64,000 nucleotides of DNA. Source: Verrucomicrobiota bacterium. Its GTDB lineage: Bacteria; Verrucomicrobiota; Verrucomicrobiia; Methylacidiphilales; JBCCWR01. Both the position numbers and the translations under genes were made by a program. Positions within the stretch are counted from its first letter, which is position 1, and every line of letters begins with the position of its first letter. Positions 1 to 64,000 of the stretch are shown one piece after another. The notes below the pieces were generated by a model. That model was given only the letters and a program-made list of their open reading frames with translations, had not been told where the DNA came from and made no database searches. Where the stretch lies: NCBI GenBank assembly GCA_039192515.1, contig JBCCXA010000010.1, positions 11,126 through 75,125 of the forward strand, read 5' to 3'.

Positions 1-1052
1 TGATACTGCTCTAAGAGTGGATCAGAGGGAGCTAATTCATAAGGATTAATACCCTTATGCTGCATCATCCCTTCCCAAATATACCTCCAAATATCATCGC
101 CAGGATACATCCATAACAAAGCGATGCGCGGCCCAAGAACAACAAGCCAAAACAACCACCATTTAACATGCCTTAACCCCCAACTGATAACAAAGCCTAA
201 ACCCATGATCGCCGCACCCTTTAGAAATTCAGGCACTGCTGCAAGAAAACGAAAATCGCCTACTGGCAAAATAACGGCACTACCCCAAGCATAGCAGAAA
301 AGCACCAATATTGTTAGTATTGCTTGAAGCCATGGTCTGCCTATTATCTGAGAAATATCTTGAATGATCAGCTTCCCCAGTGTTCCTAGAATGATTGATC
401 CCGCAAGAAAACTACCTTTAATAGTGCCTGCTATTTTTGATTTACCCCCTTTTCTATGAAAGTAGGCAACATCGACTTCCTGAGTAAGGATCTTTTTACT
501 AGCCGCCTTGGCTTGCATTTCTACCGTCCATCCGAAGGCACGATCTTCCATCTTTAGCGCATCTAAAGTTTCTCTTTTGATTAATCTTAGCGGCCCAAGA
601 TCATGAAACTTCTTACCCCAGGCTAAACACATAATATTTCCGGCTAACCAACTTCCAAAACGTTGAACCGGTGTCATTACGGAGCGCCCCTCATCAGATG
701 CTAGTCTATTTCCTAAAACAAAATCATATTGTTGCGCCTCATCAAAGAACTTTGCTAATGCCCCAAGATCATCACTACCATCACCGTCACAGAACAAGAT
801 CCATTCGATTTGCTCTGGCAAATCCTTCATGCCACTCCAGCAAGCTTGTCCATAGCCCATCTTCGACTCATGAATAACCTCTGCACCAGCCTCCTTAGAG
901 ATACAGTCCGTTTCATCAATACTGCCATTATCTACGACACGTATGTAACTTAACCCCAACGAATGCAAATTCTTAATGACATCAGCAATCGTCTCCCGTT
1001 CATTCAAGGCGGGAATAATCACCTGCACACGCTTTAAGTCTATACCACTCAT
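1..1052 (-). CDS. Family-2 glycosyltransferase fused to a polytopic membrane (GT-C/DUF2029-like) domain; N-terminal ~350 codons, 3' end beyond window
   Basis: Own minus-strand translation from ATG at 1052..1050: MSGIDLKRVQVIIPALNERETIADVIKNL..VVDNGSIDET..FCDGDGSDD (GT2 fold), then hydrophobic helices and GDDIWRYIWEGMMQHKGINPY. The frame stays open to position 1. It is absent from the ORF track because the window edge truncates it. Confidence 0.75.
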   Translation of the reverse strand, partial: MSGIDLKRVQVIIPALNERETIADVIKNLHSLGLSYIRVVDNGSIDETDCISKEAGAEVIHESKMGYGQACWSGMKDLPEQIEWILFCDGDGSDDLGALAKFFDEAQQYDFVLGNRLASDEGRSVMTPVQRFGSWLAGNIMCLAWGKKFHDLGPLRLIKRETLDALKMEDRAFGWTVEMQAKAASKKILTQEVDVAYFHRKGGKSKIAGTIKGSFLAGSIILGTLGKLIIQDISQIIGRPWLQAILTILVLFCYAWGSAVILPVGDFRFLAAVPEFLKGAAIMGLGFVISWGLRHVKWWLFWLVVLGPRIALLWMYPGDDIWRYIWEGMMQHKGINPYELAPSDPLLEQY

Positions 1053-1229
1053 TAGGTTGATTTCTTATCGGCTAAACTCATGAGATGCCTATGAAGCGCA
1101 TTTGTTCCATTGACCTTCAAATGTAGGCAGTAAACTTAGCCAACGCACACTCGATTTGACACATCTATACTCTGTTGTAAATAAGTATTGGCAAAGAACT
1201 AGATCTTTGCTCAAAACAAGATCATCATT

Positions 1230-1835
1230 ATGAATGTAAAAGAAGCAATTGAAACACGACGTGCTGTAAAGCACTATGACCCTGAATATATCATGTCTGA
1301 GGAGGATTTAGCTGAGTTGGTGCGCCTAACCAAATTGGCACCCTCCTCATTCAATATCCAAAACTATAGGTTTTTAATCATCCGAGACCCTGAAACGCGC
1401 AAAGAGATTCGTGAAGTTGCATGGGACCAGGCTCAAGTGACCGATGCCAGCGTTCTGTTTTTAATGTGTGCAGACTTGTCAGCTCACGAAGCCGAACCCG
1501 CTAAGTATTGGGGGCATGCACCTAAAGAAGTCCAAGACATACTTGGGCCGATGATAAAACCATTTTATGATGGTAAAAGTGAATTAATCCGTGACGAAGC
1601 CAACCGCTCTGCAGCTCTAGCTGGTATGACTCTTATGCTCGCAGCTCGCGAACTCGGTTATGACTCCTGCCCCATGGTTGGGTTTGATTTTGAGAAGGTT
1701 GCAAAAATCGTTAACCTTCCTAGTAACTTTATTATTAGTTTCATGGTCGTGGTTGGAAAAAGCACCAAACCCGCCTGGGACAGGGGAGAACGACTTCCCG
1801 ATACAGAAATTGTTATCTATGATAAATTCAAGTAA
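1230..1835 (+). CDS. NAD(P)H nitroreductase family protein
   Basis: 201 aa with RRAVKHY..PSSFNIQNYRF near the N-terminus, typical of the nitroreductase fold. Confidence 0.8.
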   Translation: MNVKEAIETRRAVKHYDPEYIMSEEDLAELVRLTKLAPSSFNIQNYRFLIIRDPETRKEIREVAWDQAQVTDASVLFLMCADLSAHEAEPAKYWGHAPKEVQDILGPMIKPFYDGKSELIRDEANRSAALAGMTLMLAARELGYDSCPMVGFDFEKVAKIVNLPSNFIISFMVVVGKSTKPAWDRGERLPDTEIVIYDKFK

Positions 1836-1846
1836 CCCGATATTTT

Positions 1847-1874
1847 AATAAGGCGAGCTAAGACTCGCCTTATT
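1847..1874. terminator. Bidirectional hairpin between convergent genes
   Basis: AATAAGGCGAG-ctaaga-CTCGCCTTATT is a perfect 11-bp stem between the stops of 1230..1835 (+) and 1900..2490 (-). Confidence 0.6.
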
Positions 1875-1899
1875 GATGTTCTTTATTTGGATATTCATT

Positions 1900-2490
1900 T
1901 TAATCTAAGTTTGAAAGATAATCCTTAACACCATCAGCTGTCGGCTTCATGGCGGCATCACCTTTTTCCCAATTGGCTGGACATACTTCACCATTCTCTT
2001 CGACATATTGCAGAGCATCCACCAAACGGAGCATTTCGTCTACATTACGTCCAAGAGGAAGATTATTAATCATCTGATGTTGAACAATACCTTGTTTATC
2101 GATCAAAAATGACGCACGTAAAGAAACACCATCAGGATGTTCCACACCGTAGGTAGCCATAATTTCTCGTTTTAAATCTGCCACGATTGGAAATTGCACT
2201 GGACCTATTCCACCGCCATTGATTGGTGTGTTCCTCCATGCTATGTGAGTGAATACTGAATCGATTGAAATGCCAATTAATTCAACATTACGCTTTTTGA
2301 ACTCCTCACAGCGCTTGTCATGCGCAATGATCTCTGTTGGACAAACAAATGTGAAATCTAAAGGCCAAAAAAATAAGGCCACATATTTCCCCCTAAAATC
2401 AGAAAGCCTGAAGGAATCATTAATGGTTCCATCAGGCATGACAGCTGACGCGTTAAAATCTGGAGCTTCTTTAGTTACTAAGACACTCAT
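1900..2490 (-). CDS. Typical 2-Cys peroxiredoxin (AhpC/Tsa family)
   Basis: 196 aa with the peroxidatic motif FTFVCPTEI and the resolving-Cys context GEVCPANW. Confidence 0.9.
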   Translation of the reverse strand: MSVLVTKEAPDFNASAVMPDGTINDSFRLSDFRGKYVALFFWPLDFTFVCPTEIIAHDKRCEEFKKRNVELIGISIDSVFTHIAWRNTPINGGGIGPVQFPIVADLKREIMATYGVEHPDGVSLRASFLIDKQGIVQHQMINNLPLGRNVDEMLRLVDALQYVEENGEVCPANWEKGDAAMKPTADGVKDYLSNLD

Positions 2491-2573
2491 ATTTGCATTC
2501 CTTTCTTGTTGATCTTATATGAGCCAAGGTGCCACTAATCTAGCCTCACGCAAGTCGAAAGGACTATTTTTCC

Positions 2574-4007
2574 TTAAATAGCTTTAATTGTTAATGTAAC
2601 TTCATTTTTTAAGTTTTTCACTGCATCGAATGCCCTTCGCGTTATCTCTTGAACACTCCCTTTTCCATTTATGGACTCCACTAAATGGAGCTTACGAAAG
2701 AAATCTACAACCGGTTTGGTCTGGTCGTTGTAGGTCTTGATACGAGCTAGGATTGTCTCTGGCTTGTCATCCAAGCGCTGGTAAAGCTTTCCCTGACATT
2801 CATCACAGACTCCTTCCTTTAGAGGAGGACTAAAACTCTTGTGATAAGTCTTTTGACAGACAGAGCATGTTAGGCGGCCAGATAGTCTTCTAATAATTTC
2901 CTCCTCACACACATCTATCATGAGCACACCGCTTAGTTCCCTACCTAAATTCTGCATCATAATGAGTAGAGACTGAGCTTGTGGCAAAGTTCTAGGATAA
3001 CCGTCTAAGATCACTCCATTAGCAGCATCCTTTCTTGAAAGACGCTCAGAGACCATCTCTTCAACGATAGCATCTGGTGCAAGCTGACCACGTTCTATAT
3101 AGCTTTTTGCCATCTTACCTAGATCAGTTTGATTCGAAAAATGCTCTCGAAATAAGGCACCTGTAGAAATGTGCAAAAGGCGTAGCTGTGTGCTCAAATG
3201 TTCAGCCTGGGTGCCCTTGCCTGACCCTGGCCCACCAATCAACACAATATCTTTAGCTCGAGAGTCTTTGCCGAAACTAGCCTGAAGATTTGAGCGTCCT
3301 GCTCTCTTCGCGATCATTGTTTTAATAACGAATTTATCCGCTGTTACTCGACCGCCGTTTAGATGTTGATTCAATGAATCTTTTACATTTTCTCTCACGG
3401 CATCTATTCCCGCGCCAGCATCCAAGACTAATAACTTTTCTTTATTCACGTATCTTTCTAAAAGCGAGGGAATTAGCCTATAGAAAGTCTTGAGACGCAA
3501 ACTCATAATTTCTGGGCTATCGTGTTCACGCTCAATCAATACTCCCGGACAGCTATCACAATGCTGTTTCTTTTTGGGTGGATAATAATCACGATGAAAA
3601 ACTCTATAACACTCTGAGCAAATCATTCGACCTACCACACGATCAATGGCATCGTCGTTCGCAATATCCAAATAAATTACTGCATCAAGCTTGGTTTGAG
3701 ATTGCATAAATAGCTCACTTAAAAACTCCTCTTGAAAGACATTGCCAGGCAATCCATCAAAAATAATCCCTTTGTCCCGAGGTATTTGATTGTACCAATC
3801 TAACATCATAGCTTGTACAACTTCATCAGGAACAAGCTCCCCATTGTCCATGTAGCCTTTGGCTAACTGTCCGAGCTCAGTTTGCCTTGCTAAGTTATCT
3901 CGAAACCAGTCTCCCGGCGAAGCATGAACCATGTCTTGACCCTCTGACAGCAACTCTGTCTGGGTGCTTTTTCCTGCGCCTGGTGGACCTAGGATTGCAA
4001 CTTTCAC
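2574..4007 (-). CDS. adk: Tandem (double-domain) adenylate kinase
   Basis: 477 aa with two complete Adk units. Unit 1 has GPPGAGKSTQ and lid CSECYRVFH..CDSCPG. Unit 2 has GGPGSGKGTQ, DGYPRT and lid CSVCQKTYH..CDECQG. Confidence 0.85.
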   Translation of the reverse strand: MKVAILGPPGAGKSTQTELLSEGQDMVHASPGDWFRDNLARQTELGQLAKGYMDNGELVPDEVVQAMMLDWYNQIPRDKGIIFDGLPGNVFQEEFLSELFMQSQTKLDAVIYLDIANDDAIDRVVGRMICSECYRVFHRDYYPPKKKQHCDSCPGVLIEREHDSPEIMSLRLKTFYRLIPSLLERYVNKEKLLVLDAGAGIDAVRENVKDSLNQHLNGGRVTADKFVIKTMIAKRAGRSNLQASFGKDSRAKDIVLIGGPGSGKGTQAEHLSTQLRLLHISTGALFREHFSNQTDLGKMAKSYIERGQLAPDAIVEEMVSERLSRKDAANGVILDGYPRTLPQAQSLLIMMQNLGRELSGVLMIDVCEEEIIRRLSGRLTCSVCQKTYHKSFSPPLKEGVCDECQGKLYQRLDDKPETILARIKTYNDQTKPVVDFFRKLHLVESINGKGSVQEITRRAFDAVKNLKNEVTLTIKAI

Positions 4008-4236
4008 TATCTTTTCCTTATCTCATTTCTTTGAATCAATCGGAGGAAACATTCATGGTGACGCACAATTCACGCGATAGAAATCTACAAAATGATTGCC
4101 TTATGGCTTGCCCCCTTGCTTTAAGATAAAACCGAGGCTACTATGAAGCTATTAAAACTACAAATTTTTATGGTTTTATCCTACCCATAAAATTATAAGA
4201 AGTTGCATAATTTTATATCTAGTATAAGATTCTTAT

Positions 4237-5019
4237 ATGGTATTTATCAAGGACCCCGAAGAGGTTCACGATCCGGCTCCTGCATTAACTAGAGGCTTGG
4301 ATATACTTCAAATCTTAGAAGAAGAGGGACCAGCAAGCCTGGAATTCCTCTCTCAACATACTGGCTGGCCAAAGTCCTCAATCGCCCGTTTACTTCAAAG
4401 CCTTGAAAACTATGGCGCCATAGTCAGAGACTCTTTTACAAAGTTATACACTACTCAGTTACGACTTATTCCTAGCTCTCCTGAAGAAACGCTCCTTCGA
4501 GACCTATGCCGAACAGAACTCCAGGAGCTTTCAGAGGCCATTGATTTGACAGTCGAACTTTATGCATACCAAGATTCAAGAATTATTTTAAAAGAAATCA
4601 TTGAGCCTGAAGCTCCTGCGCTAAGGCTTACCTTGAAAGTAGGAGATTCACATGATCTCCTACAGTATGGGGCTCTCTCGCTTCAAGTGCTGAGTTTTAT
4701 CCTGCCCGAAGAAGCCTGGCCTCAAGATAACCTTTGGTATTACCAACAGGGCAAAAAGAAGAAGGTCACAGGCCGTAAGCTAGTCGAATCAATCAATGCC
4801 ACTCGTCATGATCGAGTTGCGTATGATGAGGAATTCAATGAGTTCGGCATCCGCCGATTTACCGCACCCATTTTCTCTCACGACCAAAGCCTGACTGCTA
4901 TTTTGAGTATTGCCCAGACCTGGACTCCACTAGCAGATAAGGATATTCACCACCTCGCGCAAGCAGCACAAAACTCGGCGTCACGACTTAGTGATTCATT
5001 TTCCAAAAAGGGTTTTTAG
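4237..5019 (+). CDS. IclR-family transcriptional regulator
   Basis: 260 aa with an N-terminal wHTH (LDILQILEEEGPASLEFLSQHTGWPKSSIARLLQSLENYG) and a C-terminal IclR-type effector domain of the expected length. Confidence 0.7.
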   Translation: MVFIKDPEEVHDPAPALTRGLDILQILEEEGPASLEFLSQHTGWPKSSIARLLQSLENYGAIVRDSFTKLYTTQLRLIPSSPEETLLRDLCRTELQELSEAIDLTVELYAYQDSRIILKEIIEPEAPALRLTLKVGDSHDLLQYGALSLQVLSFILPEEAWPQDNLWYYQQGKKKKVTGRKLVESINATRHDRVAYDEEFNEFGIRRFTAPIFSHDQSLTAILSIAQTWTPLADKDIHHLAQAAQNSASRLSDSFSKKGF

Positions 5020-5024
5020 AAATA

Positions 5025-5936
5025 TCAGCAGTCATCAACCTCACTCGAAGTCGATTGATCTAATGCTTTCAAAACCTCTTCAACATTCCCTGGACGATTT
5101 TGAGGTTGACGCTCGATCATGGCATGCACGGCTTCAATAATGGGTTTTCCTATGTCCGGTCGAAGCACTCCTAGGGATTTTGGAGCACCCTCAAGATGTA
5201 GTTGAATGATCCGCTTGATCTCCTCATGACCAAATGCCGATCTACCAGCCAGGGCGTGGTAGAAAACATGACCAAGAGAGTAAATATCTGAATAATATTG
5301 CGCACGCTCTCCTGAAATTAATTCTGGAGATACATACTCTGGGGTTCCTAAAATCTCCTTCTTGCCTAACTGAGCAAGCGTTTTAGTTTCATTCTCAAAG
5401 CTTGCTAGTCCAAAATCTAGAATCTTGACAGATATTTTACCCAAAGGATCTCTGTCTAACATGATGTTCTCGGGTTTAATATCACAATGTAATATGCTTT
5501 GTTTATGAATACTCCCTAAGCCGCTTAGAGCCTGCTTAGCTACTTCAATAAAATCCTCTTGAGTTAAAGGAGCTCTATCTAAAATTCTATCTAGGCCTTG
5601 CCCATGAATAAGCTCCATAATATAATAAATCATTGATTTACTTTTATAGCTGTCATAAAGCTCAACCACATTTGGGTGTTTACAAAGACTTAATAGCTCA
5701 CTTTCGCCCTTACCCAGCTCCTCATTGTGATAAGCTGCTACTGCTTCAGGTGTCAGTCTTTTAATAGCTATAGGCCTTTTATCAACACAGTCCCATCCAT
5801 GATAGATATTTGCAAGCCCGCCTGCCCCTATCATATCATATTGTTCATATCGGCCCTTCAATACTAAGGTGTCTTGAGGCCTGGAAGAAATTTCAACAAC
5901 TGAACGCATTTCTTTAATCAAAGTGCATTTTAGCAC
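5025..5936 (-). CDS. Ser/Thr protein kinase (Hanks type)
   Basis: Motifs AIKRL, HCDIKPENIM, DFGLA and GTPEYVSPE. Confidence 0.9.
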   Translation of the reverse strand: MLKCTLIKEMRSVVEISSRPQDTLVLKGRYEQYDMIGAGGLANIYHGWDCVDKRPIAIKRLTPEAVAAYHNEELGKGESELLSLCKHPNVVELYDSYKSKSMIYYIMELIHGQGLDRILDRAPLTQEDFIEVAKQALSGLGSIHKQSILHCDIKPENIMLDRDPLGKISVKILDFGLASFENETKTLAQLGKKEILGTPEYVSPELISGERAQYYSDIYSLGHVFYHALAGRSAFGHEEIKRIIQLHLEGAPKSLGVLRPDIGKPIIEAVHAMIERQPQNRPGNVEEVLKALDQSTSSEVDDC

Positions 5937-6077
5937 TCAATGTTCGTAGAGCAACTTAACATATGATCACCTTTATTTATGAGAGAGGCTCTATTTATTT
6001 CAAGCAAAGTCTCTAAGTATACAATTTAGCTAATATTTTCTTAGTCTTAATCGAGATTAGATTAGAGGTTGTAGAGT

Positions 6078-6365
6078 ATGGGATTTCCTGTAGATTTTTT
6101 TAGCATGTCAGAGGGTTATACAGATGGAATAGAATCCGCAGATGAATTCGATCATTCAGCAAATGCCGAAGTCGTCACTCAAGAAATTATCAAACGCTAT
6201 AAACCCTCGCCCCTCGGCCAAATAGTGAAAACCGTCGTCGATTGTACGGAAGGCAATTCCCAAAAAGTCATTCGCTATGCAAAAAAGAAGCCCTACCAAT
6301 CAATCGCTATCGCTGGCTTAACTGGCATCCTTATAGGTGCTATCTGCACGGCCAGAAAACGCTAG
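6078..6365 (+). CDS. DUF883 (ElaB/YqjD-like) tail-anchored membrane protein
   Basis: 95 aa whose C-terminus KKKPYQSIAIAGLTGILIGAICTARKR is typical of the family. Confidence 0.6.
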   Translation: MGFPVDFFSMSEGYTDGIESADEFDHSANAEVVTQEIIKRYKPSPLGQIVKTVVDCTEGNSQKVIRYAKKKPYQSIAIAGLTGILIGAICTARKR

Positions 6366-6450
6366 CGGTTCAACAACCCTCTTTATCTCTGGGTCAAACA
6401 CCCCTGCACTATTAGCAAGTATTTCGTATTAAGTCGGCTTAGCCAGAGCC

Positions 6451-7608
6451 TTAGAGCGTCTGTAGAAACCTTACTAGCTGCTCGCGGTTTGGGCTATTTG
6501 CATGTCGCACGTAAAAGCCAGAGTTTGCCACTGCTAGTTGGAGTGCATGACCTAGGCTCAAACCAAGCAACCGACCAATTAGGAAACCTGCATTGAAGTG
6601 ATCTCCCGCACCAGTGCTAATCTTAGGTTTTGCTGTAAATGGTCCAGCCACAAACGTTTCTCCGTCCGCATCAGCCCCGCAAGCATACTGAACTGGATGG
6701 ACTACGACCGTATGCAAATTAAGTTTCTCCCTGATCGCACCGGATAGGCCTGTGTATCCCTTGGGTGTCTTGGGAAAATTCTTTAACCGCAGCACCTTAG
6801 CCACTTGGAGGGACTCACTTTCATTAAGCCCAAGAATCACATCATGCTTGCCCTGGAAATCCGCAATAATTTTGAGAGCTGCATTGAGATCCGCATCTGT
6901 TCGCTTGGCAGGATCCGCCAGATCAAAGAACATCAGTTTTTTCTTATCCTTCTTTGCATTCTTGAACTCAGACTGCAATTTCTTCCAAATTGCCGACATG
7001 TGAGGAAGCATGGTCCAGTTCACCATAGCTACAAAATCAGAGTTTAGCCACAGCTTCTTGAAGTTAGCATCGCCCATACGCTTCTTAATGTTATCCCAAC
7101 TAACTTCACTTACGGTACCATGCTGACCAAACATCAACTTACCATCCTGGAATTCCAAAGCAGAAGTGTAGCCAGGCTCCGCAATCGAGTGAACTTTTGC
7201 ACGCTTAGCAAATTCCTTAAAGACATAATTAATCTCAGGATAACCGAGCATACCTACATACTCAATAGGGGCACCTAAGGTACTGAGCGCAAACGCCATA
7301 ATAGGCCCATTACCGCCAATCTTCTCGGTGCTCTCAATAATTTCAAAGTTCGTGCTTTGTCCAGCGGCATCATTAATCTTTTTGGCGAATTTCTTCATAG
7401 ATGCATACGGCGTGTATTTTGTGATCGTCTGGCGCTGATCAACCACATCGAAGATGGAATCAACAAAGCCGTCGAAACCAACAAGACCTTTATATTTGAG
7501 CAATTGTGCTCTTGAACCTATTAAACGCTCGGCAGTCTGACGAGCCAATCTAGAATCTGTAGACATTGGGGTAGGCATAAGCGTGGCAATATAGCAAAGC
7601 CATTTCAT
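6451..7608 (-). CDS. PfkB-family carbohydrate kinase
   Basis: 385 aa with C-terminal TGAGDHFNAGF (PfkB signature 2). The start is uncertain; an alternative ATG lies at 7566. Confidence 0.7.
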   Translation of the reverse strand: MKWLCYIATLMPTPMSTDSRLARQTAERLIGSRAQLLKYKGLVGFDGFVDSIFDVVDQRQTITKYTPYASMKKFAKKINDAAGQSTNFEIIESTEKIGGNGPIMAFALSTLGAPIEYVGMLGYPEINYVFKEFAKRAKVHSIAEPGYTSALEFQDGKLMFGQHGTVSEVSWDNIKKRMGDANFKKLWLNSDFVAMVNWTMLPHMSAIWKKLQSEFKNAKKDKKKLMFFDLADPAKRTDADLNAALKIIADFQGKHDVILGLNESESLQVAKVLRLKNFPKTPKGYTGLSGAIREKLNLHTVVVHPVQYACGADADGETFVAGPFTAKPKISTGAGDHFNAGFLIGRLLGLSLGHALQLAVANSGFYVRHANSPNREQLVRFLQTL

Positions 7609-7824
7609 CTGGCAAGAGTCATTGTCAGAAAAGTTAAAAAACTATCCTTTCTCGAAAAGACGTTCTCTCAGAAAACTTATTATAGCAAGTTGTACTACTA
7701 GAGATGCAACTTGTCGGTGAAATCTACCTTACTTGAATTTGATTCAACCAATATGGTACAACTAAACCTATTTTCTGTCTTCTCAGCTTTTCAACCTCCA
7801 CCTATAACCGTTGCCTTAACTATC

Positions 7825-8364
7825 ATGTCAAAAAATATCGTTTACTTTGATCTAGAAACACAAAAGAGTGCGCAAGAAGTGGGTGGCTGGGGAAACATTG
7901 CAGATATGAAAATGTCGATTGGCGTTACCTACAGCACTACAAGACAAACCTATCGTATTTACACGGAAAAAGAAATCCAGGAACTCATTGAGGAATTACA
8001 AAGAGCAGATTTAGTTGTTGGCTTCAATGTCATTCGCTTCGATTTTGAAGTACTCAGACCTTACGCCATCTTCGACTTTTCTCAGGTACCAACTCTAGAC
8101 ATGATGGTTAGTTTGGAGAAAATGATCGGCCATCGTCTCAAATTAGACTCAGTCCTTGAAGCAAGTTGCGGTGTTAACAAAACAGCAGTTGGCACCGAAG
8201 CCCTGAAATGGTGGAAAGAAGGTAAGATCCGAGAAATAGCTGAGTACTGCTGCTACGATGTTAAAGCAACTAAATGGGTCCATGAATTTGGTGCAATAAA
8301 TAAAAAAGTGCTGTATGAAAATTCGCGAACCAAGCTGAAGGAATCCATAGCTGTGAACTGGTAG
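7825..8364 (+). CDS. RNase H-like / DEDD-type exonuclease-fold protein
   Basis: IVYFDLETQ (ExoI-like D-x-E), GFNVIRFDFEVL and YCCYDVKAT motifs. I prefer the ATG at 7825 over the track's TTG at 7711. Confidence 0.55.
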   Translation: MSKNIVYFDLETQKSAQEVGGWGNIADMKMSIGVTYSTTRQTYRIYTEKEIQELIEELQRADLVVGFNVIRFDFEVLRPYAIFDFSQVPTLDMMVSLEKMIGHRLKLDSVLEASCGVNKTAVGTEALKWWKEGKIREIAEYCCYDVKATKWVHEFGAINKKVLYENSRTKLKESIAVNW

Positions 8365-8759
8365 ATTCTAACCAGCCATAATTTGAACTTCTCCTGTGGC
8401 TAAAATAAAACAAACGGTTGGTTAAATTACTACATTTTAACCAACATCTAGCTCGAGCTAAGACTGTAGTAAACCGTAGAATTTGAATTCATCGAATCAC
8501 CACAGTCTTACTATTATCACGAGTTATAAACAAGTGCGGACACCGCGGGTTAAAATATGTTCAAAGTTTTTTATTTTTTTCTAAAAAATCGTGTTGACCA
8601 ACCGAACTTACTTCATAACCTGATAATTATATAGAGGTGAGGGAGTTTGGTATACGCTATGCCAGGGTATCGCCTCTATTCAGTAACCAAAGTATCTGTA
8701 TTCCTGAGTGTGGGTTCACATAAATGATACAGATATTAAATAGGAAGAATATAAAGAAC

Positions 8760-9950
8760 ATGAATAAATTCGTAACTAGCCTCTTCGCAGCCGCAGCTAT
8801 TGCATCACCTACTTTTGCAGGTGCTCCTGCCCCCGCTGCCAAGGACCTCGAAGAAGTAATTGAAGAAGTAAACTACGTAGAAACAGCTAAGACAGGAATC
8901 ATTTTAAGTGGTTATGTCGATGCTGGTTATATCTACAACTTTAGCAGTGGTGGATCAGCCCTTCGTGCGCCGGATGACAATAGTGCAGAGGGTGATTTTA
9001 ATCTTAATGCATTCAAGCTAGCCCTAGAGAAACCTCTGAGTGACGCTAACGAACTTCAAGCAGGTTTCCGCGTTGACCTTGTATTCGGTGAAGATGCTGG
9101 TTCTACATTCGGCGGTAACACAGCGGGATCTCCTGATGGCGACAGTTTCGCCGTAGAGCAAGCTTATGTTCAATTTCGCATGCCTGTTCTCAATGGTGTC
9201 GATGTCTCGGTTGGTAAGTTTGTTACTTGGTTAGGCTACGATGTTTTTGAACGTCCTGCTAACCTACACATCACCTATGGTAACCTTTTCTGGAATGCGA
9301 TTCCAGCTGACCACACGGGTATCGCATTCACAACTTCCATCAATGATACCATTGATGATGTCGGTTTCGCTATAGTCAACGGAGTAAACACTGATGATGG
9401 AGCTGGTCTAACAGACACCGATACTTACGGTCTGATGGCTAAGGTCAATGTTACGAACCCAGGCGGAAACGCTAATTTCTACCAATCTATTTATTATTCA
9501 TGGAATGGCGCAAACGATTGGGCACTTGGTGGAACCGCTAATGGCGAAACTTTTGTTTATGACAGTTGGGGAAACTGGTTGCCAACCTTTGCTGATGACA
9601 AGTTATTGCTAGGAGCTAACTTCAATTTTGGATACGCTGAACTGGGTGGAACACTGGACGAAAGTTTCTGGTGGGGAACTGCTCTAGAAGCTAAATACCA
9701 GTTTACCGACATCTTCAGCCTCGCGGGTCGTTGGGATTACTTCAACGCTGTTGATGGAAGAAAGCTAGGAACAGCAGGCGTAACAGAAGAGATTTACAGC
9801 TACACTCTAACAGCTGGATTCGACCTTCTTGAAAACTTGCTGCTTCGTGCCGAGTATCGACTCGACTGGGGAAATGGCGTGGAAACCGATGGCCCTGGAA
9901 CAGATGGGATTGTTCACACAGTTGCAGCACAAGCTGTATACAGCTTCTAA
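8760..9950 (+). CDS. Outer-membrane beta-barrel porin
   Basis: Signal peptide MNKFVTSLFAAAAIASPTFAGAP, an alternating Gly/aromatic-rich sequence and a C-terminal ...AQAVYSF (terminal Phe). ATG 8760 is chosen over the upstream ATG at 8724. Confidence 0.7.
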   Translation: MNKFVTSLFAAAAIASPTFAGAPAPAAKDLEEVIEEVNYVETAKTGIILSGYVDAGYIYNFSSGGSALRAPDDNSAEGDFNLNAFKLALEKPLSDANELQAGFRVDLVFGEDAGSTFGGNTAGSPDGDSFAVEQAYVQFRMPVLNGVDVSVGKFVTWLGYDVFERPANLHITYGNLFWNAIPADHTGIAFTTSINDTIDDVGFAIVNGVNTDDGAGLTDTDTYGLMAKVNVTNPGGNANFYQSIYYSWNGANDWALGGTANGETFVYDSWGNWLPTFADDKLLLGANFNFGYAELGGTLDESFWWGTALEAKYQFTDIFSLAGRWDYFNAVDGRKLGTAGVTEEIYSYTLTAGFDLLENLLLRAEYRLDWGNGVETDGPGTDGIVHTVAAQAVYSF

Positions 9951-9979
9951 CCAAAGAAGTTAACGGAATTGTTTTCACA

Positions 9980-10009
9980 AGAGCCCTACTGAGTAGGGCT
10001 CTTTTTTTT
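9980..10009 (+). terminator. Rho-independent terminator of the porin gene
   Basis: AGAGCCCTAC-tgag-TAGGGCTCT followed by TTTTTTTT. Confidence 0.85.
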
Positions 10010-10125
10010 GCTTATTTGCCATTTGCCAAATAGCTATGAAAATGAGTCAAAACTCGAATCAGGCTAAGCCACCCCTCCAATAGCAGAAACAAAACCACAT
10101 GCCTGTTAATGAGAGCATTACTGAA

Positions 10126-10370
10126 TTAAACCCGGACGATGTCATAAAAGCTTAGCGAGATGCCCAAAAGCTTGAGCCACAAGGAAAAGAGAATCGATTA
10201 AGATATATCCATCCCATGGTCTCAGCGTAGCTTTTACAACAAAGCGAAGGCTTAGATCCAAGCGCGCAGATCACCCATCCAGAAAGAGGTGAGACATAGG
10301 TCTCCATAACGTAATATCTCTAGGAGATTCTATGCTTCTTGGGCCAAGATCTTTAAGTCCCTACCGATGC
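10126..10370. repeat. Intergenic repeat family, copy A (long form)
   Basis: Aligns by eye with 25491..25663 and 25861..26108. Shared blocks are AAACC, GAGAT, AAAAGCTTGAGCCACAAGGAAAAGAGAATCGA, GTCTCAGCGTAGC, CCAGAAAGAGGTGA and CTTTAAG. Confidence 0.7.
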
Positions 10371-10699
10371 TTTAGACTCATCACCTTAGTTGAGAAGAAA
10401 GCTCACTCATAAGATCAAATGGCCCAAGCTAAAAAGACAGGGCTTATCGAGCTGCATGAAAGTGCCAAAATCTTTTGGACACCCGTGGCATGGTATTTGC
10501 TAATAAACAATGTGTTTCTAGAATTTAGAATGAAAGAAATAACTTGGGGCACCAAATTAGCAATGGGTGAAAATAGATAAGCAGCATCTTGGATAGATAA
10601 TGGAATATTTAACAAAGGTAAGTAAAACAGCCAATCATAAGCCGTTCTTATTTGCATAAGAGTATGATTTTTTTGTTCATTCGTCATACTTGAAAGACA

Positions 10700-12058
10700 A
10701 TGACCAGCTCAGACACAAAAAGTATTTATGAGACCTTAAAAAGTAATGGGGTCAAATATTGCCTTGGTGCTTACGTGGATATTCATGGCTGGCCGAAGGG
10801 TAAAATAGTCCCTATAGATCACTTTGAGCACTTTGCTCAGGGCTCCGAACTTTATACGGGCTATGCACTCGATGGTCTTGGGCAGTCACCCAATGATGAC
10901 GAAATAGCCTCTGTACCAGATCTTGACCACATTATTCAGCTACCTTGGAAACCGGAAGTAGCTTGGATGCCAGCTGATAATACATTCCATGAAAAACCAT
11001 ATGAAGTCAGCACTAGGGTAGCATTTAGAAGAATATTGAGAAAAGCTGAGTCGCTAGGTTTTAAGTTCAAGCTAGGCATTGAGTGCGAGGTTTACTTTGT
11101 AAAAAAAGATGACCATGGAAGGCTCATCAACCCAAATCCCAACGATCAATTAACTAAGCCCTGCTATGACGTCCCAGCTTTCTTTGACCAATATGCACTC
11201 TTAGACGAGATCGTCACAGCCATTAACAGCTTAGGCTGGAATGTCTATTCATTTGACCACGAAGATGGCAACTCTCAATTTGAATTTGATTTCGCTTATA
11301 CTGACGGACTTCATATGGCCGATCGCTATATTTTCTTCAGATTCTTAGCCAAACATTATGCTAAAAAAGTTGGACTTATCGCTACGTTCATGCCAAAACC
11401 CTTTGCCGACAAGACTGGCAATGGAGCACACTTCAATATGTCACTTGCTGATATAAACACCGGAGATAACCTTTTTGCCTTAGACAAAAAGGATGATCCC
11501 AAAGGACTTGGACTTTCAACATTGGGCTACTCCTTTATCGCAGGTATCATCCAACATGGTCAAGCACTCTGCGCAGCGTTTGCTCCATCGGTTAATAGCT
11601 ATAAGAGGCTGGTTAGACGCGGAGCAATGTCTTATTACTCATGGGCTCCAGTTTTAAACTCATTTGGAAGCAATAACAGAACAAACTCCATTAGAGTCCC
11701 TATGAATGGCGGACGTTGCGAATCAAGAAATGTGGACTCTTCTTGTAATCCTTACCTTGCGGCAACACTTGCCTTGGCTGCAGGCTTAGAAGGTATTGAA
11801 AAAGGTCTAGACCCTGGTTTACCTCATAATGAAAATCTTTATGAATATTCTGATATGGAGTTATCTGAAAAAGGCATTGAACCCTTGCCCCAAAATTTAA
11901 GTGAAGCTGTAAAAGCGTTTTCTGAAGATCCCTTTGTAGAAGAAACTTTAGGATCGGAGCTGACCAAAGAATTCATCACCTATAAACAACAGGAATGGGA
12001 AGCATATCATCAATCCATCAGTCAATGGGAAGTAGATTTCTACTCTGGCTTATATTGA
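10700..12058 (+). CDS. Glutamine synthetase-family enzyme (GlnA-like; substrate unknown)
   Basis: 452 aa with a GS catalytic-domain pattern: [23 protein letters not shown] and SIRVP...R.E.R. Confidence 0.8.
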
Positions 12059-12098
12059 TTATAGACACCCAAATCAAAACTCGAAAGGAACAAACAAC

Positions 12099-13157
12099 AT
12101 GGACAAAACTAGATTCGTGATACCCTCAATCCTCGCTGCTATGGCCATATTTGTCACTAGCTGCTCAGAGCCACCGCCACCAACTCCTACGGCTAAAGAA
12201 GAAACTACTCCGACTCCAGAATCGGTAGTAGAAAAAGAAGCTCCTGAAACACCAACACTAAAAATCGGTTACAGTGATTGGCCAGGATGGGTAGCTTGGG
12301 AAATTGGCATTGCTAAAAAATGGTTCGAGGAAGAAGGTGTCGACGTTAAATTCGAATGGTACGACTACGTGGCCTCTATGGACGCCTATGTCGCAGGAAA
12401 TGTAGACGCCGTTTGTATGACTAATGGCGATGCTTTAGTCACTGGAGCAACTGGCAAACCCTCTGTAGGCATTATCATAAATGACTTTTCTAATGGTAAT
12501 GATATGATCGTCGCAAAACCGGGTATCGAATCAATAGCCGATTTGAAAGGCAAAAAGGTTGGCGTTGAAGAGGGCTTTGTTTGTCATTTACTCTTATTAA
12601 AAGGTCTAGAAAGTGTAGGCTTATCTGATGCAGATATTACAATAGTTAATACACCTACTAATGAAACCCCCCAAGTGCTAGCATCGGGGGCTGTTGATGC
12701 TATCGGAGCATGGCAACCTAACTCTGGTCAAGCCCTTAAGACCGTAGCTGGATCAAAGCCTGTTTTCACCTCAGCAGATGCGCCAGGTATTATCTATGAC
12801 CTACTCTATGTCTCTCCTGAAAGCCTTGCGGCCCATAAAGCTGAGTGGATGAAGGTTGTTAAAGTTTGGTACCGTATTGTTGATTACCTAAAAGATGAGA
12901 GTAATACTGATGATGCTCTCAAGATTCTTTCCAGCAGAGTCAACCTACCTCCTGAAGAATACGAACCATTCCTAAAAGGAACTTACATTCTCACTTTAGA
13001 CGAGGCATTAGTCAGGTGGCAGGAAGCTGAGGGCCTAGGCTCAATTTATGGCTCCTCTAAGATAGTAGACGATTTCAACGTACGTTTCGAAGTCTACAAA
13101 GAACCTTTAGACACCACTAAGTATCTGGACTCAAGCCTTACGAAAAGCTTGAAATAA
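12099..13157 (+). CDS. ABC transporter substrate-binding lipoprotein (NMT1/SsuA, NitT/TauT type)
   Basis: Signal and lipobox FVTSC, a Pro/Thr linker, and [12 protein letters not shown] typical of NMT1-like binding proteins. Confidence 0.75.
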
Positions 13158-13173
13158 CTATCCTTATCATCTC

Positions 13174-13204
13174 AGCGGCTTAATTTTCTATTAATTAAGC
13201 CGCT
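13174..13204 (+). other. Intercistronic hairpin between binding-protein and permease genes
   Basis: AGCGGCTTAATT-ttctatt-AATTAAGCCGCT forms a 12-bp perfect stem with no U-tract, so it may be an mRNA-stability element. Confidence 0.5.
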
Positions 13205-13222
13205 TGAAAATTAAATATTTGT

Positions 13223-14584
13223 ATGAGCCATGAAGTAGCCAGCAAGCCCTTTAAAGAAGAGTGGTTTACCATTCGCAAAGACTTAAGCCAGGAAAGACAA
13301 ACCTTTTTAACCATCTTCTCATTTCTCATACCACTTTTTATTTGGGCATTACTAAGCTATGTCCCCCCATTTGCATGGCATCCTGATATTAAGCTATCTA
13401 TTTCTGCAGATCAAAAGGGGGTAAAAACTGTTTATTCGGCCGGTGATCGGGTAAGCAAAGAACACTTTCCATACTTTCAGGCTGCCATTCGAAAAGAGAA
13501 TCAAGACGTTCTGGCAGCGGAATCATCTTCGAAGACTATTCCTTCTACTCAGCGTGATAACCTAAAAACTCTTCGACACCTAACTCATATAGCTATTAAG
13601 CAAGGGTGGGTGCTCGAAGCAGAGAAAGAAGATGATGCAGCCATCTACAGGACATGGGGAAAACTTGCTACAGGCAAACTCTACGCTAAAGATTCCGTCA
13701 TCTCGCCAGAAAACCTTCTAGTTATCCAACATAACTGGAAAACACTAAGTCTAGTGAGCACGGAGTACTCTTACAAAGCCTTACCCAAGACACAACTACT
13801 CAAACTGGTCCCCACTGGCAAGAGTTCAAATCCTGTTTACCTCCCTGCACCTCACGAGGTTCTTCAAGCCGGTTTTTATGACTTCACCACGGATCCTGGT
13901 AGAGATAAGCCTTGGATGTACCAAAGATTCTTGCATTCCTTAAGGATCGTTTTCGGAGGCTTTTTATTTTCCTGCCTGCTCGGCATACCTCTTGGCATTC
14001 TTTGTGGAACTTACGACTTCTTCTCTAAGCTAGTCGAACCCTTTATCGATTTCTTCCGCTATATGCCCGCACCAGCTTTTAGTACCCTACTGGTTGCCAT
14101 ATTTCTAGCACATGATGCACCCAAAATTGCACTCGTTTTTGTGGGGACTTTCTTCCAAATGGTCCTTGTTATTTCCAAAACTACTCGTCTTCTTGACCGT
14201 TCCCTGCTTGAAGCTGCCCAGACACTTGGAGCTAAGAATTTTCACTTACTTACAAGAGTTATTATCCCTGGCATCATGCCGAATTTATATAACGATCTGC
14301 GTATTTTATTGGGATGGTCCTGGACATGGCTAGTAATCGCTGAACTCATCGGCGTTAAAACGGGCCTCACTGAGTTTATCGAAACTCAGGGAAGATGGCG
14401 AAATTTCGATCGGGTTTTTCCAGTTATTATTGCTATTGGTATTACAGGATTTTGTACAGACCAAATACTAGCTTGGCTTCGCGTCTACCTTTTCCCTTGG
14501 CATGATACTGCTGAAGGCCAAGGTATGAAGAAAATCTTCAATGTCTTCAACATCTTTAAGAAGACAAAGTCCCAATCCGTATAA
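13223..14584 (+). CDS. ABC transporter permease (NitT/TauT type) with ~190-aa extracytoplasmic insertion
   Basis: 453 aa. TM1 is at residues ~28-46, followed by a long hydrophilic stretch. The canonical permease core ([21 protein letters not shown], the EAA loop) starts from residue ~240. Confidence 0.8.
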
Positions 14585-15492
14585 TGAGCCTTTCAAAAGA
14601 CATCAAAGCATTAAAGCTCCCGGACTATCGCGAACAAACTAGTGAGGTAAAGGAACGTTTCAAACAACTAAAAGAACGCCCAATACAACTCAGGGTTAAA
14701 GAGTTGGGACGAATCTTTGAAAGTAGTAGCGGACCTATTGAAGCACTGAAGGATATTAATTTTGAAATATACCGCCGCGAATTTACTGTTGTGGTTGGAC
14801 CATCTGGATGTGGCAAGTCAACACTCATTCGTATCCTAGCTGGATTAGATTACCCAACTTCTGGCACTGCCTACACAGATGACAACATCGTTCAAGGGCC
14901 CTGCCCAGAAAGAGGCATGGTTTTTCAAGGTTACACACTCTTTCCTTGGCTAACAGTTAAGAAAAATGTGATGTTCGGCCTAGAAATTAAATACGGTAAT
15001 AGCGCAATAGCCGAACCTGAAGCTATGGAGTGGATTGAACTCGTCGGCCTTTCGAAGTTTGCTAATCATTATCCACACCAACTATCTGGCGGCATGAAAC
15101 AGCGAGTTGCTATTGCTAGAGCTTTGGCAAATGAACCTCGCATCTTGATTATGGATGAGCCATTCGGCGCATTAGACGCCCAAACGCGTTGCCAAATGCA
15201 AGCTCATCTGCTGCGTATTTGGCGCGAGGTAGACGTAACAATATTATTTATTACTCATGATTTGGATGAAGCCATATACTTGGCTGACCGCATTATTGTT
15301 CTAGATTCTCACCCAGGACGCATCAAAGAGATTATAGAAGTTGGCATCCCTCGACCTAGGGAACCGGAGCAATTTTTAAGCCCCCTATTCCTTTCCATTA
15401 AAAATCGCCTAGAACACCTTATACACTCCAGGAATATAGAAGAGGAAATCCCTATGGTAAAAATGACTCTGGAAGGAGATGATGTTGAATAA
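14584..15492 (+). CDS. ABC transporter ATP-binding protein
   Basis: Walker [10 protein letters not shown], signature LSGGMKQRV and Walker B ILIMDEPF. The ATG overlaps the permease stop (ATAATG). Confidence 0.9.
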
Positions 15493-15561
15493 TTTTAACA
15501 CTTATTTAAATTTTTTGTTCATACTTTTCAAATAATTCTTCATACTATAAACTGGAAACAT

Positions 15562-16008
15562 ATGAAATCTGATTCATTGACTTTAGCCGGAGGTGTTCAA
15601 AGATTCACCGTAAGTTTACCGCGCAAACTTTTTACTCAGTTTGAGAGAATGATCCATAGCAAAGGCTTTTCAAACAGATCTCAAGCTGTCACAGATTTAG
15701 TAAGTAAAGCAGTAAGCGAGCACCAAACCAAAATCTCCAATACCGTCATGACAGGAGTCTTGACTGTTATTTATGAGCATCGCAAACGAGATCTTCAAAA
15801 CCGCCTTACCCAACTTCAGCACAAATATCTTAAAGAGATTATTTCCATCCAACTTATACATCTTGAAAATGATCATTCCTTGCAAGTACTCCTCATGCAA
15901 GGCCCTGGAAAAAGACTTAAAATGATTTCAGATGAATTTATAACCTGCAAAGGAGTTAAACAAGGCAAGCTAGAACTTAGTGCAACCATTATCCCACAAC
16001 TTTATTAG
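15562..16008 (+). CDS. NikR-family (ribbon-helix-helix + ACT-like) regulator with non-canonical metal site
   Basis: RFTVSLPRKLFTQFERMIHSKGFSNRSQAVTDLV is the RHH domain. The C-domain YEHRKRDL..LQHK..LIHLENDHSLQV aligns to E. coli NikR [27 protein letters not shown]. Confidence 0.7.
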   Translation: MKSDSLTLAGGVQRFTVSLPRKLFTQFERMIHSKGFSNRSQAVTDLVSKAVSEHQTKISNTVMTGVLTVIYEHRKRDLQNRLTQLQHKYLKEIISIQLIHLENDHSLQVLLMQGPGKRLKMISDEFITCKGVKQGKLELSATIIPQLY

Positions 16009-16019
16009 CATCTAATCAT

Positions 16020-16742
16020 ATGAAAATCCCTGAAGATAAAATCCGATTCTCATTAAAAATTCAAGCAGGAGAAAACTGGTCACATGTCTTAAAAAGAGGA
16101 ACAACACTTCAACTACATGACATAGAAGGAGGTGCAAATATTTCTATGATGCTCTACAACTTTGAAATACTAAGTGAGCGTTACAATATGCCAGACACGC
16201 TTAAGGCCCAACATACAGCTTATCTTACCAAAGGGCATTGCCTTTATTCTGATATGGGCCGTATTCTTGCTTCTATTACAGAAGACTCGTGCGGTTGGCA
16301 TGATACGATCTCAGGCTACTCAACTCCTGAAATTATTGAAAAAAAGTATGGCACTGGGACTTTTCAAGAACTCCGTAATAAATTTCACCGAAATGCCTAT
16401 CACGGATTTCTTCAAGAATTAGCAAAATATGACATGGGGCCGAGAGACCTAATACCCTGTGTTAATTTTTTTAGCAAAGTCACCAATGATTTGCATGGTA
16501 ATCTTAGTTATGTTCCCAATCATTCCAAATCCGGTAGTATTGTCCATCTTCGTTCCGAAATGAACACACTTATCATCTTGAATACATGCCCCCATCCTTT
16601 GGATACTAGCCCAACATATAACGCAAAAAAAATCGAAGCAACTATCTGGACTTCGCCCCTGATTGAATCAGATGATGCATGCCGAACCTCGTGCCCGGAA
16701 AACGAAAGAGGTTTTATCAATACTGAACGATATTTTCTGTAA
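16020..16742 (+). CDS. DUF1989 protein (urea-carboxylase-associated family; CgdA/B-like)
   Basis: 240 aa and a paralogue of the next ORF. The paired position directly upstream of the biotin carboxylase is the hallmark of this family. Confidence 0.7.
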   Translation: MKIPEDKIRFSLKIQAGENWSHVLKRGTTLQLHDIEGGANISMMLYNFEILSERYNMPDTLKAQHTAYLTKGHCLYSDMGRILASITEDSCGWHDTISGYSTPEIIEKKYGTGTFQELRNKFHRNAYHGFLQELAKYDMGPRDLIPCVNFFSKVTNDLHGNLSYVPNHSKSGSIVHLRSEMNTLIILNTCPHPLDTSPTYNAKKIEATIWTSPLIESDDACRTSCPENERGFINTERYFL

Positions 16743-16761
16743 CCCTAAATTAAAATAAACT

Positions 16762-17403
16762 ATGACTACAAAAGAAAGCCAACTTAAGCCTGCCTTAGCC
16801 ATCTACGATGAGACCATTCTAGCTGGAGACGGTTGGATGCATGAAATTAAGCAAGGCCAAACCCTACGCATCGAAGATGTTGAAGGCAATCAAGCAGTAG
16901 ACACGCTTTTTTATAATGCCCAAGACTATGAAGACCGCTATAGCGCAGTAGATACCATAAGAGAACAAGGAAACATTTATCTCACCACTGGAACGAAACT
17001 AATATCAACTAAAAGAAACACTTTACTGACTATCGTCGCTGACACTTGCGGACGCCATGATACTCTCGGCGGCGCATGCTCTACGGAGAGTAATACTGTT
17101 CGTTATTCTTTAGAGAAACACTATATGCATGCATGCCGCGATACTTTTACAAGATATGGAGCTTTATGGCCGGAACCTTTCAGCAAAAAAGATATCACCA
17201 ACAATATCAATTTCTTCATGAATGTTCCAGTCACCCCAGAAGGCAAGCTGACTTTCGAAGATGGCATTTCTGCGCCAGGACTATATGTTGAGCTCCTTGC
17301 TGAATTGGATACGGTATGTCTTATTTCCAACTGCCCACAGCTAAACAATCCTTGCAACGCTTATAATCCCACTCCTGTTCGTGTGCTTATTTGGAATCCT
17401 TAG
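16762..17403 (+). CDS. DUF1989 protein (urea-carboxylase-associated family; CgdA/B-like)
   Basis: 213 aa. [21 protein letters not shown] and [12 protein letters not shown] resemble the upstream paralogue (GTTLQLHDIEGGANISMMLYN, CGWHDTISG). Confidence 0.7.
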
Positions 17404-17411
17404 CCAAAGCT

Positions 17412-20400
17412 ATGTTTCAAAAAGTCCTCATAGCCAATCGTGGAGCCATAGCTTACCGTATTCAAAGGACCCTCAAAAGAATGGGGGTGCATAGTGTTGC
17501 AGTCTATTCAGAGGCTGACACTCATTCACGTCACACACTCAACGCAGACGAGGCTATTTTAATCGGTGAGGCTCAGCCTACAGAAAGTTATCTTAATATA
17601 CACAAAATCATTGAAGCAGCCAAATCTTCTGGGGCACAAGCCATTCACCCTGGATATGGTTTTCTTAGTGAGAATACAGATTTTGTTAAAGCTTGCGAAC
17701 GAGCTAACATTACTTTCATTGGCCCAACAGCGAAGCAAATCGAAGCTTTTGGGCTTAAACATTCAGCTAGAGAGCTTGCTAAAAAGTGTAACGCTCCACT
17801 ATGCCCTGGCACGGAGCTATTATTAGACATAGATGAAGCCAAAAGCGCAGCAAAACAAATAGGCTACCCCATCATGATTAAGAGCACTGCTGGCGGTGGT
17901 GGCATTGGTATGCAGATTGCGTATAACGAAAAAGAGCTTTGCTCAGCATTCACATCTGTTAAGCGTCTCGGGGAACATAATTTTAAAAATGCTGGCATCT
18001 TCATTGAGAAATACATCGAAAGGGCCAGGCATATCGAGGTACAAATCTTTGGAGATGGTCAAGGGACAGTGATCGCTCTAGGAGACAGGGATTGCACTAT
18101 CCAGCGACGAAACCAAAAAGTCATTGAAGAGGCGCCCGCACCTAACCTAGATGATCCTATTCGAATAGAACTACATCAAACAGCTATAGCCTTAGGCAAG
18201 TCGGTAAATTACCAGAATGCAGGGACGGTCGAATTTATCTACGACTGTGAAACAAATTCCTTCTACTTCCTTGAAGTAAATACTCGCTTGCAAGTTGAGC
18301 ATGGCGTTACCGAAGAAGTCTTTAGCATTGATTTGGTCGAATGGATGCTGCTGCAAGCTTCAGGAGAATTTAGGGATCTAATGGCTTTCAATCTGAAGCC
18401 TCAAGGTCATGCCATGCAAGCGCGCATTTATGCAGAGAACCCTCAGAAAAATTTCCAGCCGAGCTCAGGCATTCTTACACATGTTACATTTCCAGATAAT
18501 GCCCGATGCGAAACCCACATAGAAAGCGGATCATCCATCCCACCTTATTATGACCCCATGATTGCTAAAGTAATTGTTAGGGGTGATGACAGAGATCAAG
18601 CTTTAAAGAAATTAAGCCAATCCTTAGATGAGGCTTACTTATATGGAATTGAAACGAATTTGGATTATGTCAAACGGATACTAGAGACTGATGAATTCCA
18701 TGATGTAAGGATAACGACAAGATTTTTAGACTCACTAACCACTCAAAGTAATACTATAGACGTTCTTTCCCCGGGAACTGTTAGTTTAGTCGTTTCATAC
18801 CCTGGAAGGCTAGGGTTTTGGCACGTCGGAGTTCCTCCATCAGGACCCATGGATAATCTAGCTTTTCGCTTGGGTAATGCCGCACTCGGAAACGATGCTG
18901 GCGCTGCAGGTTTAGAACTTACTGCATCAGGTGCTAAATTAAAATTCAACTGTGATAAGCAAATTATCTTAACGGGTGCTCCTATGCACTCACAGGTCAA
19001 TAACCTACCTGTCGATTACTGGAAAGTCATTCACATTAAAAGCGGAGATGTACTTAAAGTAGGTAACACTGTTGAAGATGGTCTAAGGTCCTATATTCTT
19101 TTTCAAGGGGGCCTTAAAATCCCTGACTACTTGGGCAGTAAAACAACTTTTCGCTTAGGTAAGTTTGGCGGGCATTGCGGGAGGTCACTGCAGACTGGTG
19201 ACGTCTTACATCTAAATCAAACGAGTGCTCAGAAAATTAAAGAAATCCCAAGCGATTTTATTCCATCCTATAACAAGCGCTGGGAAATAGGTGTTCTCTA
19301 TGGTCCACATGGAGCACCTGATTTCTTTACAGAGAAAGATATAGAAACATTTTTCAAAACCGATTGGAAAGTTCATTACAACTCAGATAGAACAGGTATC
19401 CGCTTGACAGGCCCTAAGCCACAATGGGCCAGGAAAGATGGAGGTGAAGCGGGTCTACACCCCTCGAATATCCATGATAATGCCTATGCCATTGGAGCCA
19501 TCGATTTTACAGGGGATATGCCAATCATTCTAGGACAGGATGGTCCAAGCCTAGGAGGGTTTGTCTGCCCAGCAACAGTTGTCCAAGCAGAAATTTGGAA
19601 AATGGGACAACTAAAGCCAGGGGATACCATACGCTTCATACGCTTGCAATATGAACAGTCCCTGGTTGCCAAGAAAAAACAAGATCTGGAGATTAAGAAC
19701 CTTGAAAGAACTGAAGCTGTTACGTCTAAAATTTCATCTAGCCCTGACTTGGATCAAGCTATCCTTCATCAAACGACTTCCACAGATGAAATCAATCAAA
19801 CCGTTTACCGTGGCGCTGGCGACTCTTATGTGTTAGTTGAATATGGCCCCATTAGACTGAATCTTAACTCAAGATTCCGAGCACATGCTCTCATGCTTTG
19901 GCTACAATCTAATGAAATTAGTGGCATTATCGACCTGACGCCGGGAATACGCTCTCTACAGATTCATTTTGATAATTCCGTTATCACTCTTGACCAGCTA
20001 ATGGAACACCTTCTTCGAGCCGAGCGACAATTAAAATCCATCGAAGACATGGTAGTGCCCACACGAATTATCCATCTACCCTTATCTTGGAATGACCCTT
20101 CTACTCAACTCGCAATTGAAAAATATAATCAAAGCGTGCGCGCTGATGCACCATGGTGTCCAAGCAATATTGAATTCATTCGCCGAATTAATGGGCTCGA
20201 TTCTATCCAAGAAGTGCAACGTATTTTGTTTGAAGCCAGTTATCTAGTTATGGGACTGGGCGATGTTTATTTGGGAGCTCCCGTCGCCACACCTATTGAT
20301 CCAAGACACCGCTTGGTCACAACCAAATATAATCCTGCTAGAACATGGACTCCTGAAAACGCCGTGGGCATAGGTGGCGCCTACCTTTGTGTCTATGGTA

Positions 20401-21017
20401 TGGAAGGACCTGGCGGCTATCAGTTTGTAGGACGCACCGTGCAAATGTGGAATAACTACCACCAAACAAACCATTTTACAGCCAGCAAGCCCTGGCTCCT
20501 CAACTTTTTTGATCAGATCCGTTTTTATCCCGTAGAGGCTGATGATCTTTTAAAAATCCGTGATGACTTTTTACATGGCAAATATGAACTGAAAATAGAA
20601 CATGCTCAATTTAGTCTTAGTGATTACAATCAATTCCTATCAGATAATCATGCAGACATACGAGTATTTAAAAATAAACAAAAACAAGCCTTTGAAGACG
20701 AACGAGAACGCTGGATAGAGAATGGTCAAGCTACCTTTGAAGGCAGCGAGCATGACTTTGAGGAAGCAAACTCTCAACATATCAATCTACTAGATAATGA
20801 AGAGGCTGTTGAATCTGTTATATCAGGAAGTGTTTGGAAAATTGAAGTATCTGAAGGTCAAGAAATAGATGAGGGAGATGTCTTAGTTGTGATTGAAGCC
20901 ATGAAAATGGAAACTTCCATCCTTGCGCAAACTAGCGGAAAGATTGGCCAAATTCTTTGCCAAGCTGGCAACCCAGTTTCATCAGGTCAAACTCTTTTAA
21001 CCATCCTTACCGACTAG
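17412..21017 (+). CDS. Urea carboxylase-type biotin enzyme (urea or guanidine carboxylase)
   Basis: Contains a biotin carboxylase module (KVLIANRGAIA, EVNTRLQVEH), KipA/KipI-like carboxyltransferase domains and a C-terminal biotinyl motif EAMKME. ATG 17412 is preferred over the track's TTG at 17391, which overlaps the upstream gene. Confidence 0.9.
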   Translation: MFQKVLIANRGAIAYRIQRTLKRMGVHSVAVYSEADTHSRHTLNADEAILIGEAQPTESYLNIHKIIEAAKSSGAQAIHPGYGFLSENTDFVKACERANITFIGPTAKQIEAFGLKHSARELAKKCNAPLCPGTELLLDIDEAKSAAKQIGYPIMIKSTAGGGGIGMQIAYNEKELCSAFTSVKRLGEHNFKNAGIFIEKYIERARHIEVQIFGDGQGTVIALGDRDCTIQRRNQKVIEEAPAPNLDDPIRIELHQTAIALGKSVNYQNAGTVEFIYDCETNSFYFLEVNTRLQVEHGVTEEVFSIDLVEWMLLQASGEFRDLMAFNLKPQGHAMQARIYAENPQKNFQPSSGILTHVTFPDNARCETHIESGSSIPPYYDPMIAKVIVRGDDRDQALKKLSQSLDEAYLYGIETNLDYVKRILETDEFHDVRITTRFLDSLTTQSNTIDVLSPGTVSLVVSYPGRLGFWHVGVPPSGPMDNLAFRLGNAALGNDAGAAGLELTASGAKLKFNCDKQIILTGAPMHSQVNNLPVDYWKVIHIKSGDVLKVGNTVEDGLRSYILFQGGLKIPDYLGSKTTFRLGKFGGHCGRSLQTGDVLHLNQTSAQKIKEIPSDFIPSYNKRWEIGVLYGPHGAPDFFTEKDIETFFKTDWKVHYNSDRTGIRLTGPKPQWARKDGGEAGLHPSNIHDNAYAIGAIDFTGDMPIILGQDGPSLGGFVCPATVVQAEIWKMGQLKPGDTIRFIRLQYEQSLVAKKKQDLEIKNLERTEAVTSKISSSPDLDQAILHQTTSTDEINQTVYRGAGDSYVLVEYGPIRLNLNSRFRAHALMLWLQSNEISGIIDLTPGIRSLQIHFDNSVITLDQLMEHLLRAERQLKSIEDMVVPTRIIHLPLSWNDPSTQLAIEKYNQSVRADAPWCPSNIEFIRRINGLDSIQEVQRILFEASYLVMGLGDVYLGAPVATPIDPRHRLVTTKYNPARTWTPENAVGIGGAYLCVYGMEGPGGYQFVGRTVQMWNNYHQTNHFTASKPWLLNFFDQIRFYPVEADDLLKIRDDFLHGKYELKIEHAQFSLSDYNQFLSDNHADIRVFKNKQKQAFEDERERWIENGQATFEGSEHDFEEANSQHINLLDNEEAVESVISGSVWKIEVSEGQEIDEGDVLVVIEAMKMETSILAQTSGKIGQILCQAGNPVSSGQTLLTILTD

Positions 21018-21022
21018 CTAGC

Positions 21023-22825
21023 ATGAAAGATCTTAGCCTAGATATCGACAGTCTACGTCGAGCTTACCAACAAAAGTGCATCACGCCTCGTGAAGTAGTA
21101 GAAATGATTCACAAGCGAATGGACGGGCAAGAATGGCGTAATGTCTGGATCACTAAATTAACTCTCGAGCAACTCGAGCCTTATTTTAGATCCCTACCCT
21201 TTAGCAAAATCGATTCTCTTCCACTCTATGGCATTCCATTCGCCATTAAGGATAACATTGATCTCGTAGACATTCCTACTACCGCAGCATGTCCAGAATA
21301 TGCCTACATACCGACTGAGTCTGCGTACGTCGTTCAGCAACTCATCCATGCTGGAGCTATTCCTATTGGCAAAACAAATCTAGATCAATTTGCAACTGGA
21401 CTAGTGGGCACACGCTCTCCTTATGGATCTTGCCCCAATAGTTTCAATCCGCAATATATCTCTGGAGGGTCTAGCTCCGGTTCAGCAATTGCTGTGGCTC
21501 TTGGTTGGGCATCTTTTTCCTTAGGGACTGATACAGCTGGCTCCGGAAGAGTTCCAGCCTCCTTCAATAATCTTGTTGGCTTAAAGCCTACTCGAGGTGT
21601 TTTAAGCACTAAGGGTGTAGTGCCTGCATGTCGAACACTAGACTGTGTCTCTATCTTTGCTCTCCATGTTGGCGATGCTAAAAAAGTTTTCAATATCTCC
21701 TCAATATATAACCAAAAGGATTCTTATTCTCGGCCATTCCACGCTCGTAAAAACAGGTCTGTGAACCAACTCAAGATCGGCATACCCATAAAAAAGCAAA
21801 TCTTCAGTGAAGAGTTCCCTGAAACATATAGACTATTGAATGAAAATACTAGCCTTTTAAAAAACTTAGGTTATGAAATCCTACAAGTTGACATTTCCCC
21901 TATGCTTCAAGCAGCTAAGCTCTTGTATGAAGGACCATGGTTAGCAGAACGCTATGCCGCTATAAAGGAATTCATTGAAAAACAGCCCGAAAGCCTTTTC
22001 CCCACAACCAGAGAAATTATTACTTGTGGGAAAAAGGCTTCAGCTGTAGAGGCCTTTACAGCTTCTTACAGACTGCAAGACCTCATCCGAGAATCAGAAA
22101 AAATTTGGGAATCGATTGATGTTCTGTTAACTCCAACCACACAGACCATCTACACTTTAAAGGAAATTGATTCTGATCCAATCCGACTCAATTCTCTATT
22201 AGGGACATTCACCAATTTTATGAACTTGCTTGATTTCAGCGCCATCACGGTACCTGCTGGCCGCTATCGAGAGCAGTTACCCGACCTTCCTTTTGGCATT
22301 ACTTGTGTTGCCCCAAGCTTTTCCGATCTTGATCTTATAAGATTTGCAACGCCTTTCCATCAAGCTCAAAAATGTTCCATGGGTGCTACAGAACACCCGG
22401 TCCCCCAGGATGTACCAGATGATAAAGCTCCACCTACTCATGTTGCCCTAGCCGTATGCGGAGCTCATCTCTCTGGTTTACCTCTCAACCACCAATTAAC
22501 AGAACGTCAGGCGAAGCTTCTCAAATGCTGTAAAACAGCACCATCCTATCAATTTTTTGCTTTAGAAGGTGGCCCTCCCTATCGACCAGGTCTTATTCGA
22601 TCTAATCAAGGTGATGCAATTGAGGTTGAAATTTGGGAAATGCCCCTAAAACATTTTGGATCTTTTGTTGCGAATATCCCTGAGCCTCTTGGCATCGGCA
22701 AAGTAGAGCTTGAAAATGGTTCGTGGGTTTCTGGGTTTATTTGCGAAGATTATGCAATTGAAAAAGCTGTAGACATTACATCGTTTGGGAGCTGGAGAAA
22801 CTATATGTCCTCTTTGAATCAGTAA
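21023..22825 (+). CDS. Allophanate hydrolase (amidase-signature family)
   Basis: FAIKDNID, GGSSSGSA and GTDTAGSGR form the amidase signature, and a C-terminal AtzF-like domain is present. ATG 21023 is used; the track start at 20957 overlaps the carboxylase. Confidence 0.85.
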   Translation: MKDLSLDIDSLRRAYQQKCITPREVVEMIHKRMDGQEWRNVWITKLTLEQLEPYFRSLPFSKIDSLPLYGIPFAIKDNIDLVDIPTTAACPEYAYIPTESAYVVQQLIHAGAIPIGKTNLDQFATGLVGTRSPYGSCPNSFNPQYISGGSSSGSAIAVALGWASFSLGTDTAGSGRVPASFNNLVGLKPTRGVLSTKGVVPACRTLDCVSIFALHVGDAKKVFNISSIYNQKDSYSRPFHARKNRSVNQLKIGIPIKKQIFSEEFPETYRLLNENTSLLKNLGYEILQVDISPMLQAAKLLYEGPWLAERYAAIKEFIEKQPESLFPTTREIITCGKKASAVEAFTASYRLQDLIRESEKIWESIDVLLTPTTQTIYTLKEIDSDPIRLNSLLGTFTNFMNLLDFSAITVPAGRYREQLPDLPFGITCVAPSFSDLDLIRFATPFHQAQKCSMGATEHPVPQDVPDDKAPPTHVALAVCGAHLSGLPLNHQLTERQAKLLKCCKTAPSYQFFALEGGPPYRPGLIRSNQGDAIEVEIWEMPLKHFGSFVANIPEPLGIGKVELENGSWVSGFICEDYAIEKAVDITSFGSWRNYMSSLNQ

Positions 22826-22847
22826 TTATGAACCTAAAGAAAAGAAC

Positions 22848-23234
22848 TCAAGACTCGCTATAAATAATTCCCATAGATTTGGTATAGGTTTCAATGCCTG
22901 TAAAATGAGCCTCCTTATCTCCCTGCAAGTAGCGAGTAGCTAACTCTTTCTCTATCTTCTTCAATCGCTTGATATGCTTCCTAGCTACCTCACCTTCAAG
23001 TGTCCCAAGCTGCTTACGATTAGCGCTTACTTTTTTACTAGACTGAGTCGTCCTGTAATCTTCAGTTAGTGAGGTATATTTTTTCTGCAAACGCAACAAT
23101 TCTGTGGTGCGCAAATAGCTAAGCGAATAATCTTCAACCTCTGTCTTAAGCGATCGGCTACTATCCAAACTCTGACATGCTTGCATGAAAAAGGTCACCG
23201 CAAAACAGCAAGAAAGAAAACTCACAAGCCTCAT
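22848..23234 (-). CDS. Hypothetical secreted/lipoprotein
   Basis: 128 aa with a signal-like N-terminus MRLVSFLSCCFAVTFFMQACQS. No family was recognised. Confidence 0.5.
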   Translation of the reverse strand: MRLVSFLSCCFAVTFFMQACQSLDSSRSLKTEVEDYSLSYLRTTELLRLQKKYTSLTEDYRTTQSSKKVSANRKQLGTLEGEVARKHIKRLKKIEKELATRYLQGDKEAHFTGIETYTKSMGIIYSES

Positions 23235-23301
23235 AAAAACAGTGAAGCTTCGCGAATGTTTTGATCAAGACAGAACTTCGTTAATAAAGTTTTGGAAATA
23301 A

Positions 23302-24270
23302 TTACTTTTTTCGCGTAAGTCGCCAATTGAAGGCATTTACGCCTCTAATTGAACGACGTTGACTTTCTCTCTTAACCAAAGTGTCATCCACCCCTATCGT
23401 CTTAGTCTTATCATCATCAGTAGTATTGGATGATAGTGCACTGCTTCGCTTTGGCGCAGGAAGCGGTTTTACTATTTTAGGGACTTCTTGGAAAGGCGCC
23501 GTGCCTCTCGTGCTCTTATCTATGTTCTGGGGTACTGGTGCAGCTGATGTTAAAGCTGAAAGACTCTTGTTCTTAATGGTGGCATTTGCACGAAGCAATA
23601 CACTACCTACATAGATAGCATCTCCTGGAACCAATAAAGCATCCTCAACCTTTTCCTCGCGAAAATAGATACCATTGGTAGAGCCTAGGTCTAATACCTG
23701 TATAGTATTTTTAGTTACAGATACAGAGCAATGTCTCCGTGAAATTGAATGATGGGGAATAACTAATTCTGCAAACTCAGGCGTAGCACCAATAATCACA
23801 GTCCCTTTTTTTAACTCAAAAATATAACCTTTTAGCTCTGTATTCTCTGCTTCTAGGTATAGGGTATAGCGCCTAAAATCAGGCAATAAAACCGTTTGCT
23901 TTTTTTTGTCTACTCCATCAGACAAATCATCCCCTGTCATCTGCTGGATATGGCTTAACAACAACGCATTAGCAGGAAATTTTTCTGCTAACTTCCCAAA
24001 CTCAAACAACACCTCTCTAGTTGTAACTTGACAGCTTACCCTATCAGACACTTCTCCCAAACGCCATTCAACCTTTGATTTTTCCCAGGCTAGCATTCCT
24101 AACACGGCTACTCGATGGCTCAGAGACCTCGTAAAGGCACGGGTCACCAAGCCTTTGGTTAGATAAATTTCACCGATATCTGGCACGTCTAAACGCTCTA
24201 CGTATAGACACCCCGTCTCCGCTTTAGGCCCAGCAAGTTGTAGGTTTTTTATCAGATTAGAGTTAGCCAT
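23302..24270 (-). CDS. FHA-domain protein
   Basis: IGATPEFAELVIPHHSISRRHCSV..LDLGSTNGIYF..GDAIYVG is an FHA core in the C-terminal half of a 322-aa protein. Confidence 0.75.
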   Translation of the reverse strand: MANSNLIKNLQLAGPKAETGCLYVERLDVPDIGEIYLTKGLVTRAFTRSLSHRVAVLGMLAWEKSKVEWRLGEVSDRVSCQVTTREVLFEFGKLAEKFPANALLLSHIQQMTGDDLSDGVDKKKQTVLLPDFRRYTLYLEAENTELKGYIFELKKGTVIIGATPEFAELVIPHHSISRRHCSVSVTKNTIQVLDLGSTNGIYFREEKVEDALLVPGDAIYVGSVLLRANATIKNKSLSALTSAAPVPQNIDKSTRGTAPFQEVPKIVKPLPAPKRSSALSSNTTDDDKTKTIGVDDTLVKRESQRRSIRGVNAFNWRLTRKK

Positions 24271-24435
24271 AGTCTCCTATCCTCCCCCTCGCAGCTTTCC
24301 CGTATTTTGTTAATATAAGCTACAATTGACATTAGATCGAGCTTTTTAAGTTCTATCTAAAAAAGTTTAGAGCTTATCAAGGCAGTATTTTGCAGAGGCT
24401 ATGCAAAATAACACAAATATGGCGTAATACCAAAG

Positions 24436-25404
24436 TCAACGTTTAATACTGGCCATGACAAGTGCTTCAGGTCCCTCAGCTTGCATAATCAAATTCCCAC
24501 GCCTGTCTAACTGTAGATCATAACCGCCAACACTAATTTTGCCACGCAGTAACCCATAGAGCTCTTGTGAACCAATTTTTATACGATTTTGGCCTCTCTC
24601 CAAAAACAGCTCATCTTGCGCTTTTGTAATAGTGCTTTCAACGCCCCTGGAGACAAAAGAATAAGAGGCACCTGACTCTAGTTGATCTTTAAGGGCTGGA
24701 TATAACAACATACCAAAATGGAACATCTTGGGTTTCCACCATTTCGCTGTCCAAACCTTATTATTTTCATCAAAATCTACATCAGCTTTCCTCAAAAAAC
24801 CCTTTTGCTTGGCAATATCTTCAACTGGAAAATTGCCAGCCTTATTGTTTAAACTCTTAACATCTACAGGCTGTGCTTGCTCGATTACCGGTAATGCTTG
24901 CGCTTCTTTGGCAGTTGTTTCAGCTCGGGCCGGCACCTCTTCACTCCAAGAAACAAGAACTGGCCGCTGGGGATCTTGAACTTTATTCGCAATAAGTGAA
25001 ACCTCTCTATCTAGCTTTGCAGGAAGAGCTTTCAAAGACTTTTCTTGCATGGCACTAGCTTTTACCTCATCAGCAGTTGTATAAGCTCTACTTTGGGTTT
25101 CAGATTGAACTAGCGGCTTAGACTCCATGGGCTTATTGAGAGATTTCGGCTCCTTAGACTCTGGTAAAGTTTTTGCAAAGTGAGGCCCTGGCTTTGGGAG
25201 AGCATCTGTTACTGCATAGCCTTGAACATCACTCACCCCTCTAGCTAAGAAATACTCCTGCGCCAATTTCTTCTCCTGGGCTAAAATATCAGCCCAAGGG
25301 GAATGATGAGGTAATAATTTAGCCTCGCTAGTAGGGATTTGATCTCGAGTTTGCCCAGCTAACCTAAAATAAGATGTAAGTACAGATGGCTTCACACCTT
25401 CCAT
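24436..25404 (-). CDS. Hypothetical protein (Pro/Lys/Glu-rich N-half, globular C-half)
   Basis: 322-aa ORF co-directional with the FHA gene. No family was recognised. Confidence 0.5.
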   Translation of the reverse strand: MEGVKPSVLTSYFRLAGQTRDQIPTSEAKLLPHHSPWADILAQEKKLAQEYFLARGVSDVQGYAVTDALPKPGPHFAKTLPESKEPKSLNKPMESKPLVQSETQSRAYTTADEVKASAMQEKSLKALPAKLDREVSLIANKVQDPQRPVLVSWSEEVPARAETTAKEAQALPVIEQAQPVDVKSLNNKAGNFPVEDIAKQKGFLRKADVDFDENNKVWTAKWWKPKMFHFGMLLYPALKDQLESGASYSFVSRGVESTITKAQDELFLERGQNRIKIGSQELYGLLRGKISVGGYDLQLDRRGNLIMQAEGPEALVMASIKR

Positions 25405-25490
25405 AATCTAAATTTACGCACATCCTGTGCCAATATTGATAGATCTCATTGCTCTCCTATGATCAGGCTTATAAAAGAGCTCACTTAGCT

Positions 25491-25663
25491 CTAACCTAGA
25501 TGATGTCATAGAAGTTGAACGAGATACGTAAAAGCTTGAGCCACAGGAAAAAGAGAGTCGACGGAGATGTAACAGAAAGGTGACATCTCTTGGGGACTCT
25601 ATGTTTCTTCGTGACAAGATCTTGCACAGATTCTTAAGTGTCTATGGCATCATTCTGGGTTTA
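25491..25663. repeat. Intergenic repeat family, copy B (short form, ~75-nt internal deletion)
   Basis: It shares CTAACCTAGATGATGTCATAGAAG..GAGAT..AAAAGCTTGAGCCACAGGAAAAAGAGAGTCGAC..AGAAAGGTGA..AGATCTTGCACAGATTCTTAAG with copies A and C. Confidence 0.7.
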
Positions 25664-25860
25664 ACGAGGCAAAAAAATCCTTAGCCTCGGAAACTCTTTC
25701 TCATAGCTAGAGAAATAGCCTGATTTACCCCCTTTTGTACACAGAAGCCTATATTCCCAGAGCACCTAATTTAGAAAAGTGAGAAGAAATTTGTTACCTA
25801 TTTTATTGATCTCAATCGCTTTTTTGGCCAGGCAATCACTTCTTGCCATGAATGCTCCTG

Positions 25861-26108
25861 TTAAACCTAGACTGTGCAATAGAAATTGAAAGAGATGCAT
25901 AAAAGCTTGAGTCAGAAGGAATAGAGAGTCGACCAAGATCTATTCATTGTATCGTCTGAGCGTAGCTATCAAGCATGTAGAGCGCCAATCCAGATAGAGG
26001 TGAAACCTGAGCCTCAATAAGGTGATAGCTCTAAGGAGAGAATTATGTTCATTAGAGGGACGGGATCTTACACAGATCTTTAAGACTCTACGGCGCCATT
26101 CGGGTTTC
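25861..26108. repeat. Intergenic repeat family, copy C (long form)
   Basis: Contains TTAAACCTAGA..GAGATGCATAAAAGCTTGAGTCAGAAGGAATAGAGAGTCGAC..GTCTGAGCGTAGC..CCAGATAGAGGTGA..GGATCTTACACAGATCTTTAAG..GGGTTT. It has the same orientation as copy B and starts ~200 bp downstream of copy B's end. Confidence 0.7.
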
Positions 26109-26172
26109 ATCTAGCAACTCTAATGCAAATAAGCGGCAAATACCGACTAAGAGCTGCTTTAAAGTTACGGAA

Positions 26173-26508
26173 TTAATTTAAATCTCTTCTTTTGGCATGC
26201 TCACAAAGCCATTTGACGCGTTCTGGTGGACTCAGCATGATAAGCTCTACTGCTTCATCCATCAGTACCTCCGAATTGTCACAATCGATCACTGCACGGA
26301 AATCGGTATCCAAGGAGTAATAATTAAGAGTTACCGGGTCTGTGAGCTCTTCAGGTGCACTCGTTCTTTCAAAATTCATGGAGCAGACCTTATCTCCTTC
26401 CGAGAACTTCATCTCATAACCCCTGCAAACATCCGCCACGAGTAACTCATCCCAACTATTCGACCTGTAGTAAAATTCTACTTCTGAAGGATTTTCAAAA
26501 TTCGGCAT
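26173..26508 (-). CDS. Hypothetical protein
   Basis: 111-aa ORF with no recognised family. Confidence 0.45.
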   Translation of the reverse strand: MPNFENPSEVEFYYRSNSWDELLVADVCRGYEMKFSEGDKVCSMNFERTSAPEELTDPVTLNYYSLDTDFRAVIDCDNSEVLMDEAVELIMLSPPERVKWLCEHAKRRDLN

Positions 26509-26649
26509 ATAACGAGTGTCTCTTTCCTATAACACGGTACTATTATATTATTCGACTCGATTTCACCCGAAATAAGCTTATCTCAAATAATTTTCTTAGC
26601 TTGCTAGCGGCGGAAAGAATTGCTTTAATCACCGTTCGTTTTTGTGCCT

Positions 26650-26734
26650 GGAAGGGTGGCAGAGTGGACGATTGCACCGGTCTTGAAAACCGGCGTGCCG
26701 CGAGGTACCGTGGGTTCGAATCCCACCCCTTCCG
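26650..26734 (+). tRNA. tRNA-Ser (anticodon UGA)
   Basis: Folded by hand. The acceptor is GGAAGGG/CCCTTCC with discriminator G. The anticodon arm is CCGGT-CTTGAAA-ACCGG, there is a long variable arm, and the T arm is GTGGG-TTCGAAT-CCCAC. No CCA is encoded. Confidence 0.95.
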
Positions 26735-26956
26735 AAATTGTCAGAAGCAAAACGTTGGCTCTCACCAAAAATTGGGCACACTCGAATGTTAATCATATTA
26801 GTCAGTAATATCGCGTCCTATGTACTCATCTCTAGGCCATGATTGACGAAATAGCGTTTATTCAACAATATCCTAGAAACCATCAGATGTGGATACAGCA
26901 ATTCATAGATTCTAAAAAATCTTCAAACCTCTCATCTGAGTATATTTTTTCTGTTT

Positions 26957-27994
26957 ATGAATAGCGAGCATATCATATGGGTCAGTATTTTCTTGTGCCT
27001 CTCGCAAAGCGCTATCTTTTCAGGACTGAATATTGGTCTCTTTTCCCTTAGCAAACTAAGCCTAGAGGCTCGAGCGCAGAGCGGAAGTAAGGAAGCCCGC
27101 AAAATCCTAAGCCTCCGCAGCAACTCAAACAAACTGCTGGCTACCATTTTATGGGGAAATGTCTCAGCTAATTGTCTACTGACTATGTTAAGTGACTCTG
27201 TGTTAGCCGGTGTCGCAGCTTTTTGCTTCTCTACTATCGCAATTACTATTATTGGAGAAATTTTGCCCCAAGCATATTTTTCTAGATACGCACTCAAGAT
27301 TGGTTACATTTTAGCGCCACTTATCAGCTTTTATACCATCCTTCTCTACCCAATAGTGAAATTGACCACGCTATTTTTGGATCGCCTCCTAGGCCAGGAA
27401 GGCCCCGTTTACTTTAGAGAAAAAGACCTCCATTTCATATTGAAGAGGCACACAGAAGAAGAAGGTACAGACATCGGCGCTGTCGAAGGCATAGGTGCCA
27501 TGAATTTCTTAAAACTTGATGACATCCCGGTTTCCAAGGAGGGAGAAGTGCTTCATTCTAAAAGTATCATTTCCTTACCCACGAAAAAGGGAATCGTCTT
27601 TTTTCCCGAGATAACCATGGAGTTCGATGACCCTTTCCTAAAGCAAGTCAATGCCAGTGGCATGCCTTGGGTGGTCATTACCGATTACAAAAATGACCCT
27701 AAACTTGTATTAGATGCCGATGGCCTCATGCGAGATATCATTTCACAGAAACAAAGAAGACCCTTTTTCCACTGCCATAAGCCTATTGTCGTTACAGACT
27801 CAGCCAAAACATTGGAGGACATCATAAGCAAACTTCACGTCCATAAGACACATGCCGAGGATGATGTTATCGATCACGATATTATCCTATATTGGGGGAA
27901 GACAGAAAAAAGAATCATTACCGGGGCAGATATCCTGGGAAGGCTACTCAGAGGTATCGTCCAAGGAAAAACAATTAGTCCTAAGGGCAACTAA
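26957..27994 (+). CDS. DUF21/CNNM-family membrane protein (TlyC/CorC-like)
   Basis: N-terminal TM domain with GEILPQAYFSRYALKIG, typical of DUF21, plus a cytoplasmic C-terminal region. Confidence 0.65.
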   Translation: MNSEHIIWVSIFLCLSQSAIFSGLNIGLFSLSKLSLEARAQSGSKEARKILSLRSNSNKLLATILWGNVSANCLLTMLSDSVLAGVAAFCFSTIAITIIGEILPQAYFSRYALKIGYILAPLISFYTILLYPIVKLTTLFLDRLLGQEGPVYFREKDLHFILKRHTEEEGTDIGAVEGIGAMNFLKLDDIPVSKEGEVLHSKSIISLPTKKGIVFFPEITMEFDDPFLKQVNASGMPWVVITDYKNDPKLVLDADGLMRDIISQKQRRPFFHCHKPIVVTDSAKTLEDIISKLHVHKTHAEDDVIDHDIILYWGKTEKRIITGADILGRLLRGIVQGKTISPKGN

Positions 27995-28024
27995 TGAACT
28001 ATTCATATTAGGTGACCATAAACA

Positions 28025-28408
28025 CTAAGCGGCCATTACTAAACCCATATCCGATACCTTAGCTAATACTAACTTTAATTCCCTATATCCAAAGGGCTTC
28101 TGCATAAAATCAATAATTCCAAGACTTTCTTTCTGAAAACAATTTAAATGTAAAGGTGAACCTGACATAATTACTGCAGGAATCGAACAATGTAAGTTTC
28201 TTACGCATTCTATAACTTCTAAACCATTTTCTCCTGGCATATGGTAATCCGTTAAGAAGCAATCATACTCTTTATCCGAAATTACCTCTAAAACATCCTG
28301 AGCAGAAGCCACGGATGTCGCATCCCAGCCGGTAGCATTTGCCACCACTGCAATAGTCTTTCCCAAAGTTTGATCGTCGTCTAGTATTAATAATTTTTTC
28401 CTACTCAT
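28025..28408 (-). CDS. Single-domain response regulator (CheY-like receiver)
   Basis: 127 aa with KLLILDDD, a phospho-acceptor context CFLTDYHMPGENG and the MQKPF pocket. Confidence 0.85.
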   Translation of the reverse strand: MSRKKLLILDDDQTLGKTIAVVANATGWDATSVASAQDVLEVISDKEYDCFLTDYHMPGENGLEVIECVRNLHCSIPAVIMSGSPLHLNCFQKESLGIIDFMQKPFGYRELKLVLAKVSDMGLVMAA

Positions 28409-28694
28409 ATAAACCTCCTTACGGTGAATAATACACTCTGCTAATTTTTAAATTTAAGTCATTAATTCCGTTTATCAATAGGTCAGATGAAATAGATGGG
28501 CATTTGATTTCATTTAATTTCTAGAATTTTAACTAGTTAGAGCTCAACCAATTTTATTGAAGCTCAGGATTTGGCACAGCCATATCATCCGTCAAATTAA
28601 GATGATTACTTATTAAAGAAAAAATGTGTATGACCGATTGTAATTAAATTAGTAAAACAATTAATTTAAACCTCTATTTTCTCCTTTCAGCGCC

Positions 28695-29756
28695 ATGCAA
28701 AATTCATCCCAACACGGTTTATTTAAGAGCCTAATGGACACCCCACTAATCGTTTCAGTGATTGCTCATGTTCTCTTATTCTTAATGGTTGGAACGGTTG
28801 TTATTTTCGAAAAACCTATGATCCAGAACCATTTTGAGTTAGGAGAACTAGGCGTTTCCCTCTCACAAGATAAACTCGTTGAAGATGAGCTCCTATTTGA
28901 AGAGATAGAAACACTATCGCTTGAAGTGCCAACAGAAATGCAGGAGGTAGATAACCCGACGGTGGGCAGTCCTAATGTATCAGCAATTGCTGATGTCATC
29001 ACTTCGATGAGCTCAATTAATCTAAGTCACAGAGTCTTTGTTCCAGAAAATACTGCCTTTGCCTTTGATAGTATTGCTAAAGGGATAGGGTATGGTCTAG
29101 GCGAAGGTTCTGGCTTAGGAAATGGAGTTGGCAGAGGAGCTGGGAGATTGTCCTCCAAGGTTAGTTTTTTTGGGGTTCAAGCCGAGGGCGTCAATATTCA
29201 ATTCATCATTGATCTTTCTGCCTCAATGAGGGGGCCAAAAATCGAGCGCCTTAGAAGCGAAATGATAAAAGCAATTTCTAGCTTAGAAAATGGCTCTCAA
29301 GTATCCATTATATGTTTTGCTGGCCGCGGTTGGGTCTGGGGAACACCATACCAAACATTCGTAGCCACGAATGAACGCGGATCAAGAATTGTTAGAAAAG
29401 ATTGGACATCTCCCAAGCCTAAATGGATTCCTATAGATGAATTTTCCCGAGCTGAGCTTTTAAGCCAGGCCAAAGAGATCTCATACTCCAAGACTATATA
29501 TGGAACTAACTGGACAGAAGCCGTGGATTTAGCAAAGAGGGTCAGCCCAAATCCATCAGCGGTATTTTTTATGACTGACGGTCGACACAATGGTAGTAAC
29601 CTTTCAGAGTTCAACCATTCTGTTGCCGACTGGTCTGAGAATGGTTTCCCATTCAATATCGTTTTCCTTGGAAATAATTTACCTGAAAGAGGTGAAAAAT
29701 CTTTAACAGCGGCTGCCAAATCCTCTAACGGTATCTTTAAAATGGTCAGAGATTAA
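28695..29756 (+). CDS. Membrane-anchored von Willebrand factor A domain protein
   Basis: An N-terminal TM helix, a Gly-rich linker, and a vWA MIDAS-like motif FIIDLSASM..FFMTDG. Confidence 0.7.
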   Translation: MQNSSQHGLFKSLMDTPLIVSVIAHVLLFLMVGTVVIFEKPMIQNHFELGELGVSLSQDKLVEDELLFEEIETLSLEVPTEMQEVDNPTVGSPNVSAIADVITSMSSINLSHRVFVPENTAFAFDSIAKGIGYGLGEGSGLGNGVGRGAGRLSSKVSFFGVQAEGVNIQFIIDLSASMRGPKIERLRSEMIKAISSLENGSQVSIICFAGRGWVWGTPYQTFVATNERGSRIVRKDWTSPKPKWIPIDEFSRAELLSQAKEISYSKTIYGTNWTEAVDLAKRVSPNPSAVFFMTDGRHNGSNLSEFNHSVADWSENGFPFNIVFLGNNLPERGEKSLTAAAKSSNGIFKMVRD

Positions 29757-30268
29757 ACACCTGCGTGGCTCTCCGGTACAGCAGCTGCCAATGAGTACTT
29801 GAAACTCCTCTAATGTTTTCTGTTTCCCTAAAATAATAGACAAAATAATCATCTGGTAAATTTTAAGTAAGGTTCTTTAGCTCAATAGCCTCGTTATCAT
29901 TTGATCGCGATCCGTAAAGACTTAAACTAATAGTCAACGAACTTGCAGGTCCATGAAAGGGAAAAACCGATAATAATATCCTTCTAACAAGAACCTCGAG
30001 AGTCAAGTAGACTCGATATTTCCTAATCTTATGATCTTGGGAGAACTTGAATCTGCTAACTCGCCCCCTGTTCTTCCTAGGCGGTAAAAATCTTTTTTCA
30101 CTAAAGGAGATCCAGACCTGAAATTTAAGGTTTGGAAATAGGCATAGATAATATTTGCTTGGTGCTGCTTTATTCTTACAGGCAAGTTCACCAACATCAG
30201 TAGATAGAAGATTGGAATCAATTCGCTTGATGAACCGCTGCCATTATCTACCGTTGGAAGTAAACTTT

Positions 30269-30979
30269 ATGAAAATACCAATGAAATCATTCACGTTAGC
30301 CATATCATTATTCATATTTACTTCTTTTGGCAGTTATGCAGGAGAATCCCTTAACACCCTATCTGAAAAAGAAAAAAATGAAGGATGGAAGCTACTCTTT
30401 AATGGAACAGACAAAGACGGTTGGAGAACCTATCAAAAAGAGGTCGCTTCTGAATTGTGGCAAGTCATCGATGGGGCGCTTGTCTTGACTGCCAAGGGAG
30501 GCGGAGATCTTATTTATAAAAAGACCTTTAGTGATTTCGAGTTAAAAGTTGAATGGCAAATCACCAAAGATGGTAATAGCGGCATTTTTTGGAGAGCTTC
30601 TGAGGATGCTAAAAAGATCTATATGACCTCTCCTGAGTATCAGGTAGTCGATCATTTTGGTGAAAAATTTGGCAATGTCCCAGTTAAAGAAAAAGCTGGT
30701 TCTGAATTTGGTCTTTACGATACAGACCCCAAACTAGCTAAACCACCCGGACAATGGAACCAGTCTCGTATTCTTGTAAAAGGAAATGATGTCAAATACT
30801 ACCTCAATGGAACAAAGACAGTAGAATATACACTCTACTCAGAAGAATGGGAAGAGAAGATCAAAAACACGAAGTTTAGCAAGTGGCCTAAATACGCTCG
30901 TAATGCTAAAGGGTTCATCGGCCTGCAGGACCATGGAGATAAAGTGTTATATCGCAACATCAAAATCCGCGAACTCTAG
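30269..30979 (+). CDS. Secreted DUF1080 (3-keto-disaccharide hydrolase-like) protein
   Basis: Signal peptide MKIPMKSFTLAISLFIFTSFGSYAGE. GWKLLFNG..DGW and IGLQDHGDKVLYRNIKIREL are DUF1080 hallmarks. ATG 30269 is preferred over the track start at 30155. Confidence 0.75.
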   Translation: MKIPMKSFTLAISLFIFTSFGSYAGESLNTLSEKEKNEGWKLLFNGTDKDGWRTYQKEVASELWQVIDGALVLTAKGGGDLIYKKTFSDFELKVEWQITKDGNSGIFWRASEDAKKIYMTSPEYQVVDHFGEKFGNVPVKEKAGSEFGLYDTDPKLAKPPGQWNQSRILVKGNDVKYYLNGTKTVEYTLYSEEWEEKIKNTKFSKWPKYARNAKGFIGLQDHGDKVLYRNIKIREL

Positions 30980-31027
30980 TGAATTTGTTCCTATTTTTGC
31001 AGAGATTCATGCCATAATCTGCGACTT

Positions 31028-32371
31028 ATGTCTAAAGTAAGAACTCGTTTTGCGCCTTCACCGACAGGGCTCCTACATGTTGGAGGGGCGAGGACTGCTC
31101 TATTCAATTGGCTTTTTGCTAGACATCATAAAGGTTCATTTGTGCTTCGCATCGAAGATACGGACGCTTCTCGTAACACGCCTGAAGCCATCCAAGTTAT
31201 TTTTCAAAGCCTAGAATGGCTTGGATTAGATTGGGACGAAGGACCAACGCAGGATGGGGCGCCAAGAGGGTCCTTAGGTCCCTACCGCCAAAGCCAGCGT
31301 AATGAAATCTATCAAAAATACATCCAACAACTTCTTCAGTCAGGCCATGCTTATGAGGAAGAAAAAGCTGTCCGATTCAAATTACCAAAAGGTAAAATCA
31401 CTGTTGAAGACTTAATTTGTGGCCCCAGAACTTTTGATCTACACGAGCAGCCCGATATCACAATCCGTAGGCCTGACGGTTCACCTATCTTTCACTTAGT
31501 TAATGTAGTTGATGATCTTGAGATGCAAATTACCCATGTGCTGCGTGGAGAAGATCACTTGCAAAACACCCCCAAACACCTTGCTCTCTTTAAAGCACTA
31601 GGAGCTAGTCCACCTGCTTATGCCCACATCCCTCTCATATTAAACCCCAATGGATCGAAGATGAGTAAAAGAGATCTAGGCTCGTCAATCGGAGAATATC
31701 TCCGAAATGAATTCATTCCAGACGCCATTGTTAATTATCTTTGCCTTCTAGGCTGGTCCCCTAAGGATAATTCTGAAATGTTAACTAGCGATGAAATCAT
31801 CTCTCGCTTCGATCTCCATCAGATTAATCGAAGTAATGCGCGGTTCGATATGAAGAAATTACATTGGCTCAATGGAGAGTATTGGAAAAAAATGGATCGA
31901 AAAATTTATCTAGAGCGCGCCAATCTGTTAATAAAGGAAGCAAAATTAGAGGTCACAGACCCTGGCTACTTACAACAAATTTTATTACTTATCCAAGAAC
32001 GTATCAAAACTGGTTTTGATTTAGTCGAACAAGTTCGCACTTTAGTTGATGAGCAGTTTAGTTATGACGAAAAAGCTGAAAAGAAAGTGCTCAAAAAAGA
32101 AGGGGCTACATCTAGACTTGAGACACTTTTAGAAGCTTTTTCAGTGCTCAAAAATTTTTCAGCTGAAGCACTTGAAGAAGCTCTCTTACAACTAACCGAA
32201 AAGCATCAAGAGTCTCCCGGGGCTTACATGCCGTTGTGTCGTTTTTCTGTTTCTGGTCAGAGTGGAGGACCTTCTCTATACCACATGCTTGAAATCATGG
32301 GACAAGAACGCACAATAAGTCGCATGCAAAGAACGCTCAAAAGAGTATCCCAAACCAACAGAGAACAATAA
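31028..32371 (+). CDS. gltX: Glutamate--tRNA ligase
   Basis: RFAPSPTGLLHVGGARTALFNW (HIGH region) and GSKMSKR (KMSKS). Confidence 0.92.
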   Translation: MSKVRTRFAPSPTGLLHVGGARTALFNWLFARHHKGSFVLRIEDTDASRNTPEAIQVIFQSLEWLGLDWDEGPTQDGAPRGSLGPYRQSQRNEIYQKYIQQLLQSGHAYEEEKAVRFKLPKGKITVEDLICGPRTFDLHEQPDITIRRPDGSPIFHLVNVVDDLEMQITHVLRGEDHLQNTPKHLALFKALGASPPAYAHIPLILNPNGSKMSKRDLGSSIGEYLRNEFIPDAIVNYLCLLGWSPKDNSEMLTSDEIISRFDLHQINRSNARFDMKKLHWLNGEYWKKMDRKIYLERANLLIKEAKLEVTDPGYLQQILLLIQERIKTGFDLVEQVRTLVDEQFSYDEKAEKKVLKKEGATSRLETLLEAFSVLKNFSAEALEEALLQLTEKHQESPGAYMPLCRFSVSGQSGGPSLYHMLEIMGQERTISRMQRTLKRVSQTNREQ

Positions 32372-32372
32372 C

Positions 32373-32741
32373 ATGGATAAAACTGTTCCTATAGACACGT
32401 TGTTGGAACAGACCTTTTCTTTTGCTAAGGCTTCTCGGAGTCTAATACTAGATCTGCCACAAACTCCCGCCAATCAAAATGACGGACGACAACTCATAAC
32501 AACCTCTGGAGCTCTAGCGGCTCACTATATCGAAGCTTCAGAGGAACCCCATCCTGACAAAAGTGCTCTTCTCATGAAAACGTGTATTAAGGACGCCAAA
32601 CAAAGTCATTTATGGCTTAGCCTCCTTGACTGCGGCAAAGATACCAACCGTCAGGATTTAAGGAATAAATTATTGGAAGAATCTGAAGATATCCAATTGG
32701 CACTAGCATCTCTCATTCAAGACAAGGCCTCACAGACTTAG
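32373..32741 (+). CDS. Four-helix-bundle protein (23S rRNA IVS-protein-like family)
   Basis: 122 aa with the pattern GRQLITTSGALAAHYIEASE..DKSALLMKTCIKDAKQSHLWLSLL. The ATG lies 1 nt after the gltX stop. Confidence 0.5.
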   Translation: MDKTVPIDTLLEQTFSFAKASRSLILDLPQTPANQNDGRQLITTSGALAAHYIEASEEPHPDKSALLMKTCIKDAKQSHLWLSLLDCGKDTNRQDLRNKLLEESEDIQLALASLIQDKASQT

Positions 32742-32752
32742 TCAGGGAGGAT

Positions 32753-33322
32753 ATGACTATTCCAAACTATATTACCCTCCTTAGAATTCTTCTAATTCCA
32801 CTCTTTTTAGGAGCTCTTATCTATTACGATCAGTCTTCTGGATTAAATGAGCTCTACCGATTGATAGCCCTTTGGTCTTTTGTGATTGCTTCGATATGTG
32901 ACGGTCTGGATGGGTTTCTCGCTCGTAAACTACGTCAAGAGAGCCAGCTTGGTGCTCTGCTAGACCCGCTGGCAGACAAGGCTTTAATCCTCTCTGCCAT
33001 CATTACATTAAGTATTACAAACGTTCCTGAGCTCTATCAACTGCCACTTTGGTTCGCTATTATCATTGTGAGTCGTGACATACTGGTAACTATTGGTTTC
33101 GCTATTTTACATCATGTCGTTCGCTACTATAAGGTAAGTCCTCACTGGTCAGGAAAAACATCCACCGTTTTTCTGATGGGAACTATTATTATGATTCTGC
33201 TTAAGATTACCTGGCTACCTATCGATCCTTTTGTCTATTGCACCGGAGCGCTCATTCTATACTCTGGTGTAGTTTACATCCTTAGAGGTATACGCTTTGT
33301 GCAAGACTCTGGACAAGCATAG
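32753..33322 (+). CDS. pgsA: CDP-alcohol phosphatidyltransferase (PgsA-like)
   Basis: DGLDGFLARKLRQESQLGALLDPLADK matches the family motif D(x)2DG(x)2AR(x)8G(x)3D(x)3D. Confidence 0.8.
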   Translation: MTIPNYITLLRILLIPLFLGALIYYDQSSGLNELYRLIALWSFVIASICDGLDGFLARKLRQESQLGALLDPLADKALILSAIITLSITNVPELYQLPLWFAIIIVSRDILVTIGFAILHHVVRYYKVSPHWSGKTSTVFLMGTIIMILLKITWLPIDPFVYCTGALILYSGVVYILRGIRFVQDSGQA

Positions 33323-33373
33323 CCTCTGCAATTATTATTTTGTCTTTGCCTAGATTCACTTGGATGACTCACT

Positions 33374-34768
33374 ATGAAGCCTATCGTAGCCATTATTGGC
33401 CGACCCAACGTCGGCAAGTCAGCACTCTTTAACCGCATCTGCGGAAAAAAGATTGCCTTAGTGTATGATCAACCAGGCGTTACCAGGGACCGTATGAGCA
33501 CTAACTCTCACTGGAACAACAAAGCTTTTACACTGATGGACACCGGTGGTATAGGCTTAGAGGATGCCAGCGGGTTTGAAGACGCTATTTCAAAAGAAGT
33601 AGAAACCGCCCTGTCCTTTGCAACAGATATTCTTTTTGTAGTCGATGGCAGAGAGGGGCTCAACCCTGTTGACCAAGATATTGCCAATAAGCTACGGCGC
33701 TTTAAGCAGTCGGTTCTTCTTGTCGTCAATAAAATTGACACAGAAAAGCAAGAAGACTTAGAACACGAATTCCATGCGTTGGGTTTTGATAAGATCTATT
33801 CCATCTCAGCAGCTCACGGGCGAGGCATGGATAACCTTATGAGCAGCCTTACCTGTAGCTGGCCTGAAGCAACCCTACAGGAACAAGATGACACCCTACG
33901 CATAGCTCTTGTAGGTCGACCCAACGTGGGAAAGTCTTCATTGATCAATGCTGTGCTCAATCAAGATAGGGTTATTGTTTCACCTATAGCAGGCACAACC
34001 CGAGACTCTGTAGACGTCTTCCTTACTTACCATGAGCAAAATATTTGTTTTGTTGACACTGCAGGCATGAGACGAAAAACCCGAGTTCACAGCCCACTTG
34101 AACAAGCAATGACTGGACGTTCTGCACATTCTATAAACCGTGCCCATATTTGTGCGATAGTGATTGACGCGGTTGAAGGAGTTTCTCAACAAGAGAAGAA
34201 AATTGCTGGCCTCATTCATGAAGCAAATAAACCATGTCTTATCATTATTAATAAATGGGACTTAGCCGTAGAATCACTACGCAATCAAGAGGCTGAGGAG
34301 GCTTTAAAGGACAAAGATAAACGGAAAGCTATCCCAAGCCTAAAGGAGTTCAAGGCTGACTATGAGCAAGCGGTAATGGGCGAGCTTTTCTTCCTTCCCT
34401 ATGCACCGATGTTTTTTGTCAGCGCGGTAAATAGAAAAAACATGAATGGCTGGATAAAAGCCTTGTTGAATATCAATAAGCAGCGCTTACTGAACCTACC
34501 AACCGGCGAATTAAATCGACTGGTGAAGCGCCTGACTGAAACTCACCCACCCCCAAGAAATAAAGGAAGAAATCGGAGCTTAAAAATATTCTATGCCAGC
34601 CAACTCAAAGGTGAACACTCGACGCCAAGTATAGCCCTTTTTGTAAACCATCCCGAAGATCTATCAAATAACTACCTGCGCTACATTGAGGGCCAAATTC
34701 GAAAGACCTATCCATTAGTAGGCTGCCCTATCAAATGGGAAGTTCGCGGACGCCGCAAAGAAGATTAG
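33374..34768 (+). CDS. der: Ribosome-biogenesis GTPase Der (EngA)
   Basis: Two GTPase domains (GRPNVGKSALFN, DTGG, NKID and GRPNVGKSSLIN, DTAG, NKWD) plus a KH-like C-terminus. Confidence 0.92.
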   Translation: MKPIVAIIGRPNVGKSALFNRICGKKIALVYDQPGVTRDRMSTNSHWNNKAFTLMDTGGIGLEDASGFEDAISKEVETALSFATDILFVVDGREGLNPVDQDIANKLRRFKQSVLLVVNKIDTEKQEDLEHEFHALGFDKIYSISAAHGRGMDNLMSSLTCSWPEATLQEQDDTLRIALVGRPNVGKSSLINAVLNQDRVIVSPIAGTTRDSVDVFLTYHEQNICFVDTAGMRRKTRVHSPLEQAMTGRSAHSINRAHICAIVIDAVEGVSQQEKKIAGLIHEANKPCLIIINKWDLAVESLRNQEAEEALKDKDKRKAIPSLKEFKADYEQAVMGELFFLPYAPMFFVSAVNRKNMNGWIKALLNINKQRLLNLPTGELNRLVKRLTETHPPPRNKGRNRSLKIFYASQLKGEHSTPSIALFVNHPEDLSNNYLRYIEGQIRKTYPLVGCPIKWEVRGRRKED

Positions 34769-34919
34769 GCCACCTGCCTTACTGCCCCAAGCAATCGATA
34801 GCAAGTCTCCAGATTGCCTAATTTTTCTTGAATTTAGTCCTATCAAAGTCACTTTGGTAAGGAAACTTTTTATTTTTATTTTCGACCTCCATAACCCACT
34901 CATAATAAACAACTTATAA

Positions 34920-37595
<2,676 letters not shown>

Positions 37596-37626
37596 GACCT
37601 TATAACTTTCCGACACTTTAATAACC

Positions 37627-40284
37627 ATGGCAGACGAAAAACAACCCCCATCAGATAAACCATCAGAAGAATCTTTCTTATCAGCCCAGAACATATCGAA
37701 CATCAATGTTGCTGATGAAATCAAGAACTCGTTTCTTGATTACTCCATGTCCGTCATCATTTCTCGCGCTCTGCCTGATGCGCGCGATGGGCTCAAGCCT
37801 TCACAGCGCCGCATTCTCTATGCCATGCATGAGCTAAGCCTCTACCCGCCAAAGAAGCACATGAAATGCGCTAAGATCGCAGGCGACACTTCAGGAAATT
37901 ATCACCCGCACGGTGAGGCTGTGATCTATCCAACACTCGTCAACATGGCTCAAAACTGGTCTATGCGAGATCCTTTGATCCATCCTCAGGGAAACTTTGG
38001 CTCCATAGAAGGTGACCCCCCTGCAGCCATGCGTTACACCGAAGCTCGTTTATCTCACCTCGGTGGAACCCTGATGAACGACATGGACAAAGATACTGTG
38101 GATTTTGTTCCCAATTATGACGAGCGCCTCACAGAACCAAGCGTTTTTCCAGCCTCGTTTCCTAATCTCCTTGTAAATGGAGGAACCGGTATAGCAGTAG
38201 GTATGGCTACTAATATACCACCACATAATCTAGGCGAGGTCATTGATGGAATATGTGCTCAGATTGATCATTCAAATATTACTATCCCTGAGCTGATGCA
38301 ATATATTAAAGGTCCTGATTTTCCTACAGGGGCAAGCATCCTAGGCGTTAGAGGTATTAATGAGTATTTCCATACCGGCAGAGGATCTGTCCGAGTTCGT
38401 GCTAAACTTCATACTGAAGAACATACTGGCGGTAAAGAGGTTATCATTGTTGACGAAATCCCTTACAATGTAAACCGAGCCACCTTAGTAAGCCGCATTG
38501 CAGAGCTAGTTAATGAAAAAGTTCTTACAGACATTTCTGCTATTCGCGATGAATCAGATGAAAATACTCGCGTAGTCATTGAACTAAAGAGATCTGCCGT
38601 TCCCAAAGTAATTATTAACAACCTTTACAAACTCACAGCACTGGAGAGTTCCTTTAGTGCTAACATACTGGCCATCGACCAGAAGCGCCCGAAAATTCTC
38701 AACCTTAAAGAGATTATCAACTGCTATATCGAACACCGTCGTGAAGTCATTATTAGACGCACAAGATTCGAATTAGGAAAAGCGGAAAAGCGCGCCGAAA
38801 CCTTAGAAGGCTACCTGATTGCTCTAGGTAACTTAGATGAATTTATTCGTGTCATCCGAGAATCATCTAATAGAGAAGAAGCTAAGAATAAACTCTTGGC
38901 CTATGAATACAGTCGCGAAGTTGCAGAGCAATTTGGAATCACCATCCGCAATGAATCACGCCTCGATAATAGCCAATACAAAATTTCAGAACAACAAGTA
39001 GATGCTATCCTAGAGCTGCGACTTTACCAGCTCACAGGCCTCGAAATTGGCAAAGTCAAAGACGAGTATGCCAAGCTCCTAGAGCGTATTGCGGATCTTC
39101 AAGATATTCTGGCACGTGAAGAACGCGTCCTACAGATTATCAAAGATGAGCTCAATGCTATTAAGGAGAAACATGCAACCCCTCGACTTACCGAAATTAT
39201 TCCCGATGAAGGGGAAATGAATATTGAGGACTTGATTGTTAATGAAGGAGTGATTATTACACTCACTCATGGTGGTATGATCAAGCGCACCAATATCACC
39301 GAATACCGTGCTCAACGACGTGGTGGCAAAGGAGTCATTGGCCTAAAGACTCAGAGCTCCTCTGCTGACGAAGAAAACATCGACTTTGTTGAACACCTCT
39401 TCACAGCAAGCATGCATGACTATCTTATGTTCTTCACGAACATCGGGCGTGTCTATGTTGAACGAGTCTACAGCATCCCTGAAGGCACTAGAGTTTCTAA
39501 AGGGCGTAATATCGCTAACGTCCTTGAATTACAGCCGAATGAAAAAGTAGTCGAGATCATGCGACTGGAATCAAAAATCGACGAAGAGGGTAAAGATGTT
39601 ACTCTGCGTGATGACAACAAATTCGTTTTCTTTGCCACTCAACAAGGCACTGTCAAAAAAACCGCGCTTTCCGCTTTTGCAAACGTCCGAAAGGGAGGCA
39701 TTCATGCCATTAAGATTGACGAGAACGACGTGCTCATTGACTGCAAACTCACCAACGGAACCAACGAGCTTGTACTAATAAGTGCCAAAGGCCTCTCCTT
39801 AAGATTTTCTGAAGATAATGTGCGCCCCATGGGAAGAACCGCGGCGGGTGTAAGAGGTATTAATTTAACATCAGGAGATAAAGTGGTAGCTCTAGCGCTT
39901 GTCTCTGACGAAGCGACTCTCCTAGTAGCCGCGGAAAACGGTATTGGGAAACGCAGTTCCTTCGAGGAATATCGTAAACAAGGAAGAGGTGGTAAAGGAA
40001 TTATCACTATGAAAACCAATGACAAGACAGGACTTGTCATTGGAGCCCTAACTGTCAAAGAGACAGATGAAATCATGCTTATTACGACCCAAGGTCAAAT
40101 GGTCAGAACAGCTATTAAGGATATCCGCGAAGCAGGCCGCGCCACAATGGGCGTCAAACTAGTCACTACCGACTCCAATGACTCTTTACAAGCCATTGCC
40201 CGCGTTATTGAGCGCGAAGATGACTCTGAAGTAGAGGAAGATTCAGAGACCATAAACCCATCCGAGGTGACTGGAAAAGATTAA
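37627..40284 (+). CDS. gyrA: DNA gyrase subunit A
   Basis: DGLKPSQRRILYAM, GNYHPHGEAVIYPTLV, AAMRYTEARL (active-site Tyr) and a C-terminal beta-pinwheel with repeats ending in GRGGKG. Confidence 0.95.
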   Translation: MADEKQPPSDKPSEESFLSAQNISNINVADEIKNSFLDYSMSVIISRALPDARDGLKPSQRRILYAMHELSLYPPKKHMKCAKIAGDTSGNYHPHGEAVIYPTLVNMAQNWSMRDPLIHPQGNFGSIEGDPPAAMRYTEARLSHLGGTLMNDMDKDTVDFVPNYDERLTEPSVFPASFPNLLVNGGTGIAVGMATNIPPHNLGEVIDGICAQIDHSNITIPELMQYIKGPDFPTGASILGVRGINEYFHTGRGSVRVRAKLHTEEHTGGKEVIIVDEIPYNVNRATLVSRIAELVNEKVLTDISAIRDESDENTRVVIELKRSAVPKVIINNLYKLTALESSFSANILAIDQKRPKILNLKEIINCYIEHRREVIIRRTRFELGKAEKRAETLEGYLIALGNLDEFIRVIRESSNREEAKNKLLAYEYSREVAEQFGITIRNESRLDNSQYKISEQQVDAILELRLYQLTGLEIGKVKDEYAKLLERIADLQDILAREERVLQIIKDELNAIKEKHATPRLTEIIPDEGEMNIEDLIVNEGVIITLTHGGMIKRTNITEYRAQRRGGKGVIGLKTQSSSADEENIDFVEHLFTASMHDYLMFFTNIGRVYVERVYSIPEGTRVSKGRNIANVLELQPNEKVVEIMRLESKIDEEGKDVTLRDDNKFVFFATQQGTVKKTALSAFANVRKGGIHAIKIDENDVLIDCKLTNGTNELVLISAKGLSLRFSEDNVRPMGRTAAGVRGINLTSGDKVVALALVSDEATLLVAAENGIGKRSSFEEYRKQGRGGKGIITMKTNDKTGLVIGALTVKETDEIMLITTQGQMVRTAIKDIREAGRATMGVKLVTTDSNDSLQAIARVIEREDDSEVEEDSETINPSEVTGKD

Positions 40285-40826
40285 CCCTTTTGCTTCGATT
40301 TTTTATTATCTTTCTCAACGAATTTTTTAAGCTTTTTCCACTGGGATTTCTTAACGATATAGCCTACACAATTCTCCGTGCCACAGTGGCATGGATGCTC
40401 CTGGTAGTGCTCAATATCATAGCCATAATTATATCCTAGCTCTTGCCCTGTTTTAATTCGTTTTGTAGCATGCACCCAAATTTCACCATCTACATTGTAA
40501 GCTTTGCAATTCGGTTCACAGGTGTGATTGATATATTTGCCTGGATTATGTGGTACGTTCCCATCTAAATCATAACGCTTATTTAAATCAAATATATAGA
40601 CAGCACCCTCATCAGTCCCTTTACTACGCTCCATTTGAGCAATGGCTCGTTCGTATGACTCTTTCTTGGTAATTTTACGACCTGTATACTGAATAATGGG
40701 TTGCCCCTTTTTGATATCTTCTTTTGCAAACACCCCTGTTCCATGAATAGGGGATTTTCGAACCTCAATACAAGAAGGAACTTCTATCTTCTTTGGATAT
40801 TTATTCTTTTTGCCCATGCTTGGCAA
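40281..40826 (-). CDS. SET-domain protein (putative lysine methyltransferase)
   Basis: GTGVFA..., INHTCEPNC, GQELGYNYGYD and a post-SET-like CHCGTENCVGY. Its stop overlaps the gyrA stop within TTAA at 40281..40284. Confidence 0.8.
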   Translation of the reverse strand: MPSMGKKNKYPKKIEVPSCIEVRKSPIHGTGVFAKEDIKKGQPIIQYTGRKITKKESYERAIAQMERSKGTDEGAVYIFDLNKRYDLDGNVPHNPGKYINHTCEPNCKAYNVDGEIWVHATKRIKTGQELGYNYGYDIEHYQEHPCHCGTENCVGYIVKKSQWKKLKKFVEKDNKKSKQKG

Positions 40827-40865
40827 ACTCTAGCTATGAGGCACAAACTGCAAAGCTAAAATAAA

Positions 40866-41585
40866 TTAGTCAGGTATTTCATATCCAGCAGGTGGCTTAC
40901 TAAACCAAGTCATCCAATGCTTAATATATTTTTCAGGAATTCGAATTACCTGAGTTGGTGACTTATTAAATTGATACTGGGCTAGACCATCTGCCGTTCT
41001 GTAGGCAACAGGAAGGCCCGTTTTTTTTGAAATCCAACCTTCGTAAAGCTCAATATCAGATTCCTTAATAAACTTTTTATCATCTGCAATGGTATAGTAA
41101 TGGCACTCCTGCTCGAACGCTTCCACCACGCCCTTGTAATGCTTTTTCTCAAAAGGCCAAAAACCTGGATAACCTTCCCACACGTTATAATGACCGCGAT
41201 TACCACGAGTCATTCTGATTCTATCTGGATTATCACTACGTGAGTAGAGACGCATACCATGAATCAAGTAGCTCTCCTCTATATAGCCTTTTGTATAGGT
41301 AATCATGCACTTTGCTGTGTGTTCAGTTATCGAATACTCGAATACTACTGGTCGGTTGACTAATGTTTTAGGTTCAGCACTTTCTTCTTCTACAAAGAGT
41401 CTATCTCCATCTGTTTCACCTTCACCATCCTCTTCGGATACAGTGACTTTCCAGCTAGCAAATTCTCCTGGTATAGGAAGTGATGATTCAAGATCCTTCT
41501 TCTTTTCCTGAGCTTGAACCATAACCGTTGAGCCTAACAAATAGGCAAAGGCAACAATTCGATGTAACGTTACTGATCTGTTCAT
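40866..41585 (-). CDS. Hypothetical secreted protein
   Basis: 239 aa with an N-terminal signal-like AFAYLLGSTVMVQAQE. No family was recognised. Confidence 0.5.
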   Translation of the reverse strand: MNRSVTLHRIVAFAYLLGSTVMVQAQEKKKDLESSLPIPGEFASWKVTVSEEDGEGETDGDRLFVEEESAEPKTLVNRPVVFEYSITEHTAKCMITYTKGYIEESYLIHGMRLYSRSDNPDRIRMTRGNRGHYNVWEGYPGFWPFEKKHYKGVVEAFEQECHYYTIADDKKFIKESDIELYEGWISKKTGLPVAYRTADGLAQYQFNKSPTQVIRIPEKYIKHWMTWFSKPPAGYEIPD

Positions 41586-41679
41586 TGTATGATGTTTGGA
41601 TTATAAAATCGCTTTTACAAATTACCAGTTTTTTGGGTTAAGCGACAAAAAAATCTAGAACACATAATAAGACCGGACC

Positions 41680-42471
41680 TTAGGGCTTTTGAAAGAATTC
41701 TCTAGTAAGGCCCGTGTTAAAAGTGATATTTTTGGAAATCTCATCCACCCATAGATCATTGTAAGGCTCAGCATTCCAGTTGGACTGAGTGTATTTGCGT
41801 CTGGCAGGAAGCTTAATTCCGTCAACTGCTTCATATTCCACCATCATTAGCAAAGGATCTTTTTTACCGAAATCCATGACAGTGAATAGAAACTGATCAA
41901 TCAATTTTGTTTTCCGATTGATGTAGACTAGATAGATATCTTTGGCGTCTCCAACACCTTCTTCGAAAGTAATCTTTACCTTATCGTATTGGATGCCATT
42001 AACAACTCCCTCACCTTCGTACAAATAGATAAGTCCAGGGTCAAGAAGCTTGAACATCATGGCAAACCAGTAATAGTTCGTCTTCCGTGTGAACTCTGCC
42101 ATTTTGACCACTTTTGGGTCATTTATAAGCTTACCATCAAGCGTCACATAAGTATTGATGCCATCAAAAACTTGTATTACTTCGCCTTCTTTCCCAGGAA
42201 TTACGAATTTTTCATATTTATGGTATTTGCCCCAGGACAGTTCTCCGTCAAATAGATATTTTTCTTCTGAGATATTTTCTAAACCGCTTTTGTTATCTCT
42301 ATATATATAAGTATAACTAACATCCTTTTTTGCATAAAAAGCGCTTTTACCTCCCATGGCTGCAATAGAATCTGCAATCAATGATTTAGGATCTTTGGTC
42401 CAAGCCATATAACTTGGGCTTAAAAAGAAAATTAGCCCAAACAAAATAAGATGATGTATTTGATATTTCAT
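41680..42471 (-). CDS. Hypothetical secreted protein
   Basis: 263 aa with a signal-like N-terminus MKYQIHHLILFGLIFFLSPSYMAW. No family was recognised. Confidence 0.5.
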   Translation of the reverse strand: MKYQIHHLILFGLIFFLSPSYMAWTKDPKSLIADSIAAMGGKSAFYAKKDVSYTYIYRDNKSGLENISEEKYLFDGELSWGKYHKYEKFVIPGKEGEVIQVFDGINTYVTLDGKLINDPKVVKMAEFTRKTNYYWFAMMFKLLDPGLIYLYEGEGVVNGIQYDKVKITFEEGVGDAKDIYLVYINRKTKLIDQFLFTVMDFGKKDPLLMMVEYEAVDGIKLPARRKYTQSNWNAEPYNDLWVDEISKNITFNTGLTREFFQKP

Positions 42472-42550
42472 GCGTTTGTTTTTATACTAAAACTGGCTTA
42501 TGAGGGGATTTTAAATTTAAGGTAAAGATCTTGTTTTATAGCGCGAAGAT

Positions 42551-42766
42551 TCAATAACGATCACTGCCCAAAAAACCAATCAACCTATTAAGCAATGTTT
42601 GACTAGAGTAATTTCTAACTGCTCCTTTACTTGCGAAGTCATCACTATGCTGATTTTCAATGTTTTCTAACCACCTAAAGGGTGATTGCTCCCATTCGAC
42701 ATTTCCATTTTCAGAAAGTCTTACAGGAGAATCAAAATCTAAAGCTATTTTATACTCTTCCTTCAT
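42551..42766 (-). CDS. Hypothetical small protein
   Basis: 71-aa ORF downstream of, and co-directional with, the TetR gene. The evidence is weak. Confidence 0.3.
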   Translation of the reverse strand: MKEEYKIALDFDSPVRLSENGNVEWEQSPFRWLENIENQHSDDFASKGAVRNYSSQTLLNRLIGFLGSDRY

Positions 42767-42805
42767 GATAAAGATGAATATAGGATACTAGACTAAATAG
42801 TCAAA

Positions 42806-43429
42806 TTAGGAAGTAGATTTCTCTAGTTTCAGCGAGTTAAAAGCCCCCACAAGTTTGAAAACATCTTCTGAGAATCCCCTCAGGATCTCAGGGTCATTCA
42901 GAATCCTTGCCTGGGTTAGAGCCCCTTCAAAGTAAGCGAATATGTTCCTCGCACGCTCATGAGGATCATCGATCTCAATTAACCCCTCACTTTTAGCATC
43001 ACGAATTGCGCTAGTTAAATAGCAAATATAACGGTTGATGAGTTCTTCAACCTTTTGCCTCAATTCTGGCTCTTGAGTAGAAACTTCAGAGCCTAAAGTA
43101 AACATAGGACAACCTAGGACATTGCCCTTTTCTTTCTTGCATTCTACTTGTGTTTGATAAGTCTTGATAAAAAAATTCTCTAAGCGTTCCAAAGGTGGCA
43201 CTGTGGGTGAAAATAGGGCATCCATTGCCTCACGCTTGCATTCCCAGTTATGCTCTAAAGCTGCAGCAGCTAGTTCGCCTTTTGATTTGAAGAAGTAATA
43301 GAAGCTACCTTTTTTCACCTTTGCCCGCTCGCAAATAGCATCAACTGTAGCGCTCCCATAGTTCTGCTCTAAAATCAGATCCATGACTGCCGTTAACAAT
43401 CTTAGCTTAGCATCACTAGTTCTACCCAT
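42806..43429 (-). CDS. TetR/AcrR-family transcriptional regulator
   Basis: N-terminal HTH YGSATVDAICERAKVKKGSFYYFFKSKGELAAAAL. Confidence 0.85.
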   Translation of the reverse strand: MGRTSDAKLRLLTAVMDLILEQNYGSATVDAICERAKVKKGSFYYFFKSKGELAAAALEHNWECKREAMDALFSPTVPPLERLENFFIKTYQTQVECKKEKGNVLGCPMFTLGSEVSTQEPELRQKVEELINRYICYLTSAIRDAKSEGLIEIDDPHERARNIFAYFEGALTQARILNDPEILRGFSEDVFKLVGAFNSLKLEKSTS

Positions 43430-43499
43430 ACCTATATTATAGTTGACTAATTAGTCTAAACAAACTTTTTTTAACGCTCTTCTTGTATTATTTGCAATC

Positions 43500-44006
43500 T
43501 TATCTGTTCTTATCAGAAGCAACTTGAGCGAGCACTTCGGTCAGCAAACGCTCCGTATTCTGGGTAATATCCAATACCAGTGCATTGCATGGCTCCTCTA
43601 GCTCCTTAAACTGGCTTTCTAGAAGTGCCACCGGCATGAAGTGATTAGGTCGAGTATTTATTCTATCGCGAACTAATTCTTTGTCCCCTTTAAGAAAGAT
43701 GATCCAACATTTACCTATTAAACCTTCCAATAAAGTGCCCCGGTGCTTCTCTCTTAGGGCTGAACAGGCGAGAACGGCTGACCCCTGCATCGCCTTTTGT
43801 CTTAAAAGAAGATTTAGTTTGTGAAGCCACGGTTGACGATCTTGATCCCCCAAAGCAATGCCTTGAGACATCTTGGCTATACTAGTATCAAGATGGTAAT
43901 CATCAGCATCATAGAACGAAACTTGGAGCTTACTCGCTAAAGCTCTTCCAAATGTGGTTTTGCCACTACCTGAAACCCCCATAACAAGAAAAATAGGATA
44001 GGTCAC
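43500..44006 (-). CDS. gntK: Gluconokinase (GntK/IdnK family)
   Basis: 168 aa with FLVMGVSGSGKTT..FYDADDYH..KMSQGIALGDQDRQPWL, characteristic of gluconate kinases. Confidence 0.75.
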   Translation of the reverse strand: MTYPIFLVMGVSGSGKTTFGRALASKLQVSFYDADDYHLDTSIAKMSQGIALGDQDRQPWLHKLNLLLRQKAMQGSAVLACSALREKHRGTLLEGLIGKCWIIFLKGDKELVRDRINTRPNHFMPVALLESQFKELEEPCNALVLDITQNTERLLTEVLAQVASDKNR

Positions 44007-44025
44007 GAGCTTAGCAGCAGTAGTC

Positions 44026-45162
44026 TTAAGCGGCTGAAAGACGGCACGAATAAAGCACCTCTAAGTGATCAAGCGCTTTTTGAATATCGTGGCGCCACTC
44101 ATCCACCTTCTTACGAGATAATTTTACTTTATCAGAAACAGCTCTCTCAAGCTCAGTATAATGAATGGAAAACTCATCAGAGGCTTTGGATAAATAATCA
44201 ACGGATTTTTTTAGTTGTTCCGAGGCAGTATGTGCCCAATCCGCTTTAGCCATTGCCACTTCCAGACCATGATCAATTTTTAATTTAGTTTCTTGGATCT
44301 CAGCCATTAAAATTCGAGCGTCAGAAACACGACGCAACCCCGACGCCATTCCAACTTTAGCCAAAAGCCAGATAGCCCATTTGGTGGGATCCCATTGCCA
44401 AGATTTAACTCCATTTCTGTAGTCATGTTGAAACTCATGGTGAAAATTGTGGTAGCCTTCACCAAAGGTTAGTAGTGCCATGATCCAACTGTCTCTTGCA
44501 CTATGCTTTGAAGAATAGGGCTGTGAACCGAAATAGTGGCAAGCAGAATTAATAAAAAAAGTGCAATGCTGCACGATAACCGTCCTTAAAATTCCAGCTA
44601 TCAGGAAACCGCCGAGCGCACCCATCCATGTTCCGTAATACAATCCGGCGATTATTGCAGGTAACACAAACCCAACTAGCACGGCAATCACATGCACATA
44701 CTTATGTTGCCAAACAAGTAAAGGGTCCTTACGAAGGTCATAAACATTATCCATTGGAGGTTTAGGCCGTAGTTTAAACAACATCCAACCCATGTGTGCA
44801 TACCAAAAGCCGTTGTTGATATTGTAAGGGTCCTCATCATGGTCTACGTGCTTGTGGTGTCTTCTATGATCAGAAGTCCAGTCAATTACTGAGTTCTCCC
44901 AAGCAGCAGCCCCAAATAAGGTTACAAATAGCTTTACTGGGAACTTGGCCTTAAAAGCCAAATGTGAAAATAGCCTATGATATCCAAGAGTAATGCTCAT
45001 GGCTGTCGCAGTAATATAAAACAGCAATAAGCCCAGCATAAACAGATCTATACCTTGAAAGTATACATACACCGGCACAGCAGTCAGGGCTAATATGAGA
45101 GTGCCAAATAAAAAAATAGTTGTTGGCCAAATGACCCTATCAAACGGAATATATTTAAACAT
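44026..45162 (-). CDS. Acyl-CoA/acyl-lipid desaturase (Delta-9 type) with C-terminal extension
   Basis: Three His boxes: HRLFSH, HRRHHKHVD and HNFHHEF. Confidence 0.85.
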   Translation of the reverse strand: MFKYIPFDRVIWPTTIFLFGTLILALTAVPVYVYFQGIDLFMLGLLLFYITATAMSITLGYHRLFSHLAFKAKFPVKLFVTLFGAAAWENSVIDWTSDHRRHHKHVDHDEDPYNINNGFWYAHMGWMLFKLRPKPPMDNVYDLRKDPLLVWQHKYVHVIAVLVGFVLPAIIAGLYYGTWMGALGGFLIAGILRTVIVQHCTFFINSACHYFGSQPYSSKHSARDSWIMALLTFGEGYHNFHHEFQHDYRNGVKSWQWDPTKWAIWLLAKVGMASGLRRVSDARILMAEIQETKLKIDHGLEVAMAKADWAHTASEQLKKSVDYLSKASDEFSIHYTELERAVSDKVKLSRKKVDEWRHDIQKALDHLEVLYSCRLSAA

Positions 45163-45546
45163 TTACTTAATTTACCTCGAATAATTTAGTGAAGTGGGAA
45201 GCTTAACCTGTTTTCTATTACAGATCAAATTTACCTAATCATATCTAGCAAAGAACATTTAATAGGAGTAAAAGAAGCACATTACCATTTAAAAATGATA
45301 AATCTTTCAATTCACTACCCGACAATCCTTTTTAAACAAACTCGTTTTATTATTGTCGACCATCAATAAAAAGTCTTAATATAAGGTTCAGAAAATAAAA
45401 AAGAGGTCTAAATCGATTTGACTAGGTGCCATTATTCATTGTGCAAGCTTGGGTAAGCTTGCCGCCTCGGATTATCAAAGAAGTTGCCTAAATAACAATT
45501 AAACCTTCTTCATATGAAGACCTCTACCCCAAAGGAATCTATCTAA

Positions 45547-45891
45547 ATGTCTAACAGTAAACTCTATGTTGGAAACATGGCTTACAGCATAACCGAAAAT
45601 GATATTGAAGAAGCTTTTTCTCAATATGGCACAGTCGAAGAAATTAAAATGGTGCATGATCGCGATACCGGGAAATTCCGCGGCTTTGCATTCGTTCAAT
45701 TAAACGACCCTGCAGCCGCAAAGGCGGCTATCGAAGCACTTGATGGCCAAGACTTTCAAGGACGAAAACTCGTTGTTAATGAAGCACGCCCGCAAGAGAA
45801 TCGTGGTGGTGGCGGCGGCGGGCGCCAATTCCGTGGCGGTGGTGGTGGACACCATCGTGGTGGCGGCGGCGGGCGCAAACCGCGCTACTAG
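45547..45891 (+). CDS. RRM-type RNA-binding protein with Arg/Gly-rich tail
   Basis: RNP2 KLYVGNM, RNP1 RGFAFVQL and the tail NRGGGGGGRQFRGGGGGHHRGGGGGRKPRY. Confidence 0.9.
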   Translation: MSNSKLYVGNMAYSITENDIEEAFSQYGTVEEIKMVHDRDTGKFRGFAFVQLNDPAAAKAAIEALDGQDFQGRKLVVNEARPQENRGGGGGGRQFRGGGGGHHRGGGGGRKPRY

Positions 45892-45956
45892 TTTTCCACC
45901 TTCAAGCTATTTCACACTAGCTAACTTGCATGATCCAGTCATGACATATCCTGTAC

Positions 45957-47072
45957 TCATGACTGGATAGATCTTGGGGCTGAAGTTGATTGACGAATAA
46001 CCAGCTCAGGCTGAATCAATGTCCGGGAGTTTTCGTTAAGTAATTTTTTGGAAAGCGGCCTGGATGATTTTTTCTCAATCTGATCAACAAGTCTCTCCAC
46101 CACGGCCTGCATCAACACTTCTTCTTTAGGTGTGCATGTAGTCAGGGCTGGGATACAAAACCGAGCTTCCTTGAGATCATCAAAGCCAACTATAGAAACG
46201 TCCCGCGGTATTTTTATACCTACATCATATAAGTGCTTGATTGCACCCTGTGCGATTTGATCATTCATTGTCACGATAGCGGTAGGCCTGGGTTTTAGTG
46301 CCATAAACTCATTAGCCTGATCATAACCATATTGTTGATCAAGGTGAACTGATTTGCGGGTTTCGAAAATATGAATATCCTTACCAATTTCCAATCGCCT
46401 ATCCTTGGCGAATGCTCTTATACCCTTGATGCGGACAGCCCCATAAGCAACCCGTTCATCTATACCAAAGGTAACAAAACTTCTGTGCCCTTGCTCATAG
46501 AGATGCTCGAAAACCGTTTGCATCAAACCACTTCTATCGCTTGAAACTTCCTGAAAGGGCAATGCAAATCTAGGATCAATGGCCACCACCGGCATTCTAG
46601 ATTCAGATAGCTTCTTAATGATAGAACTTCCCTTGCGTGAAAGAGACCCGGCTAAGACAATCCCATCCACTTTAAAAACCATAAAGTTCTGCAGAACTTG
46701 CTGCTCCTGTAGCGCATCCACATTAGCCAACTCAATTAGAACTTGATAGCCGAATGAATGGAGTATCTTTTGTAGCACCCACGTTTTCCTAGCCAACATC
46801 GGCGTTTCAAATTCTTGAAAGCATACGCCGATAATGCCGGTTCGAGCACCCCTTAGACCTAATGCAAAAGGGTTGCGAGAAAAACCTAGCTCTCGAATTG
46901 CTTGATCGACGCGTTCACGTGTCTTGCTATTTACTGAAGCATGTCCATTGATAGCTCTGGACACTGTCCACCTGGATAGCCCTAGATAATCTGCCAACTC
47001 CTGTGTCGAGTGGACACTAGCACACGCTTTTCCTTTCATATTCTTCATCGGCCTAATAAGGCAATTGTCCAA
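45957..47072 (-). CDS. LacI-family transcriptional regulator
   Basis: HTH ELADYLGLSRWTVSRAINGHASVNSKTRERV plus a periplasmic-binding-fold effector domain. The start may be ATG 47048. Confidence 0.85.
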   Translation of the reverse strand: MDNCLIRPMKNMKGKACASVHSTQELADYLGLSRWTVSRAINGHASVNSKTRERVDQAIRELGFSRNPFALGLRGARTGIIGVCFQEFETPMLARKTWVLQKILHSFGYQVLIELANVDALQEQQVLQNFMVFKVDGIVLAGSLSRKGSSIIKKLSESRMPVVAIDPRFALPFQEVSSDRSGLMQTVFEHLYEQGHRSFVTFGIDERVAYGAVRIKGIRAFAKDRRLEIGKDIHIFETRKSVHLDQQYGYDQANEFMALKPRPTAIVTMNDQIAQGAIKHLYDVGIKIPRDVSIVGFDDLKEARFCIPALTTCTPKEEVLMQAVVERLVDQIEKKSSRPLSKKLLNENSRTLIQPELVIRQSTSAPRSIQS

Positions 47073-47142
47073 AGTCGCCCTATTATATCCTAAGCTTGCT
47101 TAAGCAACTTTAGTAAAAGTAGAGTTGTAATGAGTCTCGCAC

Positions 47143-48240
47143 TTAACGAACGACCCGGGCAGATCCACCCGCCATCAGCTTTTCCACTTCTTTGAGCGTA
47201 ACCATGGAAGTATCACCTGGTGTAGTCATTGCCAAAGCTCCATGGGCTGCACCATAATTGATTGCTTTAGAAGCATCATTATGGGTTAGGAAGCCATAAA
47301 TTAAACCCGAAGCAAAGCTGTCTCCACCTCCCACTCGATCCAAAATCTCCAATTCAGCTCTGTGAATAGCCTCATAGAAAGTTCCACCATGCCAGCAAAT
47401 AGCTCCCCAATCATTTACCGTAGCAGTCTTCACTGTTCGCAAAGTCGTTGCAGTTGCTTGAAAATTAGGAAAAGTAGAAACAGCTTTTTCTATCATCGCC
47501 TTAAACTTCTCTACATTGATTTGCGAAATGTTTTCATCAAGTCCTTCCACCTCGAAGCCTAGACAAGCCGTAAAGTCCTCTTCATTACCTATCATCACAT
47601 CAACATACTGAGCAATTTCTCGATTAATTTCCTGAGCCTTCTTTTGTCCTCCTATTGAATCCCAAAGAGATGGGCGATAATTCAAATCGTAAGATACAAT
47701 GGTGCCGTATTTTTGCGCTACTTCCACAGCTTCAATAACAACTCCTGGTGTTGTTTCAGAAAGCGCTGCATAGATACCTCCTGTATGAAACCACCGAACC
47801 CCTGCTTTGCCAAAGATTTCCTCCCAATCTATATCTCCCTTCTTTAGTTGCGAAGCTGCGGTGTAACCTCGATCAGGAACTCCTACCGCGCCGCGTATAC
47901 CAAAGCCACGTTCCGTAAAATTCAAACCATTTCGAATAGTTCTCCCAATACCATCATAGGGATACCATTTAATTAAGTCGGTGCAAACTCCACCCTGCAT
48001 AATCAAGTCTTCAATCAAATGCCCTACTTCATTATCAGCGAAGGCTGTTACAACGCCTGTTTTGAGACCAAAACATTTACGCAATCCGCGAGCAACATTA
48101 TATTCGCCTCCACCTTCCCAAGCGCGAAATTCTCTAGCAGTTCGCACCCGTCCTTCTCCTGGATCAAGGCGAAGCATGATTTCTCCCAAAGAAACTAGAT
48201 CAAATTTACATTCTGATGATTCTTTTATTTTTATAGCCAT
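47143..48240 (-). CDS. PfkB-family sugar kinase (2-dehydro-3-deoxygluconokinase-like)
   Basis: DLVSLGEIMLRLDPG and DRVGGGDSFASGLIYG are KdgK-like motifs. Confidence 0.75.
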   Translation of the reverse strand: MAIKIKESSECKFDLVSLGEIMLRLDPGEGRVRTAREFRAWEGGGEYNVARGLRKCFGLKTGVVTAFADNEVGHLIEDLIMQGGVCTDLIKWYPYDGIGRTIRNGLNFTERGFGIRGAVGVPDRGYTAASQLKKGDIDWEEIFGKAGVRWFHTGGIYAALSETTPGVVIEAVEVAQKYGTIVSYDLNYRPSLWDSIGGQKKAQEINREIAQYVDVMIGNEEDFTACLGFEVEGLDENISQINVEKFKAMIEKAVSTFPNFQATATTLRTVKTATVNDWGAICWHGGTFYEAIHRAELEILDRVGGGDSFASGLIYGFLTHNDASKAINYGAAHGALAMTTPGDTSMVTLKEVEKLMAGGSARVVR

Positions 48241-48272
48241 GTATTGTATTCGGTTTAGTGGTCTCTTTACTC

Positions 48273-49364
48273 TTAAATTTCCACGGATTTAAATTTTGCC
48301 ATATCCCATGGTGTTTGCTGACAATCCTCCGCGATATGAGCAAATTCAGTAAGCTCAGCCTCTGTAAATAGAAGCCCTTCATGTTTAGCAGATAGCTGCG
48401 CAGCCTCAGCTTCAATCTGACCAGGAAGCAAACATTTTTCGTTACCCTGCCCAAGAATATCATTTAGTATTGCTCGCACATTCTCTGACTGGTTAAGCCC
48501 GCGCACATAGTCATGTGAATTAATTGCTTCGGGATGAATCACTTGGAAGAAAAAGGTGGAACCACTTTTACTCTCGCTTGTGGAAGCCACTCCACGTTGG
48601 GAAGGCAAACAACCTCCAGTGTAAGCAGAATATAGCTCGTCGACTAACCCAAGGCCATAGCCTTTATGCATACCGAACGGCAGCAGAGCTACAGCTTCAT
48701 CAGGTTCAATAGTGGGATGACCATTCCTATCTACAGCACTATTCGGGGGAAGCTTTTTACTCTCTCTCTTAAATTGCTGCACCCTTCCCATAGCGACGGT
48801 AGAGGTAGCCCAGTCTACGACTATTGGGAAACCTACGGCATCTTGCGTGGGAAAAGCCCAGGAGTGAGGATTTGTTCCCATAGTTGGCCTCTTTCCGCCA
48901 TAAGGAACAACTTCACTAGTTGCCGAAGTGCAGTTGGTATAAGCAATATATCCCTTCAAGGCCGCATCAATCACATAGCCACCTCCCCATAAATAATGTG
49001 TTGCATTCTCTACAGAGACGATACCAACTCCATATTGATCAGCTAGCTTGATACAAGTATCCATAGCCTTGTAAGCGACTGCAGGTCCAAGTTTTTTTTG
49101 AGAATCCCAAACTTCTGAGGCAAGGAACTTATTATCAATTTTCTTTATTTCTGCACCCGGCATCCATTTACCTGCTTTCGATCCAAACAGTTCATCTAGG
49201 TGAAGGGCTTTAATGGCATGGTGCGTTCGAATACCATAGTAAGCGGCGGTTGAACAAAACCTTGCTCCATCTGCGGCTTCATCACTTGTATAACCTCGGT
49301 GAATATAAGCTGCTTCTACAAGCTTATTATGCACCTCCTCCGGAACGACATAATAGGTCATCAT
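48273..49364 (-). CDS. Ldh_2-family (malate/L-lactate/sulfolactate-type) dehydrogenase
   Basis: 363 aa with YGIRTHH, GTNPHSWAFP and HKGYGLG motifs of the Ldh_2 family. Confidence 0.7.
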   Translation of the reverse strand: MMTYYVVPEEVHNKLVEAAYIHRGYTSDEAADGARFCSTAAYYGIRTHHAIKALHLDELFGSKAGKWMPGAEIKKIDNKFLASEVWDSQKKLGPAVAYKAMDTCIKLADQYGVGIVSVENATHYLWGGGYVIDAALKGYIAYTNCTSATSEVVPYGGKRPTMGTNPHSWAFPTQDAVGFPIVVDWATSTVAMGRVQQFKRESKKLPPNSAVDRNGHPTIEPDEAVALLPFGMHKGYGLGLVDELYSAYTGGCLPSQRGVASTSESKSGSTFFFQVIHPEAINSHDYVRGLNQSENVRAILNDILGQGNEKCLLPGQIEAEAAQLSAKHEGLLFTEAELTEFAHIAEDCQQTPWDMAKFKSVEI

Positions 49365-49366
49365 TT

Positions 49367-50323
49367 TTAAAAAGAATTAGCCTGCGCTAGAGGTTCCCTT
49401 CCTTCTAGCACTGCTATCAAATTTTTTACTGCCATAGTTGCTTGCCGCTCGACGCTCTCCATGGTCCTGGACCCAATGTGAGGAGTAATTACAGCATTTT
49501 CCACTTTTAAAAGTGGATGATCTGTCGGAGGTGGCTCCGCATCTAAGACATCTGCGCCATAGCCTAGAAGCTTTCCCGAGTTGAGGGCCTCCACCATCGC
49601 ACTTGTTTCCACTATTTCACCACGCGCACAATTAAGCACGACCGAGCCATCTTTGAAGAGTTTAAGCCTATTTGAATTGATCATACCACGCGTCTCCTCT
49701 GTAAGCTTTGTATGAATACTCAAAATATCAGAGCGCTTGATTAATTCATCTATGCTTCCCATTTTTTCAATTCCTTGTTTTTGTGTAAATTCTTCGGGCC
49801 AATACGCACCAAAACCCAAGACTTTCATACCAAACGCTTTGGCTCGAATTGCCACTTCCCTTCCTATGCGTCCAAGACCTACTAAACCCATGGTTTTCCC
49901 CATCACCTCATGGCCAGTCATACGCTTCCATCTGCCTTCACTTACATAATTCGCTTCTGTTACAATTTTCCGGTAAACCGCAAAAAGTAACCCGAAGGTG
50001 TGTTCCGCTACAGTCGTATGATTAACACCTGGACAAAAGGTAACTGGCACCTTCAAGTCTGTGGCCGCATCCACATCAACTTTATCAAGACCTATGCCGT
50101 ACTTGGAAATCAACTTAATTTTAGGGAGACTTTTTTCCAGAACACTGCGAGTAATAGCATCATCACCACAGAGAAACGCATCATAGTCCCCTGCAAGTTC
50201 TAACATTTTTTCCTCCGACAAAGGCCCCCGTTCTCGGTGAATCTCATATCCTTTAGATTCTAATAATTCGTGATGGGGACCAGGAGTATCTTGAAAAGAT
50301 GTCGTAGTTAATAAAATTTTCAT
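49367..50323 (-). CDS. D-isomer-specific 2-hydroxyacid dehydrogenase
   Basis: [13 protein letters not shown] (NAD fold), NCARGEIV and ITPHIGS (catalytic His). Confidence 0.85.
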
Positions 50324-50506
50324 CTCTATCTAAACCCTTCTTGATTCAACTTCTATGAGATCACCCGAGTTCAATACATCTCAAGCACCCCTTAGTCGCT
50401 TAGGTGGAATAGAACAAACCTCACAATCACACACCTGTTAGATTTTTCTTTAAAGTGCCATAGGTGTTGAAAGCTGTAAAGGATTTAATAGATTCCCCGC
50501 AAGGGT

Positions 50507-51058
50507 TCAGGCGCTCATTTCAGCATGAGAAAGCTCAAGCTCCTTGCTAATAGTAAATTTGATAATAGTCCCCTGGCCTACCTTGCTCTGAGCAACCCAT
50601 ACTCTACCTTGGTGCTGTTTTACCAGCGTCTCAACAATCGCCAAACCCGCACCAGAACCTTTTATTTTGTTATTATTATGAGCCTTTTTGAATAGAGCAA
50701 AGACCTTTTGCTGCATCTCAGGCTCTATACCTATACCATTATCTATCACAGAAAAGAGATAATATTTTAAATCATCTTCATATTTAATAAGAATTTGAGG
50801 CCTATCTTTATCACAATACTTAATAGCATTCGCTATGAGGTTTTGAAACAAGATGAGAATAGAAGTCTCATGACATGTGATATGAGGTATTTCCTGCACC
50901 TCAATCACGGCACCAGAGTCTTTGATTTGCTTTTCTAATAGTGTTTTAGCTTCGGCAATAAGTCCTGAAAGATCGCAATTGGAAAAGACAATATCCCTAC
51001 GAGCTCTTCGAGATAGGGTGAGAAGATATATACGCACCGAAAGATTTCCAGGACGCAT
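50507..51058 (-). pseudogene. C-terminal fragment of a sensor histidine kinase (end of HisKA helix 2 + HATPase_c; no phospho-acceptor His)
   Basis: N-box FQNLIANAIKYC, G1 VIDNGIGI and G2 GSGAGLAIV. The frame is closed by TAG immediately upstream of the first Met, and no H-box is present. Confidence 0.75.
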
Positions 51059-51066
51059 CTACTTTT

Positions 51067-51630
51067 TTGCGAACTTTAACTACCTCCGAGCAAAAGAAAA
51101 AAATAGAACAGGAGGTGGATGAACTAATCCAAGAATCATCCAAGCCAGCGGAAGCCGCCAATACTAAAAGAACTGATCTCAAGAGAGATATCTATCTAGC
51201 TGAAGACTTAGCGATGCGAGAGATTGAACAAGAATTTGAAGTTAAAACGAATAGACAGGTTGCGTTCGGCTCCATGGATGCAGGTATCGACGGCATGTTT
51301 GCCAAGAACGGAAAAGGTTATGGAATCGAAGTGAAATTTGTCTGTAATACCCTCTCCAGAAATGTTATCAATCAGGCTGCAGGAATAGGAAATCAGCTAT
51401 TTGAAAGGTATGGATGGAAGAACTTTGATATGATTATCGCAGTTGTCCTCGACAATCAGAATCCAGTAGAGGTCCAAAAGCAGAGGAACCAAATACAGGA
51501 ACTAGTTAATGAAAAAGGTGATGGCTATCATTGTCGAGTTTACGAGTATGGCGAGCTTCTCAAAAAATGCGGCATCGATAAAAATGGATATAGATCTTTC
51601 AAAGTCTATAGAAGAATTAGAAGGAGATGA
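51067..51630 (+). CDS. Hypothetical protein with PD-(D/E)xK (Mrr-like) nuclease-type motif; possible orphan toxin domain
   Basis: REIEQEFE..SMDAGIDGMF-x9-YGIEVKF fits E..D..(E)xK. The start is uncertain (TTG 51067, GTG 51115 or ATG 51213). The 3' end overlaps the next ORF by 47 nt. Confidence 0.45.
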   Translation: MRTLTTSEQKKKIEQEVDELIQESSKPAEAANTKRTDLKRDIYLAEDLAMREIEQEFEVKTNRQVAFGSMDAGIDGMFAKNGKGYGIEVKFVCNTLSRNVINQAAGIGNQLFERYGWKNFDMIIAVVLDNQNPVEVQKQRNQIQELVNEKGDGYHCRVYEYGELLKKCGIDKNGYRSFKVYRRIRRR

Positions 51631-52096
51631 TTGGGGTCCACCTGATTTTGATTCTCATGTTGTTAGCACGTGCCATGAGTTACGTAAAAAGCCAATCAAA
51701 GATTTTGAGATAGAAGAACTGCGATTCATGATATTACAGAACGTAGGATCTGAATATTTAGCTCCATTAGCTTGCGTAGACCACGACCCTATAGACCAGT
51801 GGGCACCCGTGCATGATTATTTAGTCTACTATAGCTTATGCCTACACATCGGACCAGAGAACGAAGAAGGAGCAGATTTGTTTTATGTAGATATTGCGAC
51901 TCCACAGGCCATAAAACACTTTCAGTTGGGCAAAACCGTTTCGGATAAAAGCATTATTTTGAATCCCTATTCATGGCCGGAGGTATTAACCAGAGTAAAG
52001 AGAATGATTAATCATGTTTCGGGCGTGTCCTGGCAGCAAGTGGCAGAGGAATTAGACAAAAGTTTTAGTTGGGAATTTAGTGGTTATCCGTCATAA
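51584..52096 (+). CDS. Chimeric immunity protein: CdiI-like N-terminal half fused to an Imm8-like domain
   Basis: IEELEGDDWGPPDFDSHVVSTCHELRKKPIKDFEIEELRFMILQNVGSEYLAPLA matches my recollection of the CDI-immunity family. LHIGPENEEGADLFYVDIATP..WQQVAEELDKSFSWEFSGY matches the Imm8 pattern. ATG 51584 is chosen over 51509. Confidence 0.6.
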   Translation: MDIDLSKSIEELEGDDWGPPDFDSHVVSTCHELRKKPIKDFEIEELRFMILQNVGSEYLAPLACVDHDPIDQWAPVHDYLVYYSLCLHIGPENEEGADLFYVDIATPQAIKHFQLGKTVSDKSIILNPYSWPEVLTRVKRMINHVSGVSWQQVAEELDKSFSWEFSGYPS

Positions 52097-52101
52097 AGAT
52101 A

Positions 52102-52168
52102 CAGAACAAGCCAGTTGAGCTAATCTGCAAAACGCGTTGCGTTTTTTGATTAGCTTTTAGATCGCCTC
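52102..52168 (+). repeat. attC-like site 1 (degenerate R')
   Basis: R'' CAGAAC is at 52103-52108. Arms are GAGCTAATC / GATTAGCT with an inner hairpin AAAACGC-gtt-GCGTTTT. ATC (52162-52164) sits where GTT is expected, and the site may double as a terminator. Confidence 0.55.
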
Positions 52169-52219
52169 CTACCCTATAATATTTAAAACACCGTGAGCAG
52201 TTAGCTCACTTCTAACGAT

Positions 52220-52555
52220 ATGAATACAGAAGAGGAAGATCAGTCAGCACATGTAGCCGGCTTCATCACGTTTTCCGGATCAATTCCAGAATTGAGAGCG
52301 ATGATCCGTGATGCTGGTCTCACACCTTCGAAGGCAGATTCGCACCATATTCACATTGAAGAGTTTTCTCACGTCATGCTGAGAGAGTACTCGAAGTTTG
52401 AGTATATGATCGAAGCAGATGCAGATACACCAGATGAGATGGTTGAAGATATGAAGAGATTCTCTTCAGCGCTATCTGCTGAAAGAATTGGATACAACTA
52501 TGAAATCTATGATTCTTCAAATGAGCTAGTTTGCCAGAAGGAGGAGAAGTTTTGA
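52220..52555 (+). CDS. Cassette ORF, hypothetical acidic protein
   Basis: 111-aa ORF bounded by attC-like sites 1 and 2. No family was recognised. Confidence 0.55.
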   Translation: MNTEEEDQSAHVAGFITFSGSIPELRAMIRDAGLTPSKADSHHIHIEEFSHVMLREYSKFEYMIEADADTPDEMVEDMKRFSSALSAERIGYNYEIYDSSNELVCQKEEKF

Positions 52556-52556
52556 A

Positions 52557-52631
52557 TCATATCAAGGCAGAGCTCACAATGGCTACTCATCGCTTCGCTC
52601 TTCGCAGCCACGTGAGTCTTTGACGTTAACC
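52557..52631 (+). repeat. attC site 2
   Basis: The R''-like box is CATATCAAGGCAG (ATC for AAC). Arms are CTCAC..TGGCT / AGCCA..GTGAG. R' GTTAACC is at 52625-52631. Confidence 0.65.
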
Positions 52632-52649
52632 ATACGAGAAAGTACGCGC

Positions 52650-53408
52650 ATGGACGAAATTGAAAAAATTATAAGTCGATATAATGAAGAATATGTAGGC
52701 AAGAGCCTAGAATCGTTAGATGATATAAATAGGTTCACTGGTACTTTCGTAAAGGATGTAGCAGAGATTTATGATTGCATCACGAGAATGCGAAACATCG
52801 ATCGCAACCCAACTGGATTCAATCTAGACGATGCTCCTATTTTGGGGCTGTTAACCAGAATATGGAAACTACTCAAAGAAATCGTTATCTACTACGAAAA
52901 AGATAACGCTGAAATCATAAGTATATTAGAAAGACCACTGATAGAAGCGGCAGTTACGGCTGAATATTTACTAATGAGCGATTCTGCTGTTATTAAAGAC
53001 TATAGAAAATGCTCATATAAAGATCGATTAAGAATACTCCGAGAATTAAAAGAAGGTTCTAGGTTTTTCGAAACAAAGGCCGGAAAACGGTTGCTCAAAT
53101 CAGTTCAAGAGAAAATGGATTTAGAAGGTTTCTCTGAAGACGACTTCAAGAAACAAAAGAAAAATCGATGGAAGCTTCAAGGAAAAACTTTCTTCGACAT
53201 ATTCGGAGAGGTTACAGACGAAGACCTTTACAAGTACACTTATGGCATGATGTCTGAGTCTATTCATGGATCTTGGAACGAATCTATGGATTGGTGCCTC
53301 CAAAAAAACGAAGATTCAACATTCACAGTTTATCCGTTCTATCATGGAGCTGATGTTAGATATATATGCCCAACACTAAAGTTTTGCAATGAGTCATACA
53401 GACTTTGA
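52650..53408 (+). pseudogene. Cassette gene (possibly DUF5677-like) truncated by an in-frame TGA
   Basis: ATG 52650 lies 25 nt after R' GTT. After TGA (53406-53408) the same frame stays open for 38 more codons (LKRIDCEDENMVNVLNWIERVNTRIFMIFDQKYDGPNG) and ends at TAA 53523-53525 inside the R'' box of attC 3. Confidence 0.6.
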
Positions 53409-53519
53409 CTAAAACGAATTGATTGCGAGGATGAGAACATGGTCAATGTCCTCAATTGGATTGAAAGAGTTAATACGAGAATATTTATGATTTTTGACCA
53501 AAAATACGATGGGCCAAAT

Positions 53520-53597
53520 GGCTAACAAAGCCAGCCAGAGGGACCAAAAAACCGCCGCGTCGCTCTGGTTTTTCGGCCCCTGCTGGCAGCGTTCGGG
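53520..53597 (+). repeat. attC site 3
   Basis: R'' GCTAAC is at 53521-53526. Arms are GCCAGCcAGaGGGaCCaAAAAACC / GGTTTTTcGGCCCCTGCTGGC. R' GTTCGGG is at 53591-53597. Confidence 0.8.
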
Positions 53598-53605
53598 GAT
53601 AAAAT

Positions 53606-54028
53606 ATGAAAGCTGATCAGCGCATATTTGGTGAAATCTATGATGAAAGCAAATCTCATCGTATAACATTAGTATATGATGAAACATCACGTGGCGGGTA
53701 TGATTTCCTTAGGATAGACTGGCATACCCTAAGAGACAATGAATGGCGTATTCATCATACATTATCGCAGGATGCCTTCTCAAAGAATTCCAATGAACAA
53801 ATATGGGTTAGTGACATTCATAGTTTTGATCCTGAGACCGCTAACTGTATTCTGAAAATTGCAGAGGGAGAAAAACAATTAGATGTAGGACATATTTCGT
53901 ATATCTATTCTTGGAGAATTTGGGATATTAAAGATAACAAAGAAGTAAAGCTAATTAAGGTGTGCGAGAACATATGGGAGGGACCCATACTATTAGAAAA
54001 AGTAGAGCACACCGAACATGCCAGTTGA
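53606..54028 (+). CDS. Cassette ORF, hypothetical protein
   Basis: 140 aa with ATG 15 nt after R' GTT and the stop inside the next attC. No family was recognised. Confidence 0.6.
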   Translation: MKADQRIFGEIYDESKSHRITLVYDETSRGGYDFLRIDWHTLRDNEWRIHHTLSQDAFSKNSNEQIWVSDIHSFDPETANCILKIAEGEKQLDVGHISYIYSWRIWDIKDNKEVKLIKVCENIWEGPILLEKVEHTEHAS

Positions 54029-54135
54029 CAAAATGGCTCATACTCCGCGCTGTGATTTATCAGTATGAAAGATGAACTTCAACCCGTGAGATTTATCTGA
54101 TATTATCAGAGCCATTTCTCACTTTTACGTTCGGT
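54012..54135 (+). repeat. attC site 4 (long, ~124 bp)
   Basis: R'' CCGAAC is at 54012-54017. Arms are GTtGAcAAAATGGCTC (54024-54039) / GAGCCATTTCTCAC (54109-54122). R' GTTCGGT is at 54129-54135. Confidence 0.8.
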
Positions 54136-54151
54136 AGAAGAATAGAAAATT

Positions 54152-54892
54152 ATGAAAATTAAACTCGCAGCAGTCGGCATGTTTTTTTTGTCGTTATCGT
54201 GTTTTGCTCAAAGTGAGGCTATCAAGACAGAGGACGCGGACGCGAAAATTATTGCGGAAGTGCTCGGACAGAAGATCACCGCTGCCGAAAAGGACAATCT
54301 CCAGGGGTTGATCTTTGGAGCTCTATTACAGGAGTTTGCGAAGGAAAATAAGATCGAGCCCACAGAGGCGGAACTGGACGCCTTCATCGTGCAGACCCAG
54401 AAGCAAGAGAAGCGAAATCAAGTAGAATTCGAAGCAGATCGGGAAAGACTGCGGCGAGAGCTGAGGTCTACCGACCTCTCGGATGAAGAGCGGGAGGATA
54501 AGGAATCTCAACTCCAGACGGTTGAGAGCATTCTGAAGGCCAATCGCGAGACAAAAAGAATGACGAAAGGGATGGAAGCAGAGATGCACTCCATGATGTG
54601 CCAAATGGCGCAACAGTTTGTCAACTCGTGGAAGATCAACAAGGCCCTATACGAAGAATACGGAGGTCGAATCATCTTTCAGCAGGCTGGAGTTGAGCCA
54701 CTGGATGCATATCGGGATTTTCTGAGGAAGAAGGAGGAGCAGGGAGCATTTCAGATCCTCGATGAGAGCCACAGGGCACAGTTCTGGAATTACTTTACGA
54801 ATGACAACATGCATACTTTCTACGACAAAAACGACGGAGCGAAATTTATACATACCCCTTGGTGGATGGTGGACAAATCACCAGAAGAATAA
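54152..54892 (+). CDS. Cassette ORF, secreted coiled-coil-rich protein
   Basis: Signal peptide MKIKLAAVGMFFLSLSCFAQSEA. Codon usage is visibly more G+C-rich than in neighbouring cassettes. Confidence 0.6.
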   Translation: MKIKLAAVGMFFLSLSCFAQSEAIKTEDADAKIIAEVLGQKITAAEKDNLQGLIFGALLQEFAKENKIEPTEAELDAFIVQTQKQEKRNQVEFEADRERLRRELRSTDLSDEEREDKESQLQTVESILKANRETKRMTKGMEAEMHSMMCQMAQQFVNSWKINKALYEEYGGRIIFQQAGVEPLDAYRDFLRKKEEQGAFQILDESHRAQFWNYFTNDNMHTFYDKNDGAKFIHTPWWMVDKSPEE

Positions 54893-54896
54893 AATC

Positions 54897-54952
54897 ACCG
54901 AACAAGACAGTGGTGGCAACGGCTAAGGCCGTGCCACACTTCGAAGTTCGCT
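54897..54952 (+). repeat. attC site 5 (short family)
   Basis: R'' CCGAAC ends at 54903. Arms are GTGgTGGCAaCGGC (54910-54923) / GCCGTGCCACAC (54928-54939) with two bulged bases. R' GTTCGCT is at 54946-54952. Confidence 0.85.
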
Positions 54953-54958
54953 AATAAA

Positions 54959-55330
54959 ATGGCCCTGATCTTTAAATTGGAATGCGATAAGTGTGATTTC
55001 ACCGTAGGTCCTACTGGTGGAGGACACCTTTACGTTACTCTAGATGATGGAAGCCGTAAGCCTTTACCTCATCCGGCTGAATTTTCGACAGCATTAGATG
55101 CAACTGGTAAAGAGTTACCAGAGTTACAGAAGGAAAAGCGAATTGGCAGTGAACTCCAGTATCTTTGTTTAGCATGTGGCCATGATTTATATCTCGATCC
55201 GAGCAAAGATGTTTTAGTTTGTCCTGTTTGTACGTCTGATAACCTCATCGACATGCAGAAAGTTAAAAAGAAAGCCTGCCCAAAATGTAAGGAAGGCCAT
55301 CTAAGGCAAGAACACATAGGTATTTCATGA
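54959..55330 (+). CDS. Cassette ORF, double zinc-ribbon protein
   Basis: 123 aa with four CxxC pairs: CDKC, CLAC, CPVC and CPKC. Confidence 0.6.
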   Translation: MALIFKLECDKCDFTVGPTGGGHLYVTLDDGSRKPLPHPAEFSTALDATGKELPELQKEKRIGSELQYLCLACGHDLYLDPSKDVLVCPVCTSDNLIDMQKVKKKACPKCKEGHLRQEHIGIS

Positions 55331-55340
55331 ATGTAATAAA

Positions 55341-55406
55341 AGCGAACAATCCGATACATCGAATTCACTCCCTGCGGTCGTTCTTGGCTGATCGGTGACG
55401 TTAGTC
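55341..55406 (+). repeat. attC site 6
   Basis: R'' GCGAAC is at 55342-55347 and R' GTTAGTC at 55400-55406. The 27-nt core AATTCACTCCCTGCGGTCGTTCTTGGC (55362-55388) is identical to that of site 10. Confidence 0.8.
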
Positions 55407-55413
55407 AGAATAA

Positions 55414-55938
55414 ATGAAATCAATCATACCATCCAAGGAAGAGTGTTTCTACATCCTCGAAATGTTGGAGTCCTCACTGATTGATTTCAGCTACACTCAT
55501 CCTTGGGCTGACCGAATAATCGGATTGATTGACATACCCCCATCTTGGCTCTGCGACGTCTCTACAAAAAAATACACTGGAGACCAAAAGAAAGCATTTA
55601 GGGAATATGTCTTCAGTGAGCCATTTGAAGAAACACCAGTTGATATTGATAAATTCCACGTCGGGTGTCTTTGGATTAGATACGAAAGAAGAGAATTGTC
55701 TTGGGCTTCCTTCCTTCAACTGTCAGGCGAGTATCTCGACGCTGCGGGGGGAGACTGGGATTGCGAAACCCCATACCACTACCTCAATACTATTGAAGAT
55801 GCCTATTTCAGCTACGAATCCGAGGAGCGCACAAAGGCATTATATCTTAAAGATCATGATGTGTTGCCATGGGCGAATCTAGCAAAACAGAAACTCGAAC
55901 CTTTTTTAGAAACACGAATGACTAACAAGGCAGGATAG
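55414..55938 (+). CDS. Cassette ORF, hypothetical protein
   Basis: 174 aa with ATG 14 nt after GTT and the stop inside attC 7. No family was recognised. Confidence 0.6.
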   Translation: MKSIIPSKEECFYILEMLESSLIDFSYTHPWADRIIGLIDIPPSWLCDVSTKKYTGDQKKAFREYVFSEPFEETPVDIDKFHVGCLWIRYERRELSWASFLQLSGEYLDAAGGDWDCETPYHYLNTIEDAYFSYESEERTKALYLKDHDVLPWANLAKQKLEPFLETRMTNKAG

Positions 55939-55974
55939 GCAACGCCTTTGGCGCGCCTACCTTTGACGTTCGGG
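55920..55974 (+). repeat. attC site 7 (short family)
   Basis: R'' ACTAAC is at 55921-55926. Arms are GGaTAGGCaaCGC / GCGCGCCTACC. R' GTTCGGG is at 55968-55974. Confidence 0.8.
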
Positions 55975-55992
55975 CAATAGAATATTTCAAGA

Positions 55993-56361
55993 ATGAATCC
56001 TGATTTAAATTTCTTTTTTATGCTATTGATTAGTTCGGTATTCATTTTCTTCAGTTACAGAATTATCAAAAGGCACATGCTCAATATTGAGCTAGATAAA
56101 CATCTAAATGATAAAAATTATGTAGTTCATGAGATTACTTCTTATGTGTGTCTGAGAGACGAAGATGTCCCAAAAAGTTTATTAGATTTTTACTATTCTC
56201 AGTATCCCAGAATTATGAGATGGCACAGCCAGTGGCACATGATATACAGAGTAACGATATTAGATAGTAATTCGTCACCAGAATATAGGTGGTATTATCT
56301 TGATTCTAGAGCTTCAAAGCATAATCGTATTAAAGAATTAAAACCCGAACCTGGCAGTTGA
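55993..56361 (+). CDS. Cassette ORF, N-terminally membrane-anchored hypothetical protein
   Basis: 122 aa with the TM helix FFFMLLISSVFIFFSY. The stop lies inside attC 8. Confidence 0.55.
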   Translation: MNPDLNFFFMLLISSVFIFFSYRIIKRHMLNIELDKHLNDKNYVVHEITSYVCLRDEDVPKSLLDFYYSQYPRIMRWHSQWHMIYRVTILDSNSSPEYRWYYLDSRASKHNRIKELKPEPGS

Positions 56362-56411
56362 CCTAATCGCGTACCCTAGCGGGTTCGCTCCAGGTCACTT
56401 TTACGTTCGCT
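56344..56411 (+). repeat. attC site 8 (TACCCTAGCGGGTT-core family)
   Basis: R'' CCGAAC is at 56345-56350. Arms are GTtGACCT / AGGTCAC around the core TACCCTAGCGGGTTCGC. R' GTTCGCT is at 56405-56411. Confidence 0.8.
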
Positions 56412-56419
56412 GAATAAAT

Positions 56420-56797
56420 ATGAGTTTGATCTTAGATTGGCTGACCCTGAGCTCGAAAGTGATCGATTCGCTTGAGGAAGCGTTAAGAAGCTACGAACCT
56501 GATCAAGTCGAACTCAACGCTATCGCTTGGCAGATCGCGGAACTAAAGAAGGTAAATGAAAAAGTTAAAAAAGATGGATTCTTCGACTCAAGTTACACCG
56601 AAGCTTACCTGATCAAAGCTACATCTCGGGAACATCTGAATATTCAAACCGCGATATTAGAAGAATTAGGCTACCTATTCGATATAGCTCAAAGAGCTGT
56701 TCGATTAGGCCCCTCGAAGGCAAATGACATTCTTAAGATTAAACAGAGCGAACAAGGCGGTGAGCTCAATTCCGAGAGGCTGCGCTCCTCGTCTTGA
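56420..56797 (+). CDS. Cassette ORF, hypothetical helical protein
   Basis: 125 aa. The C-terminal 16 residues (EQGGELNSERLRSSS) are encoded by attC 9. Confidence 0.55.
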   Translation: MSLILDWLTLSSKVIDSLEEALRSYEPDQVELNAIAWQIAELKKVNEKVKKDGFFDSSYTEAYLIKATSREHLNIQTAILEELGYLFDIAQRAVRLGPSKANDILKIKQSEQGGELNSERLRSSS

Positions 56798-56815
56798 GCT
56801 ACCTTAGCGTTCGCT
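56747..56815 (+). repeat. attC site 9
   Basis: R'' GCGAAC is at 56748-56753. Arms are GGTgAGCTCAA / CTTGAGCTACC. R' GTTCGCT is at 56809-56815. Confidence 0.8.
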
Positions 56816-56818
56816 GAA

Positions 56819-57088
56819 ATGAAAAAACCTCCCACAGAGATAGATGGAGCTAAGGTTATTGAGTGGGCCTGGTCTGGAGATACCCCATTTGGCCTAGTGC
56901 CAGGAGCTGAACCCCCTGAGATATATGGATTGGCGATAGCTACCTACGACAACCAATCATACTACCGTTTTTCGTGCGATAGCGATTGGCATACTACTCA
57001 AGACAGTGTGTATGACTCTATTGAAAAAGCTAAGTCCTTGTTACCTAAGCAGTATTGCGATGTTGAAGCATTCTGGAGAAAATCATAA
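56819..57088 (+). CDS. Cassette ORF, small hypothetical protein
   Basis: 89 aa with ATG 10 nt after GTT. No family was recognised. Confidence 0.55.
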   Translation: MKKPPTEIDGAKVIEWAWSGDTPFGLVPGAEPPEIYGLAIATYDNQSYYRFSCDSDWHTTQDSVYDSIEKAKSLLPKQYCDVEAFWRKS

Positions 57089-57094
57089 AATATT

Positions 57095-57160
57095 AGCGAA
57101 CAAACACGTAGTGCCAATTCACTCCCTGCGGTCGTTCTTGGCACACGCTTAACGTTCGAC
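57095..57160 (+). repeat. attC site 10
   Basis: R'' GCGAAC is at 57096-57101. Arms are CGTaGTGCCAA / TTGGCACACG. The core (57116-57142) is identical to that of site 6. R' GTTCGAC is at 57154-57160. Confidence 0.85.
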
Positions 57161-57168
57161 AGAAATTT

Positions 57169-57687
57169 ATGAAAAAGAAACTAACTCTACTCGCACTTGC
57201 TCTCATACCTACTGCTTGCCTACTCGGAAAGACCATATCCCTCGATGGAGGGAGTGTAGCATTCGATGCACCGGATGAATTCACTCCAGTGCCTCAAGAG
57301 ATAATTGACATAAAGTATCCCTCTTCGAGAGCCCCGAAGTATGTGATTGGGAATAAGTCTGCAGCTACGACGATTGCCTATGATATTAAACCGCACTCAA
57401 TTCCTCAGCACAAAATTGAGGAAGCTAGAAAGTCATTCAGAGATTTGTTTCCTCGCATAATTCCAGGACTTCAGTGGAAAGAGAATAAAGTAATCACACT
57501 AGCAGGACAAAAGTGGGGATACATGGAAATGACATCGACTGCTATCGATACGAATATTTACAATATCATGCTCTTTACAGGATACAAAGGTAAGATGTTG
57601 GTCTTCAATTTCAACTCAATAAGAGAGGAGTTCCCGAAATACGAAAAAGCCCTCAGGGATTCTCTAAATTCGATTGAAATCAAATAG
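57169..57687 (+). CDS. Cassette ORF, secreted DcrB/DUF1795-like protein
   Basis: Signal peptide MKKKLTLLALALIPTACLLG. The family assignment is tentative, based on overall pattern only. Confidence 0.5.
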   Translation: MKKKLTLLALALIPTACLLGKTISLDGGSVAFDAPDEFTPVPQEIIDIKYPSSRAPKYVIGNKSAATTIAYDIKPHSIPQHKIEEARKSFRDLFPRIIPGLQWKENKVITLAGQKWGYMEMTSTAIDTNIYNIMLFTGYKGKMLVFNFNSIREEFPKYEKALRDSLNSIEIK

Positions 57688-57727
57688 TCGAACAAGACGT
57701 GTGAGGCAACGAGCGCAAGCGTTCGTC
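57688..57727 (+). repeat. attC site 11, internally deleted (3' arm missing)
   Basis: TCGAAC-AAGACGTGTGAGGCAACGAGC-GCAAGC-GTTCGTC keeps R'', the L''-like arm and R' (57721-57727), but no complementary 3' arm. It is only ~40 bp long. Confidence 0.5.
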
Positions 57728-57737
57728 GAAATATTAA

Positions 57738-58024
57738 ATGGCATTACAAGTTTATATTTCAGATCCTAAAGGTGGACTTGAGAAACATCAGATCTTACCT
57801 GAGCTATCTCATGAACAACATCAAGAGTTATTTTCAAACTCAAAGATGAGTATTCAGACATATCTTATTCCCACCAGGAGCTAGAAGCTCTTGTTTCAGA
57901 GATAGAACATGCAACTATGAATTTCGATATGACATCACCCGTAAAAGCGTTTTTGAGCCCTTTTCATTCATTATCTGTTATTGCTCTGACTAGGGAGAAG
58001 AATATAGTATTAATCTCAGATTAA
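57738..58024 (+). pseudogene. Cassette gene disrupted by a frameshift
   Basis: The frame from ATG 57738 gives 48 aa and ends at TAG 57882-57884. A second frame is open from 57815 to TAA 58022-58024 (..HQELEALVSEIEHATMNFDMTSPVKAFLSPFHSLSVIALTREKNIVLISD) and stops right before attC 12. One indel in the 57815-57884 overlap would join them. Confidence 0.6.
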
Positions 58025-58030
58025 ATTAGA

Positions 58031-58100
58031 GACGAACATGACAGTTTACCAAATACGTTTACCCTAGCGGGTTTCGCTTTTGGTGACTTCGACATTCTGC
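58031..58100 (+). repeat. attC site 12 (TACCCTAGCGGGTT-core family, mutated R')
   Basis: R'' ACGAAC is at 58032-58037. Arms are GTtTACCAAAtACG / CGCTTTTGGTGAC. ATT (58094-58096) replaces GTT. Confidence 0.65.
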
Positions 58101-58186
58101 AAAAAAGTCATCGACCATGAAAAATCTCGAATATTTAAACACAGAGAGTAAACAAACCTTGCGAGAAGGAATATCCGAGTTGCGGC

Positions 58187-58654
58187 ATGCCGAAGGCGCC
58201 GGAACTTCTGAATGACATGGATGCCCACGATGCAATCCATGTGCTTTTCGGCTGCCCAACGAACTTGGCAGGTGAGATCGTTGCACATATTTGGACTGCT
58301 TTCGGAACGACCGTATCAATAAAGGATATGCGCCGGGTCAACCAACACCGCGATCACAGGCAAGTATTGGAACAGATTGGGCATCGAAAATTATTTCTTA
58401 CATGGATTCGCAGTCTGCCGCGAATCCTCAAGGTGATCATCCGCACAAAGAAGATGAAGTCGCGTTGGCCTGTGGAAGAGGTTGATGCATTCGCTGACCG
58501 ACCTCTCGACGAATTGCGAAAGGAATTCTCGATCAGGCTCATTCCTTTCGATCCAGGGGAAGGCGGATCAGGAGGTGCAGCACTCCGAAACTTGAATCGT
58601 AAGACAGAACAAGGCAGTGGACTCAACGCGCTGCCGCGCGTGAGTCACTTTTAA
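58187..58654 (+). CDS. Cassette ORF, Coq4-like HDxxH protein (possibly frameshifted at the 5' end)
   Basis: DAHDAIHVLFGCPTNLAGEIVAHIW resembles the Coq4-family HDxxH-x(10-13)-E metal motif. A 32-codon frame from ATG 58117 overlaps out of frame. The C-terminal 16 residues are encoded by attC 13. Confidence 0.55.
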   Translation: MPKAPELLNDMDAHDAIHVLFGCPTNLAGEIVAHIWTAFGTTVSIKDMRRVNQHRDHRQVLEQIGHRKLFLTWIRSLPRILKVIIRTKKMKSRWPVEEVDAFADRPLDELRKEFSIRLIPFDPGEGGSGGAALRNLNRKTEQGSGLNALPRVSHF

Positions 58655-58662
58655 AGTTCGCC
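58604..58662 (+). repeat. attC site 13 (short family)
   Basis: R'' CAGAAC ends at 58610. Arms are GTGgACTCAaCGCG (58617-58630) / CGCGTGAGTCAC (58637-58648). R' GTTCGCC is at 58656-58662. Confidence 0.85.
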
Positions 58663-58667
58663 ACAAA

Positions 58668-59141
58668 ATGAACCATTTTCTACTACCTGTCCTTATCGTC
58701 ATATCGGTCTTCACTGGAGTTTGTTGTGCCGAAGGCTTAGCCCCAACAAATCTCACTGTGATAGTTTGTGATTCTACCAACAAGGTTTTGGATACTGTTA
58801 TTGTTCCGGACGACAAGAAGTCCAGATCAGTGAAATTTACTCTACCTGAGGGAACAGACGAGATTCGAGTTTTCGCACTCGGAAAGCGTCAGCACAAAGA
58901 CATGCAGACAGGCTACTATATCACCGGCCGACCTGATGATAAGAAGTGGATGGGGTTGGGCTACGTCGAGGCGCATGTCGAGAAAGGCGTTTTGACCGGA
59001 ATCGATGGTAACGGATTCGGACAGATCAAAATTGACAAGAATCTCAAGAAGCAAGTCTTGACCGACATCAAAGTTGGGACGACGGCCACGATCACAACCG
59101 TAATAATCAATGGCGAACAAGGCAGTGGTGGCAACGGCTAA
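58668..59141 (+). CDS. Cassette ORF, secreted hypothetical protein
   Basis: Signal peptide MNHFLLPVLIVISVFTGVCCAEG. The C-terminal EQGSGGNG is encoded by attC 14. Confidence 0.6.
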   Translation: MNHFLLPVLIVISVFTGVCCAEGLAPTNLTVIVCDSTNKVLDTVIVPDDKKSRSVKFTLPEGTDEIRVFALGKRQHKDMQTGYYITGRPDDKKWMGLGYVEAHVEKGVLTGIDGNGFGQIKIDKNLKKQVLTDIKVGTTATITTVIINGEQGSGGNG

Positions 59142-59167
59142 CGCCGCGCCACACTTTGACCTTAAAT
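59112..59167 (+). repeat. attC site 14 (short family, mutated R')
   Basis: R'' GCGAAC is at 59113-59118. The 5' arm GTGGTGGCAACGGC is identical to that of site 5. CTT (59161-59163) replaces GTT. Confidence 0.7.
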
Positions 59168-59597
59168 GTCCACTCAGGAATAGACTATAAGCCAAGATAA
59201 AGTAATAAAAATACTTGCAATAGCAAATATAATCTCTCTGCCTGTTGTTGTAGTTCTGAGTTTCTATCTTGATTCTTCTTTGCCGCCATTACTTGTAGAC
59301 TTCTTGGAGCAAGAAATGGAACGAGAAAATACCAATGTAGAATTGGTAGTTAGTTTTCTTACAATTCCGGTTTTATTAGTTCATCTTGTAGCACTATTCG
59401 GAGTTCTGCTATTCAAACAGTGAGCACGTATTCCTCTACTATTTACAAGCATACTATTTTATGTGCTTACTCCTTTTTTAGGGCCCTACGTGGATCACGG
59501 TATTTCGGCGACATTAGATAGTTTATCTTCGTTTATGCTGGGGGCGCTGTTAGTGCTATTGTTTTTCGGAGAATCAACATTTAACAAGTTAAGCTAG
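59166..59597 (+). pseudogene. Cassette gene for a ~4-TM membrane protein with two in-frame stop codons
   Basis: Hand translation gives one frame: MSTQE-TAG(59181)-TISQDKVIKILAIANIISLPVVVVLSFYL..LVALFGVLLFKQ-TGA(59421)-ARIPLLFTSILFYVLTPFLG..LGALLVLLFFGESTFNKLS-TAG(59595). It is absent from the ORF track because each piece is shorter than 60 aa from a start codon. Confidence 0.65.
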
Positions 59598-59637
59598 CAG
59601 GACGCCGCAAGCGGCGCCTCTGCTTAAAGCGTTATCT
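59579..59637 (+). repeat. attC site 15 (short family)
   Basis: R'' TTTAAC is at 59580-59585. Arms are TTAAGCtAGcAGGaCGCCGC (59589-59608) / GCGGCGCCTCTGCTTAA (59611-59627), which pair perfectly once the 3 bulged bases are removed. R' GTTATCT is at 59631-59637. Confidence 0.85.
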
Positions 59638-59642
59638 GATAA

Positions 59643-60098
59643 ATGTCATATATCCTGACAAAACAAAGAAATGCCAACGTCAAAGCTGCATTTGAAAAAT
59701 ATGCTTTGTATTTAAAAGAAAATGAAAGGTCATTCCCCAAGGGTGCATATGAACTTGCTACTAGTGATTGGTGGTTTAATTTTAATAATCACAGATGTCC
59801 ACATGACTCTTGGTTAGAGAAATTTGAGATTATGGAACACAGCCAAGGCGAGAGGAATGAGATAAGGTGGTCAAACATCGTTATTACTCTACTAGGCGCT
59901 TATCATGACTCTCTGCTTACCATTGAATATTCAGCAGTTTGCAATTATAGACTAGAGTGTGATTCAGGACATGGAGATTGGCTTTTTGACCAGTTTCTGT
60001 GTTCGGATGATGGCGATGTCATACATGAAATTGAGTGGTCTAGATCTCACTGGATAATTCACTGCAAAGATATTGAGTTTAGCTATAAGAAAATTTAA
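59643..60098 (+). CDS. Cassette ORF, hypothetical cytoplasmic protein (immunity-protein-like architecture)
   Basis: 151 aa with ATG 12 nt after GTT. The family is not securely recognised. Confidence 0.55.
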   Translation: MSYILTKQRNANVKAAFEKYALYLKENERSFPKGAYELATSDWWFNFNNHRCPHDSWLEKFEIMEHSQGERNEIRWSNIVITLLGAYHDSLLTIEYSAVCNYRLECDSGHGDWLFDQFLCSDDGDVIHEIEWSRSHWIIHCKDIEFSYKKI

Positions 60099-60167
60099 GA
60101 TAATAAGTCAGTTCACCAAATGCGCTTACCCTGGCGGGTTTCGCTTTTGGTGACTTCAAGCTTAGAG
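60098..60167 (+). repeat. attC site 16 (TACCCTGGCGGGTT-core family, both R boxes mutated)
   Basis: GATAAT (60099-60104) replaces xxGAAC. Arms are GTtCACCAAAtGCG / CGCTTTTGGTGAC. CTT (60161-60163) replaces GTT. Confidence 0.6.
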
Positions 60168-60179
60168 TAATATAAAAAC

Positions 60180-60596
60180 ATGAGTTATTTCATGACAGCG
60201 ATTGGTGAAAAACCAATTATTGAAGGAATTGAAACTAAATCAATTGACGATTCTCAGGATTATCTTAAAAACTTAAAGCCTTATTTTTCTGAAACGTATC
60301 AGGATGAAAGAGTATGGGTCTTAGAGTACTTCGATAAAGATTATAATGATTTTATTTCACTCTCTGAAAGCACATTTCATGAAACACAAGACTTTGAAGC
60401 AACACTTTTATATAAAACCGTAAAGTCTCTGGAACAGAATCAAAACTCTTTCCACATTTGGTGGGCTAGCAACAACTCTCACACCGATGTAGAAGAAGTC
60501 AGTACTTTTGAAGAAGCAATTGAACTAATCAAAGAGCAAATTAACAGAGCTGAAGAAATCGGTATAAGGGCAACTCTAACAAACGGATCAACCTAA
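60180..60596 (+). CDS. Cassette ORF, hypothetical acidic protein
   Basis: 138 aa and very AT-rich. The stop lies inside attC 17. Confidence 0.55.
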   Translation: MSYFMTAIGEKPIIEGIETKSIDDSQDYLKNLKPYFSETYQDERVWVLEYFDKDYNDFISLSESTFHETQDFEATLLYKTVKSLEQNQNSFHIWWASNNSHTDVEEVSTFEEAIELIKEQINRAEEIGIRATLTNGST

Positions 60597-60649
60597 TAGC
60601 ATCCATTCGCTACGCTCATTCCAGCTATAGGTTATCTAGGACGTTAGGT
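60573..60649 (+). repeat. attC site 17
   Basis: R'' CTCTAAC is at 60574-60580. Arms are GATcAACCTAaTAGC / GCTATAGGTTATC. R' GTTAGGT at 60643-60649 matches the canonical GTTRRRY. Confidence 0.85.
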
Positions 60650-60666
60650 CAAAAAAAGGAAAATAT

Positions 60667-60930
60667 ATGATTAAATTTAAAGACTTTGTTCCAAAAGAAG
60701 TAACTAAAGCTGGATTCTTTAGCTCAGCAAGATTGGAAGAATTAAATGATTCTTTAAAAAGAGCTAATATTTGGATTGAAAATCAAAACATAAACGTTCT
60801 TAACATAGAAACTGTTGTTTTACCAAATATTCATAGGTCATCAGAAGAAGGATCTACTGACACAGATATTACAACTTCTGGGGACATGTCATCAAATTGG
60901 CATCAATTTATTAGGGTTTGGTACAAGTAA
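60667..60930 (+). CDS. Cassette ORF, small hypothetical protein
   Basis: 87 aa with the RBS-like AAAGGAAAATATATG. No family was recognised. Confidence 0.55.
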   Translation: MIKFKDFVPKEVTKAGFFSSARLEELNDSLKRANIWIENQNINVLNIETVVLPNIHRSSEEGSTDTDITTSGDMSSNWHQFIRVWYK

Positions 60931-60942
60931 AGCACTAAAAAC

Positions 60943-61019
60943 GACCTAACAATTAGATCAACCTAATAGCTTCCACTCGCTGCGCTCGCTCCAGCTATAG
61001 GTTATCTAGGACGTTCTGT
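60943..61019 (+). repeat. attC site 18 (last in array; near-duplicate of site 17)
   Basis: R'' ACCTAAC is at 60944-60950. CAACCTAATAGC..CCAGCTATAGGTTATCTAGGAC is shared with site 17. R' GTTCTGT is at 61013-61019. Confidence 0.85.
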
Positions 61020-61119
61020 GAAAAAAGAATTACCAGATAGAGTTATTAGTCACCTTAACAGAGGCGATCCCGCCAAAGAAAAATCATCCCTTTCTTCTCA
61101 GATACTACTCATATGAAAA

Positions 61120-61350
61120 TTAACGGGACAGCAATGCTTCGCAAGTAACAGTAAATCCACGAACTCCCGTTTCCATATCTATGATAATCTTTAAGATGTA
61201 ATTAGCATCCGAAATAACTTTGTGGGTGTGAGCAACCCATTTAGCAGAATCATTCAGCCTATTAATGACCAGGTAGCTTGTAGCTGCTACGGCTAATAGG
61301 ATGGCCATCATGGCAGTATAACCGGTGACTATTTGGTGCTGTAATTTCAC
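61120..61350 (-). pseudogene. N-terminal fragment of a CHASE3-domain sensor protein
   Basis: KLQHQIVTGYTAMMAILLAVAATSYLVINRLNDSAKWVAHTHKVISDANYILKIIIDMETGVRGFTVT matches the start of CHASE3 (TM helix, W-V-x-H-T, ETGxRG[YF]). It then diverges (CEALLSR) and stops after 76 codons. Confidence 0.7.
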
Positions 61351-61478
61351 TATTAGTGACTCATGAGATATTATTTGGTCCTATTGCCAACCAAGACCCT
61401 GCATATACTTCGGTTGTGATTGAGTAACATAAAGCAGAGAGAAGGCTTTTTTAGAAATAAGAAAGGGCTGAAACTATT

Positions 61479-61715
61479 CTAGTTATCAAACCACTGTTTT
61501 GCGCGAATCGCCAAAATCAAAAGCCCCGCTATCACTAAGCTCCAGAATAAGGTTTTTCCGAACAACGATTTAAGCTCACTACCTACTTTTAAAAAATCAT
61601 CTGCCAAACGGCCTACATTTCCACCCTTTTTAGAAAAGAAATGCAAGACTCTCCATGACATCCAGATCAAGATCCCAAGTATGAGAATTATTTTAATGAG
61701 AAGCCCCATCAGCAC
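61479..61715 (-). CDS. Small two-TM membrane protein
   Basis: 78 aa with two hydrophobic helices. No family was recognised. Confidence 0.45.
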   Translation of the reverse strand: MLMGLLIKIILILGILIWMSWRVLHFFSKKGGNVGRLADDFLKVGSELKSLFGKTLFWSLVIAGLLILAIRAKQWFDN

Positions 61716-61855
61716 ACTCTTTATAAACTCTGAATGAGCTCTTAGTCAACGCAGTCACGTCTTAATCATATGGCTTCTCTCCTCTCCCTCTATTAATTCA
61801 TGACCTTATTGCACGTTTACTTGGCACGAATAGGGCTCTGTTGCAGACTACTGAA

Positions 61856-63766
61856 ATGCCCTCAACAAGTTCGCCCAGTAATGCTGTCATCAGCGCTGCA
61901 GACATTTCGTTGCAATATGGATTACAAGTCATCTTCAAAAGAGCCACTTTAGCTATCTATGAGGGAAATCGTGTGGGTCTCGTGGGACGAAATGGGTCTG
62001 GCAAATCCACCTTTCTTAAAATTTGCGCAGACGTTTTGTCTCCAGACAGTGGCACTATAGCGCGTCGTAACCAGCTCATTACTGGATACCTGCCTCAAAA
62101 CTTCGAATTAGACCCTAAACTGAATATCCTTGGAAATATTCGAGCAGGCGCTCACCACATCCTAAGCCTGATTCAAGAATTTGAGGAGCCCAACACCAGC
62201 ACGGAACGCTCAGCAAAACTTCAACAAATGATCGAGCACTTTGATGGCTGGAATTTAGAGAGCCGCATTAAGCTCATTACCTCAAACCTCAACACACCTC
62301 CATTGGAAAATGGTATAGACAAACTTTCCGGAGGTGAGAAACGCCGAGTAGCTTTTGCCAGATCTCTGGTAGCTCAACCTGATTTGCTCATCCTCGATGA
62401 GCCCACCAACCATTTAGATACTGATACCATTCTCTGGCTTGAAACTTTTCTCTCACGCTACCCAGGCACTATTTTATTTGTTACCCATGACCGAGCTTTC
62501 TTGGATCAAGTTGCCACCCACATAGCTGAATTACATCAAGGCATCTTCTATTCACACGAAGGTTCCTACCAAGACTACTTGGAAAACAAGGCACAACGCC
62601 TAGCCCATGAAGAAAACGTTGAACAAAAACGCCAGAGCTTCATCCGGCGGGAACTGGACTGGGTTCGGCGAGGCCCCAAAGCTCGCACCACCAAAGCAAA
62701 GGCTCGCTTAGATCGCTTTGCAGATGCTACGAGTACGGCAGCTCCTGAAAAAGAACTCGACATGGAGCTCATCATTCCACCCCCTCCACGCTTGTCTAAC
62801 CGCATTATTGAAGCCCAGCAAATCAGTAAGTCATTTAACCAGGGCAGTCCTCTTTTCCAAGATTTGAATATCAATCTAGACCCTGGAACTCGCCTAGGCA
62901 TTGTAGGGCGAAATGGTTTGGGGAAAACCACCCTGCTTAAGATTCTTCTCAAACAGCTTGAGCCAGACACTGGTAAAGTAGAACACGGAGCTAGCACCGA
63001 GATCAATTATGTTGACCAAACCAGACTCCTTCTCAACGAAGATAAAACCATTTTAGAGGAAGTGGCGGGTGCATCTGAATTTGTGACCATCGGACAGGAC
63101 CGCGTCCATGTTAGGACCTATCTGCATCGCTTCCTTTTCACAGATGAAAGAATCAATATGACCATTCGCTATCTTTCTGGAGGCGAAAAAAACCGTATTC
63201 TCCTCGCAAAAATATTAAGAAGAGGCGGGAACGTACTGGTTTTGGATGAGCCCACCAACGACCTAGATTTAGCAACTTTGCGAGTACTTGAAGAAGCCTT
63301 ACTGGCCTTTAAAGGCGTCGTTCTGCTTGTCAGTCACGACCGAACTTTTCTTAACCGTATCTGCACAGGAATCGTTGCTTTTGAAGGTGAAGGAACTGTC
63401 GAATACTACTCAGGCAACTATGACTACTACCTTGAAAAGCGTATCACACCAAAAGGCTCCGAACCTCAACCGACTTCGAAACCATCTAAAAAAGGCTCTA
63501 ACCAACAAGCCCCTCCCAAACTCAAGTGGAAAGAGCAACGCGAACTTGAGAGTATGGAGGAGAAGATAATGCAAGAAGAAGAGCGTTTTTCAAAAATTGA
63601 AAAACTATTTGCGGATCCTGAGTTTTATCAAAAACATGGCCATAAAGCCCAAGAACTAGAAGATGAGCTCAATCAAATACGCGAAAAAATCCAGGAACTT
63701 TACTCGCGCTGGGAAAAACTAGAAAAAATCAAATCAAACTATGAAGCCCATCTTGAAGAGAAATAG
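61856..63766 (+). CDS. ABC-F family ATPase (Uup/EttA-like)
   Basis: Two ABC cassettes (GRNGSGKST/LSGGEKRRV/LILDEPTNHLD and GRNGLGKTT/LSGGEKNR/LVLDEPTNDLD), no TM domain, and a C-terminal coiled coil. ATG 61856 is preferred over TTG 61841. Confidence 0.9.
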   Translation: MPSTSSPSNAVISAADISLQYGLQVIFKRATLAIYEGNRVGLVGRNGSGKSTFLKICADVLSPDSGTIARRNQLITGYLPQNFELDPKLNILGNIRAGAHHILSLIQEFEEPNTSTERSAKLQQMIEHFDGWNLESRIKLITSNLNTPPLENGIDKLSGGEKRRVAFARSLVAQPDLLILDEPTNHLDTDTILWLETFLSRYPGTILFVTHDRAFLDQVATHIAELHQGIFYSHEGSYQDYLENKAQRLAHEENVEQKRQSFIRRELDWVRRGPKARTTKAKARLDRFADATSTAAPEKELDMELIIPPPPRLSNRIIEAQQISKSFNQGSPLFQDLNINLDPGTRLGIVGRNGLGKTTLLKILLKQLEPDTGKVEHGASTEINYVDQTRLLLNEDKTILEEVAGASEFVTIGQDRVHVRTYLHRFLFTDERINMTIRYLSGGEKNRILLAKILRRGGNVLVLDEPTNDLDLATLRVLEEALLAFKGVVLLVSHDRTFLNRICTGIVAFEGEGTVEYYSGNYDYYLEKRITPKGSEPQPTSKPSKKGSNQQAPPKLKWKEQRELESMEEKIMQEEERFSKIEKLFADPEFYQKHGHKAQELEDELNQIREKIQELYSRWEKLEKIKSNYEAHLEEK

Positions 63767-63906
63767 GCTTCGTCCGCAAAGCTTATCCTTGCCATAGAAA
63801 TCAGGTGTGCTAAATGCTTTGAGGTTAAGAGCAAAACATCAAACACTTTGAAGCCTATAGAGAAATAACCCCTTTTTCTTTATTGTATGAAAGAACCACT
63901 AAAGAT

Positions 63907-64000
63907 ATGAGCGAAACAGCAACCGAAAAGAAAACATCTGAATTCAACAAGAACAATCCCTTCTTGGCTAAGATCCTCAGCAAAAGGAACCTCAACAAAG
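63907..64000 (+). CDS. 5' end of an unidentified gene (31 codons; runs off window)
   Basis: ATG 63907 gives MSETATEKKTSEFNKNNPFLAKILSKRNLNK. The NPF.AKI..R..L pattern recalls the start of FAD-binding domains of CysJ-type reductases, but this is too short to call. Confidence 0.3.
   Translation, partial: MSETATEKKTSEFNKNNPFLAKILSKRNLNK

Follow-up and report, generated by a model that had tools for sequence, protein, structure and literature searches.

A probable MITE-like palindromic repeat family in intergenic regions of a Verrucomicrobiota genome

Bacterial MITEs are usually <200 bp and at most ~400 bp long, carry terminal inverted repeats, generate target duplications, encode no transposase and fold into long stem-loops (PMC3184786). 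The repeat described here falls in the same size class (~100–400 bp) as the Correia/CREE elements of Neisseria, RUP of Streptococcus pneumoniae and Nezha of Anabaena/Nostoc and, like them, has no transposase (PMC3184786). It shares with the reviewed MITEs the terminal inverted repeats, short AT-rich flanking repeats, mostly intergenic location and long stem-loop, as well as an occupancy that varies between close relatives and an association with truncated genes and plastic regions (PMC3184786). The imperfect palindrome that runs along the whole element also recalls ERIC/IRU sequences of the Enterobacteriaceae. ERIC occurs in short and long variants that differ by insertions at fixed internal positions, and the short and long forms found here resemble those variants. 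By contrast, ERIC is ~127 bp long and known only from Enterobacteriaceae and their relatives, whereas the element here measures ~175 bp (short form) or ~250–270 bp (long form), and we know of no resemblance between it and the ERIC consensus. Besides terminal inverted repeats and target duplications, ERIC-type sequences have a TA motif at each terminus (PMC3184786). Last, Chunjie repeats of Geobacter uraniireducens, a member of a different phylum, are MITE-like with very stable predicted hairpins, a likeness that we draw from their description; their ΔG of about −98 to −130 kcal/mol (PMC3184786) compares with −62 to −84 kcal/mol for the intact copies reported below.

The window analysed, a 64,000-nucleotide stretch of a Verrucomicrobiota bacterium (GCA_039192515.1, JBCCXA010000010.1:11126-75125), contains three homologous copies of the repeat, A, B and C (blastn E 1e-13 to 1e-15). 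Pairwise blastn gave 75% identity over 107 nt for A–C (E 5e-15), 81% over 69 nt for A–B (E 2e-13) and 78% over 79 nt for B–C (E 2e-13), with second matching blocks closer to the 3′ ends. The core 21-mer AAAAGCTTGAGYCASARGRAA occurs three times against 0.03 expected, and unguided repeat finding recovered the same family independently as D1. The blastn alignments and the core count thereby bear out a three-copy repeat at the positions given in the initial annotation, on the + strand and outside intact genes.

Copy B (25491..25664, +) is an intact short form, defined by its fold, a covariance-model score of 147 bits and an empty site in a relative; its core at 25495–25660 (CCTAGATG...CATTCTGGGT) is flanked by CTAA (25491–25494) and TTAA (25661–25664). 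Copies A and C are long forms detected by both blastn and the covariance model. Copy A (10126..10395, +; ~270 nt; model match at 10125–10395, 31.6 bits, E about 1e-5) retains an intact 5′ arm and core AAAAGCTTGAG, carries an apical insert of ~105 nt and has a decayed or partly deleted 3′ arm; its start had been placed correctly, and its end is probably at about 10395 rather than 10370. Copy C (25861..26109, +; 58 bits, E about 1e-11) consists of TTAA at 25861–25864, the core at 25865–26105 and then TTCA, and keeps both arms, with an eroded stem and an apical insert of ~79 nt. The segment common to A and C had been described as ~75 nt missing from B; it is indeed absent from B, and proves to be an apical-loop insert of ~80–105 nt. 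A candidate remnant of ~45 nt, H (50333..50378, −), with a 5′-arm-like GATCTCATAGAAGTTGAA and the end GGGTTTAG, lies immediately upstream of the ATG of a serA-like gene (49367–50323, −) and is weakly indicated (blastn to copy B 18/19, E 0.011; nhmmer E 0.13).

The basic unit of ~166–175 bp has a G+C content of 41% and is bounded by a terminal inverted repeat of ~20 bp, (TTAA)ACCCGRATGATG...CATCATTCGGGT(TTAA). In copy D, one of the copies of the relative described below, AACCCGAATGATGCGTTAG and CTAATGCATCATTCGGGTT form 19 pairs; equivalent stems are present in B and in copies E, F and G of the relative, and the stem is eroded in C. About 40 nt from either end lies an inverted subterminal motif, AAAAGCTTGAG in the 5′ arm facing CAAGATCTTG in the 3′ arm, and its 11-mer is invariant in six copies, a conservation that exceeds that of the termini. 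The long form (~250–270 nt) has an extra 80–105 nt, poorly structured, in the apical loop. Similarity among D, E and F begins and ends exactly at TTAAACCC...GGGTTTAA, and short repeats flank D (TTAAA/TTAAA), E (TTTAA/TTTAA) and B (CTAA/TTAA). The middle base of the flanks favours a direct repeat in three of five copies and an inverted one in two, and the flanks of F and C fit the outer end of the inverted repeat better than a target duplication; because TTAA and TTWAA are themselves palindromic, target duplication is not separable from an extension of the inverted repeat. The check for terminal inverted repeats and target-site duplications that had been proposed thus yielded a ~20-bp inverted repeat and TTAA-like flanking repeats. 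On the element's strand, no copy is spanned by an open reading frame of 60 aa or more, in agreement with the initial report of no conserved frame, and neither the ORF at 25414–25617 (−), which overlaps B, nor the ORFs adjoining the copies have a Pfam match.

In the single close relative found, an ENA metagenome assembly, three further copies occupy unlinked sites: D (L028:9004-9179), E (L028:5186-5361, −) and F (L044:6506-6681). A diverged long form, G (L045:5044-5316), is also present, so that about 107 kb of sequence from the two genomes holds seven copies, with H as a possible remnant. Identity among D, E and F is 93–97%, against ~70–77% to the window copies, the latter only across an alignable 5′ block of ~50 nt, whereas orthologous proteins of the two genomes share 61–80% identity; the element was therefore copied recently inside the relative's lineage. 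Of six sites, the genomes have a single one in common, that of A and D, between the porin and the GS operon. The window has an 85-bp spacer without an element at the E site and a single gene at the F site, which in the relative lies between two paralogues. Conversely, the B and C sites are without an element in L044, and at the B site both flanks can be aligned around a single TTAA (window ...CTCACTTAGCTCTAA[B]TTAACGAGGCAAAAAAATCC versus L044 ...CTACTTGATACTTAATCAAGGTAAAAAAATCC). The element is absent from the more distant relatives L029–L031 and L049–L051, all of which carry the same operon.

We consider it probable that the copies constitute a small, lineage-restricted, non-autonomous MITE-like palindromic intergenic repeat of the ERIC/Correia/Chunjie kind; on this reading, the three intergenic look-alikes are of a common genome-parasite kind and not a new RNA gene. 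Homology, hairpin, inverted ends, differing site occupancy and the empty B site are observed, as are recent copying in the relative, decay of copies and location at gene truncations. Mobility is suggested by the genome comparison, in which just one of the two genomes carries a copy at each of the E, F, B and C sites. At 175–270 nt, the copies encode no transposase, bear terminal inverted repeats and are multiple, dispersed and mostly intergenic; a long stem-loop is formed by B and D but not by the decayed A and C. The MITE alternative offered in the initial annotation is supported by the inverted ends and TTAA-like flanking repeats, the unlinked near-identical copies, the empty B site, the decayed copies at gene-deletion junctions and an orientation that follows no rule relative to neighbouring genes. 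The family differs from the reviewed MITEs in that it has no sequence similarity in the collections searched, in that the subterminal 11-mer is best conserved rather than the termini, in its host phylum and in the lack of a cognate IS, by which MITEs are often assigned to an IS family: about 107 kb of sequence from the two genomes yielded neither a transposase nor a full-length IS whose ends match, and the window and the loci of relatives examined yielded no solo terminal repeat. We propose that a transposase encoded elsewhere in the genome would recognize the two ends, and perhaps also the subterminal motif, and that insertion would occur at TTAA-like AT-rich sites with duplication of the target, the exact duplication length being presumptive. 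After insertion, copies would decay and could provide the break points of deletions next to them; an influence on neighbouring transcripts, if any, is likewise presumed.

The gaps that hold the copies had been described as gene-free; they contain no intact gene, but decayed gene remnants lie within them. A decayed 3′ remnant of a creatininase gene (10396..10699, +) lies between copy A and the GS-like gene and aligns to L028:9660-10021, with CGTGGCATGGTATTTGCTAAT and the GS-like junction kept at matching distance; creatininase immediately precedes the GS-like gene in L028, L049, L050 and L051. The 90-aa ORF at 10415–10687 (−), for which no Pfam match was obtained, is probably spurious. Similarly, an N-terminal remnant of about 28 codons of a gene for a cNMP-binding protein (25775..25858, +) was identified by tblastn (54% identity over 28 aa, E 0.003), with an agreeing DNA alignment; the gene is intact in the relative (L044:8773-9786), and the remnant ends 2 nt before copy C. 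A and C each lie where a truncated gene breaks off.

These remnants, and attC-like repeats at 54–61 kb of the same window, could be taken to mean that there is no element at all and that the copies derive from a duplicated gene, from integron attC sites or from a known IS or prophage end. We regard this as extremely improbable: neither gene remnant overlaps the repeat or is related to the other, tblastn with the creatininase and cNMP-binding proteins found no match inside the copies, and no similarity to plasmid or phage records was detected, nor any genome or metagenome match beyond the single relative. The tblastn, plasmid and phage searches thus give no sign of the known IS, prophage end or duplicated-gene remnant against which the initial annotation had set its claim. 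Integron attC sites have the core sites RYYYAAC/GTTRRRY, are 57–141 nt long and stand at the 3′ end of each cassette ORF. The element ends TTAAACC ... GGGTTTAAC, of which only that of D fits GTTRRRY, by chance; at 175–270 nt it is longer than attC, and its copies do not follow cassette ORFs, so we rejected this assignment.

Almost the whole interior of the element can pair with itself, so that each strand folds into a single rod hairpin, the + strand most stably. Intact short forms give a single long rod of −62 to −84 kcal/mol (z −5.5 to −11.7): copy B has a minimum free energy of −62.4 kcal/mol (z −5.48; none of 200 shuffles as good) and copy D one of −83.8 kcal/mol (z −11.7). The long forms A (z −0.62) and C (z −0.56) fold no better than shuffled sequence. 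For B, D and E, the + strand folds 13–15 kcal/mol better than the − strand. The consensus rod has 63 pairs, 11 of which, all internal, have changed on both sides and still pair between B and the D/E/F group, compared with 2.9 in shuffles, none of 500 of which reaches 11, and 1–4 in slid controls, a covariation that comes from essentially two lineages. At model pairs read on the + strand, to which the alignment was fitted, G·U exceeds A·C by about 36:16 in copies D, B, C, A and G taken together. Neither the compensatory changes nor the G·U excess would be expected of a selfish dsDNA repeat in neutral decay; both count against the MITE-like reading and leave a minor case for a function as single-stranded RNA or DNA.

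The fold also recasts the local features initially noted. The pairing of a 5′ AAACC with a 3′ GGGTTT holds, yet it is only the outer end of a ~20-bp closing stem. The small covarying palindrome (AATCGATT in A, GTCGAC in B and C) forms no local hairpin; as read from the sequences, its left half pairs instead with the distal 3′ arm (AGAAUC/GAUUCU in A, AGAGUC/GACUCU in B). Nor is a local CTTG...CAAG hairpin kept in the relative's copies, where CUUG pairs with the 3′ CAAG of CAAGATCTTG.

A functional structured RNA family, either a ~175-nt rod-shaped small RNA or a cis element for transcript stability or processing, would account for the compensatory pairs in the 63-pair rod, the better folding of the + strand in B, D and E, the G·U excess and the invariant 11-mer. 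Under this explanation, the + strand would be transcribed and selection would act on the hairpin, the internal-loop motif AAAAGCUUGAG/CAAGAUCUUG and the apical AAAGGUGA loop, and the position of both A and D upstream of the same nitrogen-scavenging operon would fit. We nevertheless judge it unlikely. Two of the three window copies, A and C, do not fold better than shuffles, and A is without its 3′ arm; no site resembling a promoter or terminator recurs consistently with the copies; and orientation has no fixed relation to neighbouring genes. Five of six sites differ between the two genomes, and more distant relatives have the same operon without the element in front of it. The covariation reflects essentially two lineages and the G·U count a + strand-fitted alignment, and covariation of the terminal stem is equally expected from co-evolving transposase binding sites. 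The ncRNA reading first put forward draws indirect support from the compensatory pairs and G·U excess and is disfavoured by the folds, the promoter and terminator survey and the distribution. The element matches no Rfam family: Rfam 15 at the gathering threshold returned tRNA-Ser only, and when A, B, C and D were scanned by E-value, all matches were at chance level (E at least 0.1) and lay outside the element or were unrelated to it. A cis-regulatory leader or riboswitch of the creatininase/GS-like/urea carboxylase operon would keep a fixed position and orientation ahead of functionally related genes in different genomes. It was also rejected, as that position is taken by A and D alone, the copies B, C, E, F and G lie elsewhere, and L029–L031 and L049–L051 have the operon without the element.

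Compensatory change that keeps the hairpin over its full length, and not at the termini alone, together with the strand-specific G·U (G·T) excess, would also suit a short, intergenic mobile element that moves as single-stranded DNA. In such an element, of the REPIN/RAYT or IS200/IS605 palindrome-associated kind, an HUH-type enzyme would recognize the folded hairpin of one strand rather than double-stranded inverted repeats. REPINs are intergenic hairpin repeats whose stems are kept by compensatory change, and the present family is like REP/REPIN sequences in all three respects. IS200/IS605-type elements insert beside a specific short sequence without duplicating it, and their two ends are unlike; the present element is symmetric at its ends, each of which has a TTAA-like flanking repeat. 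No RAYT or TnpA(Y1) gene was present in the sequence examined, nor any RAYT-like ORF among the proteins scanned. REPs are G+C-rich and 20–40 bp long, with GTAG or CGTC tags that define large superfamilies (PMC3733652). The element, at 175 nt and 41% G+C, is far longer and bears no GTAG/CGTC tag at its head, and we hold movement as single-stranded DNA to be very unlikely.

On a further reading, the rod hairpin would itself be the functional single-strand unit, a strand-specific ~175-nt structured RNA or ssDNA intermediate kept by compensatory substitution. It would include the conserved internal loop AAAAGCUUGAG opposite CAAGAUCUUG and the AAAGGUGA apical loop, and it would have spread as a mobile RNA-gene family or by a hairpin-recognizing enzyme of a kind so far undescribed in Verrucomicrobiota. 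We consider this unlikely. A new question would arise only if there were selection on the hairpin as RNA or ssDNA.

As a probable MITE-like repeat, the element explains the three "gene-free" gaps and the losses of the creatininase and cNMP-binding protein genes in this MAG, and marks the ORF beside copy A as an unlikely gene. It is also a sequence able to break metagenome assemblies or to mislead ncRNA screens. The family adds a repeat from Verrucomicrobiota, a phylum for which the titles and abstracts of the literature searched name no MITE family, and provides a clear example of a MITE-like element at deletion break points.

Pairwise blastn comparison of the three plus-strand intergenic copies of the repeat, A (10126-10395), B (25491-25664) and C (25861-26109), bore out the homology and common orientation proposed in the initial annotation: A and C were 75% identical over 107 nt (E 5e-15), A and B 81% over 69 nt (E 2e-13), and B and C 78% over 79 nt (E 2e-13), with additional aligned blocks close to the 3′ ends. 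The 21-nt core occurred three times against 0.03 expected, and the family was the top result of an unsupervised repeat search. Comparison of the copies also upheld the absence from B of an internal segment common to A and C, the placement of one copy (A) between the porin and GS-like genes, and the lack of a conserved ORF across the copies; the short ORFs flanking them had no Pfam hit. The window sequence was also present in the Logan assembly of SRR22824305, and its proteins were matched at 100% by NCBI Verrucomicrobiota MAG proteins with locus tags AAGA18. Extension of the window contig by ~8.8 kb to the left yielded a fourth, diverged long-form copy, G (L045:5044-5316, 3.7 kb left of the window), and extension by ~2.9 kb to the right yielded no copy. 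The minus strand carries a possible 45-nt remnant, H, at 50333-50378; the best orthologue-search match for the adjoining serA-like gene came from an unrelated genome in which the element is absent. Inside the urea carboxylase gene, positions 18142-18155 match the 5′ end of B exactly over 14 nt (CTAACCTAGATGAT), probably by chance, as a rough estimate gives ~0.3 such matches expected over all copy 14-mers.

The only close relative within reach, the ENA metagenome assembly ERZ26696514, has two contigs syntenic with the window (L028 and L044), whose orthologues of window proteins are 61–80% identical. It carries three further copies, D (L028:9004-9179, plus strand), E (L028:5186-5361, minus strand) and F (L044:6506-6681, plus strand), mutually 93–97% identical, with sharp limits to their similarity (TTAAACCC...GGGTTTAA). 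The ends of D pair as a 19-bp stem (AACCCGAAUGAUGCGUUAG / CUAAUGCAUCAUUCGGGUU), and over its full 175 nt the unit forms one rod (−83.8 kcal/mol, z −11.7); B adopts the same fold (−62.4 kcal/mol, z −5.5). Aligned together, B, D, E and F give a consensus rod of 63 pairs, with an invariant AAAAGCUUGAG in the 5′ arm opposite a conserved CAAGAUCUUG in the 3′ arm, and AAAGGUGA in the apical loop. The long forms A, C and G carry 79–105 extra nt in this loop, an insert for which no conserved structure emerged (consensus energy only −4.3 kcal/mol). As wholes, A and C are no better folded than shuffled sequence (z −0.62 and −0.56), and A has largely lost its 3′ arm.

Occupancy of sites differs between the two genomes. 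Only A and D form a matching pair, each with the porin gene on one side and the GS-like operon on the other. The site of E is, in the window, an 85-bp spacer without the element, its intergenic sequence too diverged to align as a nucleotide-level empty site, and F separates two VWA paralogues at a place where the window carries a single gene. Conversely, the positions of B and C in L044 are taken up by a 214-bp spacer and an intact cNMP-binding protein gene, without the element. At the B site both flanks align (window ...CTCACTTAGCTCTAA[B]TTAACGAGGCAAAAAAATCC versus L044 ...CTACTTGATACTTAATCAAGGTAAAAAAATCC), and on this alignment the difference reads as either insertion or precise excision of the element at one TTAA. 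The copies are variably oriented with respect to the genes around them. Terminal inverted repeats, which had been suggested as a check, are present in the form of the 19-bp stem of D. The TTAA-like flanks (TTAAA/TTAAA for D, TTTAA/TTTAA for E) are palindromic, so that a target duplication is inseparable from a longer inverted repeat, and for F and C the inverted-repeat reading fits slightly better than a direct repeat.

Two window copies adjoin gene losses. An intact creatininase gene stands directly upstream of the GS-like gene in L028 as well as in three genomes farther removed (L049, L050 and L051); the window keeps of it only a decayed 3′ remnant at 10396-10699, which retains CGTGGCATGGTATTTGCTAAT at the matching distance from the GS-like gene start. 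This points to a deletion that took both the 3′ arm of A and the 5′ two-thirds of creatininase. The annotated 90-aa ORF at 10415-10687 (minus strand) is probably spurious. Similarly, positions 25775-25858 hold an N-terminal remnant, of ~28 codons, of the cNMP-binding protein gene whose intact counterpart lies in the relative at L044:8773-9786, and C starts 2 nt past this remnant. The spacer upstream of this gene is conserved between both genomes, including GGCAAAAAAATCC...GGAAACTCTTTC, and at the right boundary of the deletion homology picks up again only within a 111-aa gene. The nearby tRNA-Ser(UGA) is present in both genomes (window 26649-26735; L044:8105-8191) with different adjoining genes: a CNNM gene (26957-27994) and an ORF (28025-28408) in the window only, and in the relative the duplicated VWA-domain gene, with F between its paralogues, and a GFO_IDH_MocA gene. 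This tRNA-side neighbourhood is a plastic region.

Farther along the window, 51500-61100 (plus strand) contains about 15 small same-strand ORFs with short attC-like repeats between them (for example, CTAAC...AACCTAATAGC...GCTATAGGTT...GTTAGGT). Examples on the plus strand lie at 60576-60656 and 60946-61026, 55335-55410 and 57089-57164, 58035-58090 and 60102-60157, and 54899-54944 and 59114-59159. The ORFs mostly lack a Pfam hit, the clear hits being Imm8/CdiI immunity domains and DUF5677, and no integron integrase was found in the window. The region is a candidate chromosomal cassette array, or else a cluster of attC sites without integrase, in a Verrucomicrobiota MAG.

With Rfam, at both gathering and permissive E-value thresholds, A, B, C and D returned nothing relevant, in keeping with the earlier failure to place the element in a known RNA family; the sole find, permissive thresholds included, was the tRNA-Ser. 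DNA-pattern scans gave 26 single hits in genome contigs of unrelated taxa, in a collection evidently without the window's own genome, and 0 and 12 hits in metagenome contigs with the first and second patterns, respectively; blastn and a covariance model showed all of these to be chance. Viral contigs gave no hits with either of two patterns. An origin as an IS or prophage end, or as a duplicated gene, had been named as grounds for abandoning the proposal; plasmid and phage records gave no match (blastn, distant mode), and tblastn with creatininase and the cNMP-binding protein, the genes at the same places in the relative, gave no hit inside the copies, remnants of both genes lying beside them. 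Neither solo terminal repeats nor a transposase was found in the window, and no transposase was present in the ~107 kb examined.

Eleven consensus-rod pairs are altered on both sides yet still paired, against 2.9 in shuffles and 1–4 in slid controls, in a comparison that spans essentially two lineages. In counts from an alignment fitted to the plus strand, G·U exceeded A·C on that strand in D (5:0), B (7:3), C (11:5) and G (8:2), with 5:6 in A, and the plus-strand fold beat the minus-strand fold by 13–15 kcal/mol in B, D and E. Neutral decay would be expected to produce neither compensatory change within the rod at a distance from its termini nor the G·U excess. With the strand difference in folding, these results are compatible with selection acting on a single-stranded form, whether RNA or transposition-intermediate DNA. 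Terminal covariation, however, is also predicted by co-evolving transposase sites, and no promoter-like or terminator-like sites were consistently tied to the copies, the only clear terminator being that of the porin gene (9979-10003). A good sigma-70-like site (TTGATA-16-TATGAT, 10/12; 25436-25463, plus strand) stands 27 nt upstream of B. This site, perhaps the promoter left orphaned when the cNMP-binding gene was truncated, could drive transcription of B and C. Overall, a functional ncRNA, the other possibility raised initially, is unlikely.

The operon beside A (10700-22825) encodes a type III GS-like protein, an NMT1-type ABC transporter (three genes), a NikR-like protein, two DUF1989 proteins, urea carboxylase and allophanate hydrolase, a gene set characteristic of nitrogen scavenging from urea, guanidine or creatinine; Rfam detected no guanidine (ykkC) or other riboswitch in it. 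We rejected the element as a riboswitch or leader of this operon on the contexts of the other copies and on its absence from L029-L031 and L049-L051, loci of less closely related genomes in which this operon is also present; the absence excludes a conserved leader or riboswitch.

Bacterial MITEs are defined as small elements with terminal inverted repeats, target duplications, long stem-loops and no transposase, and their locations differ among related strains (PMC3184786). The element shares published features of this class (PMC3184786), and on comparative evidence this match supports reading it as a MITE-like palindromic repeat, non-autonomous and restricted to one lineage; of the two initial proposals, the MITE is the one retained. 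Its movement would depend on a transposase acting in trans and encoded outside the ~107 kb examined. If the MITE reading is true, the genome should hold tens to hundreds of copies, with clusters of near-identical young ones, flanked by 4–5-bp direct repeats that are sometimes non-palindromic, together with at least one IS with ends TTAAACCCGGATGATG.

Follow-up and report, generated by a model that had tools for sequence, protein, structure and literature searches.

An integrase-less cassette array between what are most likely the two ends of one sensor kinase gene in an uncultured Verrucomicrobiota bacterium

In the metagenome-assembled genome of an uncultured Verrucomicrobiota bacterium, a 10-kb array of 18 integron gene cassettes lies between two kinase-type gene fragments, which raises the question of whether these fragments once formed one gene and how the array came to separate them. 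In the window (the whole 64-kb stretch of DNA analysed, to which all positions refer), both fragments are on the minus strand, as an earlier sequence-only reading had stated; the C-terminal fragment lies to the left of the plus-strand array and the N-terminal fragment to its right (Table 1). They are most likely the remaining two ends of a single broken sensor kinase gene, and the array is a CALIN, an integrase-less attC cluster (defined by Cury et al., 2016, with IntegronFinder), that is, a well-preserved and fairly ordinary relic of a known element type. CALINs are common and their origin is mostly obscure; here, stubs of a host gene serve as a footprint.

The cassette array and its missing integrase

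The 18 attC sites (42–126 nt) are all on the plus strand between positions 52101 and 61018. They were recognised by their R''/R' boxes and by how the bottom strand folds, and not by the covariance model of IntegronFinder, the pattern sought being inverted R'' (RYYYAAC) and R' (GTTRRRY) boxes around L''/L' over ~55–140 nt. The R'' boxes are of the type nCGAAC or CTAAC and the R' boxes of the type GTTCGn or GTTAGn, with the canonical GTT present in the R' of 14 of the 18 sites and replaced in a01 (GAT), a12 (CAT), a14 and a16 (both CTT). Six bottom strands were folded and compared with the imperfect hairpin expected of an attC (paired R and L boxes, unpaired spacers and extrahelical bases); four gave the classical R-spacer-L hairpin, namely a05 and a09 (Table 1), a03 (z = −3.3) and a10 (z = −2.2). 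The bottom strand of a13 has a z of −2.7, but its energy-minimum fold leaves the R boxes unpaired, and that of a18 folds weakly (z = −0.8). Near-duplicate pairs are formed by a05/a14 (91% over 46 nt), a12/a16 (88%) and a17/a18 (86% over 81 nt, including ~8 nt beyond the R' box).

Table 1. Features of the array and its flanks (positions in the window)
Feature	Position	Strand	Remarks
C-terminal kinase fragment, 183 aa	50507–51058	−	end of HisKA helix 2 and complete HATPase_c, no H-box
Left junction zone	51026–51068		kinase homology fades; exact breakpoint cannot be placed
Cassette 1, two overlapping ORFs	51067–52162	+	ORFan 51067–51630; Imm8/CdiI_3 51584–52096
GCGAAC hexamer with 8-nt arms	51069–51118		inverted repeat; not a structured attC
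attC a01	52101–52166	+	R'' ACAGAAC, R' GATCGCC (GAT for GTT)
attC a02	52556–52630	+	R'' degenerate
DUF5677 cassette gene	52620–53524	+	in-frame TGA 53406–53408
attC a03	53518–53597	+	R/L boxes, fold
attC a04, 126 nt	54010–54135	+	
attC a05	54896–54952	+	fold z −4.06
attC a06	55340–55406	+	
attC a07	55918–55974	+	Logan contig L001 stops inside
attC a08	56343–56411	+	
attC a09	56746–56815	+	fold z −2.71
attC a10	57094–57160	+	fold
attC a11, short, 42 nt	57686–57727	+	
attC a12	58030–58099	+	R' degenerate, CATTCTG
attC a13	58603–58662	+	
attC a14	59111–59166	+	R' degenerate, CCTTAAA
attC a15	59577–59636	+	
attC a16	60098–60166	+	R'' and R' degenerate
attC a17	60572–60648	+	
attC a18, last	60942–61018	+	R' GTTCTG
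Spacer, ~107 nt, neither attC nor kinase	61019–61125		stops in kinase frame
N-terminal kinase fragment, 76 aa, GTG start	61120–61350	−	TM helix and start of CHASE3

Regarding the integrase, neither the 51 kb to the left of the array nor the 5.9 kb to its right contains an IntI-like sequence, the right-hand check thus reaching +5.9 kb where the relaxed CALIN test uses 10 kb. Each ORF of 150 aa or more in the 4 kb to the left and right was assigned by Pfam to some other family, and a tblastn search with an approximate IntI1 query gave no match in the window or in the Logan contig L041 (best E ~6). Since all 18 attC sites run R''-to-R' on the plus strand, attI and intI would be expected at the left end, which is also the side where the missing kinase codons (~76–290) would have met the insert; intI, attI and Pc are absent before the first cassette, and the C-terminal kinase fragment directly adjoins cassette 1.

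The array resembles other CALINs in having at least two attC sites less than 4 kb apart (its largest gap is ~1 kb), no intI within 4 kb, mostly unknown cassette genes and no recognisable intI pseudogene nearby, which is also the case for ~95% of CALINs (Cury et al., 2016). It departs from the typical CALIN in its host, an uncultured Verrucomicrobiota MAG, in its size, which with 18 attC sites is among the largest few percent (more than 10 sites are found in just 6.6% of CALINs; Cury et al., 2016), and in being flanked by two stubs of a seemingly single host gene, which record the entry point. With the sedentary chromosomal arrays of Vibrio and Xanthomonas it shares its length, a single R-box consensus, near-duplicate attC pairs, richness in ORFans and one cassette with a toxin/immunity-type gene pair; unlike them, it lacks intI, attI and Pc, has several degenerate R' boxes and lies inside a disrupted gene, not beside a conserved housekeeping anchor.

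The two kinase fragments

Regarding the left flank, the ORF of 183 aa, labelled 'ATP-binding protein' by NCBI, has a Pfam HATPase_c domain at residues 65–172 (E = 1.9e-23), its translation shows the N (QNLIANAIKY), G1 (DNGIGI) and G2 (GSGAGLAIV) boxes, and TAG stands immediately 5' of its Met1, while HisKA was not found by the Pfam scan of this fragment. Similarity to full-length kinases begins at 51025–51043 (BLAST, and tblastn with five full-length kinases), and the alignment to the homologue P0122 begins at its residue 286, past its H-box (SHDLQEP, ~243). Because HATPase-only proteins of this subfamily in other genomes invariably turn out to be the back part of a split kinase, with the front half directly upstream, the 183-aa ORF is a fragment, not a kind of gene that occurs by itself. 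On the right flank, the 76-aa fragment covers positions 2–35 of the 138 of the Pfam CHASE3 profile (E = 6.3e-8), and a full HMMER scan of 1.84e9 proteins returned 1510 matches, all ending at query residues 68–73. The domain content given for the two flanks by the sequence-only reading (the end of a HisKA helix and a full HATPase_c with TAG before the first Met on the left; a TM helix and the start of CHASE3, after which similarity is lost, on the right) was thus borne out.

The two fragments share a set of full-length TM-CHASE3-HisKA-HATPase homologues, to which one aligns at the N-terminus and the other at the C-terminus, with no overlap. In P0355 (508 aa), residues 1–69 correspond to the N-terminal fragment (47% identity, the alignment starting from Met1 of both) and residues 336–495 to the C-terminal fragment (39% identity); the respective ranges are 14–77 and 286–451 in P0122, and 14–74 and 298–444 in P0132. 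The BLASTP comparison that had been proposed earlier therefore gave the anticipated complementary ranges, at the level of homologues (39–47% identity). The best non-self match has 46% identity for the C-terminal fragment and ~47–53% for the N-terminal one.

The N-terminal TM with the start of CHASE3, and the HisKA tail with HATPase_c, align to the two ends of these kinases; unlike the intact proteins, the gene here is split and lacks ~100 CHASE3 positions, the second TM/linker and the H-box. With neither a complete CHASE3 domain nor an H-box-bearing HisKA, the disrupted gene cannot work as a kinase. The missing middle amounts to ~200–250 codons, and tblastn with full-length kinases detected no remnant of it anywhere in the 64-kb window. 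The fragments share the minus strand and follow each other from N to C as in an intact kinase, each being cut exactly at the array boundary, and this architecture, order and orientation make it highly probable that the two belonged to one former gene. The earlier proposal of one gene that had lost a few hundred residues accordingly holds as to size; as to single-gene origin it is argued from architecture and parsimony and falls short of proof, public collections having yielded neither an orthologue of the kinase nor a syntenic relative.

Junctions and origin of the disruption

At the left junction, there is no G|TTRRRY cassette start and no plus-strand GTT. The hexamer GCGAAC (51069–51074) is followed by the arms CTACCTCC (51080–87) and GGAGGTGG (51111–18), and the minus strand of this element reads TTAAAGTTCGC, identical at 11 of 11 positions to the L'/R' end of a13. 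The hexamer and arms of what had been read as an orphan attC are thus present, but they fold no better than shuffled sequence (z = −0.48 on the plus strand, with 63 of 200 shuffles equal or better; z = −0.15 for 221 nt of the minus strand), and the remaining 54 kb of the window contain 20 copies of GCGAAC/GTTCGC (~0.37 per kb). At the right junction, the unassigned stretch once put at ~120 bp (61020–61140) exists and is refined to about 107 nt (61019–~61125), with no structure (z = −0.6 to −0.8); it resembles kinase sequence in none of its frames and represents either what is left of one more cassette after truncation or the distal flank that the integron platform had from the start. With this stretch of neither kinase nor attC sequence lying beyond the last attC, the kinase does not appear to have been the direct target of IntI. 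Neither junction is a canonical IntI crossover, and no transposon end, inverted repeat, target duplication, intI pseudogene or attI documenting entry and deletion was found.

The reading that we consider probable is that a sensor kinase gene was broken by the CALIN through entry of an integron segment and subsequent deletion on its left side. The original gene would have had ~450–510 codons (TM, CHASE3, TM/linker, HisKA and HATPase_c), transcribed from right to left and placed between a small membrane-protein gene and a 2-hydroxyacid dehydrogenase operon. A segment with an integron platform, made up of intI-attI, cassettes and a short flank at the distal end, would have entered non-site-specifically at ~codon 75, and one later deletion at the left boundary would have taken intI/attI, perhaps some proximal cassettes, and ~0.6–0.75 kb of the kinase. 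Both ends of the gene would have persisted as non-functional stubs, while its middle, from the remainder of CHASE3 through the linker to the H-box, was lost, and the array, deprived of a local integrase, would then have decayed. On this view, the stubs mark an older gene as the place where the array, or the element that founded it, came in, at the cost of some host DNA. An insertion into, or replacement within, a gene in place of growth at a resident attI had been proposed before; entry into a gene fits, and the part concerning a resident attI is not established because the incoming element may have been an integron complete with intI/attI, whose end bearing them was lost afterwards. The evidence does not separate integrase-mediated from illegitimate entry and reveals no new mechanism.

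It is unlikely that an integrase acting in trans placed one or more cassettes into a GWT 'attG' site within the kinase, the array growing by attC x attC recombination in the absence of attI until an imprecise excision, from an attC to a genomic site close by, removed the central part of the kinase. In experiments, insertions by attC x attG recombination do break genes, excision at nearby genomic sites does delete genome segments (Loot et al., bioRxiv 10.1101/2022.09.11.507474), and integration at secondary sites is among the possible origins of CALINs (Cury et al., 2016); the R-box hexamer at the left junction, with its minus-strand match to the end of a13, agrees with such a course. The locus resembles attC x attG insertions and SALIN (Loot et al., bioRxiv 10.1101/2022.09.11.507474) in having cassettes outside attI, a broken host gene and loss of adjacent host DNA, and differs from them in being an array of 18 attC sites and not a single cassette, in lacking the G|WT signature and in the 107-nt non-target spacer after the last attC. 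The signature of an attC x attG product (target G and TTRRRY on the left, the G of the last attC and WT/target on the right) is not seen, as far as this can be judged from the present-day junctions alone. Kinase sequence at the left is not joined to a G|TTRRRY start, no frame of the ~107 nt that come after the last G|TT at the right encodes kinase sequence, and the left element is unstructured, with a hexamer that recurs in the background. That the array was both founded and grown outside an integron platform (trans integrase, GWT site, attC x attC and off-site excision with loss of ~0.7 kb of the host gene) is decidedly unlikely; if true, it would be evidence from nature that the attG route known from E. 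coli experiments gives rise to large CALINs and remodels host genes in different phyla.

A descent of the two fragments from unrelated genes, with a complete resident integron lying between a kinase (left) and another CHASE3 protein such as a chemoreceptor (right), each truncated by a separate deletion, appears very unlikely. Only 27 of ~380 proteins collected as matches to either fragment match both, and the closest matches of the C-terminal fragment (P0002 and P0003) have PAS or TM-only front ends without CHASE3. Many top matches of the N-terminal fragment are triple-CHASE3 proteins and not kinases: the five scanned with Pfam all have three CHASE3 domains, four of them being without a kinase domain and the fifth (P0235) a chemoreceptor, CHASE3 N-termini of a similar kind also fronting chemoreceptors and other outputs. 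In the nearest genomes with the dehydrogenase operon (67–69% identity), the upstream genes code for dynamin-like GTPases or RsmB and not for a kinase, and a kinase is likewise absent from the nearest ABC-F loci (≤55% identity), the closest available relatives in this comparison (69% for the dehydrogenase, 55% for ABC-F) all being distant. Against this, two independent truncations would have had to leave exactly complementary ends that do not overlap, share a strand and follow each other correctly, and two rare gene types would have had to flank one array that also lost its intI/attI end.

Regarding the assembly, both kinase/array junctions were recovered in independent Logan assemblies of SRR22824305, the left one base for base (contig L001 equals window positions 42295–55957 with 0 mismatches) and the right one spanned by contig L041; the interior order of the array is one assembler's path across similar attC repeats. 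An artefactual joining of two attC-bearing loci through such repeats is scarcely credible: Logan contigs do stop inside a07 (55957) and start inside a14 (59131), which resembles a05, but each junction is unique sequence repeated by a second assembler, a chance misjoin of complementary kinase halves would be a remarkable coincidence, and a misjoin may alter the length or order of the array, not the adjoining of stubs to cassettes.

Cassette genes

The array without a local integrase is decaying, as seen in the four R' boxes that lack GTT and in one nonsense codon in the DUF5677 gene (Table 1). The ~18 cassettes are mostly ORFan and all on the plus strand. In cassette 1, the second ORF is of immunity type (Pfam Imm8, E = 7.8e-19; CdiI_3, E = 3.8e-11), and the first has no homologue among 5.8e9 proteins or in the PDB. 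Some cassettes are common to Gammaproteobacteria at high identity, and because of this, movement of cassettes across phyla into a poorly sampled Verrucomicrobiota lineage is indicated: the product of the DUF5677 cassette has 86% amino acid identity over 290 aa to WP_031852475.1 of the Vibrio cholerae plasmid pW6G, and the core of a03 shares 95.8% identity across 71 nt with an attC of the Shewanella phage vB_SspM_M16-3.

Kinase fragments bordering the array

Examination of the two minus-strand ORFs bordering the cassette array of the Verrucomicrobiota MAG (reads SRR22824305), termed the C fragment and the N fragment, revealed similarity to opposite ends of sensor histidine kinases (see table). 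The C fragment, whose translation shows the N, G1 and G2 boxes and whose first Met is directly preceded by TAG, gave no Pfam match to HisKA in its 183 residues. The N fragment gave 1510 matches in a full HMMER search of 1.84 billion proteins, essentially all to an N-terminal TM helix and the start of CHASE3, with alignments stopping at query residues 68-73.

Regarding the proposal of the sequence-only reading that the array disrupted one kinase, the BLASTP comparison agrees with it at the level of homologues, both fragments matching complementary, non-overlapping ends of the same three full-length TM-CHASE3-HisKA-HATPase_c proteins. The N and C fragments align with residues 1-69 (47% identity, from Met1 of both) and 336-495 (39%) of P0355 (508 aa), with 14-77 and 286-451 of P0122 (452 aa), and with 14-74 and 298-444 of P0132 (447 aa). 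As estimated from these homologues, the kinase has lost ~200-250 residues (0.6-0.75 kb), made up of ~100 further CHASE3 positions together with the second TM/linker and the H-box, and lenient tblastn with eight full-length kinases detected no trace of this middle part in any frame of the 64 kb. No orthologue was detected with the C fragment or an N+C chimera among 5.8e9 proteins or with the N fragment by HMMER among 1.84e9 representatives, non-self identity peaking at 46% with the C fragment and at about 47-53% with the N fragment. The nearest matches of the C fragment have PAS or TM-only front ends, and many top matches of the N fragment are triple-CHASE3 proteins that are not kinases, one being a chemoreceptor.

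If the fragments came from two different genes, each gene would have had to be truncated independently at its own border of a single element, and the two breaks would have had to leave ends of a rare architecture that complement each other exactly and agree in strand and order. It is probable that the N and C fragments once formed one gene. HATPase-only homologues were also considered as an autonomous gene family, which was rejected as the three examined (L124, L125 and L126; on long contigs, 164-205 aa, same kinase subfamily) all represent tails of frameshift-split kinases, with a PAS/HisKA ORF overlapping or adjoining upstream and a response regulator after. Since these relatives all have their front half immediately upstream, the 183-aa ORF is part of a broken gene rather than a gene type of its own.

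A small protein with two TM helices is encoded directly upstream of the kinase start, divergent from the ABC-F gene, and may have been co-transcribed with the kinase; Pfam assigns it to no family, and none of the retrieved loci contained a relative.

Features in and around the cassette array, with window positions
Feature	Position	Strand	Properties
Region past the kinase stop	50324-50506		no R-box/L-box pattern
C fragment	50507-51058	-	183 aa; Pfam HATPase_c only, residues 65-172, E 1.9e-23
Fading kinase homology, left junction	51025-51058
Cassette 1	51067-52096		two overlapping ORFs
GCGAAC element, left junction	51069-51074
DUF5677 cassette gene	52620-53524
In-frame TGA of DUF5677 gene	53406-53408
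a03 core	53523-53593	+
a07	55918-55974	+
Single-ORF cassette	57723-58029		sole ORF 48 aa
a14	59111-59166	+
Cassette a14-a15	59167-59576		~410 nt
a18 (last attC)	60942-61018	+	R' GTTCTG
Right spacer	61019-~61125		about 107 nt
N fragment	61120-61350	-	76 aa; TM helix, then CHASE3 positions 2-35 of 138 (Pfam), E 6.3e-8
Small two-TM protein	61479-61715	-	76-78 aa

The attC array and its assembly support

Between the kinase fragments every sizeable ORF lies on the plus strand, with 18 attC sites (a01 to a18, left to right) of 42-126 nt separating the ORFs. Each site opens with an R'' box (nCGAAC or CTAAC type), AAG and the L'' arm and closes with the L' arm and an R' box (GTTCGn or GTTAGn type). 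Bottom-strand folding of six sites gave the classical hairpin for a05, a09, a10 and a03 (z -2.2 to -4.1), in which the R boxes are paired, the spacers unpaired and the L boxes paired; a13 reached z -2.7 but its R boxes are unpaired in the energy-minimum fold, and a18 reached only z -0.8. With the domain matches, the 18 attC sites and the folds taken together, the array between two kinase fragments described by the sequence-only reading is real and well beyond chance.

The GTT of the R' box is needed for cleavage, and it is lost in four of the 18 sites (a01 GAT, a12 CAT, a14 CTT and a16 CTT); two R'' boxes are also degenerate. On account of these degenerate R boxes and a nonsense codon in the DUF5677 cassette gene, the array looks like a decaying relic.

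Both kinase/array junctions were recovered in independent Logan assemblies of the same run: contig L001 corresponds to 42295-55957 of the window with zero mismatches, and contig L041 covers the last three cassettes as well as the CHASE3 stub and the genes of the small membrane protein and ABC-F. The Logan contigs end inside a07 and begin inside a14, so the order and length of the array interior depend on the MAG assembler while the junctions do not, and cassette number and order from ~56.0 to 59.1 kb could differ from the MAG contig. Sites a05 and a14 share 91% identity over 46 nt.

Junctions and routes of entry

Insertion by an integron integrase leaves a target G followed by a TTRRRY cassette start on the left and the G of the last attC directly followed by target on the right, and this signature was found at neither junction. 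On the right, a18 is followed by a spacer with stops in the kinase frame, without kinase similarity in any frame and without a significant fold, whose initial ~8 nt are similar to those of the cassette following a17 (repeat D3, which pairs a17 with a18); from these properties the spacer may be the start of a further truncated cassette or original flank distal to attI.

At the left junction, where kinase homology fades, the GCGAAC reads TTAAAGTTCGC on the minus strand, an 11/11 match to the L'/R' end of a13. This element had been taken for part of an orphan attC, a designation we do not retain, as no partner R box occurs in either orientation and the 8-nt arms fold no better than shuffles on both strands (z -0.48 and -0.15); it is at most a scrap of an attC, and the 54 kb outside the array contain 20 occurrences of GCGAAC or its complement. 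ORF1 of cassette 1, which may be truncated at this junction, had no homologue among 5.8e9 proteins or in the PDB. Comparison of the junction zones for transposon-like ends, inverted repeats and duplications gave chance 8-9-mers only. The C fragment as a cassette with its own attC past the kinase stop was rejected.

The attC sites share one left-to-right orientation, which places the former attI and intI at the left end; the kinase runs right to left, so that its lost codons (~76 to ~290) would have lain immediately left of an insert at codon ~75. A segment carrying an integron, together with a short distal flank lacking attC, would thus have entered the kinase gene at codon ~75, and one later deletion would have spanned the left boundary, accounting for the loss of both intI/attI and the kinase middle. 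We tentatively prefer this exact two-event history, which has the fewest steps. Alternatively, the integrase could have acted alone, with attC x attG insertion, array growth through attC x attC recombination and an off-site excision, a route with experimental precedent (Loot et al., bioRxiv 10.1101/2022.09.11.507474) that predicts neither the right spacer nor the missing GTT start on the left; a large natural array founded and grown through attG insertion is improbable. Thus, of the earlier suggestion that the array arrived by insertion and not by growth at a resident attI, the entry of an array or platform into a pre-existing gene is supported, and growth without attI is not established, as integron entry followed by attI/intI deletion fits.

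Neighbourhood, integron class and cassette contents

In a scan of genome contigs, the nearest 2-Hacid_dh/Ldh_2/PfkB operons, with dynamin-like GTPases or RsmB and no kinase upstream, were 67-69% identical and hence too distant for synteny to decide. ABC-F loci in a metagenome scan reached at most 55% identity and showed no kinase, and tblastn of both fragments and the small membrane protein against 121 ABC-F loci gave nothing outside the source sample. Exact-protein look-ups of the dehydrogenase and ABC-F in search of empty-site variants returned sample SRR22824305 only, and GC and GC3 did not separate fragments, array and flanks.

Regarding the integrase, the ORFs of 150 aa or longer surrounding the array included no tyrosine recombinase, and an approximate IntI1 query gave no tblastn match to IntI1-like sequence in the window or L041, which reaches 2.9 kb past the window and adds only a FAD/NAD-binding protein, a 102-aa ORF and a YkuD protein. 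The array is a CALIN, a cluster of attC sites lacking an integron-integrase, by the IntegronFinder definition, and with 18 attC sites a large one, as only 6.6% of CALINs have more than 10; in 95% of CALINs, no intI pseudogene can be recognised in the vicinity (Cury et al., 2016, PMC4889954). It belongs to a known kind, involves no new mechanism and is unusual mainly in its size, its host phylum and its clean footprint of entry into a host gene.

For most of the cassette proteins, Pfam gave no family. Cassette 1 encodes a 187-aa ORFan and an Imm8/CdiI_3 immunity-family protein, which look like an orphan toxin/immunity pair and, if so, could stabilise the array; by eye only, the ORFan has a PD-(D/E)xK-like motif (DAGIDG...IEVK). 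The DUF5677 gene is 86% identical at the amino acid level and 78.6% at the nucleotide level over 878 nt to that of WP_031852475.1 in Vibrio cholerae, which lies outside any integron on pW6G, an IncC-type plasmid of 306 kb, with traN on one side and an ATP-binding protein on the other. Its single in-frame TGA is Trp in the Vibrio protein and conservation continues past it, which looks like cross-phylum transfer followed by recent inactivation.

Over 71 nt, the core of a03 shares 95.8% identity with an attC of Shewanella phage vB_SspM_M16-3 (MZ568829.1; L122, 2501-2571), in a region resembling a cassette array, with about 11 small same-strand ORFs between ATAAC...GTTAT sites; the R boxes of the two copies differ and the adjacent ORFs are unrelated. 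The a03 attC also has weaker matches on plasmids of Moellerella, Vibrio and Shewanella. Between a14 and a15, the cassette contains only two very short hydrophobic ORFs (47 and 44 aa). These could encode small membrane peptides, or the cassette may be non-coding.

Follow-up and report, generated by a model that had tools for sequence, protein, structure and literature searches.

The ~10-kb block at 51059-61019 of the window (the whole 64,000-nt stretch of DNA analysed here, from an uncultured verrucomicrobial bacterium) is, with a probability of about 0.9, an array of integron gene cassettes that lacks a neighbouring integrase (CALIN), belonging to a verrucomicrobial integron lineage with an IntI of the Opitutales/Puniceicoccales type. 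CALINs are a well-described class of elements, of which this array is a solid but ordinary instance. Beyond the array itself, already recognized in a first-pass annotation, we find that it interrupts a histidine-kinase gene, that it appears to be decaying and that its attC sites group by sequence with a known verrucomicrobial lineage.

Eighteen attC-like sites of 41-125 nt occupy 52101-61019 (Table 1), all on the plus strand and one behind each short plus-strand ORF, in agreement with the number and common orientation first proposed. Two of the proposed boundaries need correcting: site 1 is better drawn from 52101 to 52166, a length of 66 nt in which the R' box is degenerate, and site 17 starts at 60574. 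The distance from the GTT to the next ORF start, put at 8-25 nt by the first-pass annotation, is indeed short, measuring 7-22 nt in 14 of 17 sites, and the upstream stop codon, said to fall within the repeat in several cases, does so in eight sites and lies on the first base of attC in two more. As had also been described, the cassettes are small (345-1102 bp, 33-49% GC), share one orientation and encode mostly orphan proteins; resistance genes are absent from them and their functions are mostly unknown. The motif GAACAAGRCAG, with at most one mismatch, is found eight times in the 64 kb versus 2.6 expected, seven of these matches lying within the block, all on the plus strand. The hairpins are intergenic, palindromic and GC-richer than their flanks.

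Table 1. Features of the array from left to right flank (positions in the window; bit scores are those of covariance model R1, trained on these same sites and thus circular)
Feature	Position	Strand	Description
Kinase C-terminal fragment, left flank	50507-51058	-	HATPase_c only, 183 aa; Pfam HATPase_c 1.9e-23
Leading block (cassette 1), no attC upstream	51059-52160	+	two ORFs
Cassette 1 first ORF	51067-51630	+	187 aa, TTG start, no family, possibly 5'-truncated
Cassette 1 second ORF	51584-52096	+	170 aa, Imm8/CdiI_3 immunity protein
attC site 1	52101-52166	+	66 nt; R'' ACAGAAC; degenerate R'; R1 16.1 bits; arm alignment, fold
Cassette 2 ORF	52220-52555	+	111 aa, no family
attC site 2	52557-52631	+	75 nt; R'' degenerate (ATC); R' GTTAACC; R1 28.3 bits
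Cassette 3 ORF	52650-53408	+	DUF5677, 252 aa, Pfam 4e-29; premature stop 53406-53408, frame continues to attC
attC site 3	53520-53597	+	78 nt; GGCTAAC...GTTCGGG; fold z -2.66
Cassette 4 ORF	53606-54028	+	140 aa, orphan; 31% identical homologue in L203 cassette array
attC site 4	54011-54135	+	125 nt; ACCGAAC/GTTCGGT perfectly complementary; long variable loop
Cassette 5 ORF	54152-54892	+	246 aa, no significant family
attC site 5	54897-54952	+	56 nt, type A; R1 54.4 bits, best model score
Cassette 6 ORF	54959-55330	+	123 aa
attC site 6	55341-55406	+	66 nt; 27-nt loop common to site 10; weak stem; R1 23.2 bits
Cassette 7 ORF	55414-55938	+	174 aa
attC site 7	55920-55974	+	55 nt, type A; R1 48.1 bits
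Cassette 8 ORF	55993-56361	+	122 aa
attC site 8	56344-56411	+	68 nt; R1 37.4 bits
Cassette 9 ORF	56420-56797	+	125 aa
attC site 9	56747-56815	+	69 nt; AGCGAAC/GTTCGCT perfectly complementary; R1 40.7 bits
Cassette 10 ORF	56819-57088	+	89 aa
attC site 10	57095-57160	+	66 nt; R1 29.7 bits
Cassette 11 ORF	57169-57687	+	172 aa
attC site 11	57687-57727	+	41 nt; intact cores, arms largely gone; R1 13.8 bits; fold z +0.63
Cassette 12 ORF	57738-58024	+	frameshift-split
attC site 12	58031-58100	+	70 nt; R' changed to ATT; R1 27.9 bits
Cassette 13 ORF	58117-58654	+	frameshift-split: 58117-58215, then 58187-58654
attC site 13	58604-58662	+	59 nt, type A; R1 33.5 bits
Cassette 14 ORF	58668-59141	+	157 aa
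attC site 14	59112-59167	+	56 nt, type A; R' changed to CTT; R1 47 bits
Cassette 15	59166-59597	+	membrane-protein-like frame, two in-frame stops
attC site 15	59579-59637	+	59 nt; three bulges at positions 17, 20, 24; R1 26.6 bits
Cassette 16 ORF	59643-60098	+	151 aa
attC site 16	60098-60167	+	70 nt; R'' AAT and R' CTT, both mutated; R1 26.7 bits
Cassette 17 ORF	60180-60596	+	138 aa
attC site 17	60574-60649	+	76 nt; top-strand bulges C16, A22/23, the canonical bottom-strand G, T; R1 13.6 bits
Cassette 18 ORF	60667-60930	+	87 aa
attC site 18 (array's last)	60944-61019	+	76 nt; 84% identical to site 17; R1 14.3 bits
~100 nt between last attC and kinase N-terminal fragment	61020-61119		no coherent frame, no attC
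Kinase N-terminal fragment, right flank	61120-61350	-	76 aa; one TM helix plus the start of CHASE3 (35 residues); Pfam CHASE3 6.3e-08, above cut-off

The sites satisfy the structural definition of attC, and the R''-L''...L'-R' layout read from them at first pass holds: after a 7-nt R'' box with AAC at its end come five unpaired spacer nucleotides, an L box of 3 bp, a variable loop and an R' box that opens with GTT, and in nearly all sites single-base bulges at positions 16 and 22/23, separated by 5-6 bp, occur on the 5' arm of the plus strand only. These strand-asymmetric extrahelical bases lie at the positions described for attC_aadA7, which has bulges at 16 and 23/24, a spacer of 5-6 nt and RYYYAAC/GTTRRRY cores (PMC5027507). 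At 22/23 the bulged base is an A in the top strand, corresponding to T in the bottom strand; at position 16 the bottom strand has G in sites 17 and 18 only and mostly C, A or T otherwise. The CGAAC/GTTCG core boxes deviate from RYYYAAC/GTTRRRY at the fourth position.

Folding of the bottom strand, suggested earlier as a check, gave z <= -2 in 13 of the 18 sites, with sites 2, 6, 11, 17 and 18 folding no better than shuffles; the bottom strand is stabler than the top in 16 of 18, by a mean of -3.2 kcal/mol (RNA parameters), the published value being -2.12 (PMC5027507). Within the window 63.7% of positions pair in the fixed register compared with at most 43% in slid registers, and none of 500 shuffles reached the covariation score, while 78 distinct metagenome sites are 86.3% paired versus 27-42% when slid, with double changes in 17 of 20 pairs. 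The 18 sites form a heterogeneous set of at least four sub-families, with a mean pairwise identity of 0.54, and the type A sites 5, 7, 13 and 14 are repeats of 66-80% identity. Site 11, at 41 nt shorter than the published attC range of 57-141, is probably the remnant of a deleted attC. No T-tract enrichment was detected at the hairpins.

As the covariance model R1 was trained solely on the window's own sites, its in-block scores are circular, and independent support from it is limited to the negative controls, the metagenome matches and the aadA1 match. Across the whole 64 kb, R1 matches at E<0.01 fall within the block and on the plus strand only, and in 1.29 Mb of Verrucomicrobiota loci there were none. 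R1 also recovers attC_aadA1 of R100 and pSE08-00436-1 over its full length, as the top match and in the correct orientation (23.1 bits, E 6e-4); it does not recognize the dfrA1 attC. No attC family is included in Rfam.

The 5'-arm motif of three window sites is present in at least 120 metagenome contigs, where the similarity is limited to attC (41-85 nt, up to 100% identity) and the arrays are likewise co-oriented. Site 5 is 88-94% identical to attC in many of these contigs, site 13 shares 91% identity with sites of L084, L142 and L152, and site 14 reaches 100% identity over 44 nt. In four to five contigs (L090, L102, L139, L187, L203) an IntI adjoins the array in the canonical divergent layout; three of these proteins are full-length, their scores of 357-372 bits lying well above the TIGR02249 cut-off of 265, and the named homologues of the array-linked IntI are verrucomicrobial. 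By these likenesses, the attC family of the window is part of a verrucomicrobial integron lineage already known.

The claim that the block lacks an integrase is upheld, with near-identical sites lying beside IntI in other contigs. No tyrosine recombinase was detected by Pfam among window ORFs of at least 150 aa, tblastn with two verrucomicrobial IntI proteins returned noise only (E>2), and no integrase is among the genes called on contig L082 past the window end. The absence of intI, or of a remnant of it, within 51 kb upstream and 5.9 kb downstream of the array supports the CALIN call, for which the defining distances are 4 kb or 10 kb (PMC4889954). By analogy with the integron family, each unit of a short, mostly promoterless ORF and its attC would be mobilized when the bottom strand of attC, once single-stranded, forms a hairpin in which the R and L boxes are paired, the 5-nt spacer stays open and one arm carries the extrahelical bases; IntI would bind this hairpin and cut the bottom-strand 5'-AAC-3' between C and AA (G|TT on top). 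Recombination between two attC sites would then excise cassettes as circles, and in a complete integron attC x attI recombination would re-insert them. Since neither intI nor attI is found at the locus, the cassettes would be mobile only with an IntI acting in trans, encoded at another place in the genome or brought in by an incoming element, and their expression would be possible only via read-through or internal promoters.

The flanking kinase fragments lie on the same strand and are collinear with one CHASE3-HisKA-HATPase architecture: the C-terminal fragment, with an in-frame stop immediately upstream, aligns to residues 286-451 and the N-terminal one to residues 14-77 of P0006, a 452-aa protein of this type. 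As no kinase orthologue above 46% identity was found, it is from collinearity that we infer a single CHASE3 histidine-kinase gene as their source. An array between collinear fragments of one gene has therefore presumably arrived there by insertion, with a loss of ~208 kinase codons. A complete integron may have inserted and subsequently lost intI and attI in a single deletion that also took away the beginning of cassette 1 and the central part of the kinase; alternatively, an IntI-catalysed off-site (attG or secondary-site) insertion may have been followed by imprecise rearrangement. Both routes are compatible with the data. No sister genome able to show cassette gain or loss was found. As core triplets are mutated in five sites (R' of 1, 12 and 14, R'' of 2, both boxes of 16) and the ORFs of four cassettes (3, 12, 13 and 15) are disrupted, the array looks stranded and decaying, and would at present be inactive.

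It is conceivable that the array is instead half of a working integron, only formally integrase-less, whose cassettes are still shuffled by an IntI elsewhere in the genome. About half of CALINs reside in replicons that encode IntI, and rearrangements are known to split integrons (Cury et al., PMC4889954); moreover, 13 of the 18 sites retain intact AAC and GTT cores, and a closely related IntI is present in a MAG and in a Logan contig of the neighbouring run SRR22824304. Yet IntI is missing from -51 kb to +5.9 kb, none of ten NCBI IntI homologues checked falls within this MAG's accession range (MEM94448xx-49xx), and the mutated crossover triplets and broken ORFs suggest little recent turnover, so that we regard this possibility as real but somewhat doubtful.

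A mis-assembly, in which the MAG contig joined two loci across a repeated attC to give the array within a split kinase, seems improbable. The type A sites are repeats at which independent contigs do break: Logan contigs end at attC 7 (55957) and resume at attC 14 (59131), so that 55958-59130 rests on the MAG assembly alone. However, both outer junctions, kinase C-terminal fragment/cassette 1 and attC 18/kinase N-terminal fragment/ABC-F, are reproduced at 100% identity in independent Logan contigs, and a random mis-join would not be expected to yield collinear kinase fragments on the same strand; even in a mis-joined contig, both halves would remain CALINs. That the hairpins are unrelated to integrons, being either REP/BIME-like palindromes or the intrinsic terminators in a long co-directional gene cluster, is scarcely credible. 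Their intergenic position, palindromy and GC-richness relative to the flanks, and the five sites that fold no better than shuffles, would suit such elements, but they are restricted to one strand of one 9-kb block, show no enrichment of T-tracts, carry strand-asymmetric bulges at attC positions, have near-identical copies flanking unrelated ORFs beside IntI genes, and yield a model that recognizes attC_aadA1. The REP-like dispersal named at the outset as a possible objection is thus excluded for the window and, with no match, for 1.29 Mb of related chromosomal DNA.

The array shares with other CALINs (PMC4889954; IntegronFinder 2.0, PMC9024848) at least two co-oriented attC sites <4 kb apart with no intI within 4/10 kb, the lack of a recognisable intI pseudogene nearby, as in 95% of CALINs (PMC4889954), and cassettes mostly of unknown function without resistance genes. 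With 18 attC it is larger than most, 83% of CALINs having fewer than six and only 6.6% more than ten (PMC4889954). It also differs in its flanks, which appear to be two pieces of one host gene and would pin down an insertion-plus-deletion history.

Large sedentary arrays tend toward homogeneous attC sets. The Vibrio cholerae superintegron (VCR; PMC5027507) resembles the array in its chromosomal location, its numerous cassettes without known function and the recurrence of one attC type across many cassettes (here type A, in at least 120 contigs), whereas the window array has no integrase and a heterogeneous attC set; its 18 sites fall below the criterion of >19 attC for sedentary integrons (Cury et al., PMC4889954). 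With attC_aadA1/aadA7 of class 1 mobile integrons (such as In2 on R100) the sites share the order R''(7), spacer (5), 3 bp, bulge 16, stem, bulge 22/23 and loop, the AAC/GTT triplets and, on the coding strand, a position immediately 3' to the ORF. Sequence similarity to them is confined to the cores, the fourth core position being G/C here versus Y/R and the bottom base at position 16 mostly C, A or T versus G.

Insertions at attG (5'-GWT-3') or secondary sites, and SALINs (Loot et al., bioRxiv 10.1101/2022.09.11.507474), likewise place cassettes inside a host gene away from any attI, with an upstream junction lacking attC, a downstream end bearing one and loss of adjoining host DNA, which can come from imprecise excision (Loot et al.). 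They typically involve one or two cassettes versus 18 here, and the left junction of our array has no G|TT signature and ~100 nt of unassigned DNA separate its last attC from the kinase fragment. A further comparison is with complete chromosomal integrons of Verrucomicrobiota, such as that of L203 (MAG GCA_038744685.1, contig JBCDMB010000005.1, IntI MEM0965419.1), those of the IntI-bearing metagenome contigs L102, L187 and L090, and the annotated IntI of Lentimonas sp., Puniceicoccaceae bacterium K14 and Cerasicoccus frondis (WP_309387231.1). The array has in common with these integrons type A attC sites of 88-100% identity, CGAAC/GTTCG cores, register, and the size and orientation logic of the cassettes; where they carry an IntI of ~399 aa (TIGR02249) divergent from the first cassette, the array is preceded by a truncated kinase gene.

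The block of short ORFs near the right end of the window is an integron cassette array of verrucomicrobial lineage that lacks an integrase; it is in part decayed and lies stranded in a sensor-kinase gene that has been disrupted. Between 52.1 and 61.0 kb the plus strand carries short ORFs in series with an imperfect inverted repeat in each gap (18 sites, s1 to s18). At 8 sites the stop codon of the preceding ORF falls within the site, at 2 others it coincides with the first base of the site, and at 14 of 17 sites the next ORF begins 7-22 nt after the GTT, an arrangement found as the first-pass annotation had claimed. Once the outer ends are aligned the sites have a register in common, in which a 7-nt box with terminal AAC opens each site and is followed by 5 unpaired nt (mostly AAGGC or AAGAC), 3 paired nt (mostly AGT/ACT), one base left unpaired (position 16), a stem of 5-6 bp, a second unpaired base that in most cases is an A from the AA doublet at 22/23, and then more stem and a variable loop; the returning 3' arm has 5 unpaired nt and then a 7-nt box opening with GTT. 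The first-pass description was accurate overall, except that s1 is 66 nt long with a degenerate 3' box, s17 begins 16 nt earlier than first read and s11 is a 41-nt stump.

In the published definition (PMC5027507), attC sites have R boxes of the form RYYYAAC/GTTRRRY and a central spacer that leaves 5-6 nt unpaired in either arm. Their extrahelical bases belong to the R''-L'' arm and stand at 16 and at 23 or 24, with a further one at 20 in some sites, and the distal base is a conserved T of the bottom strand; the terminal structure is variable and the length is 57-141 nt. The sites of the array are like these in spacer length (5 nt per arm in a fixed-register alignment of 17 sites), in the arm that bears the bulges, in bulge position and in the distal T, as an A bulge at 22/23, a T on the bottom strand, is seen in s2, s4, s5, s7, s13, s14, s17 and s18. 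The unpaired bases are confined to the 5' arm of the plus strand and therefore the two strands are not equivalent. Site s15, with three bulges at 17, 20 and 24, is like the published three-bulge variant. Both AAC and GTT are present in 13 of the 18 sites, complementarity of R'' and R' is complete in s4 and s9, and 17 of the 18 are 55-125 nt long; s11, outside the 57-141 nt range, is probably a deleted site that lost its arms. Unlike published attC, the fourth core position is G/C (CGAAC/GTTCG), departing from the Y/R of RYYYAAC/GTTRRRY, and the canonical bottom-strand G at position 16 is found in s17 and s18 only. Mean pairwise identity among the sites is 0.54, with sub-families s5/7/13/14, s6/10, s8/12/16 and s17/18. 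Despite their differing stems s6 and s10 have an identical 27-nt loop segment, AATTCACTCCCTGCGGTCGTTCTTGGC, which falls in the supposedly variable terminal structure.

With at most 1 mismatch allowed, the motif GAACAAGRCAG has 8 matches in 64 kb, where 2.6 are expected, and 7 of the 8 occurrences are in the block, all on the plus strand. As MAFFT on full-length sites misplaced the 3' arms, the sites were trimmed to 30 + 26 nt, which gave a gapless register. In this fixed register 63.7% of cells were paired, whereas registers slid out of place gave 28-43%, and the covariation score was matched by none of 500 shuffles. The bottom-strand fold reached z <= -2 in 13 of 18 sites and was stabler than that of the top strand in 16 of 18 with RNA parameters (mean -3.2 kcal/mol); folding with DNA parameters, which the first-pass annotation had proposed, left the bottom strand stabler in 14 of 18. 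Bottom strands of published attC are stabler than top strands by 2.12 kcal/mol on average (PMC5027507). Compensatory change and the stronger bottom-strand fold together amount to the conservation of structure that marks attC.

Home-made ungapped and gapped palindrome scanners could not separate the real sites from background, since the arms of attC are short, carry bulges and are interrupted by the spacer, and a covariance model was used instead. This model, R1, was built from the 17 trimmed sites and run over the whole window without filters. At E<0.01 its matches lay inside the block only and on the plus strand only; it had no match in the 54 kb of window outside the block and none at E≤1 when 80 Verrucomicrobiota genomes were searched over 1.29 Mb of their chromosomal DNA. 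Dispersed palindromes of the REP/BIME type, the rival that the first-pass annotation had named, were rejected, as the sites keep a single orientation and show no dispersal in either of these two sets of DNA. An Rfam search of the window returned one tRNA and nothing else, Rfam having no attC family, and a scan for promoters and terminators stayed at background level.

The model also reached beyond its own sites. Tested on two class 1 integrons, its best match in each (23.1 bits, E 6e-4) was the aadA1 attC, covered end to end on the coding strand, a sequence of which our search found an exact copy in 1,962 plasmids. In a class 1 integron R1 failed to find the dfrA1 attC and is therefore not general; what it catches are only attC sites that are short and in this register.

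The exact 5'-arm motif of s5, s13 and s14, GAACAAGRCAGTGGNNNCAACG, is present in at least 120 metagenome contigs, in which R1 recovers complete sites including the 3' arm and GTT, both absent from the search pattern. Among the matches listed, 78 distinct sites had 86.3% of cells paired compared to 27-42% in slid registers, with both-sided changes in 17 of 20 pairs, in an alignment that was fitted to the model and so favours structure; contigs with several sites among these matches always carry them co-oriented. The likeness to the window is limited to the site itself (41-85 nt, up to 100%) and the flanking ORFs are unrelated. One and the same recombination site joined to a variety of genes is what marks a cassette system.

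Four contigs among the at least 120 matches listed (L090, L102, L139 and L187) carry a tyrosine recombinase gene whose product ends in ...HxLRHSFATH...LLGHASVETTQIYTHV...SPLDxL, and in these contigs the gene is divergent from the cassettes, the canonical layout. The recombinase of L139 is a 222-aa fragment; the three full-length ones score 357-372 bits against NCBIfam TIGR02249 'integron integrase' (cut-off 265). Homologues annotated as integron integrase (IntI) were found in Lentimonas sp., Puniceicoccaceae bacterium K14, Cerasicoccus frondis, Opitutaceae and unnamed Verrucomicrobiota, and one of them heads a complete integron on NCBI MAG GCA_038744685.1 (L203), whose array has R1 sites on the expected strand and encodes a protein that has 31% identity to that of cassette 4 in the window. 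Based on the near-identical sites linked to IntI and on the L203 integron, the attC family of the window is part of a known verrucomicrobial integron lineage, the tie between its own sites and IntI being one of association, read from the sequences of related contigs. The match of these integrases to TIGR02249 (315 positions) begins only at residue 89, and the N-terminal extension of ~88 aa is kept in homologues that are 56-98% identical over their full length.

Coordinates of features in the window and in related or reference contigs
Feature	Sequence	Coordinates	Strand	Remark
Cassette array	window	51059-61019	+	18 attC-like sites
Kinase C-terminal fragment	window	50507-51058	-	HATPase_c end only; left neighbour of array
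Kinase N-terminal fragment	window	61120-61350	-	TM helix and first 35 CHASE3 residues; right neighbour of array
Segment between last attC and kinase N-terminal fragment	window	61020-61119		~100 nt, unassigned
Leading block	window	51067-52096		187-aa ORF and immunity protein
Identical loop segment, s6	window	55361-55387		27 nt
Identical loop segment, s10	window	57116-57142		27 nt
Tandem adenylate-kinase ORF	window	2574-4007	-	477 aa
Urea amidolyase-type cluster	window	16020-22825	+	
Two adjacent ORFs	window	23302-25404	-	322 aa each
tRNA gene	window	26650-26734	+	
IntI	L102	2914-4113		~399 aa
IntI	L187	969-2168		~399 aa
IntI	L203	4789-5988		~399 aa
dfrA1 attC	L206 (class 1 integron)	about 4113-4207		

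No such integrase accompanies the array. The statement of the first-pass annotation that the window has no tyrosine recombinase was borne out, as none of the 47 window ORFs of at least 150 aa has a phage-integrase domain and tblastn of the window with two verrucomicrobial IntI proteins gave noise only. Two adjacent ORFs of equal length, one with an FHA domain and the other of no family, are neither of them a recombinase; they lie upstream of the only tRNA gene of the window. No IntI is encoded in the 51 kb upstream or the 2.98 kb downstream of the array within the window, and a Logan contig of run SRR22824305 (L082) that continues 2.9 kb past the window end has genes there for a YkuD transpeptidase, a flavoprotein reductase and one small protein and no IntI gene, bringing the integrase-free DNA downstream to 5.9 kb in total, short of 10 kb. 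None of ten IntI homologues at NCBI has an accession in the range of this MAG. An attC cluster that has no integrase (CALIN) is defined as at least 2 attC sites with no intI within 4 kb (PMC4889954). As the 18 sites lie on the plus strand at a spacing of at most ~1 kb, within the clustering distance of <4 kb, and no integrase is found over 51 kb on one side and 5.9 kb on the other, the array is a CALIN by this definition; the CALIN-type reading first proposed is thus supported by the attC layout, the IntI-linked relatives and the lack of a nearby intI. In a complete integron intI adjoins attI and the first cassette, whereas here the upstream neighbour is a truncated histidine kinase. A sedentary chromosomal integron has >19 attC sites or is present in all genomes of a species, and its attC are homogeneous (Cury et al., PMC4889954); with 18 sites and the mean identity of 0.54 the array falls outside this type on site count and homogeneity. 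Only 6.6% of CALINs have >10 attC sites (PMC4889954), which places the array among the larger ones.

The cassettes are 345-1102 bp long with a GC content of 33-49% compared to 42% for the window, and their only recognisable content is an Imm8/CdiI_3 immunity protein and a DUF5677 protein; PADLOC and NCBIfam returned nothing on the cassettes, and a homologue search with cassette 4 found only itself. In the leading block a 187-aa ORF with a TTG start and no family stands beside the Imm8/CdiI_3 polymorphic-toxin immunity protein; this block could be an orphan toxin-immunity module, in which a toxin domain, now truncated, may be what the upstream ORF encodes. Point mutations in the crossover triplet affect five sites (s1 in R', s2 with ATC in R'', s12 with ATT, s14 with CTT and s16 with AAT and CTT). 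Among the cassettes, the frame of number 3 is cut short by a premature stop, those of 12 and 13 are frameshifted, and that of 15 lacks a start and contains two in-frame stops. Some of these lesions could be due to consensus errors of the MAG. Taken together, the mutated cores, the loss of arms in s11 and the broken ORFs suggest that the array is no longer turned over.

The window is chromosomal, its genes including gyrB, gyrA, der, gltX and a cluster for urea carboxylase and allophanate hydrolase, and its proteins are held at NCBI as 'MAG: ... [Verrucomicrobiota bacterium]' (MEM9444892-954, from a 104.8-kb contig). The urea amidolyase-type cluster encodes a biotin enzyme of 1208 aa that resembles urea carboxylase, an allophanate hydrolase and two proteins of DUF1989, and is preceded by genes for an NMT1-like binding protein and an ABC transporter. 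Another ORF, with a putative GTG start, has two adenylate-kinase (ADK + lid) domains one after the other and is thus an adenylate kinase of an unusual, duplicated or fused form. The nearest GTDB relatives of the ABC-F protein are Chthoniobacterales MAGs, with 57% identity at most and no synteny with the window. All window proteins checked, GyrA included, were singletons at 90% identity among ~15 billion sequences. There is no sister genome for a comparison of cassette presence or absence.

Both neighbours of the array are pieces of what looks like one CHASE3-HisKA-HATPase sensor kinase. The first-pass annotation was right that the array is real and missed these flanking fragments. They lie on the same strand and in the correct order, matching residues 286-451 (left) and 14-77 (right) of a 452-aa CHASE3-HisKA-HATPase protein, and thus the array stands in place of ~208 mid-gene codons; no orthologue of the kinase above 46% identity was found. 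Both kinase junctions are present at 100% identity in independently assembled Logan contigs. The Logan assemblies of SRR22824305 end exactly inside s7 (55957, L001) and s14 (59131, L082), indicating that repeated attC sites fragment short-read assemblies, and the middle 3.2 kb, including the order of the middle cassettes, is supported by the MAG assembly alone. No attC lies upstream of the left-most block, the first ORF of which has neither ATG nor ribosome-binding site at the junction, and searches of the left junction for attI and for the G|TT signature found neither. No kinase coding sequence was found in the segment between the last attC and the N-terminal fragment.

With a piece of one and the same kinase gene on either flank, the locus documents insertion and deletion as a route to an integrase-less array. 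A complete integron might have inserted near kinase codon 77, after which a single deletion would have taken kinase codons 78-285 together with intI, attI and the beginning of cassette 1. Alternatively, the cassette block might have entered through integrase-mediated recombination at a non-att genomic site and suffered an imprecise deletion later; cassette insertion at such sites and imprecise deletion have been described experimentally (bioRxiv 10.1101/2022.09.11.507474). With no G|TT visible at the left junction, both histories fit. That a large multi-cassette block was placed in a host gene by off-site recombination (attC x attG or secondary-site), followed by imprecise integrase-driven deletion of host DNA, is a tentative reading that we consider rather unlikely. 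If it holds, large CALINs can also be seeded by the route that laboratory work has shown for single cassettes, and host genes of environmental bacteria can be inactivated in this way.

How CALINs originate is still under debate, and the split-kinase locus bears on this question. The array adds an unusually large and well-documented CALIN from a Verrucomicrobiota lineage sampled only once; its split-gene context is its sole mildly unusual aspect, and it leaves existing knowledge of the integron mechanism unchanged. The attC type common to at least 120 environmental contigs and linked to a verrucomicrobial IntI clade could serve as a mark for cassette mining in the phylum. Recurring at 88-100% identity in contigs of many metagenomes, beside unrelated ORFs, this attC type (5' arm CAGTGG...CAACG) behaves like a phylum-level counterpart of the VCR repeat of Vibrio.

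Follow-up and report, generated by a model that had tools for sequence, protein, structure and literature searches.

The closest described systems are CALINs, in which at least two co-oriented and closely spaced attC sites lie with no intI nearby and the cassettes mostly encode unknown functions (PMC4889954). Their proposed origins include rearrangement and the loss of intI, and about half of them lie in replicons encoding an integrase (PMC4889954). Verrucomicrobia are among the phyla with integrons (PMC4889954). We identified an integron cassette array in a Verrucomicrobiota metagenome-assembled genome (MAG) found in a single sample only. The array spans positions 51.0–61.1 kb of a 64-kb window (the whole stretch of DNA that was analyzed) and contains 18 attC sites on the + strand. 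Six-frame searches with two integron integrases from contigs carrying the same attC family, together with an IntI1 probe, recovered no integrase gene or remnant within the 51 kb upstream or 3 kb downstream of the array. The larger ORFs likewise gave no integrase in Pfam and NCBIfam scans. Thus, the array is a CALIN, with no integrase gene or remnant in the window, and it resembles the surveyed CALINs in the orientation and spacing of its sites and in cassettes that mostly encode unknown functions. However, it is larger than most (sites number fewer than six in 83% of surveyed CALINs and exceed ten in 6.6%; PMC4889954) and, unlike them, both of its ends are demonstrably cut inside cassettes and part of it is damaged.

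The integron cassette array is genuine, and each of its units would once have been inserted by an integron integrase at the G|TT crossover. All 18 co-oriented sites share the layout of R box, unpaired spacer, L stem and variable loop, and in the L stem a single base of the R''/L'' arm stays unpaired. A self-trained model retrieved these same 18 sites and no others in the 64 kb. A model trained on metagenome relatives only recovered 16 with E < 1 and one more with E = 3.2, and missed site 15. Furthermore, when each R'' was compared with the opening 6 nt of its own cassette, 99 of 102 positions paired, compared to 65 of 102 for the neighbor's cassette and 61.5 ± 4.1 for random pairings, none of which (20,000 in total) reached 99. 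The covariation score for R'' and the start of its own cassette was 0.68 versus 0.144 in shuffles (0 of 500 reached 0.68); covariation in the array form did not differ from shuffles.

Of the 18 sites, 13 are canonical, fold normally and keep every recognizable attC feature, and the L boxes are intact in 17. The sites with canonical triplets, all on the + strand, include site 3 (53520–53597, AAC/GTT), site 4 (54011–54135, 125 nt), site 5 (54897–54952), which had the top score with the independent model (55.2 bits), site 6 (55341–55406), site 7 (55920–55974), site 8 (56344–56411), site 9 (56747–56815, R box 7/7) and site 10 (57095–57160). Farther along the array are sites 13 (58604–58662), 15 (59579–59637), 17 (60574–60649; R'' CTCTAAC, R' GTTAGGT) and 18, the last one (60944–61019; R'' ACCTAAC, R' GTTCTGT). 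Site 6 has canonical triplets and L box, folds poorly (−4.4 kcal/mol, z = +1.2) and carries two mismatches in its upper stem compared to its relative, site 10.

Complete chromosomal integrons on three metagenome contigs (L049, L061 and L057) have attC sites of the same sequence family and structure as the array, the same G|TT cassette boundaries and the same minority variant of the triplets (GAT/ATC). Unlike the array, two of these contigs carry a full-length integron integrase gene, L061 with 358 bits and L049 with 374 bits to TIGR02249 (cutoff 265); on L057 the match is interrupted by the end of the contig. Identity to the IntI1 probe is 41–45% for the integrases of contigs carrying this attC family. 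In all three contigs the integrase gene lies directly upstream of, and divergent from, the array, whereas here a truncated cassette joined to a kinase gene fragment takes that position. We consider it likely that the locus is an array fragment without its head (integrase gene and attI), that its distal third is dead and that the unusual triplets of sites 1 and 2 are a variant and not decay.

The preliminary description listed four sites lacking the GTT crossover triplet, the first with ATC at 52162, and changes in the R'' of sites 2 and 16. We rejected the first as a crossover triplet: this ATC (52161–52163) belongs to the variable region of site 1, which is longer than described. Model R2, trained on the metagenome relatives, aligned site 1 over 52101–52223 (+ strand, 123 nt; 26.8 bits, E = 6e-5), with R'' ACAGAAC and the true R', GATATGA, at 52217–52223, which places a crossover G at 52217. 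The arms, as read from the sequence, pair L'' (52113–52123) with L' (52201–52210) and leave T52116 unpaired. Site 2 (52557–52631, + strand; R'' TCATATC, R' GTTAACC) does have ATC (52561–52563) instead of AAC, as described, but its R'' is complementary to the R' of site 1 at 7 of 7 positions. At pair 6–13 the counts were AU 14 and UA 1. The GAT/ATC pairing also occurs in the relatives L088, L051 and L061, in the last of these beside the full-length integrase gene, and about 5% of relatives carry the variant. The two apparent defects are therefore halves of one compensated natural variant, not decay. The variant belongs to and travels with cassette 1 (52218–52625), whose circular form compensates the site 2 triplet. 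In array form it leaves an R-box mismatch in both sites, so cassette 1 may excise poorly.

The remaining anomalies stood as described, and together they would make the distal third of the array (57.2–60.6 kb) a dead zone with one attC lacking its 3' arm and three with a substituted crossover G. Site 11 (57687–57727, + strand, 41 nt) keeps R'', spacer, 5' arm and R' but lost about 15–18 nt of 3' arm and spacer, judging from its relatives, the shortest complete one of which has 56 nt. It has the lowest self-model score (21.6 bits), and the fold of its bottom strand (−4.0 kcal/mol, z = +0.63) is no stronger than that of shuffled sequences. Partial or total attC loss welds two cassettes in a similar manner in the fused cassettes of class 1 integrons, which are mobile, retain an integrase and often yield translational fusions (PMC4670013). 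Unlike in those fusions, the cassette after site 11 is itself a putative pseudogene.

The crossover base is A at 58094 in site 12 (58031–58100; R'' GACGAAC, R' ATTCTGC), leaving a C.A mismatch in the R box, and C at 59161 in site 14 (59112–59167; R' CTTAAAT). Except for this base, site 14 matches the metagenome sites L078 and L088, which have G (47 of 48 positions identical). In site 16 (60098–60167; R'' AGATAAT, R' CTTAGAG) both members of the cleavage pair changed, with T instead of C at 60104 (the AAT at 60102–60104) and C at 60161, giving T.C. All three sites are on the + strand, and the register of their variant bases is fixed independently by the next 6 nt, which are complementary to the R'' of the next cassette's attC at 5/6, 6/6 and 6/6 positions. 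The crossover base was G in all 104 distinct related metagenome attC sites but in 15 of 18 here (Fisher p = 0.0028).

These variants match the classes (ATT, CTT and GAT) of engineered attCaadA7/attI1 triplet mutants (PMC2811028). With IntI1, recombination fell 10^3–10^4-fold when the first base was changed in just one of the two partner sites, whereas single-site changes at positions 2 and 3 were tolerated (PMC2811028). The mutants thus predict that first-base variants lose recombination with GTT partners and that GAT is tolerated when compensated (PMC2811028). The engineered sites were changed on both arms and their hairpins stay paired, unlike the first-base variants here, which are mismatched in their own R box. 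By analogy with IntI1 acting on attCaadA7, the damaged sites of the dead zone would be unable to exchange strands with a canonical GTT partner, and seven cassettes would therefore no longer be singly excisable; the cognate integrase of the array differs from IntI1 and may behave differently.

The preliminary description mentioned pseudogenised cassettes. Four of the 18 cassettes appear to be pseudogenes, and comparison with homologues confirmed two of them. The DUF5677 gene at 52650–53525 (+ strand) has a premature TGA at 53406–53408 (W253 to stop). Its read-through product is fully covered by more than 100 homologues (291 aa, 88–93% identity), and the homologue compared at the stop position has a tryptophan there. 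In the gene at 58117–58654 (+ strand), a deletion near 58200 removed about 9 codons and shifted the N-terminal frame (58117–58215) relative to the frame at 58187–58654. Its family has 215 members at E ≤ 0.001, most with 30–40 extra N-terminal residues, and the repaired product aligns with homologues from residue 1. The other two, both on the + strand, are predicted from their reading frames. The cassette at 57722–58094, of which no single ORF spans more than 47%, has a probable frameshift zone (57815–57884), where two overlapping frames together encode about 95 aa. The cassette at 59162–59631, whose longest ORF covers 34%, contains what is probably a disrupted membrane-protein gene (59187–59423), with ATA at the expected start (59187) and an in-frame TGA (59421–59423). 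Three of the four adjoin defective attC sites, although this link was not significant (3/7 versus 1/10).

The preliminary description explained such damage by relaxed selection on recombination once the integrase is gone. Loss of the integrase from the genome, with all defects accumulating by neutral decay and the whole array frozen, is a possibility that we entertain only tentatively. The decapitated array, the lack of an integrase in the window, the four pseudogenes and the damage to three crossover bases, an R'' base and an entire 3' arm, of kinds absent from the 104 relatives, are consistent with it. Yet two of the six triplet anomalies first listed are the compensated variant, most sites are canonical, and neither the near-identity of site 14 to widespread relatives nor the preserved L boxes fits generalized decay. 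Moreover, neutral decay predicts an even spread of substitutions. All four in the six conserved triplet positions fall instead on the single C7.G1 pair (4 in 36 cleavage-pair positions versus 0 in the other 72 of 108 conserved positions, p about 0.012).

A filter that retains excision-proof cassettes would account for this pattern no less well than neutral decay does. The damage could have arisen under a still-active integrase, local or in trans, with survivorship enriching sites that resist excision. Cassettes flanked by dead sites could then not be excised and lost, the adjoining pseudogenes would stay too, and the array would record integrase activity rather than its absence. The substitutions do occur only where a single-site change abolishes recombination (PMC2811028), three of the four pseudogenes adjoin defective sites, and loss of an attC arm is known from integrons with active integrases, as in the class 1 fused cassettes (PMC4670013). 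However, four substitutions make for weak statistics, as does the nonsignificant link between pseudogenes and dead sites, and G1 lies in a CpG at most sites, which could raise G to A changes but leaves the two G to C changes unaccounted for. We regard this scenario as unlikely.

The ends of the array are broken within cassettes and abut fragments of histidine-kinase genes on the − strand. Upstream is a 3' part (50507–51025; end of HisKA plus HATPase_c, Pfam HATPase_c 1.9e-23), cut at its 5' end by the array start and listed in a Verrucomicrobiota MAG as an 'ATP-binding protein' of 183 aa (P0001). It adjoins the 5'-truncated cassette 0 (51025–52217, + strand), which has neither R' nor attI at its start; the break at the integrase-proximal end falls within a cassette gene. 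The first ORF of cassette 0 (51028–51630) lacks about 78 N-terminal codons compared to its homologue P0122 (270 aa), residue 79 onward of which aligns with the first codons of the open frame; the second (51509–52096) is immunity-like (Pfam Imm8, CdiI_3). After site 18, the 5' stub of a further cassette (61014–61143, + strand), with a short frame from GTG 61018, ends where a 5' kinase part starts (61144–61350; membrane segment and start of CHASE3, Pfam CHASE3 6.3e-8). This part is 3'-truncated, its match covering CHASE3 profile positions 2–35 only. No kinase orthologue was found, and the two fragments may not be one gene.

The matching order and strand of these fragments could also indicate that there was never a local integrase and that a multi-cassette circle or linear fragment inserted into a kinase gene by illegitimate or secondary-site recombination. 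Cassette insertion outside att sites is documented (10.1101/2022.09.11.507474), and the last attC is followed by 6 nt (TTCTGT) exactly complementary to the R'' of the first attC, the best match among the 18 tails (a probability of about 1 in 18 by chance). This route is nonetheless improbable: neither junction lies at a G|TT crossover, both being inside cassettes; the stub after site 18 does not resemble the N-terminus of the one homologue known for the cassette 0 gene; the missing kinase middle requires at least one further deletion; and no orthologue shows a single gene. Finally, the array is covered by four overlapping or adjoining Logan contigs with 100% identity, although the Logan and MAG assemblies share the same reads and the contigs break inside sites 7, 10 and 14, where the joins rest on the MAG assembly. 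Despite the metagenomic source and these breaks, it is very hard to credit that misassembly at the repeated attC sites produced the variant bases or the cassette order, as each defect is internal to a Logan contig and the complementarity of cassette starts and R'' holds at every junction, including sites 7, 10 and 14.

The headless array is thus a known kind of remnant that is partly fossilized. About a third of it is damaged and, by the IntI1 analogy, the cassettes there would no longer be cut out. Since 13 of the 18 sites retain all attC features, most of the remaining cassettes, about ten, could still be mobilized by an integrase acting in trans.

The window carries 18 attC-like sites on the + strand, between about 51.0 and 61.1 kb, with compact co-oriented ORFs in between. 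Both boxes of the imperfect inverted repeat (R'' ending in AAC, R' starting with GTT) are present in every site, and 13 of the 18 have AAC together with GTT. The exceptions are sites 1 and 2, which share a compensated GAT/ATC variant, and sites 12, 14 and 16, which are altered at the first base. We took as an attC a bottom-strand hairpin of 55–130 nt overall, and most sites of the array fold into one, with overall lengths of 55–125 nt. In these the R box is followed by a spacer of a few unpaired bases and by an L stem whose R''/L'' arm has one unpaired base, and a variable loop completes the hairpin. The L register is conserved as 3 bp, one unpaired base and then at least 2 bp. Most sites fold as DNA with z scores of −2.2 to −4.3, except site 11, which does not fold, site 6, with a weak upper stem, and sites 2, 17 and 18, whose folds do not stand out from those of shuffles (z = −0.77, −0.90 and −0.34). 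A search of the array against Rfam, which holds no attC family, gave no match, so the attC models were built in this analysis. The covariance model built from the 18 sites recovers exactly those 18 and no other in a search of both strands of the 64 kb, the next-best match reaching 12 bits (E = 1.8).

[quoted passage not shown] The units between them have the layout expected of cassettes, namely one compact co-oriented ORF (rarely two) that starts a few bases past R' and ends at or in R''. The ORF fills 84–100% of the non-attC part in 14 of the 18 cassettes, and the remaining four are disrupted. The array is a CALIN, a known kind of element, in an otherwise ordinary locus. Two sites have further peculiarities. 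Site 6 (55341–55406) has canonical triplets and an L box compensated relative to that of its relative, site 10; two upper-stem mismatches and a poor fold (−4.4 vs. −12.6 kcal/mol) could mark extra wear that the preliminary description had not listed. The interior of site 1 (52148–52167) holds a second, proximal copy resembling a 3' arm (GATTAGCTTTTAGATCGCC). The predicted fold is dominated by this copy, whose pairing with L'' is even better than that of the true L'; an internal duplication could have produced it, or it may be a scar left by a lost cassette.

Reconstruction of the excised circles demonstrates that the cassettes were made by an integrase. Crossover takes place between the G and the TT of the triplet, so the final six bases of R' in the array are part of the following cassette. 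To obtain the circular forms, we therefore put each cassette's own G back in front of that cassette's first six bases. In this form 99 of 102 R'' positions pair, compared with 65 of 102 in the array form and 61.5 ± 4.1 when R'' boxes are paired at random with cassette starts (none of 20000 trials reached 99). Paired cells make up 94.3% of the circular form, 29 cells are compensatory and covariation is 0.68 vs. 0.144 in shuffles (0 of 500 as high); the covariation of the array form is no different from that of shuffles. Outside the outermost R-box positions, the only mismatches fall at the pair beside the cleavage point, in sites 12, 14 and 16. For annotation this means that R' in an array half belongs to the next cassette and that triplet 'mutations' should be judged in the circular form, a reading that shows the GAT/ATC variant to be a matched, mobile polymorphism.

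We also identified relatives of these sites in metagenomes. A 19-base pattern from the R''–L'' segment of sites 5, 13 and 14 matched more than 120 contigs, and in 80 of these the model found 126 attC sites, 106 of them distinct. Four of the contigs carry an integrase homologue just upstream of, and divergent from, the attC sites. Two of the four (on contigs L049 and L061) are full-length integron integrases, scoring 374 and 358 bits for NCBIfam TIGR02249, whose cutoff is 265. The family therefore belongs to working integrons elsewhere. An IntI1 probe served as a lead only, and its matches on L049 and L061 are those that NCBIfam confirmed as integron integrases. On contig L098 (1053–1713) the homologue matches IntI1 only at residues 19–149 and 239–330, as two pieces, which makes an internal deletion probable; downstream of it lie four attC sites, all canonical.

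Against this background, one of the triplet anomalies reported in the preliminary description disappears and another changes meaning. The ATC at 52162, described as the crossover triplet of site 1, is a misplacement: a covariance model trained on the metagenomic relatives only (R2) aligns the site to 52101–52223, and L' (52201–52210) pairs with L'' (52113–52123) in the usual register of the family. The true R' is GATATGA (52217–52223), the exact complement of the site 2 R'' box, TCATATC. The ATC of site 2 had thus been read correctly, and its interpretation as decay fails because the GAT of site 1 matches it: the triplet variant of cassette 1 (52218–52625) is compensated on both arms. Among the relatives from the 80 contigs, 5 of 104 R' boxes have the variant, as do 4 of 106 R'' boxes. 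Contigs L088, L051 and L061 show the GAT in one site and the ATC in the following one, each such pair perfectly matched and carried by a single cassette, and L061 has a full-length integrase gene. The second triplet position is tolerant in IntI1, for which a T to A change on both arms even raises the recombination frequency (PMC2811028). The variant of cassette 1 did not arise by decay. It does leave the R boxes of sites 1 and 2 mismatched at their centre in the array form; mismatches of this kind cost IntI1 about 370-fold, and cassette 1 may therefore be hard to excise.

The changes in sites 11, 12, 14 and 16 are confirmed. GTT is indeed replaced by ATT at 58094 and by CTT at 59161 and 60161, as three of the four proposed crossover-triplet changes had it. 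The six bases that follow the variant base complement the R'' of the next cassette at 5/6, 6/6 and 6/6 positions, respectively; the register is thus correct and the first base alone is altered. The R'' of site 16 (AGATAAT) does end in T where C is expected, and its first six bases pair perfectly with the start of its own cassette. Site 11 has lost its 3' arm, as described: of its parts, R'', the spacer, the 5' arm and R' remain in 41 nt, whose fold is not better than that of shuffled sequences. Arm loss likewise occurs in class 1 integrons that have integrases, and there gives fused cassettes (PMC4670013). In the relatives from the 80 contigs the first base of R' is G in all 104 complete distinct sites and the last base of R'' is C in all 106 distinct sites; a first base other than G in 3 of 18 array sites vs. 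0 of 104 relatives is a significant excess (Fisher p = 0.0028). Site 14 is identical to sites of contigs L078 and L088 at 47 of 48 positions, and the sole difference is the crossover base. Sites 12, 14 and 16 are also mismatched inside their own R box. Five sites of the array have changes never seen in the relatives, and five of the 18 have changes predicted, by analogy with IntI1, to block recombination with canonical partners. The other 13 look intact.

The substitutions are clustered. All four fall on a single cleavage-point pair, which accounts for 36 of the 108 conserved positions (p about 0.012), and the L boxes and other triplet bases are free of them. Scoring with the covariance model, proposed as a test for decay, fails to separate damaged from intact sites because R2 scores follow subfamily: site 14, with its CTT, is second best (49.7 bits), and the intact sites 3, 15 and 17, from other subfamilies, score lowest or are missed.

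Pseudogenization of cassettes is confirmed by homologues in two cases and read from the frames in two others. The cassette at 52626–53591 has a DUF5677 gene interrupted by a TGA at 53406; more than 100 homologues with 88–93% identity are 291 aa long, exactly the read-through length, and have W at the TGA position. The cassette at 58095–58656 has a frameshifting deletion near 58200: proteins of its family have 30–40 more N-terminal residues than its long ORF, and the repaired product aligns from residue 1. The longest ORF covers 47% of the cassette at 57722–58094, whose frames can be read as a single frameshift, and 34% of the cassette at 59162–59631, which appears to have lost its start and to contain an in-frame TGA. 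Homologues of the DUF5677 protein (52650–53525) are found in Marinobacter, Marinomonas, Halomonas, Vibrio, Shewanella, relatives of Pseudomonas, Methylotenera and another Verrucomicrobia MAG. Contig L164 (10001–10876) has the same gene with a different attC, downstream of an ISL3 transposase and a resolvase. The truncated first cassette (cassette 0) contains two overlapping ORFs (51028–52096), the first 5'-truncated and the second of the Imm8/CdiI_3 immunity type. The first has no family match and a D...E-V-K motif that resembles PD-(D/E)xK nucleases, and the pair looks like a toxin-immunity pair within one cassette.

Both ends of the array are broken. At the left end, the open frame of the first ORF reaches to about 51022 and aligns with a 270-aa homologue only from residue 79 of the latter, so some 78 codons and the start of the cassette are missing. 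This truncated gene is fused, at about 51025, to a histidine-kinase gene of the opposite strand that lacks its 5' part, and no attC-like or GTT-bearing site is present at the junction. At the right end, a further cassette survives as a stub of at most 130 nt; directly next to it, on the strand of the left kinase fragment, lies the CHASE3 start of a kinase gene truncated at its 3' end. Cuts that lie inside cassettes and abut kinase pieces indicate that site-specific recombination did not make these ends. The array lacks its head, and with it the place that holds intI in relatives; it does not have the intI, attI and cassette promoter that define a complete integron. Six-frame searches of the whole window (tblastn and a profile) with two integrases from contigs carrying this attC family and the IntI1 probe, the profile being built from all three, gave no integron integrase or remnant at E < 1. 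Similarly, contig L041, which extends 2.9 kb further downstream, has no integrase-like Pfam family among its called genes.

The order and strand of the kinase pieces (50507–51025, −, HisKA/HATPase_c; 61144–61350, −, CHASE3) fit one gene with its middle absent. A search for an orthologue with the joined fragments returned nothing beyond the fragment itself and distant kinases that have no CHASE3, which leaves a single split gene unproven; on the kinase side the nearest genomes are not syntenic. The six bases after the last attC (TTCTGT, 61013–61019) are the exact complement of the site 1 R'' (ACAGAA, 52101–52107), and none of the other 17 tails matches that R'' as well. The stub and cassette 0 could thus once have been one cassette in an array now circularly permuted, or the match could be a 1-in-18 coincidence. 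Comparison of the stub with the N-terminus of P0122, a homologue of the cassette 0 gene, showed no similarity in any frame, leaving the 6-nt complementarity.

The source of the array is a Verrucomicrobiota MAG, and its proteins P0001 and P0121 are annotated accordingly. The genomes closest to it, an Opitutales MAG among them, are likewise Verrucomicrobiota and have 67–69% identity for a flanking dehydrogenase. Exact-match protein look-ups returned sample SRR22824305 only, and a tblastx comparison of the array with 80 related loci from metagenomes gave attC matches only, with no homologous cassettes. Four Logan contigs from SRR22824305 tile the array at 100% identity, so the variant bases are not MAG artefacts. 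Their ends fall inside site 7 (55928–55957), site 10 (57128–57143) and site 14 (59131–59142). An overlap of 30 nt at site 7 points to a branching assembly graph; if real, the same attC core has another context within the sample.

The preliminary description attributed the damage to relaxed selection after loss of the integrase, and the missing head, the dead sites and the pseudogenes agree with this. Three results weaken it: two of its six triplet anomalies are the matched variant, most sites are intact, and the four substitutions share one cleavage pair, a clustering that even decay does not predict. The array looks partly fossil. An alternative that we regard as unlikely is that the substitutions are not random decay and that excision-proof, 'locking' mutations were enriched by survivorship while an integrase was still active. 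With IntI1, a first-base change in one partner alone lowers recombination 10^3–10^4-fold and is rescued if both partners share it (PMC2811028). The cleavage-point pair, where all four substitutions lie, is the only triplet position at which a single-site change abolishes recombination, and one of them sits in an attC otherwise identical at 47 of 48 positions to widespread relatives. Survivorship predicts such clustering, because under an active integrase the cassettes beside a dead site stay, so that dead sites and adjacent junk build up; with only four events, this is a hint. By analogy with IntI1, sites 12, 14 and 16 and the armless site 11 would immobilize seven cassettes (57155 to 60643) as single units, although their common CTT might still let sites 14 and 16 recombine together. 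The remaining 13 sites appear suitable for an integrase acting in trans, which has been suggested as a possibility for CALINs at large (PMC4889954).

The array also supplies natural crossover-base mutants whose intact twins are found in metagenomes; site 14 and its L078/L088 counterpart form a one-base substrate pair suited to an excision assay. CALINs are common, and their origin is debated among integrase loss, rearrangement and insertion at secondary sites. This one is a clear case of decapitation, since both of its ends are cut inside cassettes. By the definition of Cury et al. (2016) it is a CALIN, bigger than most of them, with a demonstrable loss of its head and with about one third of the array degenerate. 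Its interest lies mainly in the natural one-base substrate pairs and in the circular-form reading of triplets. If the survivorship explanation were true, headless arrays would in part be the residue of what an integrase failed to remove.
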